Shown here: positions 1 through 64,000 of the stretch, in pieces | Layout: each line of letters begins with the position of its first letter | Position numbering within the stretch: the stretch's first letter is position 1 | DNA from: a virus | Virus record (IMG/VR): IMGVR_UViG_3300044801_000208 | Span: 33,809-97,808 of that record | Reading direction: 5' to 3' (one strand) | DNA: 64,000 bases | The notes under the pieces: model-generated | What the model saw: the letters and a program-made list of their open reading frames with translations, nothing else | What the model was told of the DNA's origin: nothing | Databases searched by the model: none | Program-made: the position numbers and the translations under genes

Positions 1-1744
1 CTGTCGAGGCGACCGCGAACGGGCTGTAGGTGTAGCGGTTGCCGAGCCTCGGCGACTGGTACGTGGTGTCGTTCAGGATGTTCACGGACGCCGCCTGGAT
101 GACCGCCGCCATGACCGCCGCGTAGGCGCTCGGGAAAGTGATTGGCACGGGGAACTCCGCCGTGCCCTCGCCGAGGGTCACCGTGGTCGTGCCGCTGCCC
201 GCAGGGGTAGGGACGTAGTCGAGGTCGGAGCCCGTGGGGCCGGAGAGGTAGTTCGAGTCCTGGTAGCCGTCCCACGTCTTGTTGCGCGTGTACCCGAGCA
301 GGGACGCCTCGACGTAGGAGAGCTTCCACAGCAGCGTGAAGAGCTTCTGGCCGCTCAGAGAGTTGAGCAGGGTGTACAGCGGCAGCACCGGGGCGTTCTG
401 GTAGACGACCCCCTGGGGGCTGACCGCCCACGTGGACGGGTTCGCGCCCGGCTCCAGGTTCGTGTTCCCGGAGTTGGCGATGTAGAGGTTCCCGCCGAAG
501 GTCACCACGTCATTCTGCTGGTACTGGACCGTGGGGTCCCAGATGCTCATGTACTCCGGCCCGTCGCCGCTCGCGTCGTTGTACGGCACGGGGACGGTGT
601 TCAGGTAGGTCACGGACGGCTGTATGTATGCCAGGAACGCCGCCTCGAAGTTCGGTATCCAGTTGCCGCCGCGCCCGGCCCTGGCGGCGGCTAGGTAGAG
701 GAGCCACGCGGACATGATGAACGGGTCGTAGTTGTTCGCGACGATCTCTCCGAGGTTGATGTAGTGGACCAGGTCCTTGCGGAGCTGCGGCTGGCGCACG
801 GCGAGGTTCGGGCTCGCGTAGTCCGGGTCGCTCGGCTCCACGGTGTCGCCGCGCAGGGACGGCACGATGGACACGATGTTCGCCGTGTACGTGGACGCGG
901 GCAGGCTGTAGGCGTCGACGATGGTGTGCGGGTCGGGGACCGCGCCGTCCATAGAGGAGTTCGGGTTGAAGTCCGGGCCGAACACGGGGGAGCTCGTCGG
1001 GTCCACGGACGGGGAGCCGCCGAGCGGCGGGATGTACTGCGCGGTGCCGAGCGACAGCCCGCTGTTCGTCAGGACCATCTGCGGGATGCTCGGGCCGAGC
1101 ACGCCGGAGCCGTTCAGGCCGGGGATCGTGAGCGAGCACTGGCTGAACGAGAAGTTGAAGTTGAAGACGGGCGGCTTCGTGAACGCCTTGGCGAAGTTCG
1201 CGAGCGGCGCGAAGTTGAACCCGTTCCAGTTCCACATGCCCTCGGGCAGGAGGTTCGGGATGGACGGGAGCGCGGGGAGCCCCCAGTTGCAGATGTTGTT
1301 CAGCAGGTTGGCCAGGGCGTTCAGGCTCGACTGCACCATCTGGACCATGGACTGCTCTATCGCCAGGAGCGTGTTGAGGTTGGTCGTCACCGCCATCACC
1401 AGCCCCAGAATCTCCTGCTGGAACTTGTTCGCCGTCTGGATGATGCTGATGCCGTCCGCGATGTACTTGGGGACGCGGGCGTGGTGCCCGAGCTGGCCGT
1501 CGACCGCCAGCTGGTTCATGTGCGTGTACGTCTCGATCTGGTTGACGAGGAGCTGCTTCTTCTGGAGGATTATGTTGTTCGCGTCCGTGATGCTGGACTC
1601 AAGGACGCGGCCCTGCTCCATCGCCTGCTGGTAGTAGTGCGAGATGGTCGGGTCGTTGAGCGGGTTGACGCGGTTCACCGCGCCCTTGGCCTTGATGGGC
1701 CACAGCAGCGCGTTCTGCTCGGCTTGTGTTAGATTATCCGCCAT
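1..1744 (-). CDS. Large putative virion/baseplate protein, 3' end outside the window
   Basis: Not in the ORF track. Read manually from ATG at 1744 (TAATG overlap with the upstream stop): MADNLTQAEQNALLWPIKAKGAVNRVNP..., with strongly GC3-biased codons continuing towards the window start; lies in the tail module. Confidence 0.7.
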   Translation of the reverse strand, partial: MADNLTQAEQNALLWPIKAKGAVNRVNPLNDPTISHYYQQAMEQGRVLESSITDANNIILQKKQLLVNQIETYTHMNQLAVDGQLGHHARVPKYIADGISIIQTANKFQQEILGLVMAVTTNLNTLLAIEQSMVQMVQSSLNALANLLNNICNWGLPALPSIPNLLPEGMWNWNGFNFAPLANFAKAFTKPPVFNFNFSFSQCSLTIPGLNGSGVLGPSIPQMVLTNSGLSLGTAQYIPPLGGSPSVDPTSSPVFGPDFNPNSSMDGAVPDPHTIVDAYSLPASTYTANIVSIVPSLRGDTVEPSDPDYASPNLAVRQPQLRKDLVHYINLGEIVANNYDPFIMSAWLLYLAAARAGRGGNWIPNFEAAFLAYIQPSVTYLNTVPVPYNDASGDGPEYMSIWDPTVQYQQNDVVTFGGNLYIANSGNTNLEPGANPSTWAVSPQGVVYQNAPVLPLYTLLNSLSGQKLFTLLWKLSYVEASLLGYTRNKTWDGYQDSNYLSGPTGSDLDYVPTPAGSGTTTVTLGEGTAEFPVPITFPSAYAAVMAAVIQAASVNILNDTTYQSPRLGNRYTYSPFAVAST

Positions 1745-2475
1745 TAGCTATACCTGCCGTTAGCGCCCCTTTTCCGATGTGCGGCTGTGTCAATCCCTTT
1801 TTTACTTTGACTTATACGTTCTGCACGCAGCCGCCTTTTTTCGGCGTTCGCCGGGTCTGCATGCCAATGATGAGATCGTTTAGACTGCCCCTGTTTCCAC
1901 TCTTCAGAGTGTTTCAAAGGATGTATTTTCTGCCATTGTCTTGTTGATTCAGCATGACGGTTTCTTGTTTCTTCGGTGTTGTGGGCTTGCTTGAAAGCCG
2001 CTTTTTTCACGGGGTCGGAGAAACGTGCTAACTGAGCTTCAGACACAGCTTTTTTGACCGTAGAACTGGTCATAGCCTGTTTCGTAATAGCGCTTTGTCG
2101 TTCTCTGTTTGCTGAATCGGTGTAAAACCGTGCTAAAGACTCCTTCTGTCGCCTTAAAATTTCAGGGTTCTTGTCATCAGATGGGGTCCATGCGCACGAG
2201 ATGTTGAACTGAGAGGCTGCTGTGCGGGAAATCCAAGCCTGCTCGCGGGCTCGTAACCAAATCTTGTCCTCAACCTTTTCCAAAATCCCGCACACGAACT
2301 CATTTTCCCCATACTTGTTCCAAGCTTTCTGGAGATAGGGATTATCGTGGGTACCTCTGCGCAAATTTCTTTGGTGGTATTGCAAGCGCTTTTCACACTG
2401 CACGGAGCTGCCGACGTACACCCGTCCATCCAGCAACAACGTTATCCCGTACACGCCTTGTGTGTTCGTTTTCAT
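1744..2475 (-). CDS. GIY-YIG homing endonuclease
   Basis: GVYGI...VYVGSS, H.N..LQ.AWNKYG, E..WI motifs; AT-richer than its neighbours. Confidence 0.9.
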   Translation of the reverse strand: MKTNTQGVYGITLLLDGRVYVGSSVQCEKRLQYHQRNLRRGTHDNPYLQKAWNKYGENEFVCGILEKVEDKIWLRAREQAWISRTAASQFNISCAWTPSDDKNPEILRRQKESLARFYTDSANRERQSAITKQAMTSSTVKKAVSEAQLARFSDPVKKAAFKQAHNTEETRNRHAESTRQWQKIHPLKHSEEWKQGQSKRSHHWHADPANAEKRRLRAERISQSKKGIDTAAHRKRGANGRYS

Positions 2476-2481
2476 TTGTTT

Positions 2482-4812
2482 TTACGAGTTTTCGTCACTT
2501 TGGTATAAGCCTTGTGAATTCACGATGTCGGGTGCCTCGGTCGTGTCCCTAGCAAGGGAGGCGCTTATCGCCTTTTGCTGAGTTTCGATGCGGTCGGTCT
2601 TCACGATGGAGCGCAGGGTCGTGGCCTCCGTGACCATGTCGCCCGTGCAGTGGTACTGGAGGTTGCCCTGGTGCGTGACATCCACGTCCCCTATGATGTT
2701 GAGGCGCATGGCCTTGCCCTGCGCGTTCGGGAGGATCGTGATCTCGATGCCGCCGTCCAGCGCGGCGGTGACGGAGCGCCCCATCAGGTCCTTGCCGAGG
2801 GCCATGACGACGCCGCCCGCGAGGTCCAGCAGGAGGGACTGCCCCGTCGCCGGGTTGGAGCCGAGGCGGAGCAGGAAGTCCATGACCGCGTGCAGGTCCA
2901 GCGAGCGGCCGGAGGAGTCCATGCTCATGACGGGCGGCCCGCTCCAGCTGTAGGGCGGGTAGTCGTTGGCGGACGGGGGCGAGCCCGCCTGCGTGAGGTC
3001 GTGGAACTGGTAAATGCTGTCCCCCGCGCCGTAGGTCGGCCTGCCGGGGCTCTTGGAGTCCACGCGGGAGGAGTCGCCGACCGCGTAGGCCGTCTTGCCC
3101 GGCCCGTCCGCGTAGCCGTTGATGAGGTGCCTGCGGAGGGACTGCGCGTTCTTCGCGCCGAGGCGCAGCACGACGCCGCCGTCCGCCGCCGCCCTGACGG
3201 AGATGTTCTCCCCGCCCACCTTGTTCGTGAGGCTCACGGCGTCGCCGGGGATGAGCCTGGACTTCGCCCAGTACTGCACGGGCTTGCCGTCCGCGTAACG
3301 CTTGGCGGGCGTGTCGCCCTTGCTCCTGATCTGCGTGAGGACGGAGCGCCGCGAGTCCGGCAGAGACGTGTCGTCCGCGCCGAGGCGGAGGACCGACTGC
3401 CCGAGGACCTGCGCGTCTAGCGCGTCCTCCTCGTCGCGGTTCTTGCCGACGACGAGCTTGGCGGAGCCTACGAGGTGCGCCTCAAGGGAGCGCCCGGCCC
3501 CGTGCGGGTGCTCGTAGCCGCCCTGGAGCGGGATGTTCTCCTTCGGCAGAGTGGAGCCGATCTCAAGGCTGGTGAAGCCCTCCTTAGTGACGTCGAGGCG
3601 CGTCGTGTTCTGCTCGTACGGGAACCTGACCGCCAGGCAGGAAGCGGCGAGCCTGGCCTCCTCGTGGTCCGGGGAGTCGACGACCGGGAGGTAGCCCGAC
3701 TCCACGTCCGCGCCGAAGCGCCCGTTGTAGTTGTACGGGAACAGGACGGGCTTGAGCACGTAGCCGTAGGTGGACTTGTCGTAGATGTTGTAGCCGACGA
3801 GCGTGCCCTGCGCCCGCTCCAGGATGTAGGCGCGTCGCGCGGGGGTCGAGCCCTCGTTGAGCGTCGGCCCGACGGCGCTGACCCTGTCGTCGTACGGGTC
3901 GTCCCAGCCCTGGTTGACCGTGAAGGTCTCGTTGTCGTACGCGGGGACGTTCCCGGCCGCCGGGGTGACGGTGGTCCTGCCCCACGGGTCCGCCGTGGTG
4001 CCGAGGATCGTGTCGAGCAGGCTGGTCTGAAGCACCTCGTAGGGCACGGGGTAGTCCAGCGAGTACTCCTGGATCAGCTCCGTGTTCTCGGAGAACGGGA
4101 TCACGTCCTGCTTGCCGCCGACGTAGCGATCGCTGGGCTGCGAGCCGGGCTGGAGGTAGACGATGTAGTCCGACGTGCCGTCCGGCAGGACGACGGGGAC
4201 GACCGTAGGGGCCGTCGTGTTCGGGCGGTTGACGGAACCGACGTACGAGACCCCGGCGTCGTCGTACCCGACCCTGCGCCCGGCGATCTGCGTCCACTGG
4301 CGCTTGTCTGAGTCCGCCTTGTCGCGGTCCATCGCCGCCGACTGCCTGTCCCAGGACGTGTCGACCTTCTCCGAGAAGCCGCCCGTGTAGGAGGACGTTT
4401 TCTGGCCTGGGGTCGCCTTCCGCCACGTGGCGCGGAGGCGGTCGGAGTAGCCCTGAATGCGGTCGCCGGAAATCTGCCTGCTAGCGATGGCGTCCACGCT
4501 GGGGTACTGCTGTGCGTTGACCCAGCCGAGGATCATCACCTGGCGGTAGCCGCGCTCGTAGGAATAGTTCGCGGCCAGGCCGATGGAGCCCTGCTCCGGC
4601 ATGTTCGTGTCGCCGCCGGTGAGCCCGGAGTAGTTCGCCGGAAAAACGCTAATCTCCGAGTAGACAAGCCCGTCCTTGACATCCTCCACGGTCAGGACCT
4701 TCCGCTCGTAGTCCACCGTCAGCACCTCGACGATGAATATCTCGTAGGCGAGCCTGTCGTTGGTGCGGTTGAACGTCGGCCTGTAGTTGCTGTTTTCCCT
4801 TACTGGGGGCAT
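2482..4812 (-). CDS. Putative baseplate spike/hub (gp5/gpV-like) protein, 776 aa
   Basis: N-terminal OB-fold-like segment ending MPEQGSIGL..VMILGW; beta-rich C-terminus; position after a hub-like gene. Confidence 0.55.
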   Translation of the reverse strand: MPPVRENSNYRPTFNRTNDRLAYEIFIVEVLTVDYERKVLTVEDVKDGLVYSEISVFPANYSGLTGGDTNMPEQGSIGLAANYSYERGYRQVMILGWVNAQQYPSVDAIASRQISGDRIQGYSDRLRATWRKATPGQKTSSYTGGFSEKVDTSWDRQSAAMDRDKADSDKRQWTQIAGRRVGYDDAGVSYVGSVNRPNTTAPTVVPVVLPDGTSDYIVYLQPGSQPSDRYVGGKQDVIPFSENTELIQEYSLDYPVPYEVLQTSLLDTILGTTADPWGRTTVTPAAGNVPAYDNETFTVNQGWDDPYDDRVSAVGPTLNEGSTPARRAYILERAQGTLVGYNIYDKSTYGYVLKPVLFPYNYNGRFGADVESGYLPVVDSPDHEEARLAASCLAVRFPYEQNTTRLDVTKEGFTSLEIGSTLPKENIPLQGGYEHPHGAGRSLEAHLVGSAKLVVGKNRDEEDALDAQVLGQSVLRLGADDTSLPDSRRSVLTQIRSKGDTPAKRYADGKPVQYWAKSRLIPGDAVSLTNKVGGENISVRAAADGGVVLRLGAKNAQSLRRHLINGYADGPGKTAYAVGDSSRVDSKSPGRPTYGAGDSIYQFHDLTQAGSPPSANDYPPYSWSGPPVMSMDSSGRSLDLHAVMDFLLRLGSNPATGQSLLLDLAGGVVMALGKDLMGRSVTAALDGGIEITILPNAQGKAMRLNIIGDVDVTHQGNLQYHCTGDMVTEATTLRSIVKTDRIETQQKAISASLARDTTEAPDIVNSQGLYQSDENS

Positions 4813-4819
4813 GTCTTCC

Positions 4820-7741
4820 TTATGACTGCTGCGCCTTGTTCGGCTGCGACATCTTGAACGCCGCTATCTCGGCCAGCGTGTTCAGCTTGGGCGCGATGCC
4901 CTGCGCGGACGTGCCGAACTTCGCGGACTGCGGGAGCGGAGTCAGCGGGTAGGACGGCGGCTTGTTCTGGCTCGCGATCAGGGTCTCCTGGACGGCCGGG
5001 ATCGGCGCGGCGTACCCAGAGACTAATACGTCGACGAGCTGCTGGTCGGCGTTTTGCGCCCCGGCGATGAGGGCAGCGGCGATGGTGTCCTCGGGCTGCG
5101 CGGTGTTGAGGAGGCTCTGGTCGGAGTACACGCCCGGCTGGTCGTACTTCAGCACGATGACCGTGGCGTCGGGCTGGAACGCGGGGTTCTGCTGCTGGCC
5201 GCCCTTCGGGTTGCTGGTGGACGGCGGGATCGCCGTGCTGCTGAGGCCGCCGACCGTGGACTGCAAGGAGGACATGGCGGTGAGGAGCTGGTTGGACGCG
5301 TCGCCGGAGGCGCTGGGCGTGCCGAGCCCGGCGAACAGCAGGGCGTCCGTGCTCTGGAGCACGACCACGTCGTTGAGCGTGAGCGGGGCGTTGGTGCCGA
5401 CCCAGCCAGCCTCCGTGAACTCGTGGATCGCCGCGTTGAGGTTCTGCCACCTGCCCCACGGGAACGGCGCGACGAGCTCGTAGCCCTTGTCGTCCGTGTA
5501 CGGGATGGTCGAGTGCGTGGTCAGGCTGCCGCTCTTGCTCCCTACCAGCTTCTCCATGTACTTGTAGTCCGCCGGGATGAACTGGCCCGCGTTGAAGTAG
5601 CCCTGGTTCGTGCCCGGCGCGATGGTGCCCTGGGCCTGGCTCCCGTCGTTCTTGACCACGTACACGGCCGTCGGCGAGGAGAACGCGTTCTCGTAGGTCT
5701 GCTTGACGACGTTGGATTTGTAGGAGTGAATCTTGACCTGGTCGTTCGACGGGGCGAGCTTCGTGCCGTCCGTGTTCGTGTCCGGGACGGGCAGGGTGGT
5801 CGACGAGCCGACGATGCTGCTGGGGCTCGATCCGCTCTGGCTCACTTGCTGCGGCCCGCCTGCGATGTTGTTGGCGTTGGCCGTGAACACCCCGACGCTG
5901 TTCCCCGGCGACTGGCCCGGGTCGATCGAGGTCGGCTGCTTCGGGTTGTCCGTCCACTGGAGCACGAGGTTCGGGGCGGAGGTGTATGCAGCGTACGACT
6001 TCTGGGTGGTGCCGCCCGTGGACACGGTCTGCCAGGTGTTGACTAGGACCCTGCGGCGCACTGAGTCGCACGTCACCGTCATGGTCGCGGTGCCGCCGAC
6101 CTGGTACTGGATGTTGACGGACTTCACGTACGCGTACATGTCCTTGTGCGGGATGAACACTGGGAACCCGAGCTTGATCTCAGGGCGCAGCGGGATCGTG
6201 ACCGTGTAGGTGCGGTAGCCACGGTTGGCCCTGGCCGTCTCCGCGCAGGCGTGGGCGAACAGGGAAATCTTGTCAAACGGCAGCCACGGCACCATGTAGG
6301 CTGGCTCCTCGCGGAGGCCGAACTTCGCCATTTTAGCGACGTCGGTCCACTCCACGGTCGGCGAGATGTTCGCCGGGTAGTTGATGTTGAGGTCGCGGTC
6401 CTTGTTCCCCGTGAGCGTCGTGCGCGTCCTGCGGATGGCGCTCTGGTCCTCCGTCTCCTGCTCCGTCAGAATCTCCGACAGGTAGATGACGAACGGGTTG
6501 TTGTTCTCGTAAATCTGCGTCAGCGGGTTCGTCAGGCTGTTCGAGCGGGTTCCGCTCGACGGGCTGCTCTGGATCGCGTCCGGCCCGAGGTTCCTGAGCG
6601 TGGACTGCTGGTTGGCCTGCGCCTGCTGGTCCGTGACCACGGGGTCGGAGGTCGTCTGCTGCGAACGCGACCCGAGGTCCGTCACGTCCAGGTTGTAGAG
6701 CGGCGGCTTGATGATGATCTTACCGTCGATGTCCTGGTACCCCTCGAAGTCGATCATGTTCACGACCTGGCGGATCATGTCCAGGCGGTTCACGATGACG
6801 TTGTCTGTGAGGTTCTGCTGGGTGATGGTCTTGAACGGAGCGTACTTCTGGATGTTCTGGTAGTAGGTCTGGTTCGCGTTCTCCTTGACCGACTCCTTCT
6901 GTGCCGTGTGCCTCTGGACGGACGCCGCCTTCGTGTCCTTGCCCGCCTCCTTGTACGCCTTGCTCCTCTGCATCAGCGTCGACTGGCCGAGGTTGTCCTT
7001 GTTCGGGCCGTAGATGTGGACGTCCTTCACCATCTGGAACAGGATCGCCTGCCACTTGGCCATGTAGCCGCGCTGCACGGCGTCAAAGAACGGGTTGCCT
7101 TTTACGAGAGCGTCCTGCTCAAGCGAGGAAAACTGAAAGCCGTCCGACTGGAAACCCTCCGTGAAAATGGCCGCGAGCGTCTCGAAGCAGTCGCAGTTCG
7201 CCAGGATAGACTGCCAGATCGTCAGGTTCGACCCGGTGTTCACGGCAGTGTTCACGGCCGGGTGGATGTTGATCATCATCTTCTCCAGCATGTACATCGC
7301 GCCGTGGCACTGGACGTCGATCTGGAGGGTCTTGCCGTTGTCGTTGTAGCTGATGTGCGAGGTGACGCCCTTGAACACGCGGCGGTAGATCGTGTCGCCC
7401 TGCGAGGACATGTAGTACGCCTTCGCGTAGACCTGTACCTGCGCCATAGTCTGTAGCAGGTTGTTGCCGCCCGGCGTCTGGTACAGGTACTTCTGGAAGT
7501 TCGGCACCTGGAGCCCGATGGAGCAGTTCGGAACGAGCATGTCAGTATCGTACCCTGCGCTGAAGGACGCCACGTGATCGTTGAAGTTGACGAGCGTGTA
7601 CGCCTTCCCGGTGGTCTGGTCGTTCAGGAAGTAGTTAGTCAGGTACGGGAGCCCGTCAATGTAGACGACGACATCGGGTGCCGTCTTGATGATTTCCCTC
7701 TCCTGGCAGGTTTGGGAAATGTTTCTAATCATGCTAGTCAT
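4820..7741 (-). CDS. Putative baseplate hub/tail protein, 973 aa
   Basis: RRVFKGV, FEGYQDIDGKIIIKPP and PLRPEIKLGFPV..YVKSV motifs typical of gp27/hub-like proteins; context. Confidence 0.6.
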   Translation of the reverse strand: MTSMIRNISQTCQEREIIKTAPDVVVYIDGLPYLTNYFLNDQTTGKAYTLVNFNDHVASFSAGYDTDMLVPNCSIGLQVPNFQKYLYQTPGGNNLLQTMAQVQVYAKAYYMSSQGDTIYRRVFKGVTSHISYNDNGKTLQIDVQCHGAMYMLEKMMINIHPAVNTAVNTGSNLTIWQSILANCDCFETLAAIFTEGFQSDGFQFSSLEQDALVKGNPFFDAVQRGYMAKWQAILFQMVKDVHIYGPNKDNLGQSTLMQRSKAYKEAGKDTKAASVQRHTAQKESVKENANQTYYQNIQKYAPFKTITQQNLTDNVIVNRLDMIRQVVNMIDFEGYQDIDGKIIIKPPLYNLDVTDLGSRSQQTTSDPVVTDQQAQANQQSTLRNLGPDAIQSSPSSGTRSNSLTNPLTQIYENNNPFVIYLSEILTEQETEDQSAIRRTRTTLTGNKDRDLNINYPANISPTVEWTDVAKMAKFGLREEPAYMVPWLPFDKISLFAHACAETARANRGYRTYTVTIPLRPEIKLGFPVFIPHKDMYAYVKSVNIQYQVGGTATMTVTCDSVRRRVLVNTWQTVSTGGTTQKSYAAYTSAPNLVLQWTDNPKQPTSIDPGQSPGNSVGVFTANANNIAGGPQQVSQSGSSPSSIVGSSTTLPVPDTNTDGTKLAPSNDQVKIHSYKSNVVKQTYENAFSSPTAVYVVKNDGSQAQGTIAPGTNQGYFNAGQFIPADYKYMEKLVGSKSGSLTTHSTIPYTDDKGYELVAPFPWGRWQNLNAAIHEFTEAGWVGTNAPLTLNDVVVLQSTDALLFAGLGTPSASGDASNQLLTAMSSLQSTVGGLSSTAIPPSTSNPKGGQQQNPAFQPDATVIVLKYDQPGVYSDQSLLNTAQPEDTIAAALIAGAQNADQQLVDVLVSGYAAPIPAVQETLIASQNKPPSYPLTPLPQSAKFGTSAQGIAPKLNTLAEIAAFKMSQPNKAQQS

Positions 7742-7812
7742 GAGTTGAGCTCTCCAACGCCGCAGTCATGGACTACAACAGTCTGCGAGATGTTGCGGAT
7801 CATGCTCGTCAC
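7738..7812 (-). pseudogene. 24-codon mini-ORF duplicating the first 11 codons of the downstream hub gene
   Basis: GTG ACG AGC ATG ATC CGC AAC ATC TCG CAG ACT = MTSMIRNISQT, then VVVHDCGVGELNS*. It has a GGGAGG RBS and its stop overlaps the hub ATG. Confidence 0.8.
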
Positions 7813-8954
7813 GGCTTGCCTCCCAGCGTGTCAGTGAAGGGCCCGCCCGGCAGGGTCGGGTCGATCAGCCAGGGCGTGTAGGGCAGGAAATCCGAAGAGG
7901 TCGGGTCGTTCTCTGGGAACGTGTTGGACGCCGTCGACGAGTCCACGGACGGCGACTGGAGCGCGGGCTGCGACTGCGGCGCGACGGGCGGCGGCGGCCC
8001 GTAGGTGACATTGGTCGCGGAGGAGTTCTGCGTCGTGCCCTGCTGCGTCGTCAGGGCGGTCGGCTTCCACGCGCCGTAGGTGTGCCCGCGCTGGACGTTG
8101 TTCGGGATCAGGTTCGCGTACGGGGAGCTCCTGCGGAAACGCTCCTTCCAGGCGACGAAGGTGATGCTGAAGTTCATGAGGTACGGCGCGTTCGCGTCCT
8201 GGGACACGGTCAGGGAGTCGAACATCCCGTACCAAATGAAGTTCCCGACCCAAAGCTCCACGTCCTGGTGCATCTTGATGCGGCGGCGTGTGAAATCGGC
8301 GGCCAGCGGGCCCTCGTTGAGCTGCTCGCCCTCAAACCAGTAGCCGTTGTTCTCGAACACCACTAGGAGCTGCTCAAGGTTACGCCACGACTCCGTGTAC
8401 GGCTGGAGCGCGTCCGTGAGGCCGAAAGAGAAGTACTGCCCCGCCGTCTTGCCGGACATGGTGATGCTGAGGGAGTCCTCGCCCCACACGCCGATCTGCC
8501 AGCCTGCGCGGGTCATGGCCTGTCCGTCAAGCGTGGTGCGGCTGACCTGCACCGTCGCGGGGTTGATCAGGAAGCGGAACACGGCGGGCGGGCCGTTCCC
8601 GGCCGGGGTCCCGGTGGAGGTCAAACCACGGCCGGGGATACGCACGATGACGTAGTCCACGAACGGCTCCATGGCGGCCGTGACGTAGAAGTCACTGCCG
8701 GAGGAGAGCACCGTCCTCCCGGTCGGCCCGTTCGGGGTCGGGGGCGCGTTCCCGGTCTTGAGGAAGGCGTCCGTGACCCCGTCGTTCAGGTCGATCGGAC
8801 TGATCGGGCAGGGGATGATCCTCTTCTCGCCGCGTATCGGGAGCTGGGTCGGCGAGACGCCGGAGGCCTGGGCCCCGTCCGGCCGAACGTCGCTGAGGTC
8901 CGGGCTGTTCGCGTTCGTGTTCACCTGCGCGTTGTTGGCGTTGCTGCTGGGCAT
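7809..8954 (-). CDS. Putative virion (tail tube initiator/baseplate-like) protein, 381 aa
   Basis: FLINP..V....TRAGW....WGE...I.MSGKT and YGMFDSL pattern; resembles the C-terminal domain of the upstream gene. Confidence 0.55.
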   Translation of the reverse strand: MPSSNANNAQVNTNANSPDLSDVRPDGAQASGVSPTQLPIRGEKRIIPCPISPIDLNDGVTDAFLKTGNAPPTPNGPTGRTVLSSGSDFYVTAAMEPFVDYVIVRIPGRGLTSTGTPAGNGPPAVFRFLINPATVQVSRTTLDGQAMTRAGWQIGVWGEDSLSITMSGKTAGQYFSFGLTDALQPYTESWRNLEQLLVVFENNGYWFEGEQLNEGPLAADFTRRRIKMHQDVELWVGNFIWYGMFDSLTVSQDANAPYLMNFSITFVAWKERFRRSSPYANLIPNNVQRGHTYGAWKPTALTTQQGTTQNSSATNVTYGPPPPVAPQSQPALQSPSVDSSTASNTFPENDPTSSDFLPYTPWLIDPTLPGGPFTDTLGGKP

Positions 8955-9029
8955 AATTTACTCGATCTGGTCCGGCACGGAGGACGTCGACGTCGGCACT
9001 GGGCCCGCGTTGGCCGCCTCGCTTAGCGC

Positions 9030-10466
9030 CTAGGCCAGCGTGGCGGCCGGGCTCGGTGTGAACAGAGACGTATAGGTCCTCTCTACTTGAAAGATAAAAT
9101 TGAACTTCCATTGATACGGACTGTCCGCTGTCATTTCCCACGACAAACTTTTGAAGTACCCCAGATACACAGAATTCCTGTACTTCATGGCCACGTAGCC
9201 GCGAGTCATCACGTCGTTGTTGCGGGCGGCCTGCTGGAAGGAACTAGCGCCCGTCGACGGCGACCACGCGTTCGGCGCGGCCTGGTCCTGGCCCGTGAAC
9301 ACGCCCTGGTAGTTCTGGCTGTAGAACCACACGTTGCCGTTCATCTGGAACAGCTTCATGAACTCCACGAACGCGTCCTGGGCGGCGACGCGGAACGCCT
9401 CGGGGTTGGCGGCGATCGCCATCTCCACGTCCGGGCTGTCCGGGTACGCCGCGCCGATCAGCCGGGCGATGGTGTCATTGATCGACGCCGTGCTGTAGTA
9501 GTCGGTCAGCCCCGCCTGGTTCATGAACACGCCCGTGGTGCCGCTGCCGCTGATGAGGTCGGGCTGCATGCCCCAGAGCGTGACGTGCATCCCCGTGCGG
9601 GACGGCTGGCGGTTGAAGACGTGCTTGCTGGTGAGCTCGAACGTCTGAATCGAGGTGTTGAGCTGCACCTGGATCGGCTCGTACGTCTGCGGGTTATACA
9701 TCAGCCCGTTAGTGGCGTCGGGGACGTAGCCCCCGGAGCTGGTCCGGGTGAAATACACCAGGAAGGACACGGGCTGGACGGCGGCCCTGACGCGCCTGTT
9801 CCCGGTCGTGAGGTTCTCGTCGTCGTACCACGGCGTGGCGTCCAGCCCGGCGTCTATCTGGAGGTCCGGGTTCATGGAGGCCTGTAGCGCGGCCACCTGC
9901 TGGTTGGCCACGTCGGGGTCCGAGCCGCTGCCGTAGTTGAGGCCGGAGGTGCCCGGGTCTATGAGGTTCCCCACCTCGGTGGACGCCGTGCCCGTGTCGT
10001 CTAGCGCCTGGCTCTTGAGCATGAGCAGCCTGGACACGGAGCGGCTGCCCGCCTGGGCGGCGAGGCCGGACACGCTGTACACGAAGCTCTGCGCGAGGGG
10101 CAGCGCCGGGATTCCGTGCTGGACCTGGACCGCGTTGACGGAGGTGACGTAGGCGGCGAGGGCGAACGGGTAGCTGCCGACGAAGACCTGCAAGAGCGCG
10201 GCCATGTACTCGATCCCCGCCTGGATGTTCCCCGCTGTGTTGTAGACGTCCAGCCCGAGCTGCGCGACGGAGCTCGGGAGCACGCCCATCACCCCGACGA
10301 ACTGCCCGTTCTCGGTGACGTTCTGCTCCGCGTCGTATTGCTGGCCCCCGGACATGTACTGCGCGATCGCGGAGCAGACCAGCGGGTCCACGCCGTACTG
10401 CGAGGCGTAGCTGTTGATCTGGTCCTGCACGGCCTGCGGGAGCGAGATGAATAGGGGGGTCGACAT
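9030..10466 (-). CDS. Virion protein with degenerate SLT transglycosylase N-terminal domain
   Basis: ASQYGVDPLV.SAI, GVMGV, NIQAGIEYM, ALAAY are SLT-like motifs; the catalytic ES is replaced by MS. Confidence 0.65.
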   Translation of the reverse strand: MSTPLFISLPQAVQDQINSYASQYGVDPLVCSAIAQYMSGGQQYDAEQNVTENGQFVGVMGVLPSSVAQLGLDVYNTAGNIQAGIEYMAALLQVFVGSYPFALAAYVTSVNAVQVQHGIPALPLAQSFVYSVSGLAAQAGSRSVSRLLMLKSQALDDTGTASTEVGNLIDPGTSGLNYGSGSDPDVANQQVAALQASMNPDLQIDAGLDATPWYDDENLTTGNRRVRAAVQPVSFLVYFTRTSSGGYVPDATNGLMYNPQTYEPIQVQLNTSIQTFELTSKHVFNRQPSRTGMHVTLWGMQPDLISGSGTTGVFMNQAGLTDYYSTASINDTIARLIGAAYPDSPDVEMAIAANPEAFRVAAQDAFVEFMKLFQMNGNVWFYSQNYQGVFTGQDQAAPNAWSPSTGASSFQQAARNNDVMTRGYVAMKYRNSVYLGYFKSLSWEMTADSPYQWKFNFIFQVERTYTSLFTPSPAATLA

Positions 10467-10473
10467 AGGTTAT

Positions 10474-13400
10474 TTATTTCTGCGCCGGGGACGAGCCGTG
10501 CTCCGACGGCGCTGCGCCCGTGCTGCCCGGCGGCGGGACGATCGTGCTGGCGTCAGTGGTGAAAATGTTCCAGACGGTGGTGGCGGCAGACTTGGTCTCG
10601 GCCCCCGCTCTGCTGGCCAGGTTGCCCCAGTAGTCGGCCGCTATGTCGAGCTTCTTCTGCTCCCACTTCTGGAGGTCGTTCTGCGGCATGCCTCCGGCGG
10701 CCAGGCCCTTGCCCGTCGCCGCCTCGATCAGCTTCGACGTCGCCTCCTCCTGGTCGCTGCTCCTGTACATCCCCTGGCCCTTGGTGTCCGTAAGCTTGGC
10801 GAGGAGCTCGTGGTCGTTCTTCAGCCCCTCCTCCAGGGTCTTCCCCTGCTCCTGTAGCGCCTTCTTCTGCTCGTCGGAGCCCGGGGGGAGCTTCGCTATC
10901 TGGTTGGCGATGTCCTGGAGGTGGGCCCCCGACTCCTGTATGCGGTCCTTGACCGCCTTGACCGAGTCGTCGATCTGCCCCGACGTCTCCGCGAAATCCT
11001 TCTTGAGGTCCTCCGTGTCGCTGCCGCCCGAGAGCCACTGCACGGCGTCCACGATCTTGCCCACGCCGGTGAGGAGCTCGGTGAACCACGGCTTGAACAC
11101 ATTGGTGAGGATGTCACCTATCGTCTGGGTCTTCTCGGCGATGTCCGTCTTGGCCACGGAGAGAGTGGCGGCGAGCTGCTCGTCGCCGACCTTGCTGGAG
11201 TCGCCAGCGTGCTTCACCAGCGACAGACCCCAGTCGTTGGCGGCCTGGAGCTCCTTCACGTTCAGCTTGCTGAGGTCGCCCTCCTTGACGGTCGCGTCCA
11301 GGAGGTCGGACAGCTGGTCCTCCGACATCTTGTTGAGGTCCTCGAACGTCCCCTTGCCCTTCTGGGACAGGAACATCGGGATGCCGCCCTTGTCCTTGGA
11401 CATGTAGAGCGCCTTGACCATCTCCTTGATGTTCTGCCGCCTGTCGGCCGTGCCGGGGGCCGCCTGCTCGATGTCCTGCATGCGGGTCGTCATCGCCCTA
11501 GACGTAAGCTGGTTGAGGGCGTCCTGCGTCTCCTTCAGGGACTTGGTGCCGAGCATGGGCATGAGCTGGCCCATCATGATGTTCTGTGACATCCCCACTT
11601 TGCCCGGCTTGGGGTAGAGGAGGTCGCCCATGCTCACGTGCGAGAGCTTGAGCACCTTGTCGATGTTCCTGATCGACTCCTCGGTGGCCTGTATTGGGCT
11701 GGCCCCGAACCTGAGCTTAGCCGACTCCCTGAGCCCCGGCGTCGCCTCCATCTGTCCGGAGAGCTGCTGAATCTGCGCGATCAGCTTGTCGTACTGGTCC
11801 ATGAGCGGTGCCGCGACGGTCGCGTCCTTGCCCCTGAGCCCGGCGAGCCCGATCTTGCCCTTCTGCGCCGCCACGAGCGCGGCCGAGTAGTCACCGGCCG
11901 CCATCGCCGCCTTAATCTCCGGGGCCGAACTGGGCACCTTCCCGGTGAGCTGCGACTTCGAGATGCTGTCGGCGATCTGGTCACTGGTGTCCAGCACCGT
12001 GTTCGCCATCGCCTTGCGCGTCGCCGCCAGGAGGTCCTTGTTCTCATCCGTGGCCGCGAATATCTTGGTCGCGATGTTGTCCGGCGACACCTTCTCCCCC
12101 TTCAGGAGGAACTCCATCATGTCCTTGAGAGACTCGGAGCTGATGGCCCCGTAGCGGCTGAGCTCTCGCATCATGTTGGTAGTCTGCTCCAGCGACTTGT
12201 TCATGCGGTCAAAGTGGCTGCTTACCTCGTCGATGACTTTGAGGTACTTCGTGGTCGAGATGCCCGCCGCCTGCGTGTCCTTGTTCAGCTTGTTGAAGAA
12301 CTGCTCCGAGCTGGTCAGCGTCTCGCCGTACTGCTCCAGCAGCTTGATGAGCTGGTCCGCGCCCTCCGTGTCCGTCAGCCCGGCCACGCGGGCCGCGCCG
12401 AACACCGTCCTCTGCGCGAGGCCGAGGCCGCCGCCCATGAACTCGCCCTGCGCTCCCGGCATCATGTTGGCCGACATGGGCGCTCCTGGAGCCATGGCCC
12501 CGCTGATGCCGAAGCCGCCCTGCGCCATCGCGCCCGCGAGCTCGAGGTTGCGCTGGAAGGTCGCGCCGAGGGCGACGCCCCCGCCGCCGAGGAGCCCCTG
12601 GTTGAGCGCCTGCCGCGCCTGGTTGAACGGGTCCTGAAAGCCAGCCGTGAAGATGCCGCCCTTGCCGAGCTTGGCCTCCATGTCCTTGTTCTGCTTGACG
12701 TAGGAGTTGAAGATTTCGTAGAGCGCCCAGATCGCGCCCACCACGAGCTCGAGCGGCAGCATGATGCCCTCAAGCGCGGTGACCGCCGTGAGGACCCCGT
12801 CCTCAAGCGCACCCATCGCCGTCGCGATGGCCCCGCCGCCCGCCTCCATGACCCCGCCGTACGCCGCCCCGACCTCGCCGCCCGTGGCCATTGCCTCCTC
12901 GCCCGCCTCGCCCGCCTCGAACGCCTCGGCCCCGGGAAGCGCCTCCCCGGCCTTCGACCTGAAGCCCATCTTCCTAGAGAGGAGCTTCCTGGCGTCCTCC
13001 TTCTTCAGGTCGATCTTGGCCATTGCCTCCTCGCCCGCCTCGAACGCCTCGGCCCCGGGAAGCGCCTCCCCGGCCTTCGACCTGAAGCCCATCTTCCTAG
13101 AGAGGAGCTTCCTGGCGTCCTCCTTCTTCAGGTCGATCTTGCCCGTCTCGGGGTCAAGGTGGGCTGCGTTGCCCAAGGACTCGATATCCTTGATGGACCT
13201 CTCGCGCTTCTCCTCCATGTGCTTCTTGGTGGCCTTGGCCCGCATGTCCTTGGACGCGGCGACCGCCGCCTTGATCTCCTGCGCCTGCTCCAGGCGGCGC
13301 TCCATCCGCGTCGCGAACCCCTTCCCTATGCCTAGTGAGCTGAGGATGCCGGACGCGCCCTTGATGGCCGCGCCCGTCTTGGTGAGGTTGGCCATGGCGG

Positions 13401-13935
13401 TGACGAGGTACTTGACGTTCTTGGCGGCGTTCTCGAAGTGCTTCGACATCTCCTCCATTTCCTTGTTCGTCAGCTCGCCGTGCTTCGTCATCTTCGCCCA
13501 GAACTCCTCGGCGAGGTGCAGCCTCTTCCCGAGCTCCGCCGCCTCGGCGGAGGTGGTCTTGGCGGACGCCATGGCCGCCTTGTACATGTCGACGAGGTCC
13601 TTCATCGTCTTGTTGGCTTTGTCGGCGTTCTTGAGCTTGGATACGTCCTTGTCGAGGAGTTTCTTGGCGAAGGAGTTGAGCTGCTCCTGGAGGTTGAGGA
13701 GATGCTTCATCTTCTTGCCCTCGTTCTCCCGGCTCTTGACGGTCGCGTCGAGGTCCTTCAGGCCCTCCCTCACCGCATCGTTGGTCTTCTCCGTCTTGTC
13801 CAGGACGTCGGAGGTAACGGACGAGACCTGGTTCAGGTTGTTCAGGTGGTCGTTGAGCGCGGCGGGGTCCATACCCTGGTTGGGGTTCTGGTTAGATGCG
13901 TTTGGGTCGTTCGGGGTGCCTGGTCCGTTTGCCAT
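10474..13935 (-). CDS. Tape measure protein, 1153 aa
   Basis: Long helical A/K/E/M/G-rich protein with hydrophobic segments; follows a chaperone-like gene and precedes baseplate genes. Confidence 0.75.
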   Translation of the reverse strand: MANGPGTPNDPNASNQNPNQGMDPAALNDHLNNLNQVSSVTSDVLDKTEKTNDAVREGLKDLDATVKSRENEGKKMKHLLNLQEQLNSFAKKLLDKDVSKLKNADKANKTMKDLVDMYKAAMASAKTTSAEAAELGKRLHLAEEFWAKMTKHGELTNKEMEEMSKHFENAAKNVKYLVTAMANLTKTGAAIKGASGILSSLGIGKGFATRMERRLEQAQEIKAAVAASKDMRAKATKKHMEEKRERSIKDIESLGNAAHLDPETGKIDLKKEDARKLLSRKMGFRSKAGEALPGAEAFEAGEEAMAKIDLKKEDARKLLSRKMGFRSKAGEALPGAEAFEAGEAGEEAMATGGEVGAAYGGVMEAGGGAIATAMGALEDGVLTAVTALEGIMLPLELVVGAIWALYEIFNSYVKQNKDMEAKLGKGGIFTAGFQDPFNQARQALNQGLLGGGGVALGATFQRNLELAGAMAQGGFGISGAMAPGAPMSANMMPGAQGEFMGGGLGLAQRTVFGAARVAGLTDTEGADQLIKLLEQYGETLTSSEQFFNKLNKDTQAAGISTTKYLKVIDEVSSHFDRMNKSLEQTTNMMRELSRYGAISSESLKDMMEFLLKGEKVSPDNIATKIFAATDENKDLLAATRKAMANTVLDTSDQIADSISKSQLTGKVPSSAPEIKAAMAAGDYSAALVAAQKGKIGLAGLRGKDATVAAPLMDQYDKLIAQIQQLSGQMEATPGLRESAKLRFGASPIQATEESIRNIDKVLKLSHVSMGDLLYPKPGKVGMSQNIMMGQLMPMLGTKSLKETQDALNQLTSRAMTTRMQDIEQAAPGTADRRQNIKEMVKALYMSKDKGGIPMFLSQKGKGTFEDLNKMSEDQLSDLLDATVKEGDLSKLNVKELQAANDWGLSLVKHAGDSSKVGDEQLAATLSVAKTDIAEKTQTIGDILTNVFKPWFTELLTGVGKIVDAVQWLSGGSDTEDLKKDFAETSGQIDDSVKAVKDRIQESGAHLQDIANQIAKLPPGSDEQKKALQEQGKTLEEGLKNDHELLAKLTDTKGQGMYRSSDQEEATSKLIEAATGKGLAAGGMPQNDLQKWEQKKLDIAADYWGNLASRAGAETKSAATTVWNIFTTDASTIVPPPGSTGAAPSEHGSSPAQK
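12887..13141. repeat. 123-bp in-frame tandem duplication in the tape measure gene (plus a nested 9-bp duplication)
   Basis: GAAGCCCATC... occurs at 12961 and 13084; KIDLKKEDARKLLSRKMGFRSKAGEALPGAEAFEAGE appears twice. Confidence 0.95.
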
Positions 13936-13939
13936 CTAC

Positions 13940-14596
13940 TTAGCTCTTCTTGGCGTCCTCCGCGCCCACTGGCTCTGGCGTGGTGTCGTACAGCGCGGAC
14001 ACCTGCTGCTCCAGGATGGTTTGGGTCTGCTCCTCCATTTGCTTGCGGGCGCGGTCGAAGAGGCGCTGCTCGACCTCGGTGAACTTCGCGTCGTTCGGGA
14101 AGTCCTCCCTCAGCCTGTCCTCAATGTTCTGGGAGTGGTTCATCAGGACCTTCCACAGGACCTCGACGACCTCCTGGCCCCAGCCCATGATGATGTTGCG
14201 CAGCGCCGCCTGTACGTCCTTCAGTGCGCCGCCGTCCGTCGGGTCTTGCACGAACCGCTTGTCGCCCGTGAGCTCGCGGAGGTTGATCCCGTCGATCCAG
14301 GAGATGGAGCGCGACAGCAGCTCCACTTTGACTCTCTTCATCCAGAGGTATCCCTTGAACTCGTCCGCCGCCTGGACGGAGAGCATCTCGTCGGTGGTCG
14401 GGACGTTTGCGATCTTGAGCCGCAAGGTCCTCCCCGCCTTGGTCCTGACTGTTAGCACCTCTTCGAATTCTTCAATTCCAAATCCGCGAAGCCCCGCGAT
14501 CACTTCGTCGACAGACTTAGGTGCTTCTTTATCCGGGACCGCTGGGGCTATGATATTGAGCTCGTCTTGCACGTGCTTTAGGTCTTCAATGGGCAT
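13940..14596 (-). CDS. Putative tail assembly chaperone
   Basis: Acidic ~218-aa protein directly upstream of the tape measure gene; likely start MPIEDLK after GAGGGAG. Confidence 0.55.
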   Translation of the reverse strand: MPIEDLKHVQDELNIIAPAVPDKEAPKSVDEVIAGLRGFGIEEFEEVLTVRTKAGRTLRLKIANVPTTDEMLSVQAADEFKGYLWMKRVKVELLSRSISWIDGINLRELTGDKRFVQDPTDGGALKDVQAALRNIIMGWGQEVVEVLWKVLMNHSQNIEDRLREDFPNDAKFTEVEQRLFDRARKQMEEQTQTILEQQVSALYDTTPEPVGAEDAKKS

Positions 14597-14614
14597 TTGC
14601 TCCCTCTTTCTCAA

Positions 14615-15124
14615 TCAAACTTTGTGCGGGCAGTTCACACCGGAACTTTTCGCTAGATGGCAATTGGCGCAGAGAATCTGGAACCCAGGCGGAAATCCAT
14701 GACGTATGAGCCATCGGTGAAGGGCGCTTCCGGACCCTTGAGCCTGGCGATGTGTCTTGCCGTCTCCGTTGATGTGGTCCACAGTCAGCCAGACAATTTC
14801 CGTCTCACGGCAACAGGCGCAGAACCCCCCATACTGATCAACTACGATTTTCTTATTCTTAATTCCGTTGTCGCGGGTCTTTTTCCGGGCTTTTTCAGCG
14901 TTGCGCTTATACCACAGCCTTGCTTTCTCTCTGTACGCCTCTGGGTTCTTCGCATAAAACGCCCTGTTCCTGGCGCGGACGCAGGCCTTGCACCAGCCGA
15001 ACGACCCTCCGGTTTTAGCCGTTCCCGATCTTCCTGGAAAGGGGGCTAGGGAGGCGTGGAAACCCCCCTCCGTGAATTCGCCTCCGCACTTCTTGCACTG
15101 TAAGACGGCTATAGGATCATCCAT
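14615..15124 (-). CDS. HNH homing endonuclease
   Basis: CKKC, WCKAC, YGGFCACC, LTVDHING, FQILCANCH. Confidence 0.85.
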   Translation of the reverse strand: MDDPIAVLQCKKCGGEFTEGGFHASLAPFPGRSGTAKTGGSFGWCKACVRARNRAFYAKNPEAYREKARLWYKRNAEKARKKTRDNGIKNKKIVVDQYGGFCACCRETEIVWLTVDHINGDGKTHRQAQGSGSALHRWLIRHGFPPGFQILCANCHLAKSSGVNCPHKV

Positions 15125-15250
15125 ACCTAAGAACGTATAGTCATTTGACAACGTATGAATATCAACCTCGTTTAATACCTGTGTTTTCAACGCCTTGCGG
15201 ATGGACGAAATGGCGGAGTCCGGGGTATACTGTAGGCGGAGGGACACCAA

Positions 15251-15826
15251 ATGAAAATCTTGGGAGCGATGATAGGTTTAATCATGAGACTGTTGGCGAT
15301 CCTGGGCCTTTTGCTTTTCGCCCCGGCGATCTTCCTCGTCGTCCCGATCGTCCTTGCCTGCGGGGCGAGAGTGAACGTGGGCGGGCTGGCCTTCGCGTAC
15401 ATGCTGCTCGGCCCCTTCGTCTGCGGCGTCTGGACCATGTCCTTGTGCCACGCCCGCAGGATTCTGCGCGTGACGGGCGGCAACCCGCGCCTGTACAAGA
15501 AGAGTTTCGCCCGCGACACGGCCATGTGCTTCGGCTGGCTGTTCTTCGGCTTCTTCGGCGCGGTCGCCTCCGAGGTTCTGTTCCGCCTCGCCTACGTGCG
15601 CCACGGCGCTGACATCTTCTGGTTCTCCGCCGCGCCGATCGTGATCTTCGCCCCGACGCTTCTCGCCCTGATCTTCGGGGAGATAGACGTGATCGGAAGG
15701 CTCAAGTACCGCGATGAGATGGCGATACATGTGGCGATCCTCGGGCGCTTGCCCCCGGACTTCCCGACCTTCAAGGACTGGCGACGCCGCATGGCCGCGA
15801 TCTACCCAGGCGGCGGGGTGCCCTAG
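15251..15826 (+). CDS. Integral membrane protein (about 4 TM), hypothetical
   Basis: GGAGG RBS, upstream TATACT, hydrophobic segments. Its last codons derive from the inverted-repeat copy. Confidence 0.7.
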   Translation: MKILGAMIGLIMRLLAILGLLLFAPAIFLVVPIVLACGARVNVGGLAFAYMLLGPFVCGVWTMSLCHARRILRVTGGNPRLYKKSFARDTAMCFGWLFFGFFGAVASEVLFRLAYVRHGADIFWFSAAPIVIFAPTLLALIFGEIDVIGRLKYRDEMAIHVAILGRLPPDFPTFKDWRRRMAAIYPGGGVP

Positions 15827-15854
15827 CCGTTGGCGCGGAGCCACTTCAGGATGT
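15805..15854 (-). repeat. Left arm of an inverted repeat (partner at 37666-37727)
   Basis: ACATCCTGAAGTGGCTCCGCGCCAACGGCTA + GGGCACCCCGCCGCCTGGG, identical to the right arm except for a 12-bp deletion. Confidence 0.95.
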
Positions 15855-16338
15855 GGGTGTCCAGCGGGATGACCTGCTGGTCGGGGCGGGTGTAGAGCGC
15901 GTACATTCGGGCGGTCTTCGCCCCCACGCTGTGGACGCCCTCAAGCTCCTCGATCGTGGCGGTCTTCGGGTCGACGGAGATGACCTCGCGGAACGCCTTG
16001 CCGATCCGCTTGCCGTAGATGCGTAGCCCCATGACCTCGACGCCGCCGTCCTGGAGGTACATGAGCTTGCCGCCCCCGCCGATGACGCCCTGGTTCATCA
16101 GGCTCATGGCGAGCGTGCGGTTCTTCTCGAACATCCAGTCGTGGTTGCCCGCGATGACCACGACACCGGCGGGGAACTTCTCCCCTTGTTTGCGAAGCCA
16201 CGCGCCGACCGCTGCGATCTCAGACATGCGCCCGAGCATGGTGAGGTCGCCAGCGTGGACCAGGATGTCGCCGTCGGGGACGGCGGGAATCCTGTCCTGC
16301 AAGTCGTGCGTGTCGGAGATGAGTACGATCCTGGGCAT
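15823..16338 (-). pseudogene. Chimeric ORF: N-terminal metallophosphoesterase fragment fused to the middle of an HhH (Ogg-like) DNA glycosylase
   Basis: SDTH, HAGD, GNHD motifs, then LEGVHSVGAKTA (HhH) and LDTHILKWL; both domains are incomplete. Confidence 0.8.
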
Positions 16339-16339
16339 G

Positions 16340-16879
16340 TCAGTCCCGCGTCTTGTAGCCCTTCTTCAGCTTCTCGTTGAGGACCCTGTCGTAGAGCGCC
16401 TTCGCGTCCTCGTACTCCAGGCCCTCGCCCTTGAAGTCGCGCTTGAGCTTCCTACCTACCCTGCCGTAGTCGGCGAACACCAGCCAGACGGAGTTGTCCT
16501 TGTCGTTGGAGGTCAGGGACAGGTGGTACTCCTTGTCGGAGGTGCCCTCCTGGAAGTACAGGTCCGCTACTAGGGACTCGTTCTCGATCAGCGGCTCCTC
16601 GTCCTCCTTGGGCTCGTAGTCGAGGCCGAACGCCTCCGCGTAGAGCTTCGCCCCCAGGTCTCGGTACTTCTCGGGGAGCTGCTTGACCTCCGCGCCGAGG
16701 TGCGCGAGGATGCCGCTCATGTACTCGCCGCGCCAGTGGGCGTCGTTGCAGTCCCAGCCGTCTATGTAGACGAGCTCGCCGTCGGGGTCGAACTTGAAGA
16801 AGGCGTCGCCCTCCCCGAGGTCGTCGCCGCAGATGAACTGGTGGTAGATGACGCGCTGTTGAGCCTTTGCCTTAGCCAT
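16340..16879 (-). CDS. WGR-domain protein
   Basis: LYFQEGTSDKEY...YGRVG...NEKLKKGY; likely start MAKAKAQ. Confidence 0.8.
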   Translation of the reverse strand: MAKAKAQQRVIYHQFICGDDLGEGDAFFKFDPDGELVYIDGWDCNDAHWRGEYMSGILAHLGAEVKQLPEKYRDLGAKLYAEAFGLDYEPKEDEEPLIENESLVADLYFQEGTSDKEYHLSLTSNDKDNSVWLVFADYGRVGRKLKRDFKGEGLEYEDAKALYDRVLNEKLKKGYKTRD

Positions 16880-17171
16880 GACACTCAATACCGGAACCAT
16901 CAGTATGAGCAAAGATTTCCAGACGGCATTCCCAGAGGACTTCGAGCAGGAGCCGGACCCGAACGTCATCATGTGCAGATGGGGGTGCGGGCAGCCAGCG
17001 AAGTACGGGAACCTGAGGCCGGGCTTGCAGGGCGGCGACCCGCCGTGCTGCTCGGGCGACCCGAAGACCGGGCGCGTAAGCAAGGGGGAGTGCCCCGCAA
17101 TCAAAGGGGCCGCCTTGAGGGCGGCCCGGAGGGCTGGGCGGCTAGGCCGAAGGTGGCAGAGCCGCTTCTGA
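16878..17171 (+). CDS. Small Cys-containing hypothetical protein
   Basis: CRWGCG, CC and C residues; plausible codon bias; start uncertain. Confidence 0.45.
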   Translation: MTLNTGTISMSKDFQTAFPEDFEQEPDPNVIMCRWGCGQPAKYGNLRPGLQGGDPPCCSGDPKTGRVSKGECPAIKGAALRAARRAGRLGRRWQSRF

Positions 17172-17180
17172 TCTGAAATT

Positions 17181-17255
17181 TGGTAGCCCTGAGCGGTATC
17201 GATCCGCCTTCCGCGCCTTGAGAGGGTGCTGTCCTAGCCAGTAGACGACAGGGCC
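17181..17255 (-). tRNA. tRNA-Glu(CTC)
   Basis: Cloverleaf, loop CT-CTC-AA, encoded CCA; atypical T loop. Confidence 0.8.
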
Positions 17256-17262
17256 ACTTTCT

Positions 17263-17373
17263 GCTGGTACAGCTCGCGCCCGCCCAGGCGCGGTTGCTTG
17301 CGCCAGCGGAGCGGCGGGCGGGGAACCCACTCCGGCGCTGAAAGTCGCACTCTGGCCTCTGAGTTAACAGCGC
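17263..17373 (-). pseudogene. tRNA 5' half fused to unrelated GC-rich sequence
   Basis: GCGCTGTTAACTCAGAGGCCAGAGTG D-arm present; no T arm. Confidence 0.5.
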
Positions 17374-17378
17374 GAACT

Positions 17379-17454
17379 TGGTAGGGTATAGGAGAATCGA
17401 ACTCCTCATCATCTGATTGAAAGTCAGAGGTCCAAACCGATAGACGGATACCCC
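17379..17454 (-). tRNA. tRNA-Glu(TTC)
   Basis: TCTGA-CTTTCAA-TCAGA, GTTCGATTC, CCA. Confidence 0.9.
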
Positions 17455-17487
17455 ATCTCTAAATTTACTCCCGCGTGCTCCTAAATT

Positions 17488-17563
17488 TGGTGGACCTAGT
17501 CGGGATCGAACCGACGACCTCTTCCATGCCATGGAAGCGCGCTCCCAGCTGCGCTATAGGCCC
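17488..17563 (-). tRNA. tRNA-Ala(GGC)
   Basis: CTTCC-ATGGCAT-GGAAG, G3:U70, ACCA. Confidence 0.95.
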
Positions 17564-17566
17564 AGC

Positions 17567-17655
17567 GAACGGCTTTCGGCAGGTACAGGATTCGAACCCG
17601 CGTCTCCGGCTGCCCGGAATCCTAAGCCACTAGACGAACCCCTACTCGCCGTTCT
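17567..17655 (-). ncRNA. tRNA-like RNA with a 4-nt anticodon loop and extended acceptor helix
   Basis: D arm, TCCGG-GCAG-CCGGA, GGTTCGAATCC, closing helix GAACGGC/GCCGTTC; no CCA. Confidence 0.6.
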
Positions 17656-17679
17656 TTGCGTCGTGCACGGACGCAATCT

Positions 17680-17755
17680 TGGTAGCGCACGAGGGACTCG
17701 AACCCTCATTTCACACGCTGAGAACGTGGTTGCCTAGCCGTTAGCAGAGTGCGCC
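17680..17755 (-). tRNA. tRNA-Glu(CTC), second copy
   Basis: CACG-TTCTCAG-CGTG, GGTTCGAGTCC, CCA. Confidence 0.85.
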
Positions 17756-17761
17756 GAAACT

Positions 17762-17837
17762 TGGTGGACCTAAGGGGGCTCGAACCCCTGACCTCATCGT
17801 TGCGAACGATGCGCTCTCCCAACTGAGCTACAGGCCC
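17762..17837 (-). tRNA. tRNA-Ala(CGC)
   Basis: CATCG-TTCGCAA-CGATG, ACCA. Confidence 0.95.
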
Positions 17838-17847
17838 AACTTCAAAC

Positions 17848-17924
17848 TGGAGCGGCTGGCGGGATTTGAACCCGCGATCTCTTCCATGGCAAGGAAGCAT
17901 TCTACCAGGCTGAACTACAACCGC
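17848..17924 (-). tRNA. tRNA-Gly(GCC)
   Basis: CTTCC-TTGCCAT-GGAAG, TCCA. Confidence 0.95.
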
Positions 17925-17938
17925 GTATTTCCAATCTT

Positions 17939-18007
17939 TGGAGCGAGAGACCGGACTCGAACCGGCAGTCTGAGCACACTGTCGTTGTAATCCATTCCAC
18001 ACCGCTC
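17939..18007 (-). pseudogene. Degenerate tRNA-like element
   Basis: T arm GCCGGTTCGAGTCCGGT and CGCTCCA end; non-canonical D and anticodon arms. Confidence 0.55.
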
Positions 18008-18019
18008 ATAGTCAAAATT

Positions 18020-18183
18020 TTTGCTGCGTTTACGTCCCAGTCGGTCGATGGCTTTTACCCCATCGCGTCAGTCGGGGCATTCGCCGAGGCTGACGGACAT
18101 TCCGTGGTCGTCGAATCTCGTAGCCGAAGCTACGGCGTTTTTCTACCCACTTAAGGGAGTCCACGCGGATGCCACGCAGCAAA
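18020..18183 (-). ncRNA. Unclassified multi-helix structured RNA (~165 nt)
   Basis: Terminal helix TTTGCTGCGT/ACGCAGCAAA, CGTAGC-TTCG-GCTACG, CGTCAG/CTGACG, CGATGG/CCATCG. Confidence 0.65.
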
Positions 18184-18193
18184 CCTCTAAACT

Positions 18194-18268
18194 TGGAGCG
18201 GGTTACCGAAATCGAATCGGTCTCTGTGGCTTGGAGGGCCACGGCACCGCCAGTTATACCTAACCCGC
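18194..18268 (-). tRNA. tRNA-Gly(TCC)
   Basis: GTGGC-CCTCCAA-GCCAC, TCCA; C33 instead of U33. Confidence 0.85.
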
Positions 18269-18754
18269 TAAACGATAAAACTTTCCACACTGACTACTTT
18301 CTCGCGTTTGTTTATTGGTAGCGATCAGCCCCTTGTTCCTGTCCTCCGCTGTCTTTACTGCGTGACAGTTCGCACAACGTACGTCACATTTGGCTATTTC
18401 GTCCAAAACTCGCTGCCGACCTTTAGTCCAACCTTGGGCCAAATTGAACTTCTTTTCCTTTGGATCGCGATGGTCGAAGTGCAGGGCTGCTGCGTATTCC
18501 TTGTACCCACAATCCTTGCACCCCAGTTCCAGCTTTACAGAGTCAATCCATTTTCTGCGAGCGGCATACCGGTAATCTCTTGCACGACGGTTGCAGATAG
18601 TTTTTGTTTCTTTACGCTCTTCCGGCGTTTTTACCTGCGTTGAATCTTTGCAGACCCGTGTACAGAAAAATATTTTGTGCTTACACAGCTTGTACCGCGA
18701 CGGGTATATGTCAAAGTCATTTTTGCAAACCCAACATTGAACCGTTATCATCAC
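18260..18754 (-). CDS. HNH homing endonuclease within the tRNA operon
   Basis: GCKDCG, ALHFDHRDP..K, KCDVRCANCH; the 3' end overlaps tRNA-Gly. Confidence 0.85.
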   Translation of the reverse strand: MMITVQCWVCKNDFDIYPSRYKLCKHKIFFCTRVCKDSTQVKTPEERKETKTICNRRARDYRYAARRKWIDSVKLELGCKDCGYKEYAAALHFDHRDPKEKKFNLAQGWTKGRQRVLDEIAKCDVRCANCHAVKTAEDRNKGLIATNKQTRESSQCGKFYRLAG

Positions 18755-18800
18755 TATTTGCTCCCCCTACTTTGAATACTGTAGAAGGAGCAAATAGTTA

Positions 18801-19162
18801 ATTTACGCGACCTATAAGCGGGGTTCTGTAAGCACCGAAGTGCCCGACAGCCATTCGTCTAATCCACCTATTACTAGGCGGCTCAAGCCCCTAACCCGCA
18901 GATTGATAACGAACCGAGCAAGCTCTCTCTGCCTATTTAGGGTTGCTTCACGCAAGGTTTGCCATGCAACGACTGTTACCAGCCGCCCGGTGGTCTCTTA
19001 AACCGCCTTTTCACCCTTACCGTCTTGCGACGGCGGTATATTCTCTGTGGCACTGTCTATCACGGTTACCCGTGTCCGGGTGTTACCCGGTGCGCTGCTC
19101 TATGTAGCCCCGACTTTCCTCCCCCGTAAAATCACAGCGGCGACTGTCCGGTCAACGTAAAA
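18801..19162 (-). ncRNA. rnpB: RNase P RNA, bacterial type A
   Basis: GAGGAAAGTCGGGGCT (CR-I), AGTGCCACAGAGAA..ACCGCC, AGGGTGAAAAGGCGGT.TAAGAG, GGCAAACC, ACAGAACCCCGCTTA (CR-V); P1 helix TTTACG/CGTAAA. Confidence 0.95.
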
Positions 19163-19164
19163 TT

Positions 19165-19241
19165 TGGAGGTCCGGGGGAGAATCGAACTCCCGCATTTTC
19201 ACGTTTGCAGCGTGACGCCTTACCGTCTTGGCTACCGAACC
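19165..19241 (-). tRNA. tRNA-Cys(GCA)
   Basis: TCACG-CTGCAAA-CGTGA, TCCA. Confidence 0.9.
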
Positions 19242-19246
19242 AAACT

Positions 19247-19356
19247 AATTGGATCAAGTGCTCTACTACTGAGCTACACCCGCCATCTGTCGATAGCCGA
19301 AGCGTGACAGTGGGCGGGAGGGCGGGTACGAGACCGCCGACCTCCTGATCCAAACT
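19247..19356 (-). ncRNA. Circularly permuted tRNA-like RNA (YrlA/Y-RNA-like architecture)
   Basis: Order is anticodon-stem 3' strand, T arm, acceptor stem closed by a TTCG hairpin, D arm, anticodon-stem 5' strand; the ends pair (TTGGATCAGG/CTTGATCCAA). Confidence 0.75.
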
Positions 19357-19430
19357 TGGCGGGGCGTACGGGAGTCGAACCCGTGTGTCTCGGTAGACAG
19401 CCGAGTAAATTGCCGTCATTCTCACGCCCC
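19357..19430 (-). tRNA. tRNA-Asp(GTC)
   Basis: CTCGG-CTGTCTA-CCGAG, GCCA; pyrimidine at position 37. Confidence 0.85.
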
Positions 19431-19504
19431 GGACGCCGAGACGGGAATCGAACCCGTGAATAAACGTTTTGCAGACGTTCGCCTTACCACTTGGCTACTC
19501 AGCT
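19431..19504 (-). tRNA. tRNA-Cys(GCA), second copy
   Basis: AACGT-CTGCAAA-ACGTT; ends TCC abutting tRNA-Asp; 1:72 mismatch. Confidence 0.75.
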
Positions 19505-19518
19505 TACACAAAAATTAT

Positions 19519-19590
19519 GCCGCGATGATTAAGGGGCTGATCCCCATCCCGGCGCTCCGAAGAGCCTTCCGGTATCTATCGCCGTCGCGG
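19519..19590 (-). ncRNA. Unclassified three-way-junction RNA
   Basis: CCGCGA/TCGCGG closing helix, CCGG..GCTC-TTCG-GAGC..CCGG, GGGG-ATCAG-CCCC. Confidence 0.5.
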
Positions 19591-19601
19591 ACGACACACT
19601 C

Positions 19602-19671
19602 TGAGCGCTGTATCCACGTCTTAGGTGGGTGTTCTTCACAGACCGCTAAGTCTGGTACTGGACAGCGCTCA
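19602..19671 (-). ncRNA. Unclassified three-way-junction RNA with complementary loops
   Basis: TGAGCGCTGT/ACAGCGCTCA, CAGAC-TTAGCG-GTCTG, CCAC-CTAAGAC-GTGG. Confidence 0.55.
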
Positions 19672-19675
19672 AACT

Positions 19676-19750
19676 TGGTGGACACAGGGAGATTCGAACT
19701 CCATAGTTCTCATTGCAAGTGAGACGCATTCCCAATTATGCTACTGGCCC
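19676..19750 (-). tRNA. tRNA-Ala(TGC)
   Basis: TCTCA-CTTGCAA-TGAGA, ACCA; imperfect acceptor stem. Confidence 0.85.
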
Positions 19751-19762
19751 ACATTCAAAACT

Positions 19763-19838
19763 TGGTGCGCTGGAAGGGACTCGAACCCCCGATGAGTGTC
19801 TTGTAAGGGCACCGCTTTAGCCGCTAAGCTACCCGCGC
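19763..19838 (-). tRNA. tRNA-Val(TAC)
   Basis: Loop CT-TAC-AA, GGTTCGAGTCC, ACCA. Confidence 0.9.
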
Positions 19839-20231
19839 AAATCTCTCTACGTACTCTGCCGCAAGCCTCAATAGGTTCGCTCGGTCGCGAAAATGACCAA
19901 GCCCTAAATTACACCCGCGACACAAAAACCCACGAGCTATATCCGTCTCGTGATTATGATCTAAGTGGGCCTTCCTGAACCCACCCTCGATTATTTCAGT
20001 ACACACGGCGCAATGCCCTTGCTGTCCCGTCCACAAAGTTTGAAGCTCTTCTTCGCTCAAACCTAATCGAGTTCTCTTCCTCTGACTTCGATTTGTGCGT
20101 TCACATCCCGCACAGAACGGGCGGCGTCCGCTCTTCCGGCTGACATCTGGATAAAATTCTCCCAGCTTCAACCATGCTTCACATCTTGGACACCACTTCT
20201 CGTGTTCATTAAACTTTTTGTTTCGTCCCAT
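19824..20231 (-). CDS. Endonuclease VII-family homing endonuclease
   Basis: QQGHCAVC, LDHNHET..ARGFLCRGCNLGLG; the 3' end overlaps tRNA-Val. Confidence 0.85.
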   Translation of the reverse strand: MGRNKKFNEHEKWCPRCEAWLKLGEFYPDVSRKSGRRPFCAGCERTNRSQRKRTRLGLSEEELQTLWTGQQGHCAVCTEIIEGGFRKAHLDHNHETDIARGFLCRGCNLGLGHFRDRANLLRLAAEYVERFARVA

Positions 20232-20252
20232 TCTGGACAATACTCGGAAAAT

Positions 20253-20284
20253 AAAAAAGGACGCTCACTTTTCAGTGGCGTCCT
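20253..20284 (-). terminator. Intrinsic terminator of the putative attenuator
   Basis: AGGACGC-CAC-TGAAAA-GTG-A-GCGTCCT followed by a T run. Confidence 0.8.
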
Positions 20285-20332
20285 CGGAATCTCTGTTGGG
20301 TGGCTATTTAGCCGACTCGACCCTCCGAGGAC
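20280..20332 (-). promoter_or_regulatory. Antiterminator hairpin
   Basis: GTCCTCGGA/TCCGAGGAC (9 bp) plus GGGT/ACCC and GGCT/AGCC; sequesters GGAC of the terminator's 5' arm. Confidence 0.7.
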
Positions 20333-20427
20333 ATGGTATCTCCCTCCGCCGCTTCGGCGGCGACCGTACCTGCACACACGACGACTGCGGCGGATACGAC
20401 GGTCGAGTTGGAGTTGAAGGAGTTCAT
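20308..20427 (-). CDS. Putative attenuator leader peptide, 39 aa
   Basis: AGGA RBS 7 nt before ATG; MNSFNSNSTVVSAAVVVCAGTVAAEAAEGDTMSSEGRVG; its stop lies inside the antiterminator. Confidence 0.65.
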   Translation of the reverse strand: MNSFNSNSTVVSAAVVVCAGTVAAEAAEGDTMSSEGRVG

Positions 20428-20446
20428 GTCTCTATCCTGATACTGC

Positions 20447-20475
20447 ATATTCGCAAAATCTGCGGAAACTGTCAA
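20447..20475 (-). promoter_or_regulatory. Sigma70-like promoter of the tRNA operon
   Basis: TTGACA-17 nt-GAATAT. Confidence 0.55.
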
Positions 20476-20489
20476 GCGAAAAATCGCGA

Positions 20490-20612
20490 TGGCGCGGGAG
20501 GGGCCGGTTGCCAGTCCGACATCAGGCCCTGGTCGGGGATTCCCGGCCGTTGCTTTCGGCGGGTGCTCTTTGGGCTGCCGCCCTAGCGTTTGAGCTACAC
20601 CTTCCCGCGCCA
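20490..20612 (-). ncRNA. Unclassified structured RNA with a D-arm-like element
   Basis: TGGCGCGGGA/TCCCGCGCCA terminal helix, TAGCTCA..., several internal hairpins, preceded by the AGTTT spacer. Confidence 0.55.
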
Positions 20613-20617
20613 AACTT

Positions 20618-20735
20618 GCCGGGTGCCCGCTGTGGCTCCCCGCGCTGCACCCTGACTCCGTGTTGCCAAAGTGTTTCCCCCAGCATCTCTTGGCCCGGTG
20701 AATACAGGGTCGGAGTCGGGGGCTGCGGCGCGGCT
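20618..20735 (-). ncRNA. Long irregular hairpin RNA
   Basis: GCCCACTG/CAGCGGGC, CCGCGC/GCGCGG, CCCCGACTCCG/CGGAGTCAGGG. Confidence 0.45.
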
Positions 20736-21139
20736 CAGTGGGCTATTCACGCCCTTTGTCCCTCTGGGCTGTTTATCCTCTGGGGACGAGCGGCGGTTTC
20801 CCGCAGGCTAAAATCAATCTCTCATGTATAGTACTGCAAAGTCAAGGTTTTTCTTCGCGAAGCGGACTTTTTGGGAACCTACCCCTTCGGTGGGCCCCCT
20901 ACCACGGCTTGCGCCGGGGTACTTTTTGCGGGCCTTGGTACTTGCTGACGCTTTCCCTGCCCAGACCGTCTAAAGGTTTTGGGGCGGTGGATGCCGCCCC
21001 GTTGAGAGTGGTTTCCTAGGCCGTAGAAGGCGCGGAACGACAGCGTGGCCACGCTGAGGCCGCCGGAGCGCCAAAACTTGCTGGACGGATTGTGTACCGT
21101 CGCCAGGGAACCCGACCCCTGTCCGTTGCCTTCGCTCCC

Positions 21140-21826
21140 TCACAGTATACGCTGGGCGCGGCAGGATCGTCCGGAACCCTCCTGTATCTGCTGAATCAGT
21201 ATCTTGCGACCCCTCAGGAGCCTGGACTTGAGCGCCGCCATGGGGATCAGGACGGGGGTGCCGTCCTTCTTGCGGTGGACGGGGCCGAGGACGCGGCGGA
21301 TGTCCTTGTTCCGCATGCCCTCCCAGAAGCGGAGGCGGAGTATCTCGCGGTACGCCGTCGGCACGCGGGTGATCGCACGCCTCAGAACCTCCCGGTCGGC
21401 CACGCCCTCCAGGCACAGGTCGCGGACGGAGAGCCTCACGGCTACCTTCCTGCCGTACGTCTCGCCGCTGAGCTCCTGGTCCAGGGAGACCTCGTTGCGG
21501 CACGCCTGCGTGTTCTCGTGCCTCAGGTGTTGCAGCCCCTCGTTGATTGCGATGCGGGTGACCCAGGTGGAGAACTTGGACTGCTCGTCGAACGTCCCGA
21601 GCTTCTGCCAGACCTTCGTGAGCGCGACGTTCGCCAGCCACTCGGCCTGGTCCTCGTCGTGCACGATGCGGCTGATGACGATCCGCAGGCGGTTGTGGTG
21701 GTGGGCGTAGAGCGCGGTGAACGCCGCCTCTTCGCCGCCCTTGGCGCGGCGGACCAGCTCAAGCTCCTCCGGCGAGTCGTAGACCTTGCGCTTCAGCGCG
21801 GGTGCTGCGGCTGCTGATGCTCCCAT
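21140..21826 (-). CDS. ECF-type RNA polymerase sigma factor
   Basis: ELVRRAKGGEEAAF..LY, FDEQSKFSTWVTRIAIN (region 2), YREILRLR...KSRLLRGR (region 4); GAGGA RBS. Confidence 0.9.
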   Translation of the reverse strand: MGASAAAAPALKRKVYDSPEELELVRRAKGGEEAAFTALYAHHHNRLRIVISRIVHDEDQAEWLANVALTKVWQKLGTFDEQSKFSTWVTRIAINEGLQHLRHENTQACRNEVSLDQELSGETYGRKVAVRLSVRDLCLEGVADREVLRRAITRVPTAYREILRLRFWEGMRNKDIRRVLGPVHRKKDGTPVLIPMAALKSRLLRGRKILIQQIQEGSGRSCRAQRIL

Positions 21827-21870
21827 TCTTGTCGTTCCTCTCTCGCAGTGTACGTTATACCTCGCGCAAA

Positions 21871-21917
21871 CGTCCGGCCCAGCCGTCCGGCCCAGCCGTC
21901 CGGCCCAGCCGTCCGGC
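21871..21917. repeat. 13-bp tandem repeat x3.5 (CGTCCGGCCCAGC)
   Basis: Directly visible, just upstream of the sigma gene. Confidence 0.9.
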
Positions 21918-22222
21918 GTCACGGCCGTCGAGGCGGGGCGGTACTCCGCCGTGTACTTGAACTCCGGCTTCTCCGTGAACGGCGTGGTGAACCTCCAGCG
22001 GGGTCGGGCGTGGTGAACCTCCAGCGGGGTCGGGCGTGATGACGAACGTCTGGTTATTGATCTCGTCGTACCCGGCGGCGGGGTCGAAGCGGTCTTCCTG
22101 GACTTTGAGGGTGAGGCCCGAGGCGGAGAAGCCGACCACGGTGTACGGATAGCGGTCGCTGCCGACGTACAGGGTGCCGCCGATGCCCTTGACGAGCTCG
22201 TGCTGTCCGTCGGGGTCTTCAT
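21918..22222 (-). pseudogene. Frameshifted gene remnants with a 26-bp tandem duplication (21981-22038)
   Basis: The coding-like frame (ELVKGIGGTLYVGSDRYPYTVV...) is out of frame with its ATG; GGCGTGGTGAACCTCCAGCGGGGTCG occurs twice. Confidence 0.65.
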
Positions 22223-22356
22223 TTGGCCGCCTTCCTGGCGAGCGCGGCCTGTAGCTCGTACCACGCCCTGACCTGCGCCTTCGTTGGCTTGTCCATGAGA
22301 ACAGTATACGGGCGGGCGGGCGGAAACGGCTATGGCACCGAAGTGCCTGAGTTTTG

Positions 22357-22596
22357 CTAGGGTTGGGGCAGGTCCTCGGGCAGGTTCAGGCTCACGTCGC
22401 CCTCTTCGTCCTCGTAGGCGAGCCTGATCACGACGTAGTCCCTGGTGAGGTGGCGGCCGACGACGGGCGCGTCCTGGTACGCCTCGAAGTCTGCGCGGCT
22501 GATGACCACTTCCCCGCCGAGCCTGTCGAGCAGGCAGGCGAGAATCTGGAGGAGGGTCTCGATCTGGGCCTCGTGGGGGGTGACGATCTCGTCCAT
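22357..22596 (-). CDS. Small acidic hypothetical protein
   Basis: AGGAGG RBS, MDEIVTPHEAQ... Confidence 0.7.
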   Translation of the reverse strand: MDEIVTPHEAQIETLLQILACLLDRLGGEVVISRADFEAYQDAPVVGRHLTRDYVVIRLAYEDEEGDVSLNLPEDLPQP

Positions 22597-22625
22597 GGGA
22601 GAAAATCCTCCTATTGAGGAGGCCC

Positions 22626-22907
22626 CTAGTCCGGTTCCTTCTCCTGCTCCTGGGTGTCGCCCTCGCCGAAGATGGCGCGGAGAAGTTTCTCCTCGGGCGA
22701 GAGGCCGATCGTCTTGTCCTCGGGGTAGAAGAAGGCCCTCATCATGCAGCACAACAGCGCGGGCTCGCCGTCGATCATGACTACCGCGAGCTCGTACTGC
22801 GAGAGCCCGTCCTCGTGGCAGATGTCGCAGCAGCGCACCCCGGTGTAGTCGAAGTCGCGGCACGATTTGTTGTACTCGAACTGGCGATCGCCGTTGTCGA
22901 AGATCAT
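22626..22907 (-). CDS. Small Cys-rich hypothetical protein
   Basis: CCDICH, CC; GC3-biased codons. Confidence 0.65.
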   Translation of the reverse strand: MIFDNGDRQFEYNKSCRDFDYTGVRCCDICHEDGLSQYELAVVMIDGEPALLCCMMRAFFYPEDKTIGLSPEEKLLRAIFGEGDTQEQEKEPD

Positions 22908-23069
22908 TTCTCGTCCCAGATGGCCGGTCGTCCGGCTCCATCTACTGGCGGAAAGTCGGGGAATGCGATCTTGGTTGGCGGGGGCGGGGTCTTGCGGTTG
23001 ACGATCTGCGGGGCGTACGACGCGGCCATGAGGAGGCCGAGCAGGATGAGGAGGCCGATTTGGCTGTCT

Positions 23070-23369
23070 TTAGTCAAGCGTGAGCTTTGGGACCTCGTTC
23101 GCCCCGGCGAGGATTATGCTGGGCAGTTCGCATTCTACCATGGCGAGCTGGCTGGGGCAAAGGAGCATGTACTTGTTGGGGATCAGTCGGCCGTCGTCGT
23201 CGGTCGCCTGGCGGATCATGCCGACGGAGGCGTACTGGATGAACATCCGGTTCATCAGGGCCTTCATCTGCTCGTCGACGTGGTGGCGCGGGTCGGCCTG
23301 GGCCGTGATGTCCTGTATGGTCTGCTCGCCGGAGGTGAAGGTGATCCGGAACGACAGCTTGATGTCCAT
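23070..23369 (-). CDS. Hypothetical protein
   Basis: MDIKLSF..., directly after the RNR stop. Confidence 0.7.
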   Translation of the reverse strand: MDIKLSFRITFTSGEQTIQDITAQADPRHHVDEQMKALMNRMFIQYASVGMIRQATDDDGRLIPNKYMLLCPSQLAMVECELPSIILAGANEVPKLTLD

Positions 23370-23373
23370 CTGG

Positions 23374-26300
23374 CTACATTTCGCACGCGCCTGCGGAACA
23401 GGCAAGCTCCTTGGCGGCCGTGGTCATGTCCTCTTTTTCAAAGTCGGGGAGGCGGGCCCAGTCTATGGACGGCTCCCTCCCCCTGAGGCTTAAATACTCG
23501 GCCTGGGTGATTTCCGTGTAGGGTGCCTGGCGGTATATCCCGTTGTCGTGGGGCTGGAAGCTGATCCCGCCGATCAGGTCGAAGTGCTTGAAGCACCAGG
23601 CCAGCACGTCGGTCCACTCGGCCTCGCGGACGTAGATCGTGCAGTTGTGAGTCAAGATGTTTCCCTCTAGCACAAAATGCCCTTCCTCTGGTTCCTCGAC
23701 GCAAAACACAGGCTCTATTTTGTCTGTCTTGCGTACCGCGACAATCTTCCAGAATTTGTCATGCTTAGCCGGTGAGAACCGGGACCGTTTGTCCTCCAGC
23801 ACAAAGAAGTTTTCATCAAGCGTGCCTTTATGTATCCCGACGACATAGCCCGTGTGACCGCCAAAATTCTTGGACCAGCGCTCCCCGATCTGGGTAGATA
23901 CAGCCAGCCCAGCTTTTGGGGCTGCTTCCTGGAGCCAAAGTAAGCTGTCACGAACACTGGACGCCAATGTACATTGCCCGTCCTGCGCTATGTGCCCGTC
24001 TGCGGCAAACCAGCCGCTGATAAACCCCCGCAGGTATTCTGGACTGCTTGTTGTGATGCCGGGCAGGGTCTTCCAGTTGTTTGGGAGCCCATAAAATCTG
24101 ACTTGCCCCACATCTTCCCTTGGGGTCGGCTTATATCCGGCTTGCTCAAACAGCACCGACAGCTTGCGGCTATCACAGCCGTTCGGGTCGTTGCAGAGAT
24201 ATATTTGGCAGGCTTTCGGCTGGCTGGTGCCGTCAGCGGAGGCCGCCACGCGGGCAGCCCCGTCCCCGTACGTGATCCCGTGGAGGACGGCTTGCTTGTC
24301 AAGGCTAACCCGGAAAGCGGGATTAACGGTGACAAACTGCCGCTTGCCGACAAAGCCGTGAATCTTGTCCGTAGGAACCAGCTTTTCCTTGTACCCAGCC
24401 CAGCGCCCGAAAGCGTAAGTCAACGGCCAGAGATGCGAAGCTGTAGTTTCTATCGTATGTTTTGCCCCACATCTCTCCAACTCAACCTCCCAAATGGGCT
24501 GTTTACCGAAACGACGCACAGTGGCATCCTTCCATACGCCTCGTTTGCCGAGCACGCGCACCTTCTCCCCGTCTGAGAATTGGGAGAAGCTTGCCAGCCC
24601 CCGGTCTGTGATAAACCGCGTTTTTCCAGAAAAGCAACTCGGGTTGTGCTCCGTCCAGTGCATCTTGTACGTCTTGTATGTCTCCAGCTGCTCCATGGCC
24701 GTGCGGTCGTTGCGGCACACGCTCGTGTCCGGCGACTCCAGGGCGAAGAAGAACACGTCGGAGTCGTTCGGCTTGTTGAGCTCCGGCTCGGACAGCCAGC
24801 CGATCGCCTTCATGAACTCGTTGACCGGGCTCTTGCGGTCCTCCTGCGTGCCGCGCATGATCCAGCGGGCGTAGCGGGCGTGGATGCCGGGCGAGCAGTT
24901 GACCAGCTGGGACACGGTGCCCGAGGGCTTGATGCAGGTGATGGCGGCGGGGACGGGGATGCCCAGCTTCCCGGCCCACTCCGTGGCGACCTCGATGGTG
25001 TACTCGCGCAGCTCGTCCAGGAACTTCGCCAGCTCGGGGCCGTTCGTGGACATCATGACGTTGTCCATGATGCCCGTGAGGGAGACGCCCAGCAGGCGCT
25101 CCTCCTCCGCGTTCTTCTGCCACTCCTTGCGGAGGTAGCGGAACTCGGTCAGCGTGGACTGGAGGCAGCCGATGATCGTCGCGATGCGGACCTTGCGCCT
25201 GATGGTCGCCTTGGTGTCGTGCGGCCTGATGACGCACTCGGAGAGGTTACAAAATCCTTGAGGACGGAGATTTATCTCACCGCAGTTATGAACATACAAC
25301 CCGTTGGCATCAAAGGCATTGATGCCGGGAATCGAGCAGTCGAATACTTCTTTATCGCCGATGTAGGTAACTGTTTCAACTTTAGAGAAAAACCGCTCAC
25401 GGTTGATTTCCCGTTGGTAGTTCGTCAACGCTGACATCAATTTCTCTTGCTTAGATTCATCCTCAAAGCCTACTACGCTAGCAAATTCTACGAGATTGTC
25501 ATTAGCTATAATAAGTTCATGTTGTGCTTGACAAAAATATTCCTTCGAACCCCCACTGCCATCAGGCAACAAACGCAAACCCGCTTCTCGACGGTCTCTA
25601 TAAATTGCAGAAACTACCCCCAGCCTAGCCAGCATCCGTTGGGCGACTTGCAACCCCGGCAAATCAATTGAAGAAAGGCGAACACTCACTCCCTTAGCTT
25701 GCGTTCCCTGTACAGAACCATCAGCGTCAAACCAACCCCGTAAAAATCCTCGATGAAAGTCGCTGCTAGTGGCCTCGATGTTTGGGGTCAGTTGTTTTGC
25801 TTGCGTAAAGCCGTACTCAGACGCTAAGGTACCCAGTTTTACAGAACCTACTCTGGTTCGATTGCACTGTGGTTGATCATTCCCTTTAAGATCAGAACGT
25901 GCCCCTACGGCTGCATAAACGCGAGCTATAGCGACCTCAACCAGCTCAGAGCGGCTGTCGCCCCAATAATCAAGGTTGGCTTTACCGCTAGACTCTATAT
26001 TGCCATCCCCTTTCAAATTACCTAGAAGCCAACCTTCGTCAAAGGTCCCAACCCCCTTGAACTGGTAATTACGGTGGTTATTCAAAACCACCCGATCCCC
26101 CACCTGTAGATCACTTACACGCTTCCATGAAGTACGCTGAGTCTTTTGGCTTAGGTAATCCATAACCAAAACAAGGTGGTCACCTGTTGCCTCCAACAAA
26201 TAGCCGTGAGTAGTTACCAATTGGTACACGGGTTTTACGCCTGTGAAGAAAAATCCGTCCTCAGTGGATTCATGCTCTTCGCCGTCCACCACGGCGGTAA

Positions 26301-28314
26301 ACTTTTTACCTAATAAATTACCGACTTGATTCGGTCCGTTCGCAGTTGTAATCCACACAGTTTTAGTTAAGCACGGGTTGGTGCCGAACTCGATGCCCTC
26401 CCACTTGCGCCTGCCCGTGCGCTTCGCGGAGTTGATGGCCGCGACGCGGTTGAAGATGCCGCGCTCGCCGGACTTGGACTCGATGAGGGTGAGGAACTCC
26501 TTGATGAAAATCTCCGGCTCGGGCTTCTCCGTGTAGGCCACGGAGTTGTTGGCCAGCCTGCGCCAGGGCGTGGCGCTCGGCTTGTACCACTCGCCCGTCT
26601 TCGCGCCGCGCATGCGGTCGTCGGACAGGTTGGACAGCGACAGCATCGCGCTGCGGCGCACGCCGCCCACGACGACCACGTCGCCGACCATGCACATGAG
26701 GTCGTGGCACTCCAGCGAGCTGAGCCTGCGCCCGGCCGCCTCCTTGAAGAGGCCGACGGTGAACTTGAAGAGGCGCTCCAAGGGCTCGGGGCCGGAGGCG
26801 CGGCCGCCCATGGTCTTGAGAACGGAGCCCGCTGGCCTGACGGCGCTGAGGTCCCAGGTCGGGACGGAGCCGCTGTAGAGGAGGCTGATCAGCTGGCGGA
26901 ACGCGTTGGACCAGCCGATCTTGGAATCCCTTACTTTGATGCAGGTCTCGACGGGATAGAACTTCTCGGCGATCGTGGGGAGGAGGTTGGTGTACTGGCG
27001 CTCGACGGAGAAGCCCACGCCCGTGCCGCACATGCTGAGGTACATCGCCTCGTCGAACGCCCTCGGGTCGTTGACCGCGATGTAGGAGCAGTTTCCGGTG
27101 ACTATCCCCCCGGCGAGCACAAATGTGCTGGTGTCGGGTACCTCAGCGCAAAAGACCTCCTTTTGGTCTCCCGTCTCCTCGACGGCGTCTATCGTGAAAT
27201 AAGACACCAATGGTTTGAAGTTTTCGCGTTTCCGGCTGCACAGGAAATCCTCCTCCACCATGGAGCTCCGGCTGAATCGCACCACGTATGAGTCTTTTTT
27301 GCGTTTTCCGTAGTTTGTTTCCGCCTTCTGCTTATGAAACCCCTGGACGACGCATCCGAGTCTTTCGGAGTTCAGCAGCAGCCACTCCAGCCCCTCGGCG
27401 GCGGTGCAAAGAGACACTGAGCCGCTCCCTCTGTTCACCGAACCGTCGGCGGCCATCCATCCGCGAATAAACCCCAGTAGGTACGACTCTGTTTCGGACA
27501 TCGGGGGGAGTTCTTTCAGCGCGTGGGTTGCCGCAAAATCGTCGTACAGCATAACTACCGGATCGCCGCCGAACGACGGTGGGTAGCACACGGGGTACCC
27601 CTCGAAATGCACCAGCAGCTCCCGGCTATCCCCGCAGAGGCGGATGTGCCAGCCCTTTACGCGTTTGCACGATTTGGTCGCGGTGCCGTCTCCGTATATG
27701 AGCCCGTGCCTCACCCCGAGCGGGTAGTCGTCGTCAATTTCCGGTTTTAGGGCGCGCGTGAACGGCACCCTGTCTTTTCGCTGAAGGCCGCTTGTGGGGA
27801 CGACTCTGCCGTCCGTCAGCAGCCAGCGGTGGTTGGCTGAGCATTCGACTGTTTTTTCCGTGTTTGAGTTGAGTTTCAGCTTGACGTTAAACGTGGGCTG
27901 TTTTCCGTAACCGTGAATCGCGGCCTCCGCCCACGCCCCGTTGGAGTTAACCACGGTGACGGATTCGCCCGCGACGGCTTGTATCTCCACGTTCCCGTGC
28001 TCGCGGGTGACGATTCTCGTCTCCCCCACGACAGGGTTGTACCCGGCGGCGTTGTCCTTCTCCAGCGCGGGGCCCGCCGTCATCATCGCCCGCATGGAGG
28101 GCATGACCTCCATGTGGTAGATCGCCTTCTCAAGCTCGGAGGCCGTCGCCTCGCGGTCGGCCTTGGGGATGCGCGGCGAAAAGAAGGACACGTAACGGCT
28201 TACCGTCTCGTCCCAGTGCTCCCTCCTGCCCTTTTCTTCCACCCAGCGTGCGTATCTCGACTTGTGTATGAAGGCGGAGTAGGTAGACATCTCGAACGGA
28301 GATTTGGACACCAT
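23374..28314 (-). CDS. nrdJ: Class II (adenosylcobalamin) ribonucleotide reductase with three inteins; about 637 aa of exteins
   Basis: SRYARW, PSMR, YN|CSY, GTGVGFS, GGVRRSA, TNP|CGEI, CNLSE, IKPSGTVSQL, C-terminal CSAGACEM. Confidence 0.92.
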   Translation of the reverse strand: MVSKSPFEMSTYSAFIHKSRYARWVEEKGRREHWDETVSRYVSFFSPRIPKADREATASELEKAIYHMEVMPSMRAMMTAGPALEKDNAAGYNPVVGETRIVTREHGNVEIQAVAGESVTVVNSNGAWAEAAIHGYGKQPTFNVKLKLNSNTEKTVECSANHRWLLTDGRVVPTSGLQRKDRVPFTRALKPEIDDDYPLGVRHGLIYGDGTATKSCKRVKGWHIRLCGDSRELLVHFEGYPVCYPPSFGGDPVVMLYDDFAATHALKELPPMSETESYLLGFIRGWMAADGSVNRGSGSVSLCTAAEGLEWLLLNSERLGCVVQGFHKQKAETNYGKRKKDSYVVRFSRSSMVEEDFLCSRKRENFKPLVSYFTIDAVEETGDQKEVFCAEVPDTSTFVLAGGIVTGNCSYIAVNDPRAFDEAMYLSMCGTGVGFSVERQYTNLLPTIAEKFYPVETCIKVRDSKIGWSNAFRQLISLLYSGSVPTWDLSAVRPAGSVLKTMGGRASGPEPLERLFKFTVGLFKEAAGRRLSSLECHDLMCMVGDVVVVGGVRRSAMLSLSNLSDDRMRGAKTGEWYKPSATPWRRLANNSVAYTEKPEPEIFIKEFLTLIESKSGERGIFNRVAAINSAKRTGRRKWEGIEFGTNPCLTKTVWITTANGPNQVGNLLGKKFTAVVDGEEHESTEDGFFFTGVKPVYQLVTTHGYLLEATGDHLVLVMDYLSQKTQRTSWKRVSDLQVGDRVVLNNHRNYQFKGVGTFDEGWLLGNLKGDGNIESSGKANLDYWGDSRSELVEVAIARVYAAVGARSDLKGNDQPQCNRTRVGSVKLGTLASEYGFTQAKQLTPNIEATSSDFHRGFLRGWFDADGSVQGTQAKGVSVRLSSIDLPGLQVAQRMLARLGVVSAIYRDRREAGLRLLPDGSGGSKEYFCQAQHELIIANDNLVEFASVVGFEDESKQEKLMSALTNYQREINRERFFSKVETVTYIGDKEVFDCSIPGINAFDANGLYVHNCGEINLRPQGFCNLSECVIRPHDTKATIRRKVRIATIIGCLQSTLTEFRYLRKEWQKNAEEERLLGVSLTGIMDNVMMSTNGPELAKFLDELREYTIEVATEWAGKLGIPVPAAITCIKPSGTVSQLVNCSPGIHARYARWIMRGTQEDRKSPVNEFMKAIGWLSEPELNKPNDSDVFFFALESPDTSVCRNDRTAMEQLETYKTYKMHWTEHNPSCFSGKTRFITDRGLASFSQFSDGEKVRVLGKRGVWKDATVRRFGKQPIWEVELERCGAKHTIETTASHLWPLTYAFGRWAGYKEKLVPTDKIHGFVGKRQFVTVNPAFRVSLDKQAVLHGITYGDGAARVAASADGTSQPKACQIYLCNDPNGCDSRKLSVLFEQAGYKPTPREDVGQVRFYGLPNNWKTLPGITTSSPEYLRGFISGWFAADGHIAQDGQCTLASSVRDSLLWLQEAAPKAGLAVSTQIGERWSKNFGGHTGYVVGIHKGTLDENFFVLEDKRSRFSPAKHDKFWKIVAVRKTDKIEPVFCVEEPEEGHFVLEGNILTHNCTIYVREAEWTDVLAWCFKHFDLIGGISFQPHDNGIYRQAPYTEITQAEYLSLRGREPSIDWARLPDFEKEDMTTAAKELACSAGACEM
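23644..24636 (-). mobile_element. RNR intein 3, LAGLIDADG
   Basis: CFSGKTRF...FISGWFAADG...ILTHN|C. Confidence 0.92.
25285..26373 (-). mobile_element. RNR intein 2, LAGLIDADG
   Basis: CLTKTVWI...FLRGWFDADG...LYVHN|C; AT-rich. Confidence 0.92.
27091..28035 (-). mobile_element. RNR intein 1, Pro1 class-3 type, LAGLIDADG
   Basis: PVVGETRI...SANHRW...VFCAEV...IVTGN|C. Confidence 0.85.
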
Positions 28315-28799
28315 TAGGCGGCCTTCCCGTACGATTTCGTCTTGCCGTTCAGGGCCCGCCAGGTCGTCATCGTAGCCGTGTTCATCCGCTCCGCTATCGT
28401 CGAGTACGTAAGGCCTTGAGCACGCATGGCGAAGACCGAATCGATTTGTTGGGGGCTCAAAACTGTGTGCTGAGGGACGCCATAGCACTGAATGTTGAAG
28501 AGCTTTGCGCCGCTGTTCTTGTTTTCTTCGGTCAGCTCAGCCTCAATTTTCCGCGCTGACCTGTTGTCAAGGCTTTGAGCGGCGATGACGACGTAGTCAG
28601 CCGGGGTGTACCCGGCGTTGAGTAAGCCTTGAATCCAGGTCTGGTGTTCTTTCGTGCGGTTTCCTCGTCCGCTGGGGCTAGACGAGCTTCCGATAGCCCA
28701 AGCGCGTCCGCCTGTGCCTTTGCCGACGTACACAACTTCTTTTGTTTCAGGGTGAATGTGAAGGTAGACGTAGAATCTATTGCCTGACCTGCTGACCAT
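28314..28799 (-). CDS. GIY-YIG-like endonuclease with C-terminal HTH
   Basis: FYVYLH...VVYVGKGTGGRA; KLFN. Confidence 0.8.
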   Translation of the reverse strand: MVSRSGNRFYVYLHIHPETKEVVYVGKGTGGRAWAIGSSSSPSGRGNRTKEHQTWIQGLLNAGYTPADYVVIAAQSLDNRSARKIEAELTEENKNSGAKLFNIQCYGVPQHTVLSPQQIDSVFAMRAQGLTYSTIAERMNTATMTTWRALNGKTKSYGKAA

Positions 28800-28831
28800 G
28801 GGGGAATCTCTTTCCTATGAGGGGACAACGT

Positions 28832-30030
28832 TTGATGCTCCCAGAGCAAGCTCTGGGATTCTTAGGCTACGCATAGCACAGTTCTGCTTACGTTGACGCC
28901 CAAGGGCTCCATCCGAGCCCACTTTGTTTTAGCCCTCGCCAGTATGCGTTTGGAGGCGTTGGTATCGCTGTGATCTTCGTGGTTACAGAAGATGCACTTG
29001 AACTTCTCACCCTTCCGATTATCTGGATGTGATCTCTCACATTTGTCGCATTCCTGGCTTGTGTACTGCGGTGGAACGATTCCTATAGTCCTGCCAGCGC
29101 TTTCAGCCTTGTAGGACGTGAACCATCTCCACATGCTCCAACCTGCGTCCAGAATCTGTTTCGGCAAATACCCGGCCATGTTTTGGACCCGCAAGTTTTC
29201 CATCGCTATGAACCCAAATTTTTTGACGATCTTCGTCGTCTCTTTATGCAAAAAGTCCAGGCGTTTGCTCCTGATCTTTTCGTGCAGTTTCCGAAGCAGG
29301 ATTACAGCTTTGGCTCGACTATGAGACTTCTTGTTCTTGCGTCTCGCAAGCCTACGTTGAGCAATCCTTAACTCGGGTTGGGCGTTCTCGTAGATTCTTG
29401 GGTTCTCCACAAAAGTCCCGTCGCTCAGGGCGGCGAACTTCGTGATCCCAAGATCAATGCCGGCCTCAAAGTCAGACACTGGCAATGGCGTGGGCTCGTG
29501 CTCAAAAGTGAGGATGGCGAACAGTCCGTTGACCGTGTTCAGGATGGTGCATGTTTTTATCTCGGCATCCTTCGGAAGTTCCCTGCTCAACCTGAGTTTG
29601 ACGTTCCCGATCTTGGACAAACTCAAGATATTGCCGTTGAGCGAAAATCCACTTTGGGGGTAGGTGAACGAGTTGTAGCGTCTCGCCGACTTGTATCTGG
29701 GGAATCCAAACCCCCGCCTGAAGAAGCCATTGAATGTCTTGTCCAACCTGTCCAAGACATTCTGTAGGACTTGGGAATACACATTCTTGAGGACTGGAAA
29801 AGTTGCCTTGAGTCCTGGGAGTTCCTTGTCCTGGTCAAATCTACGGCACGTGTTTCCACTCCTGTGGTTGAGGTTCCGTTGGAACAACGAGTCGTTGTAG
29901 AGGTCTCGGCACACATCTAGGGTTCTGGCAATGGCGTATCTCTTCGCCTTGTTCGCCACAATTTTGTATTTGTGTGCTTTTAGCATCATTGTCTAATACT
30001 CCAAACGACGCCCCTGGGCTTTCGGGGCTA
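28832..30030 (-). mobile_element. IS200/IS605-family TnpB-only element
   Basis: Right end GAATCCCAGAGC-TT-GCTCTGGGAGCATCAA; left hairpin GCCCC/GGGGC; no tnpA. Confidence 0.75.
28862..29989 (-). CDS. tnpB: TnpB RNA-guided endonuclease
   Basis: CRDLYN, GFPRYK, GIDLG, AMENL, YTSQECDKC..CIFC, DTNAS; RuvC D-E-D triad present. Confidence 0.95.
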   Translation of the reverse strand: MMLKAHKYKIVANKAKRYAIARTLDVCRDLYNDSLFQRNLNHRSGNTCRRFDQDKELPGLKATFPVLKNVYSQVLQNVLDRLDKTFNGFFRRGFGFPRYKSARRYNSFTYPQSGFSLNGNILSLSKIGNVKLRLSRELPKDAEIKTCTILNTVNGLFAILTFEHEPTPLPVSDFEAGIDLGITKFAALSDGTFVENPRIYENAQPELRIAQRRLARRKNKKSHSRAKAVILLRKLHEKIRSKRLDFLHKETTKIVKKFGFIAMENLRVQNMAGYLPKQILDAGWSMWRWFTSYKAESAGRTIGIVPPQYTSQECDKCERSHPDNRKGEKFKCIFCNHEDHSDTNASKRILARAKTKWARMEPLGVNVSRTVLCVA

Positions 30031-30194
30031 AAATGGTAATACTGATTTGGGCGACATCTACGGGCTGGCTAGCGAGGAAAAATCTCGTTGGCGATCAGAA
30101 CTTCGATGTGCGGGAAACCAGCGTGTTTACAGGCTTTTTCGCAGATTGGTCCGGGAGGGCTAAAACGAAATTGCAAGTGCTGGTGCGTTTTTCG

Positions 30195-30620
30195 CTACGC
30201 GGATTTCTTCATCGACGTCCGCACTCCCTGCTTGATCCCATCCTCGACGTTCTTCTTTCGGGCCGAGAGCCAGGCGGCCTTGCGTTGCGCGGGCGTGAGC
30301 TCTTCGTATGCTCTAACCTCTTCGGTGTACTGCTTTATGTCTGTCGCGTTGAACTGAAACCACTCGCCGCGAAGATGCTTCGCCTTGAACCTGGTGTGGA
30401 GGAACGCCTCAAGCTCGCTGTAGTGCGCCGCCTCGGTCAGGGAGATAACCTCTAATTCAACGGGGCAATTTATGGAAATCGATCGTATGCGAAAAGTGGG
30501 GTCAGCGGACTTGCCGATCTTAAACCAGCCGTGCTCTCGGTTGCCAACTAAGTAGACGAATCCCATATCACTCGTAGCTGCATCTGCACTCGACAGCCTC
30601 TTGGGGAAATTATTTTTCAC
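30195..30620 (-). CDS. T5orf172/GIY-YIG domain protein
   Basis: GFVYL..WFKIGKS, E.FLH, GEWF. Confidence 0.85.
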   Translation of the reverse strand: MKNNFPKRLSSADAATSDMGFVYLVGNREHGWFKIGKSADPTFRIRSISINCPVELEVISLTEAAHYSELEAFLHTRFKAKHLRGEWFQFNATDIKQYTEEVRAYEELTPAQRKAAWLSARKKNVEDGIKQGVRTSMKKSA

Positions 30621-30635
30621 AGTGCCCCTGCGTTT

Positions 30636-31319
30636 TTACTCTTTCACGCAGTCGCAGACGACGGAGAGCTCTAGCCTCTCGTTGACCGGGTCGCCCGGGT
30701 ACTGCGACACGTAGCGGTAGCCGTCGCCCTTGCACTTCTGGCAGTCGTCCTTGGCGAGCCACTTGACGACGTACGGGTTCGTCTCGGGGTCGCCGATCTC
30801 CTCGCGGATGCGCTTCCTCTCCGCCTCGTTCGCGGGCTTCCTTGCGATGATCCTCTGCACGACCGGGTGCTGCTCCCCGTCGATGTGGCGCGTGTGGGTC
30901 TTCAGGAGCGTGTCGCGGTAGTCGAAGTTCTCGGGCGTGGAGGCGTCCATCTTGTCCGCGTTGCGCCGGACGAAGGCGCGGTTGCTGCAATTCGCCCTGT
31001 ACCAGGGGTCCTTCTGCACGTCGAGGAGGAAGATGATACAGTTGCGCATCCTCTCGGCCGAGTGCGGGGGCACGTCCTCGTTCCAGTTGCGGATGCCGAC
31101 GAAGACGTCTAGTTTCGCGTTGGCGGCGGGCACGTACTGCGTGGCGGCGTCCGGGTTGTAGGCCTCGTTCCTGACGATCGCCAGGCAGCGGGCGGCCATC
31201 GTGTCCCTCGACGCGGCGGGGAGGTTCGCCATCTCGACGCGGTCCTGCTGCGGGATCGCGTTCCACTCGCCCCGCGTCCCCTTGAACCAGCCCGGCGCTG
31301 CTTTCTGTTTCTCTGGCAT
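30636..31319 (-). CDS. Hypothetical replication-module protein with C-terminal Zn finger
   Basis: CQKCKGDG...CDC. Confidence 0.65.
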   Translation of the reverse strand: MPEKQKAAPGWFKGTRGEWNAIPQQDRVEMANLPAASRDTMAARCLAIVRNEAYNPDAATQYVPAANAKLDVFVGIRNWNEDVPPHSAERMRNCIIFLLDVQKDPWYRANCSNRAFVRRNADKMDASTPENFDYRDTLLKTHTRHIDGEQHPVVQRIIARKPANEAERKRIREEIGDPETNPYVVKWLAKDDCQKCKGDGYRYVSQYPGDPVNERLELSVVCDCVKE

Positions 31320-31321
31320 GC

Positions 31322-32149
31322 TCACCTTTTGCCCCCCGACACCGCGCTCTTGCACTTCGCAAGGACGTAGCGATTGTACTGCGCGGGCAGCTTGTTGTCC
31401 GCGTCCTCGCCCTCGAAGCCGTGGACCAGGTGCTTGGCGAACGCCCTGGAGCCCGGCGTGCGGTTCTTCCAGAACCCGTTGGTGAGGGCGAACTGGACGC
31501 AGCCCCGCATCCACGCGACGTCGAGGCCCCTCTGCTTCAATACCGTGTGGATGTCCCTGACGACCTCCTCCGGGAGCTGCGTCCCCGCCCCGAACTCCTC
31601 GTGCAGCGGCGTCCAGCAGGGAAGGTCGAAGGCGGGGACCTCGGCGTCCTCCCATAGAATCTCCGTCCGCCCCCCGCACGCGCCCCCGGCGACAGCCGGG
31701 GTCTCTGTTGACTGACTAACTAGCCCGCTAACTGACAAGTCTCTCTCGTTCTCGTTCTCAAGCGGTAGCGGCTCTCCCTCTCCCTCTCCGCCCGTTTTTT
31801 CACCTATCTCATTTTTAAGTTGCTCATTGCAGGGGATTAAAAACCCGAGTGATGTAAGCGTGCTGACTGCGAGAGGTAGGTGTGCCCTCTCCCTGGGTAG
31901 TATGTGAAGTGCGCCTGCTATGTATGTGATGTCGTTCTGTATGAGGCGTGCGCGAGTCCGGCCCACCAGTCGGCACAGCCCTTGGAGCACCTCGCGCTGG
32001 TACATGGTGAGCGAGCGGAACTCCGCGTCGTCCTCGCGGTCGCAGTAGTCCCTGATCCACGGGAGGACCGCGTCCTTGCTCCTCAGTCTGTTGTCCGGCT
32101 GGTACCTGTGCCAGTTCTTGATCGCCAGGTACTTGTGCTTCTCGCTCAT
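31322..32149 (-). CDS. Putative replication initiator/replisome organiser
   Basis: IKNWHRYQ motif, low-complexity GEGEGE/ENENE linker, position after the helicase. Confidence 0.55.
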   Translation of the reverse strand: MSEKHKYLAIKNWHRYQPDNRLRSKDAVLPWIRDYCDREDDAEFRSLTMYQREVLQGLCRLVGRTRARLIQNDITYIAGALHILPRERAHLPLAVSTLTSLGFLIPCNEQLKNEIGEKTGGEGEGEPLPLENENERDLSVSGLVSQSTETPAVAGGACGGRTEILWEDAEVPAFDLPCWTPLHEEFGAGTQLPEEVVRDIHTVLKQRGLDVAWMRGCVQFALTNGFWKNRTPGSRAFAKHLVHGFEGEDADNKLPAQYNRYVLAKCKSAVSGGKR

Positions 32150-35121
32150 AGCTCCTCGTCGAATGAGTTGACGGCCGCCGCCATGGTCCTCTCGCCCACG
32201 GGGGTCTCCACGACCTGGTACTGCTTCGGCTTCTCGGTCATGTAGTTCGTCTCCCGGTTGATGCGGAAGTTCAGCGAGGTGAAGGAGCCGCCCTCCCTGT
32301 CGCGCCCGCGAACGATCATCCCGTCCTCGCCGTCCTTCGTGCGCGTCGCCACGCCCAGGCACAGGTCGAACCGCTGGCCGATCGTGGTGAAGTACTGGAT
32401 GAGGCCGTCGCGCTTCAGGATGGACTCAAGCTCGTCGTCGTAGTTCTCCGCGCCCGCGTTCTTCTCCTGGATGCGCTCTATGTCGCGCCTCGCGTCGGAG
32501 CCGAACTGCGCGGTGACGATCACCATGCAGCCCCGCCCGCCGAACGCGTCGCGGCTGAAGGCGAACAGCCTGTCCACGATCGAGGAGCAGACCTTCCAGT
32601 TGCTCGCGCCGCCCCGGGTCTTCCCGTCCTCGGGCGGCATGATCGTGTCTAGGGGGTCGATGATGATGAAGTCCCACTGGTACTTCATGAAGGTCGCCTC
32701 GGCGTAGGCCATGAGCGCCCCCACCTTGTCCTCGTCGCCCTTCGTCACGGCGTCTATGTTCTGCGGCTCGATGAAGCCCGGCACGATCTCGCCCGCCTTC
32801 AGCTTGAGCAGCAGGCTCTTCATCTTCGCGAGGTCGTCCGCCGTCGCGGTGCGGTTCAGCCCCTCCCACCCGCTGAGGCCGGGGAGCGCCCCGATCTCCA
32901 CGTCGTTCTTGAAGAAGTGGGACAGCTGGAGCGTCAGCCGCTTCATCACCTTCATGCACTGGTGCTCGCCCGCGAAGAACAGGCCGTTCTTGCCTGTGAT
33001 GGCGAAGTTCATGGCCAAGGACAGGGCGGCCGTAGTCTTGCGGTTGCTCGCGGGGCCGCACAGGCAGATGGCGCAGTCGCCGTCCAGCCCGATGTTCATG
33101 CCCGAGTTGTCGATGGTCGGGAAGCCGAGCTTGAACTTCCGCGTGTCCCCGACGCCCAGGACGTTCTTCTCGAAGTCCGCGTAGATGGCGTCCGTGCGCT
33201 CCTGCCACGCGCCCTGTTCGAACCGCGAGTCCTGCGCCGTGCTGGAGTTCCAGTGCTTGCGCATGCCCCTGCGGTAGGCGAGGACGTCCTCCTCCCGGAG
33301 GAGGAAGAAGTTGAACGCCTCGCGGGCCGACCTGATTTCCTGCCTCAGGTCCAGGGTGTGCATGAACGCGTTGGCCGTGTCGTCGAACGTGCTCGCCGGG
33401 GCGTCCTCCAGGGCGTCCACGAACGCCTTGACCTCGTCCTTGTAGTCGTGCTTCCGGACCTCGGGGTCGGGGCTGACGTCGATGAAGTGCTTGAGCGTGA
33501 CCTTGTCGGGCAGCCTCTTGTTCGCCTCCGTGAACTTGATCAGCAGCCGCATCGTCTCCTGCGCGGCCAGCCTGAGCGTCTGCGTCCCGACCTCGCCCCG
33601 CGCGACCTTGATGGCCTTCGCGTTCGGGGCGAAGCCGAGCTTCTCCTTAATGCGCTTCGCGTAGTGGAGGAACCCGTCCTGCCACACCTCCTCGGGGTGG
33701 TGGACGACGACGCGCAGGATGTGGGCGGCCAGGTCGTTCGCCCGTATGTCTAGCCCGTCCAGGGCCTCGCTCCCCGTCTTCCAGGGGTCCTTGCCCGGCT
33801 CAGGCTCGGGCGGCTCCGCCATCGCCTCGTCCTTCTTGGTCTCCTCGACCTTCTCCTGCTCGGCCTCCGCCTCGTCCGCGACCTCGGCGAACTCAAGCAC
33901 GGCCTCGAGCCCGTCGTTCTTGAAGATCGGGTCCGGGTACTCCTCGTACTTCGGCTTGCCGTGCTCGTCGACGGCCTCCCTGAGGAGCTGGAAGATGGTG
34001 CCGATCGTCACGCCCTCGCAGTCGTCCGAGAAGCAATGGTAGCCGAAGGAGTCGCCGACGATGAAGCCCGTCAGGCCGGAGCCGGAGTGCTTGTGCCCCG
34101 CGTTCAGGCAGATGTCCGTGACCTTGACCGTCTTGCCGTTCGCCTCGCGCTCGCCCTCGATGCGGAACGCGCCCTGGCTCTCGTACCACTCAAGCCAGTC
34201 CTCGGGGTCGAAGTTCTCGTCTAGCTCCGGCATGTCGTCGCTGCGGCGGCTGGAGAGCGGCACCTCGCTGCCGAGGGCGAGAATCTGGTCCAGGGCGACG
34301 GCCGAGACGGGGGACTTCGGCGGGATCAGGCGGTTGTGGCGGTAGGGGCGCTCCGGGGCGTCCGTGCCCTTCCTCGTGGTCGTGCCGTAGGCTCGGGTCA
34401 GTCGCGCGGCGTTGAACACGGCGCAGTCGACCTCGGCGGCGGGGCCGTTGAACCTCGCGGCCAGGGCCTTCAGGCAGTCGACGAGCAGGTGGATGTTGTC
34501 CACCGTGTTCATCATCTTGATGGACTGGAGGATGTGGAAGCCGTTGCCCGAGTCGCCGAGTAGCGGCTGCGGCCAGCCTTTCTCCGCCAGGAACGCGAGC
34601 ATCTGCTGGGCCGTGGCCTTGCAGGCGGCCTTCTCCTCGCCCGTGGAGCTCTCGTGCTCGAACCCGGCGGCGCGGAGCGTGTCGCAGTCGATGAACATCC
34701 AGTTCAGGCTGTCAACGTCGTCGTTGCCCGTGAGGTGCTGGGTCGGGCCGGAGAGAATCTGCTCGACCTGCTCGTCGGTCGGGTTGGCCGTGAGGAGGCC
34801 GCTGCCCTTCGAGCATATCTTGCACGCGCACTTCGCCCGCTCCCTCATGAGGCTGGCCTTGCAGGGGTTGATGACGTAGTAGAGGGAGACCACCCTCGGG
34901 TCGCGGTCCAGGCGCTCGACGACCTCGGCCAGGCGGTCGCGGTCGGTGAAGTAGAAGCCGCGCCAGAACCCCTCGGAGTTCTTGATCCTGAACTCGACGA
35001 GCTGCCCCGGCTTGAACAGCAGGCTGACGCCGAGTTTTATGTTTTCCAGCGGCAAAGGCACTCCCCTTGATCGGCGGGACCGCAGCAAAGGGTCTGCGGT
35101 CCCCGCCTCGGACGTTCTCAC
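32146..35121 (-). CDS. Primase-helicase fusion (primase-like N-terminus, DnaB-like C-terminus); start probably GTG near 35061
   Basis: FIDCD, DSGNGFH, R.TRAYGT; LCGPASNRKTT, FAGE, IIIDPLD, VTAQ. Confidence 0.75.
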   Translation of the reverse strand: MRTSEAGTADPLLRSRRSRGVPLPLENIKLGVSLLFKPGQLVEFRIKNSEGFWRGFYFTDRDRLAEVVERLDRDPRVVSLYYVINPCKASLMRERAKCACKICSKGSGLLTANPTDEQVEQILSGPTQHLTGNDDVDSLNWMFIDCDTLRAAGFEHESSTGEEKAACKATAQQMLAFLAEKGWPQPLLGDSGNGFHILQSIKMMNTVDNIHLLVDCLKALAARFNGPAAEVDCAVFNAARLTRAYGTTTRKGTDAPERPYRHNRLIPPKSPVSAVALDQILALGSEVPLSSRRSDDMPELDENFDPEDWLEWYESQGAFRIEGEREANGKTVKVTDICLNAGHKHSGSGLTGFIVGDSFGYHCFSDDCEGVTIGTIFQLLREAVDEHGKPKYEEYPDPIFKNDGLEAVLEFAEVADEAEAEQEKVEETKKDEAMAEPPEPEPGKDPWKTGSEALDGLDIRANDLAAHILRVVVHHPEEVWQDGFLHYAKRIKEKLGFAPNAKAIKVARGEVGTQTLRLAAQETMRLLIKFTEANKRLPDKVTLKHFIDVSPDPEVRKHDYKDEVKAFVDALEDAPASTFDDTANAFMHTLDLRQEIRSAREAFNFFLLREEDVLAYRRGMRKHWNSSTAQDSRFEQGAWQERTDAIYADFEKNVLGVGDTRKFKLGFPTIDNSGMNIGLDGDCAICLCGPASNRKTTAALSLAMNFAITGKNGLFFAGEHQCMKVMKRLTLQLSHFFKNDVEIGALPGLSGWEGLNRTATADDLAKMKSLLLKLKAGEIVPGFIEPQNIDAVTKGDEDKVGALMAYAEATFMKYQWDFIIIDPLDTIMPPEDGKTRGGASNWKVCSSIVDRLFAFSRDAFGGRGCMVIVTAQFGSDARRDIERIQEKNAGAENYDDELESILKRDGLIQYFTTIGQRFDLCLGVATRTKDGEDGMIVRGRDREGGSFTSLNFRINRETNYMTEKPKQYQVVETPVGERTMAAAVNSFDEEL

Positions 35122-35288
35122 GGAGCTACCGGGAGACGTTGGTTACAACAACGTAAATACTGCCCGCCCAGGGCCGTGGCGGTATTTGACTGTGTAGGCG
35201 GTGCACGGCGGTGGCAAAACCCCGCTGCCGGTAAAACAACAACTAAAACTAGATACTGATTATGGGAGCCTATGTATGAGGTGATATT

Positions 35289-36026
35289 GTGCCTGTTATC
35301 GTTGGGCAAAAACTGGGGTTTCTCACAATCATCGAACTCCCGTACGGCGGCTTAACAAAAGAAAAGGCTGTTGTCCGATGCGACTGCGGCAAAGAAAAAA
35401 CAGTCGCCATCCACAACATGCTTACGCAAAGAACAGTCAGTTGCGGTTGTTTCCAGAAGCGGCGATCTAGGGAGCTGCACATGAGCAATCTCCACGGCCG
35501 CAGGTTTGGTCGCCTGGTGGCGTTGTCCCCAACGAAGCGGCGGGCCAGGGACGGCGCTATTTTTTGGGCGGTGCGCTGCGACTGCGGGGCGGAAAAGGAG
35601 GTCGGCAGCTCGAACCTAACAAGCGGCAACACGCAAAGCTGCGGCTGCCTTATGCGCGAAAAAGCAAGGAGAGGCTGTCTTCCGGGGGACGCCGCCAGGC
35701 ATTACTATTTGGACAAGTACCAAAGGGACGCTTCGCGAAGGGGTTTTTCGTGGGGATTGTCGGACGATCAATTTTACGCCCTGATTTCTGGGCTATGTTA
35801 CTACTGCGGCGTGAAGCCCACGCTCAACAGCAAGGACAAGGATGGAGTCCTGCTGAGTAACGGCGTGGACCGCAAGGACAACGGGCTCGGCTATAGCCCC
35901 GAGAACTGCGTCCCATGCTGCAAGTTCTGCCAGTACGCCAAGCGCGACCTGCCCTACGCGGAGTTTCTCGATCATTTAGAGCGGGCATCCAAGTTCAAAA
36001 TATGGGAAAAGACGGCGTTAAAATAA
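35289..36026 (+). CDS. HNH homing endonuclease
   Basis: Two RCDCG..SCGC repeats, CYYCG, GVDRKDN..GY..ENCVPCC. Confidence 0.85.
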   Translation: MPVIVGQKLGFLTIIELPYGGLTKEKAVVRCDCGKEKTVAIHNMLTQRTVSCGCFQKRRSRELHMSNLHGRRFGRLVALSPTKRRARDGAIFWAVRCDCGAEKEVGSSNLTSGNTQSCGCLMREKARRGCLPGDAARHYYLDKYQRDASRRGFSWGLSDDQFYALISGLCYYCGVKPTLNSKDKDGVLLSNGVDRKDNGLGYSPENCVPCCKFCQYAKRDLPYAEFLDHLERASKFKIWEKTALK

Positions 36027-36565
36027 AACTTCTCCAGTATGAATTTGTTTTCCGAGAACTAGCGTGGCGGGAGGAGCTCGGGATGTCGTTCCCCCCGAAG
36101 GCCGACCGCAGGCGGGTGATGCTGGGCCACGCCCTCTCTGAGGTCTCGGGCCTGAAGGTGAATACTGCGGCGGAGGGCTTGAAGGTCATGGAAGCTTTGC
36201 CGCTTACCGTGGTCCACAGGGTTTTCATTCTCTACCGCGCCGCGTTTCCGGAACCCCGCGTTTTTACCACCATCGGTCTGTACAAGGCCGAGGAGCCGAA
36301 CATGTTCTCGTCTAGGATAGTCAGGTCCGAGGAGGAGACCGAGCGTGCCCTGGATCGCGTGGAGCAAGAGATGGCCGCGAAGTTCGGGCGCAAGGAGCTT
36401 GAGGAGCAGATGGCCCAGGAGCGCGAGATGCTCAAGAACTCTAAGGGCATAGGTCTGACTAGGGCTACGCCGGACCGCCCGACGCCTGAGCCCGGCGCTG
36501 CCCCGGTGCCCGTGAAGATCGACAAGCCGATGAGGAAGGACAGGCCGTGGACGAACAGAAAGTAG
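36002..36565 (+). CDS. Hypothetical protein (tail-chaperone-like)
   Basis: FVFRELAWREE...LGHALSEVSG; loosely similar in style to 13940-14596. Confidence 0.6.
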   Translation: MGKDGVKIKLLQYEFVFRELAWREELGMSFPPKADRRRVMLGHALSEVSGLKVNTAAEGLKVMEALPLTVVHRVFILYRAAFPEPRVFTTIGLYKAEEPNMFSSRIVRSEEETERALDRVEQEMAAKFGRKELEEQMAQEREMLKNSKGIGLTRATPDRPTPEPGAAPVPVKIDKPMRKDRPWTNRK

Positions 36566-37674
36566 CGCCCAAGATCGCGCCTACCAGGTTTACGCAGGGC
36601 AGGACCGCCTCGCTCGGCCTGGACATCATGGGCCGCCTCTCCTCGGGCACCCTGAGAAAGGCCCCCGTTGAGACGATCGAGAGGGTCAAGACGGAGATCA
36701 CCGCGAACTGTGAGGAGATCATAGAGATCGGCGCGAGGATCAGGCCGCTCATGGTTGGGGACAAGCAGGTCGGGTGGGTGCGCGGGCTCCACTCCCAGGA
36801 GCGCAAGATGCTCAAGCGGTGGATCAGGGACCCCAACGACTTTATCGCGCTCACCTTGCAGCACGCCACCTCGTTCTCTAAGGAGGAGATTGAGGGGTTG
36901 CAGGCGTTCGAGATTCGTAGCCTCGTGGAGGTCGTGCGCCGGATGAGCGACTATGACGTGTCGCTGTACCCGTACCTTCCGGCCTACGTCACCACCCAAT
37001 CCTCTGAGGCGCTGTGGTACGGCAAGGGCGACTCCCTGACGTCTTTCGAGAACAAGGTGATCCGCATGCCCGACGGCAAGACCGTGACGATCGTGGCCCC
37101 GCCCGACCACTCCCGCATGTGGGCGACCCTGTGCAACTACCGTGAGCAGAGCAAGAAGAGGCTAGAGGAGAACATGAACGCCCTGTTCATCGTCCGCCCC
37201 TGGGCGGGCAGGCAGGCCGACCCGGTCGCTAACGAGCTGAGGTCAGTAGCGCGGCAGCTGGAGACGGGGTCCGACTACCAGTGGGAGCGGCTCGTGCGGT
37301 CGCCGTCTGCGGTCAACAAGAATGACGGCTGGGGCCACCCGGGCGATAGCGTGGAGGACCTGCGGCGCGAGCTCAAGGGCATGATGGAGGGCGACAAGCA
37401 CGAGCGCCTGATGGACGCCTGGGCCCGTCAGATGGAGCACGAGGCCAAGCAGAAGCAGAAGGACATAGAGGAGTTCCGCAAGAAGCGCGGCATCGACAAG
37501 GCGGGCGTCACGGAGACGCCGATGACGGTACTGACGGCGGACGAAGTCAGGAAGCGGCAGAAGGCGTTGAGGGAGGGCACGCCGCAGCCCGGGCTGGTGC
37601 AGAGGCGCGAGGAGTTCGAGATCGACTCGTCCTCCGCGCAGGTGGACAAGTTCAACAAGTACCGTACATCCTGA
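36547..37674 (+). CDS. Hypothetical protein, 375 aa
   Basis: Long GC3-biased ORF; its stop is supplied by the inverted-repeat arm. Confidence 0.8.
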   Translation: MDEQKVAPKIAPTRFTQGRTASLGLDIMGRLSSGTLRKAPVETIERVKTEITANCEEIIEIGARIRPLMVGDKQVGWVRGLHSQERKMLKRWIRDPNDFIALTLQHATSFSKEEIEGLQAFEIRSLVEVVRRMSDYDVSLYPYLPAYVTTQSSEALWYGKGDSLTSFENKVIRMPDGKTVTIVAPPDHSRMWATLCNYREQSKKRLEENMNALFIVRPWAGRQADPVANELRSVARQLETGSDYQWERLVRSPSAVNKNDGWGHPGDSVEDLRRELKGMMEGDKHERLMDAWARQMEHEAKQKQKDIEEFRKKRGIDKAGVTETPMTVLTADEVRKRQKALREGTPQPGLVQRREEFEIDSSSAQVDKFNKYRTS

Positions 37675-37835
37675 AGTGGCTCCGCGCCAACGGCTACGAC
37701 GCCCCCAAGGGCACCCCGCCGCCTGGGAAGAAGTACCGCGAGCTTGAGGCGGCGTTCATCGCCGAGGGCAGGAGGCGCGGGCTGACGCCCAAGGCCTGGG
37801 ACACCGAGGTGTGGCAGTTCTACGCGAATAAATAG
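37666..37835 (+). pseudogene. Orphan C-terminus of the HhH/Ogg-like glycosylase (contains the right inverted-repeat arm, 37666-37727)
   Basis: ILKWLRANGYDAPKGTPPPGKKYRELEAAF...WDTEVWQFYANK*; no start codon. Confidence 0.85.
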
Positions 37836-37849
37836 ACTTTGTAACGCTT

Positions 37850-38443
37850 ATGTTAGGAGACATAAGCGTTATGGACAGAGAACAAGTTCAGCGTCAACGT
37901 GTAGAGCAACTAAAAACAGGGGCACCCATTGCGCGGCATCGACGCTGGCACGTAAATCGCGGAATAATTGACCCTGCCTGTGACTTGTGCCCCAAATCAA
38001 GAGAGACGACCACTCGCTCCTGCTTGACCTGCAACCAACCCAAGGAACTAACCGTTGACAATTTCCGGCCGAGTCCTACGGGACTCCGCTGGCATTGCAA
38101 GAAGTGTGACGGCAAGCGCGTCCTCCTGTGGTTCAAGGACCACCCTGAGAAGGAGATGCTCCAATCCGCCCGCCGCCGCGCCAAGCAGGTAGGCGTTCCC
38201 TTCAGCATCACCACCGCAGACATCAAAATCCCAGAGACATGCCCCGTGTTCGGGCAAGAGCTGAAAAAGGGCAGTCGGGAATCACATGAGTGGGCACCCA
38301 GCCTGGACCGGAAGAAACCGGAATTGGGGTACGTCCCCGGCAACGTGCAAGTCCTGTCCAACAAGGCTAACCGCTTGAAAAGCAACGCCACCCTGCATGA
38401 GCTCCAGCAACTCGTTGCCTTCCTTGAGGAATCAGGACTTTAG
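37850..38443 (+). CDS. HNH-like homing endonuclease
   Basis: CPVFG, PSLDR..PELGYVPGNVQVLS.KAN..K. Confidence 0.85.
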   Translation: MLGDISVMDREQVQRQRVEQLKTGAPIARHRRWHVNRGIIDPACDLCPKSRETTTRSCLTCNQPKELTVDNFRPSPTGLRWHCKKCDGKRVLLWFKDHPEKEMLQSARRRAKQVGVPFSITTADIKIPETCPVFGQELKKGSRESHEWAPSLDRKKPELGYVPGNVQVLSNKANRLKSNATLHELQQLVAFLEESGL

Positions 38444-38461
38444 GGTTCTTTCAGTAGAACC

Positions 38462-39109
38462 ATGCGCCCACCTATTCCCAAACTCGCCGCTTCGGCGGTC
38501 GCGCCCTTGCAGACGGTCCCAAGATTTCAGAGTGAACTCCTGCGGTCGGGCGCGACGTGGCCGCAAGAAGTGAACTATCTCCGCGACACATACGGGGAAA
38601 TTTTCGCGCTTTGGGAAAGCCTGAAGGCCCCAGGCGATGACAAGCGGCTTTATGAGCAAACAGAGCCGCTGCTGAGAGAGCTTTTGCTGGGCATCTCCAA
38701 GCAGCTCTCCACTCGCATCGACATCTACAAGGCGACGCAGCAGGCCCAATACAATTTCGAGACCGCTTCATCCTACGCCAGAGCAGGGGACTACGCCGTG
38801 GCGCTGATCTACGACAGCTACTCGCTGATGAAGCTGCACAGGCTGCTCGACGGTCTGACGGCCGAGGCGAACAGGAAGCAGGGCTCCAGGAAGCTCGGCT
38901 ACGGCTACGACAGCTCCGGCGAGCAGGGCGAGAGCGGCGGGACGAGCGGGAACGACAGGCACCTGTGGGACTCCAGCGGCTCCCCGAAGCATGACCACAC
39001 CTCCATGAACCCGGCGAACATGCTGTTCGACGTCGAAGCGGAGGCGGACTATAAAGAACTTGCAGAATTTAAGCACAAAAGGGTGTATTGGCCGCCACGA
39101 ACCAGGTGA
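38462..39109 (+). CDS. Hypothetical protein
   Basis: 215-aa ORF with plausible codon usage. Confidence 0.7.
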   Translation: MRPPIPKLAASAVAPLQTVPRFQSELLRSGATWPQEVNYLRDTYGEIFALWESLKAPGDDKRLYEQTEPLLRELLLGISKQLSTRIDIYKATQQAQYNFETASSYARAGDYAVALIYDSYSLMKLHRLLDGLTAEANRKQGSRKLGYGYDSSGEQGESGGTSGNDRHLWDSSGSPKHDHTSMNPANMLFDVEAEADYKELAEFKHKRVYWPPRTR

Positions 39110-39115
39110 TGACAA

Positions 39116-39685
39116 ATGACAAAGAACGAGAAGATTAGCGCGGCGCTGCGAGATGACATTACCGGACAAAGGTTCGGTCGGTTGGTCGTGCTGTCATACG
39201 CCGATAGCCGATATGAAAAACCGCGCTAGTTGTGCCAGTGCGACTGCGGAGCACAGAAGGTGATCTGCGGGGCCAGCCTCAAGCGGAAACGGACGAAAAG
39301 TTGCGGCTGCTTGAATAAGGAAACCTCAATAGTGAGGTTCACAACGCACGGGAAGTGTAGGACGCCTCAGTACAGCATGTGGTACTCAGCCAAGGCGCGG
39401 GCAAAGAAGTCTGGGCTGGAGTTTGACCTACGTGCGGAGGACATCCAGGTTCCGGAACACTGCCCGCTGCTAGGAATCAAGCTAGAGCCGGGGAACGAGA
39501 AGAAACCGGCATGGAACAGTCCCTCACTGGACAGGTATGACTCCATGAAGGGGTACGTGCGGGGCAAGGCCGCGTTCCAGGCAGCCTCGCAGGCGCACCT
39601 CGCCTACCTGCGCACCGCCGCCGGGCTCCCAGCCACGGCGCGGGTGCAGCTCTCGGACGACGGGACGACGGTCATCTCCAGCTAA
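39116..39685 (+). pseudogene. HNH endonuclease pseudogene
   Basis: In-frame TAG at 39227 where Trp is expected (R*LCQCDCG); after GYVRG the frame switches to an unrelated GC-rich C-terminus. Confidence 0.8.
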
Positions 39686-39722
39686 TTGGACGCCGCCGCC
39701 CTTTTCCCGTATTTTATAGGGA

Positions 39723-42700
39723 ATGGACGAGTTCTTCGACGACAGCCTGGTCGACATAGCGCCCGCCGCCAAGGACCTCACCCTTGAGCGGTCCGGCCTC
39801 CTCCGCGACCACTTCCCGTTCGACGAGGTCCGCGCCAACCAGGAGCACACCCTGGACAGGCTCGCGGCCTGGAACCAGTCCCCCAAGAAGTTCTTCGTCC
39901 TTGAGGGCCCGACTGGCTTCGGCAAATGCTTCGCCCCCGGTACTCCCGTTTTGATGCACGACGGTACGGTTAGGACGATCCAAGACGTGCGAGTCGGAGA
40001 CTCGTTGATGGGGGACGACTCCACCCCTCGCCGAGTGCTTTTGCTGTCGCACGGCTTTGACCAGATGTTTGACGTAGTCCCTGTTAAAGGTGACAGCTAT
40101 AGGGTCAACAGCCGCCACATTCTCAGCCTGAAGTTCACGAAAGGCATCGGGACAAAGGGAACCTACTCCAACAACCAAAAATCCCAAGTCCCGCAGTACC
40201 GTAGGCTGGGAATCAAAGCCGGTCCAGGTGCAACGATCGACATCCCCCTCAGCGACTATCTTGATTTGTCAAAGAGCCAAAAACACATCCTCAAAGGCTA
40301 CCGCGTAGGCGTTGAATTCCCCGCGCAAGACGTGCCCATTGACCCGTACTTCCTCGGCCTCTGGCTGGGCGACGGAGACAAGGACAGGCCTGCGGTGACA
40401 ACCGCTGATCCTGAAATCGGTGGGTTTTTGTGCGGTTACGCGAAAGAACTTGGGCTTTCTGTCAACTCTCAGTTTCACAACGGCGCATACACGAGAGACT
40501 TGAACACCGGGAAGCGCGGAGGAAACCCGAAAAGTCGGGAGAAAAACCCGCTACTTGAGGGGTTCCGCGGCCTCTCCGTGCTGAATAACAAGCACATTCC
40601 TCTGCTGTACAAGCGCAACTCTAGGGAAGTCCGGATGAAGGTGCTGGCGGGCGTCGTGGACTCCGACGGGAGCAGGGTCAAAGGCGGGTATGAGTTCACT
40701 CTGGAAATAAAGCGCCTAGCCGAGGACCTGACGTACCTTTGTCGCTCCCTTGGGTTCGCGGCGTACATGAAGCCCTGCGAGAAGACCTGCACCAACGGCA
40801 AGAATGGCCCCGCGACGGGGCGGTACTACCAAGTCCTGATGTCCGGCTTCGGCGTTGAAAAAATCCCGTCTACATTGATACGCAAACAGGGCCTCCCAAG
40901 AAAGCAGAAAAAAGACCCGCTTGTCACAGGGATAAAAGTCCTGCTAGCGGGTTACGGGGAGTTCTTTGGATTCTCCGTGGACGGAAACGAACGGTTTCTG
41001 CTTGGTGACTTTACGGTAGTGCACAACTCCCCCGTCGCGATCGCCGAGGCCTCCTTCGCCAAGACCATGCCCGGCTTCGGGGAGTTCTCCCCCGGCGCAC
41101 ACATCCTCACCCCGCAGAAGACCCTCGCCGCGCAGTACATGGACGACTTCGCCCGCTTCGGCCTCAAGGAGCTCAAGGGGCGGGCCAACTACCACTGCGA
41201 CAAGTGGACGGACATTAACGGGGAGGACATCGACTGCGAGATCGGCGCGATGCTCAACGACTCGGGCGGCCTGGACGAGCGGTGCGACCACTGCCCGTAC
41301 CGCGCCGACAAGGACCGCTACATCGCCTGCCCGCTCGGCACCACGAACTTCTCCTACTACCTGAACGAGGCCCGCTTCGCCGGGGAGCTCCCGAGGCGCA
41401 ACATGCTGATCCTCGACGAGGGCCACAACACCGAGGAATGTCATCCGCCGGAGACGGAAATAGATATTTGTGTCGGTTTCGAGAAGCAGGGACGGCAAAG
41501 GACAGCCAAGACCCGATCTTTTCCAATCGCCTCACTGACAGACGGGCAGAAGGCAGTTTCGTGGAACCGCGCCTCTGACAGTCTCCATCTCTCCGGCAGG
41601 CAAATTCGCGTAGGTCAACGTCAGTACACAGGCACTATGCTGACGGTGGAATCCGGGGGCAAGAAAACCCGTGTCACACCTAACCACTGGTTTTGGGTGA
41701 GGTTCAATTCAACAGCACGCAAGAAGTATATTTTGTACCTGATGCACAAGGAGGGTTATGGATACCGCATTGGGGTTACAAGATTCCGCTCCGCCAGCCA
41801 GCATGGACTCGGTCTGGTGTCCAGAATGCGGCAGGAGGGAGCGGATAAGGGCTGGGTGTTGGCGCTGTACGATTCTTATTCCGAAGCTGCGAAGTGGGAA
41901 AAGACTTATTCGCTGAAACACGGAATCGCCGATACCTGTTTTCGCGCTAGGAAAAACGTTCTTCAGTCAGACATCAAAGACATTTTCCTCTCCACGCGCG
42001 AGAGGGGTGCTCTCGCCTGTTTAAGGGACCACGGGCGGTACGCGGAGTACCCGATCTGGGAAACTTCCCCGCGTGCGGGGCACAAAGGATACTTCAAGGT
42101 GCGTGCCTGTAATCTCTTGCCGGAAGTCATGGACCTGCCCGCCAGAAAAACAAAAACCAGAGGCGAAAGGCGGCGGCTTATTTTAGACAAAAGCACGACT
42201 GTGACCAGCGCGACCTCAAATCAGTACACGGGAATGGTCTATTCATTAGACGTAGCTGAAGACCACACGTATGTCGCCGATGGGATGATCGTCGGCAACT
42301 GCATTCTCTCCCTGACGGACACGGTCATAGACAAGGACAGGTGCGAGAAGTACGGGGTCCAGGGCAGGCTCCCGGAGTTCGACGAGGGGGACAACGAGGC
42401 GGTGCTCGCGTGGCTCGACGCCGCGTTCATACCAGCGGCGCAGCAGCACGCCGTCGCCCTCGGCAGGAGGATGAGGGAGGCGCGGGACAGCGACAGGGCC
42501 TCCGTCGTGAAGAAGGTCAACGCCCTGGAGCGGTTCCTCCTGCGGGTCAACATGTTCCGCAACTCCGAGGACCCGGCGGAGTGGTTCGCGTGGACGGACG
42601 CGCAGACCAAGGCCCTGACGATCAAGCCGCTCACGGGCCGCCTGTTCGCCGACGACTTCCTGTTCTCCAAGGCGCAGAAGGTCCTGATCTTGTCCGCCAC

Positions 42701-43364
42701 GATCCTGGACTTCGACACCTTCATGCGGAACCTCGGGATCAGGCGCTCGGACGCGGAGACGCTCGCCGTCGACTCGGACTTCCCCGTCGAGAACAGGCCG
42801 CTGTTCTACCGACCGGTCGGGGACATGCGGTACGCGGACATCGACCGCACGCTGCCGCTGATGGCCCCCGTAGTCGGCCAGCTGATGGACCGCTACGCCA
42901 CGAAGAAGGGCATCGTCCACACGAACTCGTACAAGGTCAACCGCTACATGGTGGACTACCTCCGCAGCCACGGCTACGGCGAGCGGGTCGTCACGCACGA
43001 CAGCTCGCGGGGCGCGAGGGAGCAGGCGCTCCAGCGCCACCTGAACAGCCCCGGCAAGCCGACCGTCCTGTTCTCCCCGTCCATGTTCGAGGGGCTGGAC
43101 CTCAAGGAGGACCTCAGCCGCTTCCAGATCATGTGCAAGGTCCCGTATCCCGCGCTGGACCCCTACGTCCGCGCGAGGATGCGCCGCGACCCCGAGTGGT
43201 ACCAGTGGTGTACAGCATTGAAACTTGTGCAGGCTTCTGGGCGTTCAATAAGGTCTAAGACTGACCGCGCCCACACGCACATGCTTGATGCCGGGTTCGC
43301 GAAGTTCATTCAGATGAACAATCGTAGGATGCCTAAGTGGTGGCTGGACTCGATTGTTTGGTAG
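39723..43364 (+). CDS. DinG/Rad3-like SF2 helicase with two inteins
   Basis: EGPTGFGK|S, LKGRANY.C (Fe-S Cys), DEGH, SAT, EGLD, KVPYP, QASGRSIRS..D. Confidence 0.9.
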   Translation: MDEFFDDSLVDIAPAAKDLTLERSGLLRDHFPFDEVRANQEHTLDRLAAWNQSPKKFFVLEGPTGFGKCFAPGTPVLMHDGTVRTIQDVRVGDSLMGDDSTPRRVLLLSHGFDQMFDVVPVKGDSYRVNSRHILSLKFTKGIGTKGTYSNNQKSQVPQYRRLGIKAGPGATIDIPLSDYLDLSKSQKHILKGYRVGVEFPAQDVPIDPYFLGLWLGDGDKDRPAVTTADPEIGGFLCGYAKELGLSVNSQFHNGAYTRDLNTGKRGGNPKSREKNPLLEGFRGLSVLNNKHIPLLYKRNSREVRMKVLAGVVDSDGSRVKGGYEFTLEIKRLAEDLTYLCRSLGFAAYMKPCEKTCTNGKNGPATGRYYQVLMSGFGVEKIPSTLIRKQGLPRKQKKDPLVTGIKVLLAGYGEFFGFSVDGNERFLLGDFTVVHNSPVAIAEASFAKTMPGFGEFSPGAHILTPQKTLAAQYMDDFARFGLKELKGRANYHCDKWTDINGEDIDCEIGAMLNDSGGLDERCDHCPYRADKDRYIACPLGTTNFSYYLNEARFAGELPRRNMLILDEGHNTEECHPPETEIDICVGFEKQGRQRTAKTRSFPIASLTDGQKAVSWNRASDSLHLSGRQIRVGQRQYTGTMLTVESGGKKTRVTPNHWFWVRFNSTARKKYILYLMHKEGYGYRIGVTRFRSASQHGLGLVSRMRQEGADKGWVLALYDSYSEAAKWEKTYSLKHGIADTCFRARKNVLQSDIKDIFLSTRERGALACLRDHGRYAEYPIWETSPRAGHKGYFKVRACNLLPEVMDLPARKTKTRGERRRLILDKSTTVTSATSNQYTGMVYSLDVAEDHTYVADGMIVGNCILSLTDTVIDKDRCEKYGVQGRLPEFDEGDNEAVLAWLDAAFIPAAQQHAVALGRRMREARDSDRASVVKKVNALERFLLRVNMFRNSEDPAEWFAWTDAQTKALTIKPLTGRLFADDFLFSKAQKVLILSATILDFDTFMRNLGIRRSDAETLAVDSDFPVENRPLFYRPVGDMRYADIDRTLPLMAPVVGQLMDRYATKKGIVHTNSYKVNRYMVDYLRSHGYGERVVTHDSSRGAREQALQRHLNSPGKPTVLFSPSMFEGLDLKEDLSRFQIMCKVPYPALDPYVRARMRRDPEWYQWCTALKLVQASGRSIRSKTDRAHTHMLDAGFAKFIQMNNRRMPKWWLDSIVW
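39927..41027 (+). mobile_element. Helicase intein A (in Walker A), LAGLIDADG
   Basis: CFAPGTPV...LGLWLGDG...LAGVVDSDG...VVHN|S. Confidence 0.92.
41439..42299 (+). mobile_element. Helicase intein B with a GIY-YIG-like insert
   Basis: CHPPET...VTPNH...VYSLDV..DHTYVADGMIVGN|C. Confidence 0.85.
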
Positions 43365-43408
43365 CTTGTTTTCCCGCCGCCAGGCGTATCTGAGAGGCGC
43401 GTCTCTGT

Positions 43409-43783
43409 TCAGGCGTCCACACTCGCTTGCGGTTGGCTTCGGCGACGGAGTTCTCTTATGTTCTTGACGCTTCGCCGCTTTGTGATTTCTGGTTGGGCAT
43501 TTATCCAGTCAAAGCCTCCGTTGCCGCCTTGTCTCAGGTTGTAACAGAGCGGGTCGGTCTTCGCCGCATCCACCAGTTCAAGCTCTTTGGCGAACGCCTC
43601 CGCGCCCGTGTTAAAGATGAAGAGAACATCTTTTCTGAAATTGACTTTGCCGTGTTTGGCTACCGCACGCATAAATACTTTGCCCGGCCCAAGGTAAGAG
43701 TCATTAGGATTGTTCGTTTTATGGACGCCGATGTAGTAGCGACCGTTGGTGAAATCCACTGTTTTGTAGACGGTATAAAGCAT
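43409..43783 (-). CDS. GIY-YIG endonuclease, apparently truncated
   Basis: YTVYKT...YYIGVHKT, YNLRQGG. Confidence 0.7.
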   Translation of the reverse strand: MLYTVYKTVDFTNGRYYIGVHKTNNPNDSYLGPGKVFMRAVAKHGKVNFRKDVLFIFNTGAEAFAKELELVDAAKTDPLCYNLRQGGNGGFDWINAQPEITKRRSVKNIRELRRRSQPQASVDA

Positions 43784-43907
43784 TGTGCCCTCTAGGGGCT
43801 GAAAGTCATAAAGTACCAATGGCAGACCTCAAGTCCATTGTTTGGTAGCGTTTGGAAGTAGCCAAAACCCCCCTTCCCGGCGTATACTGTATGGGGAGGG
43901 AACACCT

Positions 43908-44016
43908 GATGAAGATCACCACGATTGACCGTAATGCCCTGAGAACCCTGCGAACGGAGATTGACGCCGCCCTTGAGTCCGTTGGCAAGCAGTACGGCGT
44001 GAAACTGACCGCCTGA
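43908..44016 (+). pseudogene. Short or truncated ORF (about 35 aa)
   Basis: TATACT, GGGAGG RBS, MKITTIDRNALRTLRTEIDAALESVGKQYGVKLTA*. Confidence 0.5.
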
Positions 44017-44067
44017 AATAGTAGAAAGTTTAGAAGACCACGAGTAACAATCTCTGGGAGGAGATCA

Positions 44068-44754
44068 ATGAAGAAAACGCTGATCGCAGTTGTAATCCTT
44101 TTGGGCGCGCTGGCTTTCGCACAGGTTCCGGCCTGCAAGAAGCCGACAAATCCCAAGCAGCCGACAAATCCCAAGCAGCCAGTGACAGTCACCGTCACTG
44201 ACACAAACAAGAACAACAACTCCAACAAAAACACCAACACTAACACCAGCGCCTCGTCGAGTAACGCGAGCAGCAACCAGTCGCAGGGTCAACAGCAAAC
44301 AGCGACGGGCGGTAGCGCATCTGCATCCAACGGAGCGCAGAGCAACAGCCAGACTACCAATGAAAACGAAGTGCGGCAGGCTCCTACAGTCATCGCGCCG
44401 GAAGCATTCTCTACAGCGCCGTGTCGTATTGCAGGAGGTTTTGGGGGGTCTCTGCCCGCTGGCAGTCTGAGTTTGGGGGGATCGAAGAAAGACAAGGAGT
44501 GCGACCAGTTTCACATGGCGGCGTTTCTGTCCAGCATCGGGCGCAATGACCTTGCGCTTGAGTTGCTGTGCAGCATGAAGCCTGCTAAGGGTCTGAAGGG
44601 TTGCAGCACACCCCCGGCCCCGCCAGCGCCCCCTGTGGCTTCCCCGGCCCCAGCTAAGGCTGAGGTAGCGGTCGTACAGGCTCCAAAGACGTGCATTGCG
44701 GTCATCACCGCCGAGGACGGCAGCACAAGTTGCGCTCAGTATGCCGGAGAGTAA
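44068..44754 (+). CDS. Secreted low-complexity protein
   Basis: Signal peptide (AFA|Q), KQPTNP repeats, N/S/T-rich tract, several Cys. Confidence 0.75.
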   Translation: MKKTLIAVVILLGALAFAQVPACKKPTNPKQPTNPKQPVTVTVTDTNKNNNSNKNTNTNTSASSSNASSNQSQGQQQTATGGSASASNGAQSNSQTTNENEVRQAPTVIAPEAFSTAPCRIAGGFGGSLPAGSLSLGGSKKDKECDQFHMAAFLSSIGRNDLALELLCSMKPAKGLKGCSTPPAPPAPPVASPAPAKAEVAVVQAPKTCIAVITAEDGSTSCAQYAGE

Positions 44755-44790
44755 CCAAAGTAACCAGCCCTCCCCTTCCCATGCTGGGGG

Positions 44791-44819
44791 TTGACAAAAG
44801 CGTCAATCCCCAGTATAAT
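44791..44819 (+). promoter_or_regulatory. Consensus sigma70 promoter overlapped by an inverted repeat
   Basis: TTGACA-17 nt-TATAAT; TGGGG.TTGAC-N6-GTCAA.CCCCA. Confidence 0.9.
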
Positions 44820-44825
44820 ACTTTA

Positions 44826-44910
44826 TACTGTCACCTGCGTGGAGGTACTGTCAACCGCCCCCGCCCTCCCCACTGACACGAACCCCGCCGCGAGGCGGGG
44901 TTTTCCTTTT
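44826..44910 (+). ncRNA. Putative ~85-nt small RNA
   Basis: Lies between the consensus promoter and the terminator AACCCCGCC-GCGA-GGCGGGGTTTT; no ATG. Confidence 0.65.
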
Positions 44911-44925
44911 ACGGTATTATCCTAC

Positions 44926-45222
44926 GTGCCCCCCTCCCGCAGACAGCGCCGCCGCATGCCGAAGGCCAAGGACATCGCCACGATGCTCCGCGCCCTGACC
45001 GCCGCCGTCCCGATGCACCTGCCGCCGGAGCACGGCCTGAGGGAGTCCCTCAAGGGCGTCGTCAACTACCGCGTCAAGTCGGCCACCGACGGAAGGGAGT
45101 GGACGGTGGACGTCTACCACGGCGACTGGATCGTCGTGACCGTGCGCGACTTCGCGGTGCCCTGCCCGTCCGTGCCGTCCGCGATCGGGCACCTTAGGCG
45201 CATGCTAGGATTGAGGTCATGA
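44926..45222 (+). CDS. Hypothetical protein
   Basis: GC3-biased ORF; GTG 7 nt after GTATT. Confidence 0.6.
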   Translation: MPPSRRQRRRMPKAKDIATMLRALTAAVPMHLPPEHGLRESLKGVVNYRVKSATDGREWTVDVYHGDWIVVTVRDFAVPCPSVPSAIGHLRRMLGLRS

Positions 45223-45584
45223 CCGAGCACCGCTGCACACGGACGATCCTCTCCATCAGGGAGGGGAGGTTCTGTGATGCCGCCGGACAACCGTCGGCTC
45301 TGCGCGGAGTGCTACGACGACTGGATGAGGGGGGACTGCCTCGCATGATGGACAGGAAGGGGATACAGGCCGCGGTCATCAACCGCCTCGACGCGATGGA
45401 GGGCTCCTGCAACTCCGCGCACCTGGACCACAACGACGGCGTGCTGCGCGGCCTGCTGTGGGCGCTCACGGGTGCGGACCCCGGCACCTACCTCACCCGC
45501 GACACTCGGCGCGTGCTCGACCTGGCGGGGTTCGACGCCCGCATGGGCGAGGACGGCCTCGTGCACTGGACGGAGAGGGACTGA
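45219..45584 (+). CDS. Hypothetical protein (possibly chimeric; second start near 45345)
   Basis: GAGG RBS; an internal GAGGGG-ATG is also present. Confidence 0.55.
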   Translation: MTEHRCTRTILSIREGRFCDAAGQPSALRGVLRRLDEGGLPRMMDRKGIQAAVINRLDAMEGSCNSAHLDHNDGVLRGLLWALTGADPGTYLTRDTRRVLDLAGFDARMGEDGLVHWTERD

Positions 45585-46150
45585 TGCTCGCCCAGGTCAA
45601 CTCGAAGGAGCAGCTCCTCAAGGTGCTCGCCATACAGGCCGCGATCACGGAGCGGGCACGCAAGGAGATGCTCGCCGCCGGGACCCTCACGGGGCAGCCC
45701 AAGTCCGCCGGGCACTACGTCGTGGCGGAGCGGAACCTCCTGGAGAAGTACGCCCGCTACCCTACCCTGACCGAGTTCGAGAGGATGCCTCATACGATGG
45801 ACAGCGTGAAGTGGGGCGCGACCTTCGGCGTGGCCGCGCTAGTCGGGGCGCTGATCCTGGACTTCTGCAAGTCCTTCCTGGAGCTGGACGAAGACCCGAG
45901 GGAGGCGCTGATGCTGTTCCTGATACAGCTCGACGACCCGAAGGTCAAGGCCGTGGAGATGGACAGGACGACCAAGGTCCTGGCCCAGCTCACGGAGCAC
46001 TACGGGATCACCTGGACCAAGAGGCACTCGATACAGCTCACCGTCGTGGGCCGCCGGGTCGTCCTGCACATGATGGACGCCCACATGTTCGCCAAGGAGA
46101 CCGGCGAGGCCCAGGCCAAATTCGGGGACAAAAAGCCCGCCGAATCTTAA
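45584..46150 (+). CDS. Hypothetical protein
   Basis: MLAQVNSKE..., TGATG coupling with the upstream gene. Confidence 0.7.
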   Translation: MLAQVNSKEQLLKVLAIQAAITERARKEMLAAGTLTGQPKSAGHYVVAERNLLEKYARYPTLTEFERMPHTMDSVKWGATFGVAALVGALILDFCKSFLELDEDPREALMLFLIQLDDPKVKAVEMDRTTKVLAQLTEHYGITWTKRHSIQLTVVGRRVVLHMMDAHMFAKETGEAQAKFGDKKPAES

Positions 46151-46171
46151 AAAATTCGGTATTAGCCCACG

Positions 46172-46690
46172 ATGAACCGTATCTACCTAGCCGCGCCGTT
46201 CGAGTGGATAGACAAGATGAAGGGGTACGCGGAACAGCTCCGCGCCCTCGGGTACGAGGTCACGTCCCGCTGGCTCGACGAGCAGGACAAGGGCGGCGAC
46301 ACGGACATGACGGACGCCGACGGCGGCACCCAGCTAGACAAGATGGACCAGGTGATCGGCTTCGCCGTGCGCGACGTCCGCAACATCCTCTCCTCCGACA
46401 CGCTCATAGAGTTCAACCCAGGCAAGGCGCTCGTCAGGAACACCAGGCTCGCGGAGTTCGGCGGGGCGCTGTTCCTCGGCAAGCAGTGCATCGTCATCGG
46501 CCCCGAGAACCCCAAGCACAAGAACCGCATCGACTCCATCTTCGCCCTTCTGGACGAGGGCCACATCCCGGCGGACCTCGCCCAGGCGGGGATCAAGCCC
46601 GTGAAGCACTTCGACACGTGGGGAGACTTCCTGGAGACGGCCGTGCTGGAGGCGGGGAAAAAGAGTGGGACTGCACTTACTGCCGCATGA
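46172..46690 (+). CDS. Nucleoside 2-deoxyribosyltransferase-like protein
   Basis: IYLAAPF, D...I..SD, EFG.A..LGK. Confidence 0.7.
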   Translation: MNRIYLAAPFEWIDKMKGYAEQLRALGYEVTSRWLDEQDKGGDTDMTDADGGTQLDKMDQVIGFAVRDVRNILSSDTLIEFNPGKALVRNTRLAEFGGALFLGKQCIVIGPENPKHKNRIDSIFALLDEGHIPADLAQAGIKPVKHFDTWGDFLETAVLEAGKKSGTALTAA

Positions 46691-46964
46691 CCTAACCACC
46701 AAGACGATCTGCGTCACGCTGAGCATGGCCATGGCGGTCGGTATGTACGTCCCCCTGTTCCGCAGGCTCCTGCGCCGCAAGCACACCCGCGACTTCTCCA
46801 AGGCCTACCAGTGGCTAGTCTTCCTCGTCCAGATCAACAACCTCGTCCTGGCCTACGCCGAAAGGGCCCCGTTCCTCATGGCCTGGTACGTCTCGCAGGC
46901 GCTCTGCACGGGCGCGTTCCTCTGGCTGGTGCTCCATTACTGGGAGCGCCCCCAGCCCAAATAA
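46665..46964 (+). CDS. PQ-loop/SemiSWEET-like 3-TM membrane protein
   Basis: YVPLFRRLLRRKHTRDFS followed by two TM segments. Confidence 0.55.
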   Translation: MGLHLLPHDLTTKTICVTLSMAMAVGMYVPLFRRLLRRKHTRDFSKAYQWLVFLVQINNLVLAYAERAPFLMAWYVSQALCTGAFLWLVLHYWERPQPK

Positions 46965-47001
46965 CCCGACTTCCCCGCCCCCTGTAGGGAGGGACTTTCC
47001 T

Positions 47002-47193
47002 ATGTCCGTCAACTACGCAGCAATCCTGAAGGACCTCGCGACCTGGGCCTCCGCAGCCAAGCTGGCTGGCGGGGCGTTCCTGCACCACGTCTACACCTGG
47101 CTCAAGGCCAAGTGGGCGAAGGCCGAGGCGGACGCCAAGGCGGTCGCAGCCAAGGTCGAGGCAGACGCCAAGGCCGCAGCCAAAAAGCTGTAA
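47002..47193 (+). CDS. Small A/K-rich protein
   Basis: GGGAGG RBS. Confidence 0.7.
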   Translation: MSVNYAAILKDLATWASAAKLAGGAFLHHVYTWLKAKWAKAEADAKAVAAKVEADAKAAAKKL

Positions 47194-47195
47194 CG

Positions 47196-47738
47196 TCACA
47201 AGTTAAGCCTACGCTTGAGGAACTCCTCCCGTATGTCTGAGTCGGAGAAGTTCCTCAGCACCCGCATTTTGTACGGGCGGCGGTTTAGCGTTTGTGTCCT
47301 CCTCGTGCTCCAGCGCACGTTCCCTGGCTCGTAGTCTCCGTTGTTTTCTTCGCGATCTAATGAGTGTTTGGGCGATGGTTTGCGGCCCACGTCAGCCAAG
47401 AACGACTCAAAGCTGGACGCCCACCTCTCGCACACCTTTATTCCGCGCCCCCCGTAGTTGTGGTAGCTGTTGTTCTTCGGGTTGCCGCATCTAGCCCTCA
47501 TCATGCACCAAGCGTTGTACTCTGGCGTGTTCGTCATTCCGTGCGTGGTGACCTGTTCATGTCTGGCACACCCGCAACTTCTTGTTTTGCCCCGTGTGAG
47601 GCAGTAGCTCCTGACGGGGACTAAACGGCCGCACTCACAGGAGCACTCCCACAGCACGGCTCCGTGCCTATCCAATCCGGCGCGTCTCAGGACCTTCAAT
47701 TTCCCAAACGTCTGTCCAGTCAAGTACAACTTCGTCAC
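47196..47738 (-). CDS. HNH homing endonuclease
   Basis: WECSCECG, YHNYGGRGIKVCERW, SLDREENNGDYEPGNVRW. Confidence 0.9.
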   Translation of the reverse strand: MTKLYLTGQTFGKLKVLRRAGLDRHGAVLWECSCECGRLVPVRSYCLTRGKTRSCGCARHEQVTTHGMTNTPEYNAWCMMRARCGNPKNNSYHNYGGRGIKVCERWASSFESFLADVGRKPSPKHSLDREENNGDYEPGNVRWSTRRTQTLNRRPYKMRVLRNFSDSDIREEFLKRRLNL

Positions 47739-47791
47739 ATAGACCTCCTACCTGTGCGGGTGAAAGTCTAGTTTTCAAGTAACATGTCTAT

Positions 47792-48574
47792 ATGGGAACG
47801 ATGCTAGACACGGAATATCCAAGCGTAGTCCTGCTCCTAGAGAAGAAATCCCCGCCTAAGAACAATGTTCTTGTGGGGGACGATCCCGCCCAGATCAGAT
47901 TTGCTGAGCAGTTTCTTAGCGCGACGCACATGCGCAGGATTGAGTGCCAGGCGGTCAAGTCTGTCTCTGACATTGACCTTCAGGGACAAGAGGAGCCTTT
48001 GCTTTACCAGGTAGACTACAGCAGCCTCCTTGACCTATCGCCGAGGACGGCGAGGAAGACCGGAATCTGGTCGCTGGACCTGATCAAGCCCGGCAGCGCG
48101 GGCATGAACGCGATCGTGCGGTTCGCCGCCGAGCTACTCGGGATGGAGAAGCCCGACAAGGCGACGGTGCAGCGCGTGGCCGACGAGGTCGCGGACGGAA
48201 TGTACGACATCAGGGCGGGGATATGGGACGCGGCGTGGATGCTGTCCGGCCCGCTCCCGGAGAAGGCGAAGTGGATGCGCCCGTGGGAGAACTGGCTGCT
48301 GTGGCTGCCGAAGGGCGTCGACCCGCGCTACAGGCTGAACGCCCTGTACTGGGAGATGGTCGAGTGGGTGTTCGCCCAGACGGGCGACGACAGGGGCTTC
48401 AAGAGGGCGAAGGGTGCCTCCAAGTTCAACCCGAGGACCTTCCAGAAGCTCTCCGCCCTCCAACTGCCTAAGGACAAGGTTTTCAACAGCTTGCTGGAGC
48501 TGTCCGCGTGGCGGGAGAGGCACTACGACCCCTACGTCTGCGCCCTCAAAATCACGAAAATCTGGCAACCGTAG
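47792..48574 (+). CDS. Hypothetical protein
   Basis: 260-aa ORF with an AT-richer 5' part. Confidence 0.75.
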   Translation: MGTMLDTEYPSVVLLLEKKSPPKNNVLVGDDPAQIRFAEQFLSATHMRRIECQAVKSVSDIDLQGQEEPLLYQVDYSSLLDLSPRTARKTGIWSLDLIKPGSAGMNAIVRFAAELLGMEKPDKATVQRVADEVADGMYDIRAGIWDAAWMLSGPLPEKAKWMRPWENWLLWLPKGVDPRYRLNALYWEMVEWVFAQTGDDRGFKRAKGASKFNPRTFQKLSALQLPKDKVFNSLLELSAWRERHYDPYVCALKITKIWQP

Positions 48575-48615
48575 TATCATAGAACTCACGGGGACACATC
48601 CCCGAGGAGAAAACA

Positions 48616-49215
48616 ATGAAACTAAGCCTCATCACTTCGACACTCGTGGCGATCGTCCTCATGGTCGGTTCCGCGTTTGCTCAGAACGGCGCGATCGCCC
48701 CTTACGTCCAGGGAACGATCACGACCGCACCCGGCAGCGCGGCTACTGGCGCTAGCTACTCAATCGGCGCTGGCGTGGAGTCCAGCACCAAGCACCTGCT
48801 GCTCGACGCCAACGGCCTGTTCAACACGGCCAAGGTCACGTCCGGCACGGGCAACGGATACAACGGCACCATCACGGCGCAGGGCTACTACAAGCTCTTC
48901 GGCCACGTCCTCGCGGGCGGCGGCGCTGACGTCGTGATCAACACCAACGGCTTCACGTTCGGAAACTTCGTCTCGACGGCTCGCACCTCCGCGAACCCGT
49001 TCGTCGGCGGCGGTGTCCAGGCGGGGCGTCTGCGCTCCATCCTGACCTACCAGCTCCCCGGCAAGGACGCGGTCCCGGGCCAGAGGCTCTTCGTCCTCAG
49101 CAACGAGCTCCAGGTCACCAAGCACGTCCGCGTCACGGTGCCCGTCCAGGCCAACTCCCTGGCGGGGAAGTACACCGCGACCTCGGTCGGCGGCGGCCTC
49201 AAGTTCGTGTTCTAA
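48616..49215 (+). CDS. Putative outer-membrane beta-barrel protein
   Basis: Signal peptide AFA|Q, alternating beta pattern, C-terminal GLKFVF. Confidence 0.65.
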   Translation: MKLSLITSTLVAIVLMVGSAFAQNGAIAPYVQGTITTAPGSAATGASYSIGAGVESSTKHLLLDANGLFNTAKVTSGTGNGYNGTITAQGYYKLFGHVLAGGGADVVINTNGFTFGNFVSTARTSANPFVGGGVQAGRLRSILTYQLPGKDAVPGQRLFVLSNELQVTKHVRVTVPVQANSLAGKYTATSVGGGLKFVF

Positions 49216-49239
49216 CAGAAAGCCAGCGGTTCCCCACAG

Positions 49240-49263
49240 AAGCCCCGATCGCTCGGGGCTTTT
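49240..49263 (+). terminator. Intrinsic terminator
   Basis: AAGCCCCGA-TCGC-TCGGGGCTTTT. Confidence 0.8.
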
Positions 49264-49323
49264 GCTTTTGCCTACGTTTCCGCCCAAACGGAGTATTAGG
49301 GAGAGCAGAGGGAACAGCAGACA

Positions 49324-49662
49324 ATGTCCACAGGCAAATCCAAGGCTGGCCGCGAGGAGCTAACGCAGCGCGTCCAGCAAGCTCTCGCCCTGACCACGAA
49401 GAAGGAAGCCGAGCACGTCATCGACACGGTGATCAAGGCCCTCGAAGAGACCCTCCTCAACAACCTCCCGACCGACAAGTTCTCGCTCAAGCTCAACTCG
49501 TTCGGGAAATTCACGGTGCGCCACAAACCGGGTATTTATAGGAAGATTCCCTTCACGGGAGAGACGAAGATGACAAGCGCCAAGCGCAAGGTCAAGTTCG
49601 TGACCCTCGGGGGACTAAGGCAGGCTGAAGTAGTCAAGGCTCAGGCCCAGGAGAAAAAGTAA
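49324..49662 (+). CDS. HU/IHF-family DNA-binding protein
   Basis: LNSFGKFTV...RKIPFTGE....AKRKVKF. Confidence 0.9.
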   Translation: MSTGKSKAGREELTQRVQQALALTTKKEAEHVIDTVIKALEETLLNNLPTDKFSLKLNSFGKFTVRHKPGIYRKIPFTGETKMTSAKRKVKFVTLGGLRQAEVVKAQAQEKK

Positions 49663-49664
49663 AC

Positions 49665-50576
49665 ATGGCAAACGCAGGATTCCAGACGTTCGACGACGAG
49701 CTCGACGCGGTACCGACCCCGGCGGCGCAGCCGCAGCAGCAGGCACGCCCGGCGCAGACCGCGACGGCCGCAGCCCCAGCCCAGCACGCGGCTCACGCTG
49801 CACACAGCGCCAAGGCCACGACCGCAGCGGCGGCAGTGGCGGAGGAGGACGAGGCCCCGGCGGCGAAGGTGGCCGACAACGAGAACCTCGACACCGACTT
49901 CGACGACAAGCGGGTGTACGACCGCCCAGGGCAGCTCAACCAGTGCCGCCCCGAGAAGGGCAAGGCCGCACGCTTCAGCTTCATCCCCAAGGAGTGGATC
50001 GCGCCCCAGACGGCCAAGTCCCATTTCCTTGAGACGGGCACCGGGAAGGACGCCAAGAAGATCAGGGCACGCTGCCTGACGCCGATGGGCGCGGACGCGG
50101 ACCCGCAGTACTGCTGCGTATCCCTTGACGAGGACGGAGAGGTGAGCGTCGTCGGGCTGGTAGTCCGCTACACGAACGCCGACCCCGTGACGGGCAAGTA
50201 CGAGAAGGACGCCCAGGGCAACTTCCCCCCGATCGAGTTCGCCATCGAGTTCGTCCGCCTGTCCCAGTTCAACATGCGCCAGATCAAGAAGCTGCCGGAC
50301 GAGGACAAGACCCCGTTCGACATCGACCTGGTCATGACGCACGCGGACAGGGCCTTCGGCTACGAGTTCAACAGGAAGTCCAACGTGCCGCGCTGGACGC
50401 TGGACCCGGCGGTCGCGGCGGCGGTCAAGGCGGCAGCCCAGAGGTTCATCAAGGACGGCGGCAAGGTCCTTCGCGCGAAGCTCGGCCAGAAGCTCAACGA
50501 GATCGAGTGGAAGGCGCTGCTCTCCGGCAAGAAGGTCGGCGGAGAAAGTAAAATTGAAAATGTAGATGAGCTGTAG
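49665..50576 (+). CDS. Putative single-stranded DNA-binding protein (gp32-like)
   Basis: Replication context, H/C residues, IDLVMT segment, acidic C-terminus ENVDEL. Confidence 0.5.
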   Translation: MANAGFQTFDDELDAVPTPAAQPQQQARPAQTATAAAPAQHAAHAAHSAKATTAAAAVAEEDEAPAAKVADNENLDTDFDDKRVYDRPGQLNQCRPEKGKAARFSFIPKEWIAPQTAKSHFLETGTGKDAKKIRARCLTPMGADADPQYCCVSLDEDGEVSVVGLVVRYTNADPVTGKYEKDAQGNFPPIEFAIEFVRLSQFNMRQIKKLPDEDKTPFDIDLVMTHADRAFGYEFNRKSNVPRWTLDPAVAAAVKAAAQRFIKDGGKVLRAKLGQKLNEIEWKALLSGKKVGGESKIENVDEL

Positions 50577-50622
50577 CATCGAGTTGTGTTTCAAAATACA
50601 GTTCAGTAAATATCTTAACTAC

Positions 50623-50649
50623 AGACCCCCTGAAATAGGGGGTCTTTTT
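50623..50649 (+). terminator. Hairpin/terminator covering the RBS of the next endonuclease gene
   Basis: AGACCCCCT-GAAAT-AGGGGGTCT-TTTT-ATG. Confidence 0.65.
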
Positions 50650-51309
50650 ATGGGCAGAGGGAGTTATGAAAGAACCGAAAAAGTTAGGAAAAAACAACGC
50701 AAAGCAATGCTTCAACGCAAACAGCAAGGACTTCAACCTAGGGGGTGGAAGTGGTCTGACGAGTCTAAGCTGAAGGCGTCAACCGCACAGAAAAAACGGC
50801 TAAAAAACCCAGAAGCTAATCCATTTTATGGCAAACATCATTCTGAAATTTCCAAAACCAAAATCAGTAAAGCGAGAACAGGGCTAGATTTGACCCCAGT
50901 AGAAAGAAAACTGCGAAAAAAGCAACATACGACGGAGTGGGTAGCCTCCCATCCAGAACAGATTAAAGTTTATGATCAAAGAGCATTAAAACCACGAGCT
51001 TTGGCCAATCGTAAACGTCGGCGTGAACTTCGCCACAACGTTATTGTACAATTTGGGGGGAAATGTGCTTCTTCTGGTTGCCGTTGGTTAAACCAAGACG
51101 ATTCGTTGGGTTGTGCTGATGAAAGATTGTTGCAGCTTGACCATGTGAACGGGGGCGGAACAAAAGAACGGAACAGTATGGGTTGGGAAGCTATGTGGAA
51201 AAAGGCCCAGCAGGATATATCCGGGGCATACCAAATTCTTTGTTCCAACTGTAATTGGCTGAAAGCACACAAAGACGGGGCATTTGGTATTAAGTACGGG
51301 GAGGAATGA
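50650..51309 (+). CDS. NUMOD3 + HNH homing endonuclease
   Basis: NPFYGKHHSE, FGGKC, LQLDHVNGGG, YQILCSNCN. Confidence 0.85.
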   Translation: MGRGSYERTEKVRKKQRKAMLQRKQQGLQPRGWKWSDESKLKASTAQKKRLKNPEANPFYGKHHSEISKTKISKARTGLDLTPVERKLRKKQHTTEWVASHPEQIKVYDQRALKPRALANRKRRRELRHNVIVQFGGKCASSGCRWLNQDDSLGCADERLLQLDHVNGGGTKERNSMGWEAMWKKAQQDISGAYQILCSNCNWLKAHKDGAFGIKYGEE

Positions 51310-52054
51310 TTTTACGCTTATACTCGGAATTGATCTGGAGACGACTGGCCTCCAGATTGAGACCATCGGCGTCACGGAAATAGGGATGGTTGTTTGGGAC
51401 ACGGACCTCCGCGCCCCCATCAAGTTGTTCGGCACCCTCGTGGACCCCGGCCCGGGCGTGATCTGGGAGCCAGGCGTGGAGAAGATCAACCACCTCACCC
51501 CGGAGCTGTGCTCCAAGTGGGGCATGGCCGAGGACAAGGCCCTGCGCTACGTCCTCTCCTGGTACGGCAGCGCCGACGTGGCCTGCGCCCACAACGGCAC
51601 GGTGTTCGACCGCCCCGTCCTGGACGCGTGGGCCGCCAGGCACGGCCTCGACTCCCAGCCCTCCAAGATATGGATCGACACCAAGGCGGACCTGGAGGTG
51701 CCCGAGCGCAACAGCACTAGGCTGACCTACATGGCGGCCGACCACGCCTTCCTCAACCCCTTCCCGCACAGGGCGATGTTCGACGTGATGACGATGCTGA
51801 AGATTCTGGACAACTACGACATCGGCAAGGTCATGGAGCTCGCCAAGAGCCCGACCGTCACGGTCAAGGCCATCGTGTCCTTCGACCAGAAGGACCTGGC
51901 CCGAAACAGGGGCTACCACGCGCAGTACGAGACGAACCGGGACGGCTCGCGGGGCAAGTTCAAGCACTGGTCCATGTCCGTCAAGGCCATCAAGCTGGAC
52001 CAGGTCCGCGAGGCGGCCAAGGCGGCGGGGTTCGACGTCGAGGTCATCGGATAG
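51284..52054 (+). CDS. DEDDh 3'-5' exonuclease (DnaQ-like); start uncertain
   Basis: GIDLETTG, AHNG..FD, HRAMFD. Confidence 0.88.
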   Translation: MVLSTGRNDFTLILGIDLETTGLQIETIGVTEIGMVVWDTDLRAPIKLFGTLVDPGPGVIWEPGVEKINHLTPELCSKWGMAEDKALRYVLSWYGSADVACAHNGTVFDRPVLDAWAARHGLDSQPSKIWIDTKADLEVPERNSTRLTYMAADHAFLNPFPHRAMFDVMTMLKILDNYDIGKVMELAKSPTVTVKAIVSFDQKDLARNRGYHAQYETNRDGSRGKFKHWSMSVKAIKLDQVREAAKAAGFDVEVIG

Positions 52055-52155
52055 TCGAATTTGCGCTATTCGAGGAAAAAATGCGACTACGAGTCCCGGA
52101 AGTAGTATTGTAGATCAATCACTGTCCGCAGTGGCCCGATCCACATGGGGGACTA

Positions 52156-53643
52156 ATGCAGTTCAAACGCCTTCTCGCCGCAGCCCTGCTCGTCATTTCC
52201 GGACTAGCTTCCGGCCAAACACAAGCGCCCGCGAAAGCGCAGACCTTGCCGTTCTTCTTCCCGCCGGGCTTCCACCAGACCTCCGACCCCATCAGGCAGC
52301 GTGAGGAGTACGTCCGTTGGCTCAATAGCACCTGGAACTGCAACCAGGGGAACCCGAACGGCATGGGCGCGACCATCCCAGGCAGCGACTCCATCGCCGT
52401 GCAGACCGACGTCGTGAGCACCGACAGCGTCACCGAGAACCCCGCGAAGATGAAGATGGTCTTCGACCACTACATCCGCGTAAACGGGCGCATCCGCTAC
52501 TCCGACCTCTGCCACACCGAGTTCATCACCGACGAGCAGTTCGCGGTCGTGCAGGCGGGCCTCCAGAAGCAGGCCGTCGACGCCGCGCAGCGGGACTACG
52601 AGTTCTACACCGTCATCTACGAGAAGTCGATAGAGGCCAGGGCGGCCAAACTGGGCATCAAGAAGGAAGAGCTCGTCAAGGAGCTGGACGAGAAGGTCCC
52701 GGGCAGCCCCACGGTCACCTGGCGCGAGGTCCACAGGATACCGAAGCCGATGCACCCCTCTGACTTCGTCCCCCGCGAGCTGCACCTCGGGTTCAACCCG
52801 CCCCTCGGCGGCATCCTGGGCGTCACGTGGCTCAACACGGGCGTCATCTACTACAACCCCGACGCCTGGATCACCGATTACCTCAACGGCATCCCGAAGG
52901 TCATGCAGCACGAGGAGGTACACGGCAACATCAACATCCAGAAGTGGCCCCTGTCCGAGGCGTTCGACGTGGAGCTGATCGCGTCCATCCCGGAGATGCT
53001 GTACCCCGAGAACCAGACGGACTACCCGTCCCACGGCTACGCCGCGCCCATCCGCGAGCTGGCACAGATATACTTCGGCATGGACTGGGACGAGATGCGG
53101 AAGCAGATCGTCAAGTTCGACTACGCCGGGAACATCGTCTACGACGACGAGAAATACCTCTACTACTACAAGCAGATCGACCAGATCAAGGCGGAGATGC
53201 TCCGGTTCTTCATGGACGTGACCATCCCCGAGTTCGAGTCCGACCCGATCGGCTGGGGCGCGATCAACGACATACGCGGCGACAACAACACCGTCTTCCG
53301 CGTCACGATGGCCGACCACTACCAGATATGCTCCCTCGGCGGCTGCGCGAAGTCGCAGCAGTGGCTTGAGGAGAACAAGGACGCCATCAACGAGATCGCC
53401 AAGAAGGCGTTCGAGGCGGGGCTCGGCAAGAACCGCAGCGGCGGAAACTTCAAGGACGTGACGCCGTGGATGCGGGCGCAGTACGACAGGCTGTTCACCT
53501 CCTCGGAGCAGGCGCAGATCGAGAAGTACTTCGCCGCGCACCCGGAGCAGCTGGACAACCTCCGCAAGATGAGCCCGGCCGAGGCCGTGATGTTCATGCA
53601 GAGGTTCAAGACGGGCGCGGCCCAGGGGGTAACGGTACGGTGA
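52156..53643 (+). CDS. Secreted protein with HExxH motif
   Basis: Signal peptide; QHEEVH followed by a distal E. Confidence 0.7.
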   Translation: MQFKRLLAAALLVISGLASGQTQAPAKAQTLPFFFPPGFHQTSDPIRQREEYVRWLNSTWNCNQGNPNGMGATIPGSDSIAVQTDVVSTDSVTENPAKMKMVFDHYIRVNGRIRYSDLCHTEFITDEQFAVVQAGLQKQAVDAAQRDYEFYTVIYEKSIEARAAKLGIKKEELVKELDEKVPGSPTVTWREVHRIPKPMHPSDFVPRELHLGFNPPLGGILGVTWLNTGVIYYNPDAWITDYLNGIPKVMQHEEVHGNINIQKWPLSEAFDVELIASIPEMLYPENQTDYPSHGYAAPIRELAQIYFGMDWDEMRKQIVKFDYAGNIVYDDEKYLYYYKQIDQIKAEMLRFFMDVTIPEFESDPIGWGAINDIRGDNNTVFRVTMADHYQICSLGGCAKSQQWLEENKDAINEIAKKAFEAGLGKNRSGGNFKDVTPWMRAQYDRLFTSSEQAQIEKYFAAHPEQLDNLRKMSPAEAVMFMQRFKTGAAQGVTVR

Positions 53644-55283
53644 AAAAGTCATTGCAGGCAGCAGCTCTAATTCTCGCGCTCGGTCTTGCGACCGCGTGCG
53701 CACCGCCGTACCGCCAGACCTTCAACGACGAGGGCAAGGCCCGGGGCTGGACGCAGAAGCAGACCGACGCCGCCTTCGCCTACGCCGACCGCACGTTCTG
53801 GTCCCGCGAGGCCGGTGAGAACAAGTACGTCATCAGCTTCGGCAAGGTTCCCACGGCCAAGGTGCGCGAGCAGCTTGAGGGCGTGCTCAAGGACCTGGAC
53901 GCCGGGCTGGACCCGAAGAACGCCGAGATGAAGCAGTACCTCGACACCTTCGGCCTCCGCAAGGACCTGGAGCATGACGAGGAGGTGGCGCAGGCCATCT
54001 ACGACCGCGTCCGCGCCTCCGAGCTACAGGGGCAGTTCTCCCAGATGATGGGCGACACCCCGCAGTACGGCATCGAGGCGGAGCTGTCCCAGGGCTACAA
54101 CATCCGCAAGATTTACGTGAACAAGCAGCTAGCCGACGCGTTCCCCTTCACCTCCGAGCAGGTCGAGGCGGCGAAGAAGAGCGGCACCCTGAAGCAGATC
54201 GCCCAGGTCACCCTGGACGAGTCCGTGCAGTACGACCACAAGGACCCGAACCCCAAGAACCCCGACGACGCGAACGACTTCGTCTGGAAGGGGCGCAGCC
54301 AGAAGGTCATCCTGACGGAGTACAAAATCGTCGACGTGGACAAGCCCCTGGACAACAAGGGCGACTACATCGAGGGCTACCGCGTGATCGACGGCAAGCA
54401 GGAGAGCCGCCCCGCGATCAAGGTGTTCTTCCCGACCAGCGGGAGCATGGCCGTGCTGCTCGTCGACACCGACGAGGAGGGCCAGCCCGGCTTCGGCATC
54501 CCGAACATCATCGAGCAGATCAGCGACACGACCAACGTGCAGGAGCTCATCGCCGACGGCAACCTGCTGAACAGCCTCTTCGACAAGAAGGAGGCCAAGA
54601 AGAACCGCGTGGTCGAGCAGGCGCAGCTCTTCAAGATCGAGATCGTGCCGATCGGCGGCAAGGTCGACGAGTGGCAGAAGTCCCCCGACGCGTCGGGCTG
54701 GATCGTGCCGTTCAAGTACGCCACGGAGCGCGGCGACAACTACAACGTCCGCATCCACTACAAGAAGCCGAGCTTCGACCCGGAGACCGCCTCCACGCAC
54801 CACAGCGAGTACATGGAGATTGAGTACGTCGAGAAGGAGTACACCAAGAGCGGCGAGCGGTACGAGGCGTCCAACGGCAAGGTCATCGGGTACTACCGCC
54901 CGCGCAAGGACTTCTCCGGGCCCGTCAAGGGCATGGTCCAGTTCGAGTCGGACACCAAGGAAGTGCGCTTCGAGTACGCGGACGGCTCCGTCATCGACGG
55001 CTTCGTGACCCCCGGCAAGAACAAGTTCGTGGAGGACGAGCCGTACGCCAAGTCCTACAACGAGGGCCAGAAGCGTTGGTGGATAGAGAGGTCCGAGGGC
55101 AGCAAGGTCTACGACAAGCGCAGGTCCGTCGGGCAGCCCAAGGAAGAGACCGGGGAGTACCGCGAAGAGGACATGAACGACACCGTCCGCTCCGAGGCCG
55201 GGGCCTACAGCAGGAACCCGGAGTACCGCAAACCGCAGGCCAAGCGGGGGCCGGACCAAGCCCCTAACGGCAGCAAGCAGTAA
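53640..55283 (+). CDS. Large lipoprotein, hypothetical
   Basis: GTG start coupled to the upstream stop; KK-hydrophobic-LATA|C lipobox. Confidence 0.75.
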   Translation: MKKSLQAAALILALGLATACAPPYRQTFNDEGKARGWTQKQTDAAFAYADRTFWSREAGENKYVISFGKVPTAKVREQLEGVLKDLDAGLDPKNAEMKQYLDTFGLRKDLEHDEEVAQAIYDRVRASELQGQFSQMMGDTPQYGIEAELSQGYNIRKIYVNKQLADAFPFTSEQVEAAKKSGTLKQIAQVTLDESVQYDHKDPNPKNPDDANDFVWKGRSQKVILTEYKIVDVDKPLDNKGDYIEGYRVIDGKQESRPAIKVFFPTSGSMAVLLVDTDEEGQPGFGIPNIIEQISDTTNVQELIADGNLLNSLFDKKEAKKNRVVEQAQLFKIEIVPIGGKVDEWQKSPDASGWIVPFKYATERGDNYNVRIHYKKPSFDPETASTHHSEYMEIEYVEKEYTKSGERYEASNGKVIGYYRPRKDFSGPVKGMVQFESDTKEVRFEYADGSVIDGFVTPGKNKFVEDEPYAKSYNEGQKRWWIERSEGSKVYDKRRSVGQPKEETGEYREEDMNDTVRSEAGAYSRNPEYRKPQAKRGPDQAPNGSKQ

Positions 55284-55325
55284 CCAGGCGATAAACTACC
55301 TACGCATCCATAGGTAGAGACAACT

Positions 55326-55799
55326 ATGGATGCGAAGTGTCGGAACTGTAAGAACCCTCCGGAACCAGGCAGAGTCAGATGCGTCACCTGCGCGACAGCG
55401 AACCGTACGGGCACGCGACGCCTGATCAGAGACCGCAAGCAGAGCGGTCTGTGCATCACCTGTGGCGTTTCAGCTAGTTCAGGGAAAACCCGCTGTGCTG
55501 AGCATCTCAAGCAAGCCGTCGACGCGGCGAAGAAGTACAAGACCCTGTGCTTTAACGCATACGGTATGGTTTGTGCTTGCTGCCTTGTCGAGTTCGAAGA
55601 TACTTTCCTGACGCTCAACCACGTCAACAACGACGGCAGCGCCCACAGGAAAGAGATCAAGAGGGCGTCTATCTACAGGTGGGCGGCGAGCCACGGATTT
55701 CCTTCTACGCTCGAAACGAACTGCTGGAATTGCAACTGCGCGAAGATGGTGAACGGCGGCGTCTGCCCGCATCGAGCTAATCGTTTACCTGTCTCATAG
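55326..55799 (+). CDS. HNH homing endonuclease
   Basis: YGMVCACC, LTLNHVNNDG, CWNCN. Confidence 0.8.
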   Translation: MDAKCRNCKNPPEPGRVRCVTCATANRTGTRRLIRDRKQSGLCITCGVSASSGKTRCAEHLKQAVDAAKKYKTLCFNAYGMVCACCLVEFEDTFLTLNHVNNDGSAHRKEIKRASIYRWAASHGFPSTLETNCWNCNCAKMVNGGVCPHRANRLPVS

Positions 55800-55829
55800 G
55801 CAAGGACTTTTCCTTCCCTGTGAGGCGCG

Positions 55830-56588
55830 ATGAAGTTTTTGGCCACGGCAGCCCTGCTCATATCCCTGCTCTTCCCCCTGAGCGCCTGCGCCGACTCCGC
55901 CCGCACCTCCGTTACGCAACAGCCTGACCCCAAGGCGGTTACAAGCACCTTCCTCACCGACTTCTACAAGGCCACGGTCGTCCTCTACCGCCAGAGCGGC
56001 GACGACGGCGCGCTCCAGCCGTCCTGCACCGCTACCTCAATCATGCGGGTCGACGGGGGCTACTTTTTCGTCACCGCCTCGCACTGCATCGACCCGGGGT
56101 ACGACTACTACGTCACCTCCGACGGGCAGACACCCAAGGTCTTCTGGCTGGTCGCCGCCGTGGACAAGGGCGACGCCGCCGAGGGCCTGGACTACGCGGT
56201 CCTGTACGTCCCCACTACGGAGGTGTTCCCCGTGATCCCGCTCGGCGCGGACCCGGAGAACCTCCTGGGTGAGCCCGTGGTGAGCGTGTCCGCCCCGCTA
56301 GGGATGGGCAAGCAGGTGCTAAGGGGCAGCATCACCAACCCGCAGGTGGAGCGTTCCGTGCTCGTGCGGGCCCACGGCAAGGTCGTGGGGAACTGGAAGG
56401 GCGCGATGCTCCTACAGATGCCCGGCGTCAACCCCGCGTCCAGCGGCTCGGCCGTCGGCTGCGCCAACCAGAAGGCCGTCTGCGGCATCATCGTGGGCGT
56501 GATCTCCACCGGCGTAGGGCAGGAGGCCGTCGCCCTCCCGATCAGCCGCCTGGCCGCCGAGCTCAAGTCCCACCTTCCCAAGAAGTAA
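55830..56588 (+). CDS. Exported trypsin-like serine protease
   Basis: Signal peptide/lipobox LSAC; TASHC, DYAVL, PASSGS triad. Confidence 0.85.
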   Translation: MKFLATAALLISLLFPLSACADSARTSVTQQPDPKAVTSTFLTDFYKATVVLYRQSGDDGALQPSCTATSIMRVDGGYFFVTASHCIDPGYDYYVTSDGQTPKVFWLVAAVDKGDAAEGLDYAVLYVPTTEVFPVIPLGADPENLLGEPVVSVSAPLGMGKQVLRGSITNPQVERSVLVRAHGKVVGNWKGAMLLQMPGVNPASSGSAVGCANQKAVCGIIVGVISTGVGQEAVALPISRLAAELKSHLPKK

Positions 56589-56600
56589 GTATTAGACAGC

Positions 56601-56852
56601 ATGTGCTGCGGTAACATCCCCAGGCTGTGCGAGTGCGGCTGCTCGGAGTACGACCACGACGAACCAGCCATCGAGGACAAGGCCTTCTACGTCCACTTCG
56701 GCGGCACCCAGCCGTCAAGGGGGAAGTGCAACGGCCAGCACCTCGCGGGCCTGATCGAGGGCCACATCCCCGACTTCCAGCCCTGCCCGTGCCAAAAATT
56801 CAAGGACATCTTCGAGCCGGTCGCGATCTCTATGCAGTCCCACCTGAACTAA
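56601..56852 (+). CDS. Small Cys-rich protein
   Basis: CECGC...H, C, CPC..F. Confidence 0.6.
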   Translation: MCCGNIPRLCECGCSEYDHDEPAIEDKAFYVHFGGTQPSRGKCNGQHLAGLIEGHIPDFQPCPCQKFKDIFEPVAISMQSHLN

Positions 56853-57744
56853 TTGGTGGCGTTCTTGACAAGTGGTCCTGCTTTTGCGGCACAAGACCGA
56901 GAACAGCAAGTTTTTTTTTGCGGTTAGGTAGTTGGAGAGCACGAAACATTTTCCTCGTGCACCGCACCCAGCCGTTAGCCATTAGGATGGCGGCATTCTC
57001 CTGATCGACGAAACGGGTTTCTGAATTTGTAGGGCAGAGAAGCCATATCGTTCCGATTCTTATTTTTCTCAAAATCTCTTTTTGTACTTCGGGCATCGGT
57101 CCACGTTTCGGCATCGGCTTACCCTTCTTTGCCAGACTCATATTTAGTCGGTGCTCCGCACTTTTTGGTCTGTTCTTCAGCCTTGCACGTATCTTCTCTC
57201 CGAATCCGGCTGGCTTTGGTTTACCTGTCTTGCTTTCGGAGAGATGCTTACACCACTCCTTTGAAAACGTTTTTCCCTTGTTCGGTCGATGCCCCATGCG
57301 TCGGCGTGTGTCTACGCCTTGGCGCGTTGCTTCTGGGTTTGCCCGTCTCCCTGTAAGGGTCTGAGCAATTTTTCTTTTCGTATCCTCGGGCAAAGGTACA
57401 CCTTTGCGAGATGATGGCGGTCGTCCAACTTCGCCGGGTCGGCGGATGTTGTAGCCAGCGGTTAGGGCACTGTATTGTTCCGCCAATGAGAGTTCTTTAG
57501 CTACCCGCTCGTTGGGATCGCAGAATTCTAGGACATTTACAGTAAACGCGGATTCTCCGTATTTGTCCCAAGAGTGTTGGAGATGGGGGTTTTCGTGTAG
57601 ACCTCTCTGGAGCATTCTACGATGGTACCGCAGCCTGTTGTAAAGAGAGACGGAGCTTCCCACGTAATACTTCTGGTTGGCAGTATTACGTATACAGTAG
57701 ACGCCACACCGCTGATCAATAAGCTTTTTTGACGGCAATTCCAT
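56830..57744 (-). CDS. GIY-YIG homing endonuclease with NUMOD3-like repeats
   Basis: GVYCIRN..YYVGSS, HENPHLQHSWDKYG, GYN. Confidence 0.9.
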   Translation of the reverse strand: MELPSKKLIDQRCGVYCIRNTANQKYYVGSSVSLYNRLRYHRRMLQRGLHENPHLQHSWDKYGESAFTVNVLEFCDPNERVAKELSLAEQYSALTAGYNIRRPGEVGRPPSSRKGVPLPEDTKRKIAQTLTGRRANPEATRQGVDTRRRMGHRPNKGKTFSKEWCKHLSESKTGKPKPAGFGEKIRARLKNRPKSAEHRLNMSLAKKGKPMPKRGPMPEVQKEILRKIRIGTIWLLCPTNSETRFVDQENAAILMANGWVRCTRKMFRALQLPNRKKKLAVLGLVPQKQDHLSRTPPISSGGTA

Positions 57745-57782
57745 AAGACAACCTCTACTAGATACTAAAGGAAGTCAATTTA

Positions 57783-58595
57783 GTGAGAAAAGAAACTCAA
57801 CAAATTATCCGAAATATCCCGCCCCCTATGCCGGAGATTTCTCAGTGGGTTATATTTGCGCTGGATTTGTCCCTTTCTCGAACAGGATGGGCGGTGTCGC
57901 ATATCAAAAAGGAGCCGGGGCGAACAGAAGCGGTGACCCTTGGGGTTGGGTCAGTCAAGCCCGAGTCGGCAAGTGCTCCCGTGTGGGTTAGGAGTGTGAT
58001 GATCGGTCAAGGTCTCATGGAAGTTATGGTGACACCGGGAGTGAGGTCTCTATTAGAACAGGGGGCCGGTATTATGTTTGCCGTGGAAGCCGCCACGCCA
58101 CGTAACGATTTCCTTACAAGTATTTCACGAGTTACACATTCTATCTTTTTTGCGCAAGGAACCCCTTTTGACAAAAAGAGAGTTTATACACTTTCGGTGA
58201 ACGCAAGCACGCTGCGTTCACTTATGCACCTTTCGCAACGAGGAGCTGGGAACAAAAAAGAGAATATTGAAAAGGCGTTTACCTACGTGAGCAAGCAAGC
58301 CTACCCAAAATTGGATAGTGATGCTTGTGATGCCGTGTTGCTGGCTGCGGTTGGGGAGCACGCATGCCGCATTTTTCTCGGGTACCCCGATGAGGTACCA
58401 GAAAATTTCATCAACACTTTATGTAACGCGGCGCAAGAAGTCAAAGGCAAGGGGCGCAGGCAGCGAGTTGTTACCAAAGGGATTTTGCACCGCCCAGAGT
58501 ACTTCTACACTCACGAAACGCAGACTAGGACTCTCCTTAAAAAGGATGCCAGCAGCCCGTCAAAAAAGCTCAGCCGTTCTGAGTTCAAAATCTAA
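57783..58595 (+). CDS. RuvC-like Holliday junction resolvase
   Basis: ALDLSLSRTGWA, AVE, KKE, DACDA; AT-richer than core genes. Confidence 0.7.
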   Translation: MRKETQQIIRNIPPPMPEISQWVIFALDLSLSRTGWAVSHIKKEPGRTEAVTLGVGSVKPESASAPVWVRSVMIGQGLMEVMVTPGVRSLLEQGAGIMFAVEAATPRNDFLTSISRVTHSIFFAQGTPFDKKRVYTLSVNASTLRSLMHLSQRGAGNKKENIEKAFTYVSKQAYPKLDSDACDAVLLAAVGEHACRIFLGYPDEVPENFINTLCNAAQEVKGKGRRQRVVTKGILHRPEYFYTHETQTRTLLKKDASSPSKKLSRSEFKI

Positions 58596-58666
58596 ATTTC
58601 CAGTATTACAGTAGTGAGTCCCGCCTAGACCTCAGGTCGCAAGGGCATCGACTCTAGGAGAGCCAC

Positions 58667-59953
58667 ATGGCGAAGCCGCAGCAGAAGTCTGCCCCGATAG
58701 ACACCCGCAATCTCACAGTTGACCAGCGCCGCGAGCTCTTCCTGAAGGGGCGCAAGGAGGAGAAGCCTGACTACCAGGTCCTCACCAAGGACTACACCGA
58801 CGAGCTCATCCCGTACGGCCTGATCACCTTCGACTACGTTCTCGGCCTCGGCGGCATCTCCAGGCACGGCCGCGTCTCCCAGGTGCACGGCGACGAGGGC
58901 GTCGGCAAGTCCACCCTCACCTACCAGATCGCCAAGAATTACCAGGAGTACACGGGCGAGCCGCTGGGCGTGTTCGACTTCGAGGGCACGGGCACCCCGG
59001 AGTACCTGGCCCGCATCGGCTGCGACATGGACATGGTCACCCTCCGCCAGCCCGACAGCATGGAGAACGCGGTCATAGACACGATCGACCTCATCAAGCA
59101 GGGCTGCCGCTTCTTCATCTACGACTCTATCCCGTGGATCAACACCATGGTGGACGAGAAGGACATCCGCTCCAAGAAGGCGTTCCGCGCCTCCTACGGC
59201 AAGCACGCCCAGATCATGGACAAGTTCTTCAAGACCCTGCACCCCTACGTCAAGCGTGCCGACGGCCACATGTTCATGATCAACCAGACCCGCTCCCGCA
59301 TCGACGACTCCACCGAGGCGAGCTGGGCCAACGACTACAGCTACACGAACAAGACCTACGTCCTCCCGGGCGGGCGCATCTGCCGCTTCACGCCGTCCAC
59401 GATGATCGAGCTCCGCATGATCAAGGAGGTCAAGCCGTTCGACGGCAAGCCGGGCAGCGCGGGCGACCCCGCCAAGGACTGCTTCGTGGTCGAGCCAGCC
59501 ACGCCCGAGACCGAGGGCAAGCCCTGCGTCAACCTCGTCAGGGCGAGGACGCTCAAGAACAAGGTGACGGGCGCGGGCTTCCGCGAGGGCCACATCTGGG
59601 TCCGCCCCGCGACCAGCGCCATGCCGGGCATCGACGACCTGATGTCCGTCCGCGAGCTGGCGAGGGAGTACGGCTACATCACCAACAAGGGCGCGAAGTG
59701 GTGCGTCGGGAGGTCCTTCGACGACGCCATCATCGTGTACCCGAACAAGGACGCGGCGGTCGAGGACCTGACGGTCAACAGGAACCCCGAGGTGCACGCC
59801 AAGCTCAAGGCGCTCCTGGCCGAGGCGATCGTGAAGGACCAGAGCGGACGCCACGCCACCGTGGTCACCGCCGAGGAGATCGGCATGATCGAGGGCGACG
59901 ACGTCCAGGCACCCGTGGGCAAGGGCTTGGTGGCCGAGGAAGACGACGAGTAA
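58667..59953 (+). CDS. recA: RecA/UvsX recombinase
   Basis: D.VLGLGGI..GRV, GDEGVGKST, DFE, QPD, YDSI, INQTR, PGG...F, KNKV. Confidence 0.92.
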   Translation: MAKPQQKSAPIDTRNLTVDQRRELFLKGRKEEKPDYQVLTKDYTDELIPYGLITFDYVLGLGGISRHGRVSQVHGDEGVGKSTLTYQIAKNYQEYTGEPLGVFDFEGTGTPEYLARIGCDMDMVTLRQPDSMENAVIDTIDLIKQGCRFFIYDSIPWINTMVDEKDIRSKKAFRASYGKHAQIMDKFFKTLHPYVKRADGHMFMINQTRSRIDDSTEASWANDYSYTNKTYVLPGGRICRFTPSTMIELRMIKEVKPFDGKPGSAGDPAKDCFVVEPATPETEGKPCVNLVRARTLKNKVTGAGFREGHIWVRPATSAMPGIDDLMSVRELAREYGYITNKGAKWCVGRSFDDAIIVYPNKDAAVEDLTVNRNPEVHAKLKALLAEAIVKDQSGRHATVVTAEEIGMIEGDDVQAPVGKGLVAEEDDE

Positions 59954-60210
59954 TGATCAGCGACAAGCAGAGGCAGTACCTCTACGACCTGGCGACGTCC
60001 TTCGTCGACGTGAACCACAGGCTGGTGAACGAGCTCCGCGACAAGGCGGAGGACATCGTCGTGCGGAAGGAACTCCCCTGGGACGACTTCTCGTTCGTCT
60101 GGGAAATCCTGCGCGAGGGCGCGATCATGTACAAGCACAGGGAGCTGGTGCACGCCTACGAAGAGGCGAAGGAGGAGGCGGACAATGGCAATGACTGCTA
60201 CTCAGTATAA
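59953..60210 (+). CDS. Small hypothetical protein
   Basis: TAATG coupling; MISDKQRQYL... Confidence 0.65.
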   Translation: MISDKQRQYLYDLATSFVDVNHRLVNELRDKAEDIVVRKELPWDDFSFVWEILREGAIMYKHRELVHAYEEAKEEADNGNDCYSV

Positions 60211-60300
60211 AAAGCACGAGCATGACGGCGAGACTTGGTGGAATCGAGCAAATTAGCCCCCGCCGCCGCGTCAAAATGGGTTGACTGAGTATTAGCCTAG

Positions 60301-60825
60301 ATGGGCAAAGTGGGCACCAGTCGAACGATTGATCTTTTGGGTCAGGCCTTCAACCGATTCACCGTCCTCAAGAAAATAGGGCTGAACAAGTCTAGGTCAG
60401 CCGTGTGGGCGTGCAAGTGCGTATGTGGTGCACGTACGAAAGTTGTGGGTTCTGACCTCATCCGTGGTCGAATAAAGAGCTGCGGATGCCTTGCCAGGCA
60501 TGGAAAATGCAAGACAGTAGAATACGCGATTTTCCACTCCGCCAAGCACCGCGCTAAGCTCGGGAAAATTCCCTTCACTCTAAAACTGAGTGACATAGTT
60601 GTCCCTCTGATCTGTCCTGTCCTTGACATCCCGATTCATCGTCACGTCAAAAAACTACGCGAGGACAGCCCGTCCCTTGAGCGTATCTATCCAACAGAAG
60701 GGTACGTTCTCGGCAACGTGGCTGTCATCAGCCACAAAGCCAATCGAATGAAGGGGGAATCAACCCCTGAAGAACTGATAGCCCTTGGTGAGAAGTTCCG
60801 GAGGCTGCATGCGACTCTCCGGTAG
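60301..60825 (+). CDS. HNH-like homing endonuclease
   Basis: WACKCVCG, SCGC, CPVL, SPSLER..GYVLGNV.VIS.KAN. Confidence 0.85.
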   Translation: MGKVGTSRTIDLLGQAFNRFTVLKKIGLNKSRSAVWACKCVCGARTKVVGSDLIRGRIKSCGCLARHGKCKTVEYAIFHSAKHRAKLGKIPFTLKLSDIVVPLICPVLDIPIHRHVKKLREDSPSLERIYPTEGYVLGNVAVISHKANRMKGESTPEELIALGEKFRRLHATLR

Positions 60826-63073
60826 AAATTTTCAGGCCTGGAGCGAGTTCTCTTTGGATATTGAGGGGCTCACGATCCTGACCGGCCCGTCCGACACGGG
60901 CAAGTGCCTAGCCCCCGGCACGCCCGTGCTCATGTATGACGGTTCCATCAAGCTGGCTGATGGCATCCTCCTCGGCGACCTGCTGATGGGGTCTGACTCC
61001 AAGCCGCGTCGTGTTCTGTCCCTGGCACATGGCTGGGGAGAGATGTATGAAGTTATCCCCAAAAAGGGAGACTCTTACAAGGTCAACGGACCTCATGTCC
61101 TGTCCCTGGTCAGAACCGCCGCAGGCGTGCGGTGGAGAAGCGGGAAGCGAACTGACGGCCCGAAAACTAGGCTGGACAACGCCATCGTCAACCTGTCCGT
61201 ACAGGACTACCTCCGCAAAAGTCAGTCATTCAAACGCGTTGCGAAGGGTTATCGGGTGGGGGTGGACTTCCCTGAGCAACCCGTGGCGGTAGACCCATAC
61301 TTCTTTGGCTTGTGGCTAGGCGACGGAAGGTCTAATAGGCCGGAGATAACAAGCGATGATGTAGAGGTCGTTGAGGCGGTTTACGCGACGGCGGCCGCGG
61401 CAGGGCTAGAAGTCTCTATGTACGGCGCTGATAACGACAAAACCGCGTCGTGGCACATTAACACGGGAATTAGAGGGAGCAGACAGAATTCCGTGCTCAC
61501 GGGTCTGCGCGGTCTGGGTGTCATAGGAAACAAGCATATCCCGCTTCCGTACAAGGCAAATAGCCGCAGGAACAGGCTGGAACTTTTAGCGGGCCTCATG
61601 GATTCAGACGGAAGCCTGGACGCTTCTAATAACTATGACTTCGTGTCCAAGGTCGAACGCCTCGCCGCCGACGTCTGTTTTACAGCTCGTTCTCTGGGTT
61701 TAGCCGCCTACATGAAGCCCTGCGAGAAGACCTGCACCAACGGCAAGAATGGCCCCGCGACGGGGCGGTACTACCGGGTCTGCATATCCGGTGACATTAA
61801 GTCCATCCCCGTGCGCGTGGCGCGGAAACTGGCCGCACCAAGGCGGTCCAAAAGGAACGTCTTACGCACCGGGATAACGGTCCGCCCTGCGGGATACGGA
61901 GAATACTTCGGCTTCGAGATAGGCGGCGACGGGCTGTTCCTGCTGGGGGACTTCACCGTGACGCACAACAGCGCCCTGTTCCGCGCCCTCAAGGGCGTCC
62001 TCCGCAACGAGCTACCCGCCGAGTGGGTGCGCGACGGGCAGGACGAGCCGATGGAGGTCACCGTCGAGGCCGGGGGCTACAGGATCGCGGCGTCCCGCTC
62101 CCGCAAGGGCTCCACGAAGTACGAGGTCACGCCGGGGGTCACCGACCCGACCGACAAGTACGCCGCGCTGGCGGGCGGCGTCCCGGACGTCGTCAAGGGG
62201 CTGAAGTACGGCGAGGTCACGATAGGCACGTTCGACGTCGACCCTCTCTTCGGCAGGCAGAACTCCGCGCAGTTCCTCATCGACCCCGAGACCTTCAAGC
62301 CAGCCGAGGTGAACGCCATACTGGGCGCGTTCGGCGGCACCGAGAAGCTGGAGCGCGGCAAGAAGGAGGCCAACCTCCGCAAGACCCAGAAGGACGCCGA
62401 GGCCAGGAGCCTGGCCGAGCAGATACGGGGCGCGGAGGAGCGCAAGGCGTCCCTCGCCGGGATGCAGGCGGAGGGGCAGGCGCTCAGCGCCGCCCTGCAC
62501 GGGCTGGAGGGAGCCATCCGCAGCCTGGAGACCGAGACCTACTGGCTGGGCGCTGCGTCAGGTTATCGTCAGAGGATCGTCCCGTTGCGTCAGATTATGG
62601 ACGCTCTCATTCTGCCGGACACGACCGGGCTGGAGCAGCTCAACAGCCTCTCCCTGTACGCGGAGCAGGCGGCGGACGCGTCAGCCTACGCCAGGTGGCT
62701 CGCCAAGCCCCTGTCGACCGTTTCTAGCGCCATGGAGGACTGGGCGTGGGTCAGGGGCACCTGGAACACGATCGCCGCCCTGGAGGGCGCTGTGGAGGCG
62801 GGAAGGCACGTCGTGGCGACGGACGGGCTCAGGAGCTCGCTCACGGACGCCGAGCGGACGTATTCCGAGGCGGTCAGGCTGTGGAACAGTATTAGCAGGC
62901 TAGAAGTCCTCTCCTCGCTGCTGGGGGAACTCAAGGGTTCGGCCGACAGACTGGCCGGGGTCGAGGCGGAACTCTCAGCGGCGCAGGCGGAGCTCAAGAA
63001 GGGGCTATGCCCCAAGTGCGGTTTTGACGGAGTATGCCCTAATTGCGGAAATCGACTGTCAAACCCCCAGTAG
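60809..63073 (+). CDS. SbcC/Rad50-like ATPase, N-terminal half only, with intein
   Basis: RNFQ, LTGPSDTGK|SALFRAL, Q-loop (RQ...QFL), coiled coil, terminal CPKCG..CPNCG. Confidence 0.85.
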   Translation: MRLSGRNFQAWSEFSLDIEGLTILTGPSDTGKCLAPGTPVLMYDGSIKLADGILLGDLLMGSDSKPRRVLSLAHGWGEMYEVIPKKGDSYKVNGPHVLSLVRTAAGVRWRSGKRTDGPKTRLDNAIVNLSVQDYLRKSQSFKRVAKGYRVGVDFPEQPVAVDPYFFGLWLGDGRSNRPEITSDDVEVVEAVYATAAAAGLEVSMYGADNDKTASWHINTGIRGSRQNSVLTGLRGLGVIGNKHIPLPYKANSRRNRLELLAGLMDSDGSLDASNNYDFVSKVERLAADVCFTARSLGLAAYMKPCEKTCTNGKNGPATGRYYRVCISGDIKSIPVRVARKLAAPRRSKRNVLRTGITVRPAGYGEYFGFEIGGDGLFLLGDFTVTHNSALFRALKGVLRNELPAEWVRDGQDEPMEVTVEAGGYRIAASRSRKGSTKYEVTPGVTDPTDKYAALAGGVPDVVKGLKYGEVTIGTFDVDPLFGRQNSAQFLIDPETFKPAEVNAILGAFGGTEKLERGKKEANLRKTQKDAEARSLAEQIRGAEERKASLAGMQAEGQALSAALHGLEGAIRSLETETYWLGAASGYRQRIVPLRQIMDALILPDTTGLEQLNSLSLYAEQAADASAYARWLAKPLSTVSSAMEDWAWVRGTWNTIAALEGAVEAGRHVVATDGLRSSLTDAERTYSEAVRLWNSISRLEVLSSLLGELKGSADRLAGVEAELSAAQAELKKGLCPKCGFDGVCPNCGNRLSNPQ
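60905..61969 (+). mobile_element. SbcC intein (in Walker A), LAGLIDADG
   Basis: CLAPGTPV...FGLWLGDG...LAGLMDSDG...VTHN|S. Confidence 0.92.
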
Positions 63074-63082
63074 AGGTTTGAT

Positions 63083-63850
63083 ATGCCGTACCGAGATTCC
63101 GAGCAAAAAACGCTAACCAAAGAAAGCACGCAAGAGCACGACGAGAACGAAAAATCGAGGCAGGTGAATGTATCCGCTGTAAACGACCTGCCCGGCGGGG
63201 TAAAACTCTATGTGCGAAGCACGCAAAATACGCGCACGAGTATAGGCCAAATGCGCTCTGAAAATCAAATCATTCGGGTGAATGTTTCAATGGTGTCCTT
63301 AAAGTGGGGTGATGTCCTTTCGACTCTTCTCCCCGGTGCATTGGCACTATTTGCCGTCACAGGCTTTTTCCCGCCACTCGATGCTCGGATTCACAACATC
63401 GAACAAGTCGGGACTACCCTTGGAATCATTCTTTTGATGGGTGCTGCCTTGGCTGGCGGAATACTTGAGGCTTTCACCCGTGTCGTTTGGGAGCGATACT
63501 GGCTAATCCCTAACTGTAAGCCGATAGATGCACTGAAAAATCTCAGAGCGGATAATCTTGAACTGTACGAGCGCGGCGTTCAAAGCTCCTATAAATATGT
63601 GACGTTTTATGCTAATTTCGCATGGGCAATTGGAATCCTGATCCTTAGCCGCCTTCATAAAGGCGATAGCCCATGCTCTGCTCTCCTTTGGATTTTAGTA
63701 ATTATCATGTTGATTCTTCTACGGGGATCGCATATACAGTGGACTTATTTTGTAAACTACCTCAACAAAATTTTCGGTGAAAGGAGCGATGATGCTGAAA
63801 AACGATCCACCTCCGGGGACACAAGTCAGATTCACAAGACAGTTTCGTAA
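63083..63850 (+). CDS. AT-rich membrane protein (true start perhaps near 63290)
   Basis: About four hydrophobic segments; composition differs from core genes. Confidence 0.6.
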   Translation: MPYRDSEQKTLTKESTQEHDENEKSRQVNVSAVNDLPGGVKLYVRSTQNTRTSIGQMRSENQIIRVNVSMVSLKWGDVLSTLLPGALALFAVTGFFPPLDARIHNIEQVGTTLGIILLMGAALAGGILEAFTRVVWERYWLIPNCKPIDALKNLRADNLELYERGVQSSYKYVTFYANFAWAIGILILSRLHKGDSPCSALLWILVIIMLILLRGSHIQWTYFVNYLNKIFGERSDDAEKRSTSGDTSQIHKTVS

Positions 63851-64000
63851 GATCGCAGCTCGTGAGATCGCAACAGTAGTGTCCGGCTAAAATCTCGCCG
63901 TCGTTCATAACCAACACATAATAAACAGGATGCGGAATCGTTTGCATTTTTCGATTTGAATTGTTTTTGCGCCAACTGGCCGCCGAACCGGCACAGCTGT

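Follow-up and report, generated by a model that had tools for sequence, protein, structure and literature searches.

RNase P RNA is the ribozyme that trims newly made tRNAs. What looks like a full-length gene for it inside the tRNA array of a phage raises the question of whether a virus can keep such a ribozyme of its own and, if so, with which protein and to what end it would be used. RNase P RNA has been treated as the product of a universal, usually single-copy cellular gene, which even serves as a marker of genome completeness (PMC8172020), and we found no phage- or virus-encoded RNase P RNA described in the full-text literature searched, with the reservation that most subscription journals lay outside this scope and an earlier report is not excluded. 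We are thus dealing with a known ribozyme family in a setting that we did not find described. Here we analysed a stretch of 64,000 nucleotides (the window), i.e., bases 33809-97808 of a 97,808-bp IMG/VR virus record, which CheckV rates as approximately 31% complete; hence the genome would be roughly 300 kb. Our collective results reveal that the window holds a genuine, complete and selectively maintained RNase P RNA gene (rnpB) of a large phage. That its product is a working ribozyme, maturing the phage tRNAs together with the host RnpA protein, we consider likely; transcription, the route of release, the use of host RnpA, catalysis and the benefit to the phage are all inferred.

The first-pass annotation, made from the letters alone, had read positions 18801-19162 as a complete-looking type-A RNase P RNA with the conserved regions, co-oriented among the tRNAs and starting a few nucleotides after the CCA of a tRNA-Cys. 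The Rfam model RF00010 (RNaseP_bact_a) bears this reading out: cmscan places the match at 18800-19159 on the minus strand, within 3 nt of that proposal, and the match spans positions 1-367 of the 367-position model without truncation. Its 268.9 bits against a gathering threshold of 100 (E 1.2e-86) are a very high score rather than the weak one that would have refuted the assignment. The RNA is 360 nt long (RNA position p corresponds to window position 19160 - p), and we read its anatomy off the model alignment; all coordinates of the gene, the tRNA array and the features flanking them refer to the minus strand. The helices of a type-A RNA are all present (P1/P2, P3, P5, P7, P8, P9, P10/11, P12-P16 and P18), and P13, P14, P16 and P18 each depart from the model by at most one mismatch, which satisfies our helix test for this type as opposed to type B with its P5.1, P10.1 and P15.1. 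P4, whose disruption would also have spoken against the gene, is intact and covaries. Its 5' strand AAGUCGGGG (19108-19116) pairs with the 3' strand CCCCGCUU (18816-18823), the universally conserved U is bulged, and the one swapped pair, G-C where most bacteria have C-G (the 5' strand thus carrying G for their C), is compensated; our test of this helix, flanked by the universally conserved J3/4 and ACAGAA sequences, was passed. The flipped pair was also considered as a signature of phage copies and rejected, since many MAGs of Acidimicrobiia and other Actinomycetota share it.

The remaining parts of the molecule follow the class closely. The specificity domain (18950-19095) is complete from P7 to P14, with the GNRA loops GUAA in L9, GCAA in L12 and GUAA in L14; L18 is likewise GUAA, and GNRA tetraloops at these four places are the ones that make the long-range contacts of type-A RNAs, by docking into P8 and P1. 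The P6 pseudoknot is formed by GAGC in J5/7 (19097-19100) and GCUC in the P17 region (18916-18919), and L15/16 reads GGGU (18894-18897), thereby holding the GGU motif that pairs with the 3' CCA of tRNA. Among the joining segments, J18/2 (AGACGAAUG) and J5/15 (GCAA) fit the consensus, as do J11/12, J12/13 and J14/11 (ACAGAGAAUAUACC, GUAAGGGUGAAAAGG and GGCAAACC, respectively) except for one A-to-G change in J11/12. An extra hairpin, GCAC-UUCG-GUGC (18832-18843), lies between the 3' strands of P2 and P4 in a P19-like position, and related viral RNAs have a hairpin at the same place with another stem sequence. P3 is short and contains a G-G mismatch, P17 is present but irregular, and P18 starts with a G-A mismatch. 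These departures from the consensus are small, although the irregularities of P3, P17 and P18 weigh against the reading as a working ribozyme.

The record is viral, as had been assumed and remained to be confirmed: it encodes a large terminase (60785-63073), a UvsX-like recombinase, HNH endonucleases, a tail-fibre-like protein, helicases, TnpB transposases and a clamp loader, and genes for endonuclease VII and a sigma-70-type factor sit just upstream of the array. In the other 34 kb of the record no Rfam family was matched, hence no rRNA or further tRNA genes. The terminase has relatives on five IMG/VR contigs, two of which, G001 and G003, also carry rnpB. With phage genes on both sides of rnpB in the window and the same position of the gene in these related phages, our test of a viral contig and a conserved position was met.

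Several further observations were made on the same record. A 1704-aa ribonucleotide reductase ORF (23374-28488, minus strand) shows the reductase match in four stretches together with matches to endonuclease-type families, and one or more inteins likely interrupt it. The record has at least two TnpB-type (OrfB_IS605) genes (window 28862-29989 and L196 7583-8635, both on the minus strand), the first of which, with a best database relative at 67% identity, was uninformative as a clue to the host. A 40-nt inverted repeat (15815-15854 and 37666-37705, 93% complementary) flanks a 21.8-kb segment that holds the tRNA/rnpB array, the sigma factor, the ribonucleotide reductase and a TnpB gene, and this segment may be invertible. 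Finally, the heptamer RGTATTA occurs at 15 sites in the window (e.g., 29994, 30037, 44816, 56588, 58602 and 60288) against 2.7 expected from shuffles, none of 100 shuffles reaching so high a count; it is a candidate for a phage-specific promoter or regulatory motif.

Inside the phage genome, rnpB belongs to an array of 12 co-oriented tRNA genes (Val, three Ala, two Cys, Asp, two Gly and three Glu) that ARAGORN identified at 17181-19838. Directly upstream lies tRNA-Cys(GCA) (19165-19241), a neighbour shared with both related phages. Its encoded CCA ends at 19165 and rnpB begins at 19159, leaving a 5-nt spacer, AAUUU (19160-19164), so that the placement noted at first sight holds. The conserved downstream neighbour in all three phages is tRNA-Gly(UCC) (18194-18268). 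CCA is encoded in 11 of the 12 tRNAs; only the upstream tRNA-Cys (19431-19504) lacks it, and no gap separates this gene from tRNA-Asp. Almost every tRNA of the array is followed by an A/U-rich trailer, A(G/A)UUU, and the spacer before rnpB is of the same kind. In E. coli, RNase E-type enzymes cleave tRNA precursors at trailers of this sort; cutting by an enzyme of this type at the array trailers remains an inference by analogy. Past the last tRNA stands a terminator-like GC hairpin (17107-17127), where the transcript of the array likely ends. Our promoter scan found no sigma-70-like promoter on the minus strand near the array, which says little because the phage encodes its own sigma factor. 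The GC content falls to 52% around the array, as is expected of a cluster of RNA genes.

The array has other peculiarities. Apart from Cys, its tRNAs serve only GNN codons (Val, Ala, Asp, Glu and Gly), and this restricted set and its order recur in both related phages. Between tRNA-Asp and tRNA-Cys, a 115-nt RNA (19242-19356) folds strongly (-47.3 kcal/mol, z -3.7) and reads like a circularly permuted tRNA, running from T-arm, acceptor 3' strand and CCA through a linker hairpin to the acceptor 5' strand and D-arm; it is closed by a long stem and has no anticodon loop, and no sequence counterpart of it was found in the loci of the related phages. Two degenerate tRNA-like stretches were not called by ARAGORN, one at 17577-17642 (a weak RF00005 match, 24.3 bits) and one at about 17940-18008, with a T-arm and an acceptor end with CCA.

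Between rnpB and tRNA-Gly(UCC), the window has an HNH homing-endonuclease ORF (18260-18754; phrog_2255 and phrog_3106 HNH endonuclease, E 1e-23). An 18-bp hairpin (18753-18798) directly follows the 3' end of rnpB, and the 76-nt stretch 18740-18815 around it folds with -28.7 kcal/mol (z -6.5). Its 3' arm carries a Shine-Dalgarno-like GGGGGAG (18762-18768) and the GTG start of the HNH gene (18752-18754), and its loop contains AGTATTC. The hairpin probably controls translation of the HNH gene and may protect the 3' end of rnpB as well. At the same junction, G003 has an unrelated HNH gene and G001 has none; G003 has a further homing endonuclease two tRNAs upstream, which is also missing from G001. 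We considered the junction ORF as a conserved partner gene of rnpB and rejected it, given that the ORFs of the window and G003 are not homologous; they are therefore independent mobile insertions.

Taken together, these features allow a route to be proposed by which the gene would yield a working enzyme. The array would be transcribed into a polycistronic precursor ending at the 17107-17127 hairpin, and the ribozyme would be freed by cleavage at the A/U-rich trailers and by the same tRNA-end processing that separates the tRNAs. In G001, only 4 nt separate the end of rnpB from tRNA-Gly(UCC), so that the 3' flank of the ribozyme would itself be trimmed when RNase P cleaves there. Once freed, the RNA is predicted to fold into the classical catalytic and specificity domains and to bind host RnpA, since the phage appears to bring none. 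It would then take the 5' leaders off the phage pre-tRNAs, and off host pre-tRNAs as well, the intact specificity domain reading the stacked T-arm and acceptor and the GGU of L15 reading the encoded CCA. The benefit may lie in sufficient RNase P activity when phage tRNAs are made in a burst, without dependence on transcription of the host rnpB. The purposes that the first-pass annotation had suggested, insurance against decay of host RNA or processing of the atypical tRNA-like RNAs of the array, are likewise inferences.

The protein partner is the step at which this scheme meets its first rival. An initial inspection had seen no RnpA gene in the window, and a PF00825 search (E <= 1) extends this absence to the entire 97.8-kb record; with about 31% of the genome at hand, a protein subunit encoded elsewhere by the window's phage is not excluded. 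The same search, positive in the control genomes, gave no PF00825 match for G001 or for three further phage records with rnpB (268-463 kb). Two of these four records are rated 100% complete, and one has terminal repeats. In the records searched, these phage RNAs are thus, as a class, not accompanied by the protein. RNA and protein subunits of bacterial RNase P from distant species can be reconstituted with each other, for which reason a partnership with host RnpA is the simplest interpretation, though still an inference. The same absence from five rnpB-carrying records, two of them complete, would also fit a ribozyme that does not rely on host RnpA, acting in vivo alone or with an unrecognised phage protein. 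It is generally known that type-A RNAs are catalytic in vitro without protein, and a cyanelle rnpB transcript has been reported to be active without it (PMC6330054). Against this, nothing in the window's RNA departs from RnpA-dependent type-A RNAs, and most of the neighbouring ORFs have no family match by which a novel partner might be recognised. Moreover, it is general knowledge that RnpA is essential in vivo in bacteria and that every bacterial host supplies it, so that a new partner would not be needed. We therefore regard a ribozyme independent of host RnpA as unlikely.

An RNase P RNA gene inside a tRNA array is not confined to one phage. A scan of IMG/VR with a single exact pattern returned 37 contigs with the type-A P4 motif, and RF00010 scored above threshold in 12 contigs (63-463 kb) of the 15 larger ones that were scanned, where rnpB generally lies among many co-oriented tRNA matches and in several cases beside tmRNA. 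Two loci, L016 and L033, contain both P4 strands of an RNase P RNA yet stay below the Rfam gathering threshold. In many small contigs the motif sits at or near the contig end, and these look like prophage flanks. As a separate observation, other large viral contigs with rnpB-bearing arrays carry GOLLD RNA (212 bits) or tmRNA in or beside the array; the loci of this GOLLD/tmRNA/RNase P group are L033 5070-5488 (on a 385-kb viral contig), L016 8789-9083, L023, L038 and L201.

The relatives bear on whether the gene is of use to the phage at all. Full-model RF00010 matches were obtained in G001 (170-kb contig, terminase 57% identical; 181 bits) and G003 (58-kb contig, terminase 50% identical; 169 bits). 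Of the three terminase relatives without rnpB, two are fragments estimated as 9% and 24% complete, and the third is a 51-kb contig, estimated as 71% complete, whose terminase is 42% identical. The three phages with the gene have in common the order Val(UAC)-Ala(UGC)-...-Cys-Asp-Cys(GCA)-rnpB-Gly(UCC)-Ala/Glu/Gly, and the gaps between CCA and rnpB are 5, 5 and 3 nt. The RNAs themselves differ: in G001, P12 is cut down and P13/P14 are deleted, stretches of 24 and 45 model positions being reduced to 10 and 3 nt, and in G003, P12 is remodelled with an insertion and P13/P14 are also gone. The window's rnpB is the most complete of the three orthologues.

Phages capture host genes, homing endonucleases crowd this locus, and the changes in P12 and P13/P14 of the two orthologues could be read as decay. 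All this would be in line with a passenger copy that came from a cell along with tRNA genes and has since been neutral or decaying, with no role in the phage. However, loss of P13/P14 also occurs in functional bacterial RNAs (PMC8172020), the window's copy retains every conserved element, and the position of the gene has been kept although the terminases are only 50-57% identical. The RNA, about 60% identical, has moreover kept its helices by compensatory change. Across all loci in which both P4 strands were found, C/G in the 5' strand and G/C in the 3' strand change together without exception. On the eight RNAs of the viral clade described below, RNAalifold recovered P1, P3, P4, P5, P7, P8 and P18; compensatory changes occur in 32 of the 54 predicted pairs. 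From the Rfam alignment of the window's RNA we also drew up an explicit structure of the type-A catalytic domain, P4 and P6 pseudoknots included, and projected it onto the eight-RNA alignment. In the true register 81.7% of the cells were paired, as compared with 37-43% when the 3' partners were slid by 1-3 columns; in 41 of 68 pairs both partners had changed, and the observed values were not attained in any of 500 shuffles. The tested structure comes from the window's own sequence, which favours the measure of pairing but not the compensatory counts against the slid controls. Within the clade P4 is 94% paired, its swapped pair being G-C in four RNAs and C-G in three, and P6 takes the forms GAGC:GCUC (the window), GAGU:ACUC, AAGC:GCUU and GAAC:GUUC. 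With its helices and both pseudoknots kept at about 60% identity, the RNA is therefore under selection for its fold.

A passenger should also have a donor, and no donor-like cellular sequence was found in the genomes searched. In a blastn comparison with the 37 IMG/VR loci and 120 genome contigs (those sharing the P4 G-variant), the best matches had 72-74% identity over the approximately 190-nt conserved core, and in 301 Actinomycetota and 301 Pseudomonadota genomes the best were 73% and 75%, respectively, covering core nt 36-228 only. The Actinomycetota sample includes six unpublished genomes (G014, G095, G101, G161, G187 and G239), all of them weak matches on which no claim rests individually. 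On the trimmed alignment columns, overall identity never exceeded 65%. Exact patterns of the window's P4 region returned nothing from IMG/VR or metagenome contigs; relaxing the pattern brought up RNase P RNAs of other phage arrays in metagenome contigs, none close to the window's, and the GenBank phage collection gave six weak partial matches only, none of them an annotated phage RNase P RNA and one of them a Salmonella genome record. Hence, within the genomes of two phyla, the P4-variant contigs, IMG/VR and the metagenome pattern matches, no cellular or viral sequence exceeds about 75% identity to rnpB, and then over the core only; with a best match of 72-75% confined to nt 36-228, no donor or host can be named from the blastn search.

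In a FastTree phylogeny, the window's RNA falls into an all-viral clade of eight with a support of 0.985, which drops to 0.875 once the nearest cellular sequences of the two phyla are added. Its members come from the window, G001, G003 and contigs of 463, 385, 146, 100 and 80 kb, all of them large viral contigs. This grouping can only be called suggestive, because trees of RNase P RNA are weak at such depth, fast evolvers attract each other and the cellular sample is limited: it comprises two phyla plus the P4-variant genomes, and long-branch attraction could inflate the viral clade. As far as sequence comparison can tell, rnpB does not appear to be a recent capture, and we hold a passenger without a role to be improbable.

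A role need not mean catalysis. The RNA could instead act as a decoy or regulator that soaks up host RnpA or pre-tRNAs and so biases processing towards the needs of the phage, or it could be a mere structural spacer in the precursor. None of the records searched encodes a protein subunit, in agreement with such a part, and embedding in the precursor would raise the local concentration. Nevertheless, a decoy would have no need for the catalytic core, the bulged U of P4, the GGU of L15, the P6 pseudoknot and a full specificity domain, all of which are kept and covary, so there is little probability left for a role short of catalysis. As for host DNA, whether contamination, a chimeric assembly or the attachment-site remnant of a host rnpB, small IMG/VR contigs with rnpB at the contig end like prophage flanks and the 52% GC dip around the array speak for it, but we dismiss it as extremely improbable, for the gene is complete and has no adjacent integrase (on which grounds the attachment-site remnant is rejected), lies between phage genes on a single viral contig of 97.8 kb and has no close match in any cellular genome searched, and the same layout in two independent assemblies of related, diverged phages cannot be explained by misassembly, the danger of which had been raised at the outset.

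Given the working ribozyme that we prefer, its history may also be sketched. We lean towards the view, with reserve, that the window holds the near-ancestral full-size form in a lineage of large phages that has long kept its own active RNase P ribozyme, borrowing only RnpA from the host, and that G001 and G003 are part-way through a natural minimisation of the specificity domain. If true, a virus-encoded ribozyme acts in tRNA maturation, and these phages offer a natural series that shows which RNase P RNA parts can be spared when the phage has only its own tRNAs as substrates. Even apart from that history, the orthologues form a natural deletion series for studies of RNase P structure and function, full-size in the window and without P13/P14 in two relatives. 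A complete and selectively maintained viral copy adds a ribozyme to the translation-related functions that large phages bring with them, and raises the question of why host RNase P should be limiting or unreliable during infection. It also means that rnpB matches in metagenomic bins cannot be assumed to be cellular.

Set against known systems, the RNA is closest in structure to the bacterial class A RNAs (RF00010; E. coli M1 RNA, the product of rnpB, and Thermotoga maritima P RNA), with which it shares P1-P18 including P13, P14, P16 and P18, the P4 and P6 pseudoknots, the GGU of L15 and the GNRA loops L9, L14 and L18. Unlike them, it is virus-encoded and does not stand alone but follows a tRNA by 5 nt within an array, with no rnpA found in the partial record, and it differs in its flipped P4 pair (found also in Acidimicrobiia), short P3, irregular P17 and the UUCG hairpin before the P4 3' strand. 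Among published cases, Mycobacterium austroafricanum and M. sp. YC-RL4 come nearest, with extra copies of the RNase P RNA (RPR, rnpB) that have conserved catalytic residues, differences in the specificity domain and an endonuclease gene in between; horizontal acquisition was suggested for them (PMC9569102). The HNH endonuclease abutting the window's rnpB is a point of likeness. However, the mycobacterial copies were described from bacterial genomes, without assignment to a phage, and the specificity domain of the window's RNA is complete.

A functional analogue is found in organelles: the glaucophyte cyanelle and other plastids encode rnpB, and the gene for the protein subunit is absent from the plastid genome (PMC6330054). 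There, as here, a small dependent genome has the gene for the RNA subunit alone, beside its tRNA set. Organelles inherited their rnpB from a bacterial ancestor, whereas that of the window is carried by a virus, and its partner would be the RnpA of the infected cell. The gene also occupies the same niche as other translation-related RNA genes of large phages, namely tRNA arrays, sometimes with tmRNA. The pre-tRNAs of phage T4 are classical substrates of host RNase P. Such phages rely on the ribozyme of the host, whereas the window's phage brings the ribozyme itself.

Follow-up and report, generated by a model that had tools for sequence, protein, structure and literature searches.

Within a tRNA gene array of a large peat phage lies a 115-nt element that is predicted to fold into a tRNA body whose strands occur in permuted order, whose acceptor end is sealed by a hairpin, and whose termini form a 10-bp stem in place of the anticodon arm. 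Patterns of conservation and divergence among its homologues indicate that it is under structural selection and that it is a genuine small-RNA gene, conserved within a small clade of large phages from peat and soil. Judged from sequence, its architecture is that of the tRNA-like core of a YrlA-type Y RNA minus the Ro60-binding handle. The explanation proposed here, to which we assign roughly an even chance of being correct, is that the element is a sealed, stand-alone mimic of the tRNA body--that is, a stable look-alike that would bind a tRNA-recognising factor independently of a Ro60 handle.

The window (the whole 64,000-nucleotide stretch of DNA that was analysed) comes from an IMG/VR virus record of 97.8 kb, the completeness of which CheckV puts at ~31%; this implies a phage of roughly 300 kb. 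Public peat metagenome runs contain the same DNA, and a soil metagenome yields a close variant of it. The minus strand of the window carries a co-oriented array in which 12 tRNA genes are accompanied by a type A RNase P RNA gene of the phage itself, the latter lying outside the element, about 90 nt downstream of it (18800-19159, minus strand; 268.9 bits, E 1e-86). HNH/endonuclease VII genes are interspersed in the array (14615-15250, 18260-18754 and 19824-20240), and a sigma-factor gene lies upstream of it. The sole terminator-like site on the minus strand (17127-17107) is located past the last tRNA of the array; no sigma-70-like promoter was found on the minus strand inside the array, nor any promoter-like or terminator-like site on that strand near the element. 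This layout fits a single operon. In one metatranscriptome (X6, contigs) cover is confined to the RNase P RNA and says nothing on the element.

The sequence quoted in an initial annotation of this stretch was recovered on the minus strand where that annotation had placed it. The whole element (19242-19356, minus strand), as delimited by its minimum-free-energy (MFE) fold, a covariance model and its homologues, entirely occupies the gap between an upstream tRNA-Asp(GUC) gene (19357-19430, minus strand), which is called by ARAGORN, is matched by the Rfam tRNA model at 46.9 bits and encodes its CCA, and a downstream tRNA-Cys(GCA) gene (19165-19241, minus strand; called by ARAGORN, 62.5 bits). Covariance model matches to the element score 149.7 and 138.6 bits. 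Its MFE fold, which coincides with the centroid fold, is a four-way junction of -47.3 kcal/mol, as compared with -34.2 +/- 3.5 kcal/mol for 200 dinucleotide shuffles (z -3.7), only one of which equalled it.

From 5' to 3' along the minus strand, the order of the parts is closing stem, AGGUC, T arm, capped acceptor stem, UA, D arm, A and, again, closing stem. The closing stem pairs UUGGAUCAGG (19344-19353) with CUUGAUCCAA (19249-19258) over 10 bp, the inner 5 bp of which correspond to the anticodon-stem pairs 27-31/39-43. The AGGUC segment (19339-19343) is the equivalent of the variable loop, is invariant in all eight variants described below, and ends in the counterpart of C48, the partner of G15. 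Fold and alignment place after it the T-arm equivalent (19321-19338), with stem GGCGG/CCGCC and an 8-nt loop, UCUCGUAC, followed by the 3' strand of the acceptor stem (19314-19320; positions 66-72) and, beyond the cap, by the 5' strand of that stem, GCGGGUG (19277-19283; positions 1-7). The acceptor stem thus comprises 7 bp, with a U6.U67 mismatch, and is stacked directly on the 5-bp T stem. The cap (19284-19313), which seals the acceptor end, consists of N73, YA, the hairpin CUGU(C)ACGC-UUCG-GCUAUCGACAG with its C(UUCG)G tetraloop, AU and G(-1); RNAalifold adds the pairs Y74:G-1 and A75:U-2, so that the acceptor helix continues into the cap with N73 bulged. The remainder of the fold (19259-19276) supplies U8 and A9, the D arm GCUC-AGUAGUA-GAGC with its 4-bp stem, and A26. 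A tRNA ancestry is evident from GUAGCUCAGU..GAGCA and from AGGUC, and the closest acceptor and D sequences among the arrays' own tRNAs are those of tRNA-Gly.

Certain features of a tRNA are retained in this fold and others are not. The nucleotides of the tertiary core (U8, A14, R15/Y48 and a purine at position 26) are all present. In place of a 5-bp anticodon stem with a 7-nt loop, however, the termini form the 10-bp helix without any loop; in place of a 3' NCCA that is free or could be freed, the variants have N-Y-A at positions 73-75, paired into the cap; and in place of the canonical elbow (G18G19 together with a 7-nt UUCRANY T loop) there is a D loop without GG and a T loop of 8 nt that is not UUCRANY. 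The initial annotation's permuted order (T arm, capped acceptor and D arm, with the termini at the site of the anticodon arm) and its lack of an anticodon loop are therefore upheld by the coinciding MFE and centroid folds and by the paired termini, whereas the closing stem, which it had called short, is 10 bp long, and its designation of the RNA as a tRNA-elbow mimic does not suit these loops, which differ again in the most divergent variant. Because there is no anticodon loop, the element should be unable to decode; because its 3' end is sealed and there is no CCA, it should likewise be unable to be charged. (Aminoacylation was considered from the His-like G-1:C73 and encoded CCA of the window copy, and was rejected given that neither is conserved in the other variants; the true tRNAs read in these arrays all encode CCA.)

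In red and green algae and in Thermofilum, the products of permuted tRNA genes are cut at a bulge-helix-bulge (BHB) motif, circularised and relieved of their linker to yield decoding tRNAs. The element resembles these genes in that its 3' half precedes its 5' half, the acceptor strands being joined by a linker, and in that its sequence is tRNA-derived (U8 A9, D arm, AGGUC, 7-bp acceptor); it differs from them in lacking an anticodon loop, a BHB motif and CCA. That it might be a true circularly permuted tRNA gene of the Cyanidioschyzon or Thermofilum type, matured via a circular intermediate, is already contradicted by the sequence, and we consider this close to untenable. Joining the termini would create a 10-bp stem with a ~10-nt loop where 5 bp and a 7-nt anticodon loop would be expected; the helix of leader and trailer is plain and continuous, without the 3-nt bulges of a BHB; neither CCA nor the discriminator is conserved; the element is called as a tRNA neither by ARAGORN nor by the Rfam tRNA model, which gives a partial match of 15.3 bits; and RtcB is absent from the window's record and from two further records that carry the element (G001 and G002, below).

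Two-piece permuted tmRNAs, which occur in alpha-proteobacteria and cyanobacteria, contain a tag reading frame and pseudoknots and are charged with alanine. With the element they share a tRNA-like domain of permuted order, the 3' strand of the acceptor being encoded ahead of the 5' strand, but they differ from it in having the tag frame and pseudoknots; the element is only 115 nt long and receives no tmRNA call from ARAGORN, and the tmRNA model matches no more than a fragment in its vicinity, at 7-9 bits. The stable RNAs C and D of phage T4 (species 1 and 2) are non-tRNAs that are co-transcribed and processed with the phage tRNAs. They have no established function and are not known to be permuted; their likeness to the element is that of a non-tRNA RNA residing within a phage tRNA cluster.

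A scan for a D-arm 17-mer identified one true homologue, in the phage record L100, and a two-motif pattern identified nine metagenome contigs; a covariance model built from those copies then detected, at 82.6 bits, a divergent copy (L267) in G002, a 463-kb record that is rated 100% complete. Together these define eight distinct variants: the window, L260, L259, L258, L261, L253, L100 (to which L254-L257 are identical) and L267. A diagnostic pattern matches three IMG/VR records only, the window's record included, and has no match among 185,579 prokaryote species (one genome each), from which the element appears to be restricted to phages. Other searches were less productive: an exact 27-mer scan of IMG/VR returned no matches; those of a T-arm pattern were all chance ones in coding DNA; and blastn of the region against GenBank phages returned only tRNA-Cys and RNase P fragments. 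The GNCGAANG motif has 72 matches in the window against 60 expected, a count that is uninformative.

The variants occupy two array contexts. In the first (the window, L260, L259 and L258) the order is Val-Ala-...-Asp-element-Cys-RNase P; in the second (L100, L253, L261 and L267) it is Arg x4-Asn-Gln-Asn-element-...-Lys, and the RNase P gene is not nearby. The upstream neighbour is tRNA-Asp(GUC) or tRNA-Asn(GUU) in every copy, with nothing but the usual A(A/G)UUU spacer in between. The elements of L258 and L261 are 99% identical and their downstream sequence is identical, yet L258 follows tRNA-Asp and L261 follows tRNA-Asn; because these near-identical elements stand behind different tRNAs, the cassette must have been moved or converted between arrays. 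The closest syntenic arrays are without the element: in L001 and L017, Asp and Cys are ~5 nt apart, and in L009 and L012 its slot is taken by a 70-codon DUF4031 open reading frame. Matches of a single-sequence model (R1) on L001, L006, L009, L012, L017 and others proved to be ordinary tRNA-tRNA junctions and were discarded.

Pairing statistics were obtained from a MAFFT alignment of the eight variants. Standard pairs occupy 96.5% of the stem cells, as opposed to 30-47% when the partners are slid by 1-3 columns, and RNAalifold independently recovers the same four helices. Compensatory changes, in which both sides of a pair are altered, occur in five pairs--four in the closing stem plus acceptor pair 1:72--and come from L267, L100 and L253 only, the family being narrow and most variants 83-99% identical. 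Within the closing stem, 4 of the 10 pairs are compensated and pairing extends to 98.8% of cells; at pair 1:72, three variants have A:U in place of G:C. In none of 500 shuffles is the covariation score, the paired fraction or the count of compensated pairs as high as in the alignment itself. Besides AGGUC with its C48, the nucleotides U8, A9, A14, G15 and A26, as well as the four D-stem pairs, are invariant in all eight variants, and so is the U.U mismatch of the acceptor stem.

Often the element has diverged less than the true tRNA that adjoins it. Element identity is 98% between the window and L259 (upstream tRNA, 64%), 90% between L253 and L100 (66%), and 85% between L261 and L100 (79%); the relationship is reversed between L100 and L267 (72%, as against 79%). 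In L260, from the soil-metagenome contig, the tRNA-Asp has 7 substitutions and the element differs by a 1-nt deletion in the cap only. L260 and L267, whose elements as a whole are 74% identical, do not differ at all over a 25-nt core of the cap. Constraint is weaker in the T arm: the T stem of L100 contains a G.U and needs a bulged A, and L267 has a weak T arm, with a 4-bp stem and an unrelated 9-nt loop, along with the D loop AGGGA. Taken alone, L267 folds poorly (z -0.3), and this copy might be decaying. The conserved parts are the junction core, the acceptor rod and the cap, with the T and D loops differing in L267. Much of this conservation could reflect recent spread by recombination, there being homing-endonuclease genes in the array.

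These comparisons bear on whether the element is merely a functionless remnant of two adjacent tRNA genes, made up of the 3' half of the first and the 5' half of the second, that hitch-hikes between arrays by recombination or by endonuclease-driven gene conversion. Tandem tRNAs do give the same order of parts, and both the YrlA model and the element's own model weakly match tRNA-tRNA junctions; near-identical copies beside diverged neighbours, together with the HNH/EndoVII genes of the array, suggest recent transfer; and the poor fold of L267 points in the same direction. A remnant, however, would not be expected to show compensatory changes in two helices, nor a closing stem that exceeds an anticodon stem by 5 bp. 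A single ancestral anticodon loop cannot account for the extra closing pairs, since UCCAA and UUGGA cannot both come from one loop of 7 nt. Moreover, an ordered cap hairpin stands in place of CCA and spacer, and the architecture is kept in eight variants, in two contexts and in phages whose flanking tRNAs are only 48-66% identical. We therefore consider a remnant improbable. The initial annotation had offered as its alternative a chance pair of two broken tRNAs, to be recognised by a lack of covariation in homologues; the five compensated pairs among eight variants, and the pairing that homologues keep in two arrays, show that it is no such chance pair.

The closest known kind of RNA is YrlA, the tRNA-like Y RNA of Ro60/Rsr (RF02553), which consists of a tRNA-like module set on a Ro60-binding helix that bears the motif GNCGAAN(0-1)G on its 5' strand (Chen et al. 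2014, PMC4201824). YrlA genes, described in 254 bacteria and 22 phages, lie no more than ~4 kb from a Ro60/TROVE gene and on the same strand, and the role of the tRNA-like module is still open (PMC4201824). YrlA RNAs are bound by Ro60/Rsr and carry the tRNA modifications Psi55 and D. The Rfam consensus alignment of YrlA reveals the same strand order as in the element--T arm, capped acceptor-like stem, D arm and a stem bearing the termini--in keeping with the YrlA-like topology that the initial annotation had recognised; both RNAs, furthermore, are tRNA-derived and both are found in phages. They differ in that YrlA has a short acceptor loop where the element has a long, conserved, bulged hairpin cap, and in that the element is handle-less, has no adjoining Ro60 gene, has non-canonical T and D loops, and occupies a slot in a tRNA operon. 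Of the YrlA comparison that the annotation recommended, the module layout agrees but the score does not: the YrlA model gives 17.6 bits (E 0.17) in a 151-nt search, well under its gathering threshold of 69 bits, and in a 3.6-kb search the element is not among the matches. Nor is there a handle, as the annotation had noted: the element contains neither GNCGAAN(0-1)G nor even CGAA, the model aligns its handle to the 3' end of tRNA-Asp, and there is no room for an outer handle helix because tRNAs abut both ends of the element. Two other sets of YrlA matches were set aside as tandem tRNA junctions, namely weak ones in the window and its relatives (model positions 29-81; control genomes gave sub-threshold matches as well) and a full-length match of 19.7 bits in G001.

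TROVE proteins, whose cellular counterparts act together with a tRNA-like partner, occur in certain jumbo phages (jumbo-phage survey, PMC7824862). The distribution of such proteins was compared with that of the element. The element is present in the window's record, in G001 (30% complete) and in the complete G002. No TROVE gene occurs anywhere in the 97.8 kb of the window's record, in agreement with the annotation, which had seen no rsr gene in the window; this carries little weight because the record is only ~31% complete. TROVE was not found in G001 either, and TROVE, DUF2828 and RtcB are all absent from G002. The element is lacking, conversely, from G003 (54% complete), which encodes a TROVE + vWA_Ro60 protein, and from G005 (100% complete), which encodes a TROVE protein and has a classical YrlA-like RNA directly upstream of the TROVE gene. 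The search for rsr and rtcB that the annotation had called for thus finds neither TROVE nor RtcB in the three records with the element, and finds TROVE in relatives. The only YrlA-like RNA of G003 (45.1 bits), at 1482-1594 of contig L268, lies in its tRNA array and is scored at 27.8 bits by the element's model; the G003 Ro60 gene, at 844-2274 of L263, is 48 kb away. Ro60/Y RNA systems accordingly exist in this phage group, and the element and Ro60 do not co-occur where the records are informative.

Several further lines were followed without effect on this picture. G003 shares with the window's phage a 9-kb syntenic block at 50-84% amino-acid identity, and this synteny was examined for what it might say about Ro60 in the window's phage; colinearity ends 13 kb before the G003 Ro60 gene, however, so that no inference is possible. 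With the G003 Ro60 protein as query, the search missed even the TROVE protein of G005, which makes its negative result uninformative. DUF2828 (PF11443) is absent from the window's record and from G001 to G004 in a search that is weak, as it matched no control genome either. The ACAGCAA motif is absent from the RNA array and is not enriched, with 8 matches against 5.8 expected, the nearest of which is inside an EndoVII gene, at 20019.

Against this background the element could still be a functional Y RNA, partnering a phage or host Ro60 (TROVE + vWA) through some non-classical contact, perhaps involving the acceptor rod and cap. In favor of this, the only permuted, acceptor-capped RNAs so far described are the Rsr-bound YrlA Y RNAs, which also occur in phages (PMC4201824). 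Ro60 genes are present in the relatives G003 and G005; array-borne partners are made plausible by the remote, array-resident YrlA-like RNA of G003, which the element's model also detects; two thirds or so of the window's phage lie outside the record, given its ~31% completeness; and the cap core is strikingly conserved. Yet neither the handle motif nor the outer bulged helix is present, nor is there space for such a helix; the YrlA score falls far below threshold; presence is anti-correlated among the records examined (G002 versus G003 and G005); and the loss of synteny before the G003 Ro60 gene removes any basis for assigning one to the window's phage. On balance we regard a Ro60 partnership as unlikely. 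Because the handle is missing, and because the complete G002 has the element without TROVE or DUF2828, the element probably acts independently of handle-mediated Ro60 contact.

RNase P recognises its substrates chiefly by the stack of a 7-bp acceptor stem and a 5-bp T stem, and its specificity domain reads the T loop. As the element has just such a stack, it might instead be a precursor that RNase P, whether of phage or of host origin, cuts at the 5' end of the acceptor to give a two-piece tRNA-like RNA with a CCA-receiving 3' end. The YrlA of Mycobacterium smegmatis provides a parallel: this RNA, the sole YrlA whose acceptor stem has 7 bp, is cleaved in vitro by M1 RNA and undergoes both cleavage and CCA tailing in vivo (PMC4201824). 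The location of the phage's own RNase P RNA gene just downstream is also suggestive. Several features argue otherwise. Positions -1/-2 can pair with 74/75, leaving neither a single-stranded leader nor a free 3' tail; RCCA is not conserved, positions 73-75 being N-Y-A; the cap is among the best-conserved parts between distant copies, which is unexpected of a discarded spacer; the T loop is non-canonical; and the second array context has no RNase P gene nearby. Processing of this kind is, in our estimation, a poor prospect.

The sealed, stand-alone mimic favored here may be pictured as follows. In tRNA operons the upstream tRNA undergoes 3' maturation and RNase P cuts at the 5' end of the downstream tRNA. 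Because the element sits in a slot of a co-oriented tRNA/RNase P RNA operon, maturation of its neighbours would suffice to release it: 3' maturation of tRNA-Asp would set its 5' end, the RNase P cut at tRNA-Cys would set its 3' end, and the product would be an RNA of ~105-115 nt. With its ends locked in a 10-bp helix and its acceptor capped, such an RNA would offer few entry points to exonucleases and would be nuclease-resistant. It could then bind, as a decoy or scaffold, a factor that reads the acceptor helix and the junction core of tRNA. Classical readers of the elbow may fail to recognise it, its T and D loops being non-canonical and unconserved in L267. A decoy function is something that we infer purely.

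A more specific and rather doubtful version is that the handle-less, sealed body is a stand-alone phage effector RNA, which, being neither cleavable nor chargeable, would soak up or misdirect a host factor. Candidate targets include a tRNA-targeting defence nuclease or a tRNA-processing enzyme. As a side observation, all eight variants, though they stand for no more than two array placements, have the element immediately behind tRNA-Asp or tRNA-Asn, and this fits the effector reading. Arg, Asn and Lys isoacceptors are targets of anticodon nucleases, and the second array is rich in these isoacceptors, which provides a context for a counter-defence reading.

The only permuted, acceptor-sealed tRNA mimic known in bacteria and phages is the module of YrlA Y RNAs (PMC4201824), and no paper was found in the literature on a handle-less permuted tRNA mimic in phage tRNA operons. 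Here the module stands alone, without a Ro60 handle, in the tRNA operon of large soil phages, in an array that, in the window's phage, includes the phage's own RNase P RNA gene. If it does act without Ro60, then the tRNA-like body would itself be functional--through binding, decoy or protection--and would be open to testing in isolation; this would bear both on the role of the tRNA-like domain of bacterial Y RNAs and on the manipulation of host tRNA biology by phages. If it should have a Ro60 partner after all, it would represent a second, handle-free mode of Ro60-RNA pairing. And if the effector reading is true, phages would possess a type of counter-defence RNA that differs from Ro60/Y RNA particles.

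The tRNA operon of the window encodes its own RNase P RNA, a full type A molecule (268.9 bits) on the minus strand at 18800-19159, whose core motif is common to 14 IMG/VR records, nine of which also have tRNA arrays adjoining the RNase P RNA. A contig from a soil metatranscriptome aligns to window positions 18883-19161 with five differing letters and one gap, and contains a head-to-tail joint that leads from 19161 back to 18800. The RNase P RNA of a close relative was thus present in the RNA library with these ends, either as a circle or as a tandem copy.

Within this operon, the sealed, permuted tRNA-shaped RNA (the element) occupies a slot between tRNA-Asp and tRNA-Cys that, in the two closest syntenic arrays, is instead taken by a 70-codon DUF4031 open reading frame (47.3 bits; locus L009, 214-426; locus L012, about 6104-6316). 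In eight of eight element variants (those of the window and of loci L260, L259, L258, L261, L253, L100 and L267) the gene directly 5' of the element is either tRNA-Asp(GUC) or tRNA-Asn(GUU), which are two of the four tRNAs with GUN anticodons (the queuosine family). This association may be coincidental, because the eight variants represent only two independent placements. Near-identical elements adjoin tRNAs that are only 64% identical, and three HNH/endonuclease VII genes are located within the RNA array or at its borders (14615-15250, 18260-18754 and 19824-20240, all on the minus strand); these genes may drive mosaic exchange of array cassettes.

The operon harbors additional structured RNAs. 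One of these, a conserved RNA located between tRNA-Ala and the next tRNA (19505-19679, minus strand), matches no Rfam family; comparison by eye with copies in L012 (5541-5635) and in a further syntenic locus, L006 (3606-3703), reveals the shared pattern GUGCCGxCxxGGACGGC.GAUAGCAGCCGGAGxxUUCGxxCUACGG...AGCAUC, with apparently compensatory changes within the stems. Another is tRNA-shaped and retains the native strand order (17564-17679, minus strand; tRNA model score of 24.3 bits at 17577-17642). It is without a normal anticodon loop, and GCCGAAAG is flanked by the two strands of an outer helix, GAACGGC/GCCGUUC. The single-sequence fold of this RNA is unremarkable (z of -0.8); it may represent a second type of tRNA mimic, alongside the element, within the operon. 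In the Arg-Asn-Gln type of array (array B), a tRNA-like gene (L267, 1618-1685; L100, 2776-2846) lies a short distance downstream of the element. It scores well against the tRNA model (57 bits for the L267 copy), but ARAGORN assigns it an 'anticodon' of only 2 nt, implying a shortened anticodon arm. This gene looks like an anticodon-less mimic of native topology.

Ro60 orthologues are encoded by two related RNase P-encoding phages. In G003 (the record of L009), a 476-residue protein with TROVE and vWA_Ro60 domains (127158-127928) lies 48 kb from a YrlA-like RNA (79027-79139; 45.1 bits) situated in a tRNA array; in G005 (the record of L007), such an RNA (801-927; 28.3 bits) directly precedes the Ro60 gene (1373-2251). 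Both RNAs score below Rfam's threshold. RNA_ligase (PF09414) family genes occur in the window's own phage (G000:C1:22029-22361, outside the window), in the relative G002 (119714-120127 and 405434-406066) and in G003 (100942-101481 and 136845-137243), where the distance between one of them and the Ro60 gene is about 9 kb--a proximity that hints at an RNA-repair module.

Follow-up and report, generated by a model that had tools for sequence, protein, structure and literature searches.

A putative leader-peptide attenuator ahead of the tRNA and RNase P RNA array of a giant soil phage

Introduction

What decides when a phage transcribes its tRNA genes? The role and expression of phage tRNA genes have been debated for about fifty years, and the roles proposed include codon compensation, making good the loss of degraded host tRNAs, and evasion of defences that target tRNA. 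The locus described here raises the question in a specific form. It lies in a stretch of 64,000 nucleotides (the window), bases 33809–97808 of a 97.8-kb virus fragment record (IMGVR_UViG_3300044801_000208, ~31% complete) that belongs to a giant soil phage. On the minus strand of the window, a 39-codon open reading frame (ORF) with a promoter and a terminator of its own stands before a group of tRNA genes and an RNase P RNA gene, and an initial annotation, made from the letters of the DNA, proposed that this ORF is the leader of a ribosome-dependent attenuator whose control codons match the tRNAs downstream. Here we follow this proposal through the anatomy of the locus, its homologues, and the other tRNA arrays of related phages. 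The outcome makes it likely that read-through from a host-type promoter into the phage tRNA array is gated by a transcription attenuator of the ribosome-mediated (leader-peptide) kind.

Results

Promoter, ribosome-binding site and leader ORF

The features of the leader and its array are on the minus strand, and the promoter, AGGA, ORF, hairpin, antiterminator arms and terminator of the leader are, when read directly, each found where the initial annotation had placed them. The -35 hexamer TTGACA (20470–20475) is followed, after a 17-nt spacer that ends in TGc, by the -10 hexamer GAATAT (20452–20447), giving an extended -10 element, TG-c-GAATAT (20447–20455). These sigma-70-type hexamers are identical in the window, in one metagenome contig (L002) and in one complete phage genome (G002), with spacers between them that vary. 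A consensus scanner makes no promoter call at this site because the -10 hexamer agrees with the consensus at only three of six positions. A Shine-Dalgarno-like AGGA (20435–20438) sits 7 nt 5' of the ATG; the AGGATAGAGAC-ATG context is kept across the homologues, with a renewed GAGGA site in a second complete phage, G001. The leader ORF itself spans 20308–20427, with its ATG at 20427 and, after 39 codons, a TAA at 20310–20308.

A GAGTATT or CAGTATC motif is found ~12 nt 5' of the leader ATG in all five homologues (20440–20446 in the window), and again 3' of the terminator in the window (20240–20247, inside an endonuclease cassette) and in the contig L003. This motif could be a phage-specific promoter or start signal that is able to bypass the attenuator.

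The region upstream of the leader promoter has features of its own. Between the promoter and a sigma-factor gene lies a GC-rich stretch of ~350 nt without an ORF (20489–20846), for which Rfam returns no match. Its 5' end, CTTTGCAGTACTATACATGAGAG (~20845–20823), resembles the -10 regions of the other leader promoters of G002, and the stretch is conserved in G002 and in L002 (75% over window 20668–20846). G001 and L003 have an equivalent upstream element, whose end is a tRNA-like T-arm and acceptor called by neither ARAGORN nor Rfam. The gene just upstream (21140–21760) encodes an ECF-type sigma-70 family protein (Sigma70_r2, r4_2); the annotated 374-aa ORF probably starts later, since the GC3 signal begins near 21780.

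The tRNA array and its insertions

The putative regulated unit (17181–19838) contains 12 tRNA genes identified by ARAGORN (Val, Ala x3, Cys x2, Asp, Gly x2 and Glu x3), which are limited to the six amino acids first named for it, together with a class-A RNase P RNA identified by Rfam (18800–19159). An HNH endonuclease ORF (18260–18754) lies inside the array between the RNase P RNA and a tRNA-Gly, and the array is closed by a terminator-like hairpin of eight G-C pairs followed by CTTTGATT (17107–17127).

The leader precedes this operon as the initial annotation held, but an endonuclease VII gene that had gone unnoticed intervenes. The cassette (19849–20247) carries an ORF of 138 aa (19824–20240) that matches PF02945 (E 1e-18) and phrog_2633, extends 15 nt into tRNA-Val, and is without the strong third-position GC bias typical of the phage's own genes. 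The cassette is absent from L002, L004, G001 and G002, and because L002 and L004 join window position 20248 directly to 19848, it is an insertion. Judged from these junctions, the ancestral layout is one with the terminator ~17 nt before tRNA-Val. An early worry was that a GTATT motif just after the terminator could bypass it; the motif is real, but it belongs to the inserted cassette, which has its own GAGTATT and could thereby supply a bypass promoter in the window phage. In most relatives, the terminator T-tract ends between a few and ~20 nt 5' of the first tRNA, which leaves no space for a separate promoter, so that these arrays should be reachable only by read-through.

In G001, small ORFs are likewise inserted after the terminators of its Tyr/Leu (L021 ~1587–1815) and Ile/Thr/Gln (L019 oriented 4236–4620) leaders, and with the window cassette these make the gap between terminator and first tRNA look like an insertion hotspot. 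Elsewhere in the window there is a TnpB/IS605 OrfB-like gene (28862–29989), and two large genes (39723–43364 and 60785–63073), one of them a helicase, are split by Hint and homing-endonuclease (intein) domains.

Mutually exclusive antiterminator and terminator hairpins

The antiterminator is a 53-nt hairpin (20280–20332; -24.1 kcal/mol, z -4.2) in which a 5' arm within codons 32–35, GTCCTCGGA (20332–20324), is complementary to a 3' arm, TCCGAGGAC (20288–20280), and the leader TAA lies near the apex. Shuffles of this segment fold at -13.2 +/- 2.6 kcal/mol, with 0 of 200 as stable, and the 11-bp complementarity of the arms has P = 0.002 against shuffles. Four homologous antiterminators (-24.1 to -25.8 kcal/mol, z -4.8 to -5.7) share the outer helix and have unrelated inner helices. 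Covariation of the hairpins had been named at the outset as a check: the outer helix is maintained through G-U changes, but these changes are one-sided and double compensatory changes are absent.

The intrinsic terminator (20248–20283) consists of a 10-bp stem with one bulge and a GAAA loop (20283–20259; -18.4 kcal/mol) followed by the T-tract T6AT4 (20258–20248), and it is present in the minimum-free-energy fold of the full-length leader. The bulge explains why a consensus scanner does not call it. The terminator is exactly conserved in the three metagenome contigs, and G001 and G002 have different stems in the same place. As the 3' end of the antiterminator, GGAC(G), is also the start of the terminator stem (an overlap of only 4–5 nt in the six-amino-acid class), the two structures are mutually exclusive at the bases that adjoin the T-tract; when folded separately, the antiterminator has -24.1 kcal/mol versus -18.4 kcal/mol for the terminator.

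A further hairpin, P1 (20346–20363), with CGCCGC/GCGGCG at 20362–20347, forms 7 bp around a CGAA loop (-12.1 kcal/mol) inside the control-codon block. Its position is conserved, and because L003 substitutes an unrelated stem, GATACC/GGTATC, what is kept is the structure and not the sequence. Other leader classes also have small P1-like hairpins, and P1 may be a hairpin at which RNA polymerase pauses. Pairing of the trp 1:2 kind, which would join the start region to the 5' arm of the antiterminator, was considered as well; it is seen in the window and G001 but not in G002, and was dropped as not conserved.

Conservation of the leader in related phages

Relatives were reached by two routes. An exact search with the window terminator sequence retrieved the three metagenome contigs (L002–L004), and found no match among viral contigs. 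The 16-nt invariant block of the leader led to two complete giant phages, G001 (463 kb) and G002 (332 kb), whose proteins are 25–74% and 50–84% identical, respectively, to those of the window phage. The neighbouring sigma-factor protein retrieved no relatives from the viral contigs, and blastn matches to isolated phages were confined to the tRNA and RNase P segments. In both G001 and G002, the homologous leader heads an array made up only of Val, Ala, Gly, Asp, Glu and Cys tRNAs plus the RNase P RNA.

The ATG-AAC start, the open frame and the TAA stop are kept in five homologous leaders of 39–46 codons, which are ~70–80% identical at the nucleotide level and differ in length by whole codons only. 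None of the five has a stop in the leader frame, while frame +1 is interrupted by stops in every one of them and frame +2 in every one except the window. Conservation does not extend to the middle of the peptide, and yet each of the five leaders contains all six array amino acids. The invariant 16-nt block includes third codon positions, and the C-terminal DTMSS motif of the peptide is also invariant. Pfam has no family that matches the leader ORF; Rfam has none over the leader or its relatives at gathering score, and none in window 19800–21300 at E values up to 10. The proposed layout of a ribosome-dependent attenuator is not peculiar to the window, but is present and conserved in the five homologues, uORF included.

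It is very improbable that such an ORF is a chance product of GC-rich DNA beside the terminator of an upstream unit, for although GNN codons are common at 61% GC and 6 of 157 small ORFs match about as well, chance would not account for a start, frame and stop that survive in five homologues at this level of divergence while nearly all of them have stops in the other two frames, nor for a conserved promoter of its own and antiterminators with z of -4 to -6.

Codon content of the window leader

In the control-codon block (codons 10–30, 20338–20400), 19 of 21 codons encode Val, Ala, Cys, Gly, Glu or Asp, and none of codons 1–9 do, in agreement with the counts given originally. Each of the 10 distinct anticodons in the array finds a cognate codon in the leader ORF; for five GTC Val codons, the window's own array offers no strict-wobble reader. 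Overall, 23 of 38 leader codons encode the six amino acids of the array, against a background of 0.37 (binomial P 0.0025). This enrichment, which had been suggested as a check, holds against the binomial expectation but is weaker when compared with windows taken from within genes, where anticodon coverage has P 0.038 and codon match P 0.065. Taken by itself, the window has a modest codon match, and the caution first voiced, that GNN codons are common in GC-rich DNA, is a fair one for a single window with P of only 0.04–0.07 against in-gene windows.

Leaders matched to other tRNA arrays

Related phages offer a stronger comparison, as their tRNA genes (69 matches in G001 and 49 in G002) are sorted into arrays by amino acid. 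Leader classes number six in G001 and four in G002, and the arrays they head are Ser; Trp/His/Arg/Asn/Gln/Lys; Ile/Thr/Gln; the six-amino-acid block; Tyr/Leu; and Pro/Met/Phe. A third phage, the cultured Tunturiibacter phage Tunturi_5 (PP885688.1, 309 kb), has a UvsX-like protein in common at 44% identity. Together, G001, G002 and Tunturi_5 contain nine further leader ORFs, in eight classes unlike that of the window, before arrays that differ in content.

The further leaders of G001 and G002 have a TTGACA- or TGGACA-type promoter on their 5' side and a hairpin with a T-run on their 3' side. A clear antiterminator is found in every class except Pro/Met/Phe, whose leaders have no clear canonical terminator either, and which may operate in another way. 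The Pro/Met/Phe arrays are headed by the first two 'tRNA-Pro' calls (L014 of G002, 8071–8259; L021 of G001, 6545–6751), which are 81–93 nt long and have no Rfam support above its cut-off. Pattern scans with the Pro/Met/Phe and Ile/Thr/Gln leaders matched only G001, G002 and a near-identical copy of G002.

The composition of the leaders follows that of the arrays. The Ser array, for example, consists of four Ser tRNAs and a Leu-UAA, and its leader contains eight Ser codons, of all six kinds, and one TTA. Matching codons make up 13 of 28 and 16 of 30 in the Ile/Thr/Gln leaders, and the Tyr/Leu, Pro/Met/Phe and Trp/His/Arg/Asn/Gln/Lys leaders match their own arrays as well. When every leader is scored against every array, the true pairing is the best among all 720 (G001), 24 (G002) and 6 (Tunturi_5) permutations. 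Per-class P values in G001 and G002 range from 1e-5 to 2e-2, with anticodon coverage of 5/5 to 12/13, and Fisher's combined P over the six independent G001 classes is 3e-11.

Tunturi_5 groups its tRNAs in its own distinct way, as Leu/Cys/Tyr/Ser, Gln/Gly/Thr/Pro/His/Ala/Phe, and Trp/Asp/Met/Lys/Val/Arg/Glu, and a small ORF with a terminator stands before each array (L063 865–963, 8931–9044 and 21282–21431). The terminators lie near L063 positions 1015, 9095 and 21490. These leaders follow the Tunturi_5 groupings (P 3e-5, 4e-3 and 1.5e-5; coverage 8/9, 13/14 and 13/13). One of them, 21282–21431, is annotated as hypothetical gp308, and neither leaders nor attenuation come up in the publication on Tunturi_5 (PMC11924767). 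The prediction that each tRNA cluster has its own matching leader is thus borne out for the main arrays of G001, G002 and Tunturi_5. No leader was found for the Gln/Lys/amber-suppressor arrays of G001 and G002.

Two or three tRNAs with a CUA anticodon are present in each of G001 (L019) and G002 (L016), in these leaderless Lys/Gln arrays, and such amber suppressors suggest that TAG is perhaps decoded as a sense codon at some point. TAG closes two of the leader ORFs, one for Pro/Met/Phe in G002 and one in Tunturi_5.

Ribosome position and the terminator decision

In the classes with a canonical terminator, the nascent RNA, folded up to the terminator loop, pairs the 5' arm of the terminator with a segment of the ORF that lies just 3' of the matched codons. 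A footprint model places the ribosome on this RNA: the antiterminator is intact when the A site is on the matched codons, and is lost once the ribosome moves further 3'. Across eight independent classes, 104 of 158 codons in the zone that permits the antiterminator are matched codons, compared with 36 of 109 beyond it (P 1e-7). Antiterminator arms were set by hand for this test, since automated detection missed them in the six-amino-acid class, in one leader of Tunturi_5 and in the Pro/Met/Phe leader; the Pro/Met/Phe class, with no clear canonical terminator, was omitted. In the window, the footprint of a ribosome stalled anywhere in the control block other than codons 29–30 does not reach the antiterminator 5' arm; taken alone, the window has no enrichment in the permissive zone (17 of 27 versus 6 of 11 matched codons).

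Folding with ribosome footprints masked had been proposed at the start, and its result depends on how the RNA is treated. Folds of the nascent RNA switch with ribosome position, but equilibrium folds of the full leader favour the terminator at almost any ribosome position, from which we infer that the switch would have to be kinetic, as it is in classical attenuators. Tested against shuffles, the stabilisation energy reached significance for only 7 of the 15 leaders, and the window (35 of 100) was not one of them.

One point of the original proposal has to be turned around. It held that stalling frees the antiterminator, whereas in the folds a stalled ribosome simply leaves the antiterminator unmelted, and it is a ribosome running to the stop codon that destroys it. 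The antiterminator also forms without any ribosome, so the default state is predicted to be read-through.

Discussion

From the sequence anatomy, its conservation and the matching of leaders to arrays, we infer translation of the leader, a kinetic competition between the two hairpins, and the direction of regulation, and we propose the following mechanism. Host RNA polymerase would start at TTGACA/GAATAT, and a ribosome would load on the 39-codon leader. The default fold of the RNA would be the antiterminator, with codons 32–35 as its 5' arm and the first bases of the terminator stem in its 3' arm. If codons 10–30 are decoded quickly, the ribosome would melt the 5' arm while the polymerase makes the terminator; the terminator could then form, and transcription would end at 20248–20258. 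If matching charged tRNAs are scarce, any slow codon would stall the ribosome upstream, the antiterminator would survive, and the polymerase would continue into the endonuclease VII cassette, the 12 tRNAs and the RNase P RNA. The phage thus probably transcribes the tRNAs of the array only when ribosomes decode the matching codons slowly. In the related phages, which divide their tRNA genes into several blocks, each leader would be written in the amino acids of its own block.

Alternative explanations

The strongest alternative, which we nonetheless consider unlikely, is a translation-coupled terminator that senses general translation capacity without any codon-specific sensing, the amino-acid match being secondary. 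Such a sensor draws on the same RNA, as the antiterminator persists whenever leader translation slows or fails, a nascent RNA without any ribosome still forms it, and the codon match is weak for this window alone. What separates the two readings is the specificity of the match between leader and array. A general sensor would not need the true pairing to be the best of 720, 24 and 6 permutations, a rare TTA codon in a leader whose array holds tRNA-Leu(UAA), or matched codons that are concentrated in the permissive zone.

Still less probable, in our estimate, is that the ORF is an independent small gene (a micropeptide) or the transcript a small RNA, with a leaky terminator and with the tRNAs expressed by constitutive read-through or from other promoters. 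The conserved ORF with its invariant C-terminal DTMSS would suit a functional peptide, and the GAGTATT motif 3' of the terminator would suit another promoter in the window phage. The peptide is variable in its middle, however, and has no Pfam family match, while nucleotide features such as the 16-nt block and the hairpins are kept. Its composition tracks the downstream array across nine unrelated classes, and the relatives have no space for a promoter between the terminator and the first tRNA.

Comparison with known systems

A leader-peptide attenuator specific to the tRNAs of its array, the reading we favour, has well-known counterparts in the amino-acid operons of enterobacteria: ilvGMEDA/ilvL, ilvBN/ivbL, thr/thrL, trpL, hisL, leuL and pheL. 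Common to both are a short ORF that comes directly after a sigma-70 promoter, a cluster of regulatory codons for more than one amino acid, and an antiterminator that competes with an intrinsic terminator, with ribosome position deciding between them; the Ile/Thr/Gln leaders of the relatives resemble thrL in style. The phage leaders differ in that no conserved 1:2 (anti-antiterminator) pairing was found in them, that the stop codon lies inside the antiterminator, and that up to seven amino acids would be sensed by one leader, and the setting is a phage. The targets differ as well. In the place of biosynthetic enzymes or synthetases, the window leader has downstream of it 12 tRNAs, the RNase P RNA and two homing-type endonuclease ORFs, and because the regulated genes are tRNAs and RNase P RNA, the product of the attenuator would directly restore the quantity that is sensed.

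Closer in target is E. coli pheST with its pheM leader, where phenylalanyl-tRNA synthetase is attenuated by charged-tRNA supply. Here too a leader peptide controls a component of the translation apparatus through charged-tRNA supply, but pheST is cellular and concerns one amino acid and a synthetase gene, while the phage system would control tRNA genes in sets. T-box riboswitches also report tRNA charging through a terminator/antiterminator decision and have translation-related targets, but uncharged tRNA binds to them directly, with no ribosome or ORF involved. No Rfam match to a T-box, with its Stem I specifier loop and conserved antiterminator sequence, was found in window 19800–21300 at E values up to 10, or at gathering score in the relatives.

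The nearest published case is the trn operon of Anabaena sp. PCC 7120, a long array of accessory tRNAs that stays silent until impaired translation induces it (PMC8421152). Unlike the phage attenuator, this operon is controlled at its promoter, by the repressor TrcR on direct repeats (PMC8421152, PMC10272220); neither paper contains the word stem 'attenuat' or leader peptides. In antibiotic-sensing leader-peptide attenuators such as mef/mel(msrD), a ribosome stalled on a leader ORF prevents terminator formation and termination occurs when translation runs freely (PMC4335068), but there a drug acting with the nascent peptide, and not cognate tRNA supply, causes the stall, and it is resistance genes that are controlled. 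Full-text literature searches returned no account of leader-peptide attenuation of tRNA genes, and phage tRNAs as a route round tRNA-targeting defences have been discussed without leader attenuation (PMC10264068, PMC12409363). The mechanism is classical; the target, tRNA genes, is new.

Implications for phage tRNA supply

More tentatively, this phage lineage may have split its whole tRNA complement into sensor-gated regulons, with leaders that gauge decoding per codon family so that only scarce tRNAs, plus the RNase P RNA, are topped up. We regard this wider picture as possible, though on balance we would lean against it. If true, the regulons would equip the phage with a built-in defence against the decay of host tRNAs and against immune systems that cleave tRNA, of which anticodon nucleases, PARIS AriB and retron effectors are examples (PMC10264068, PMC12409363), and would explain why tRNA genes are sorted by amino acid in these phages. 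As Tunturi_5 has the same architecture and is available in culture alongside its Tunturiibacter host, a leader-peptide sensor ahead of each tRNA block lends itself to direct bench tests. Should such a sensor operate, the phage would regulate its tRNA supply by direct feedback from decoding speed, and textbook attenuation would extend to stable RNA genes, including that of RNase P RNA.
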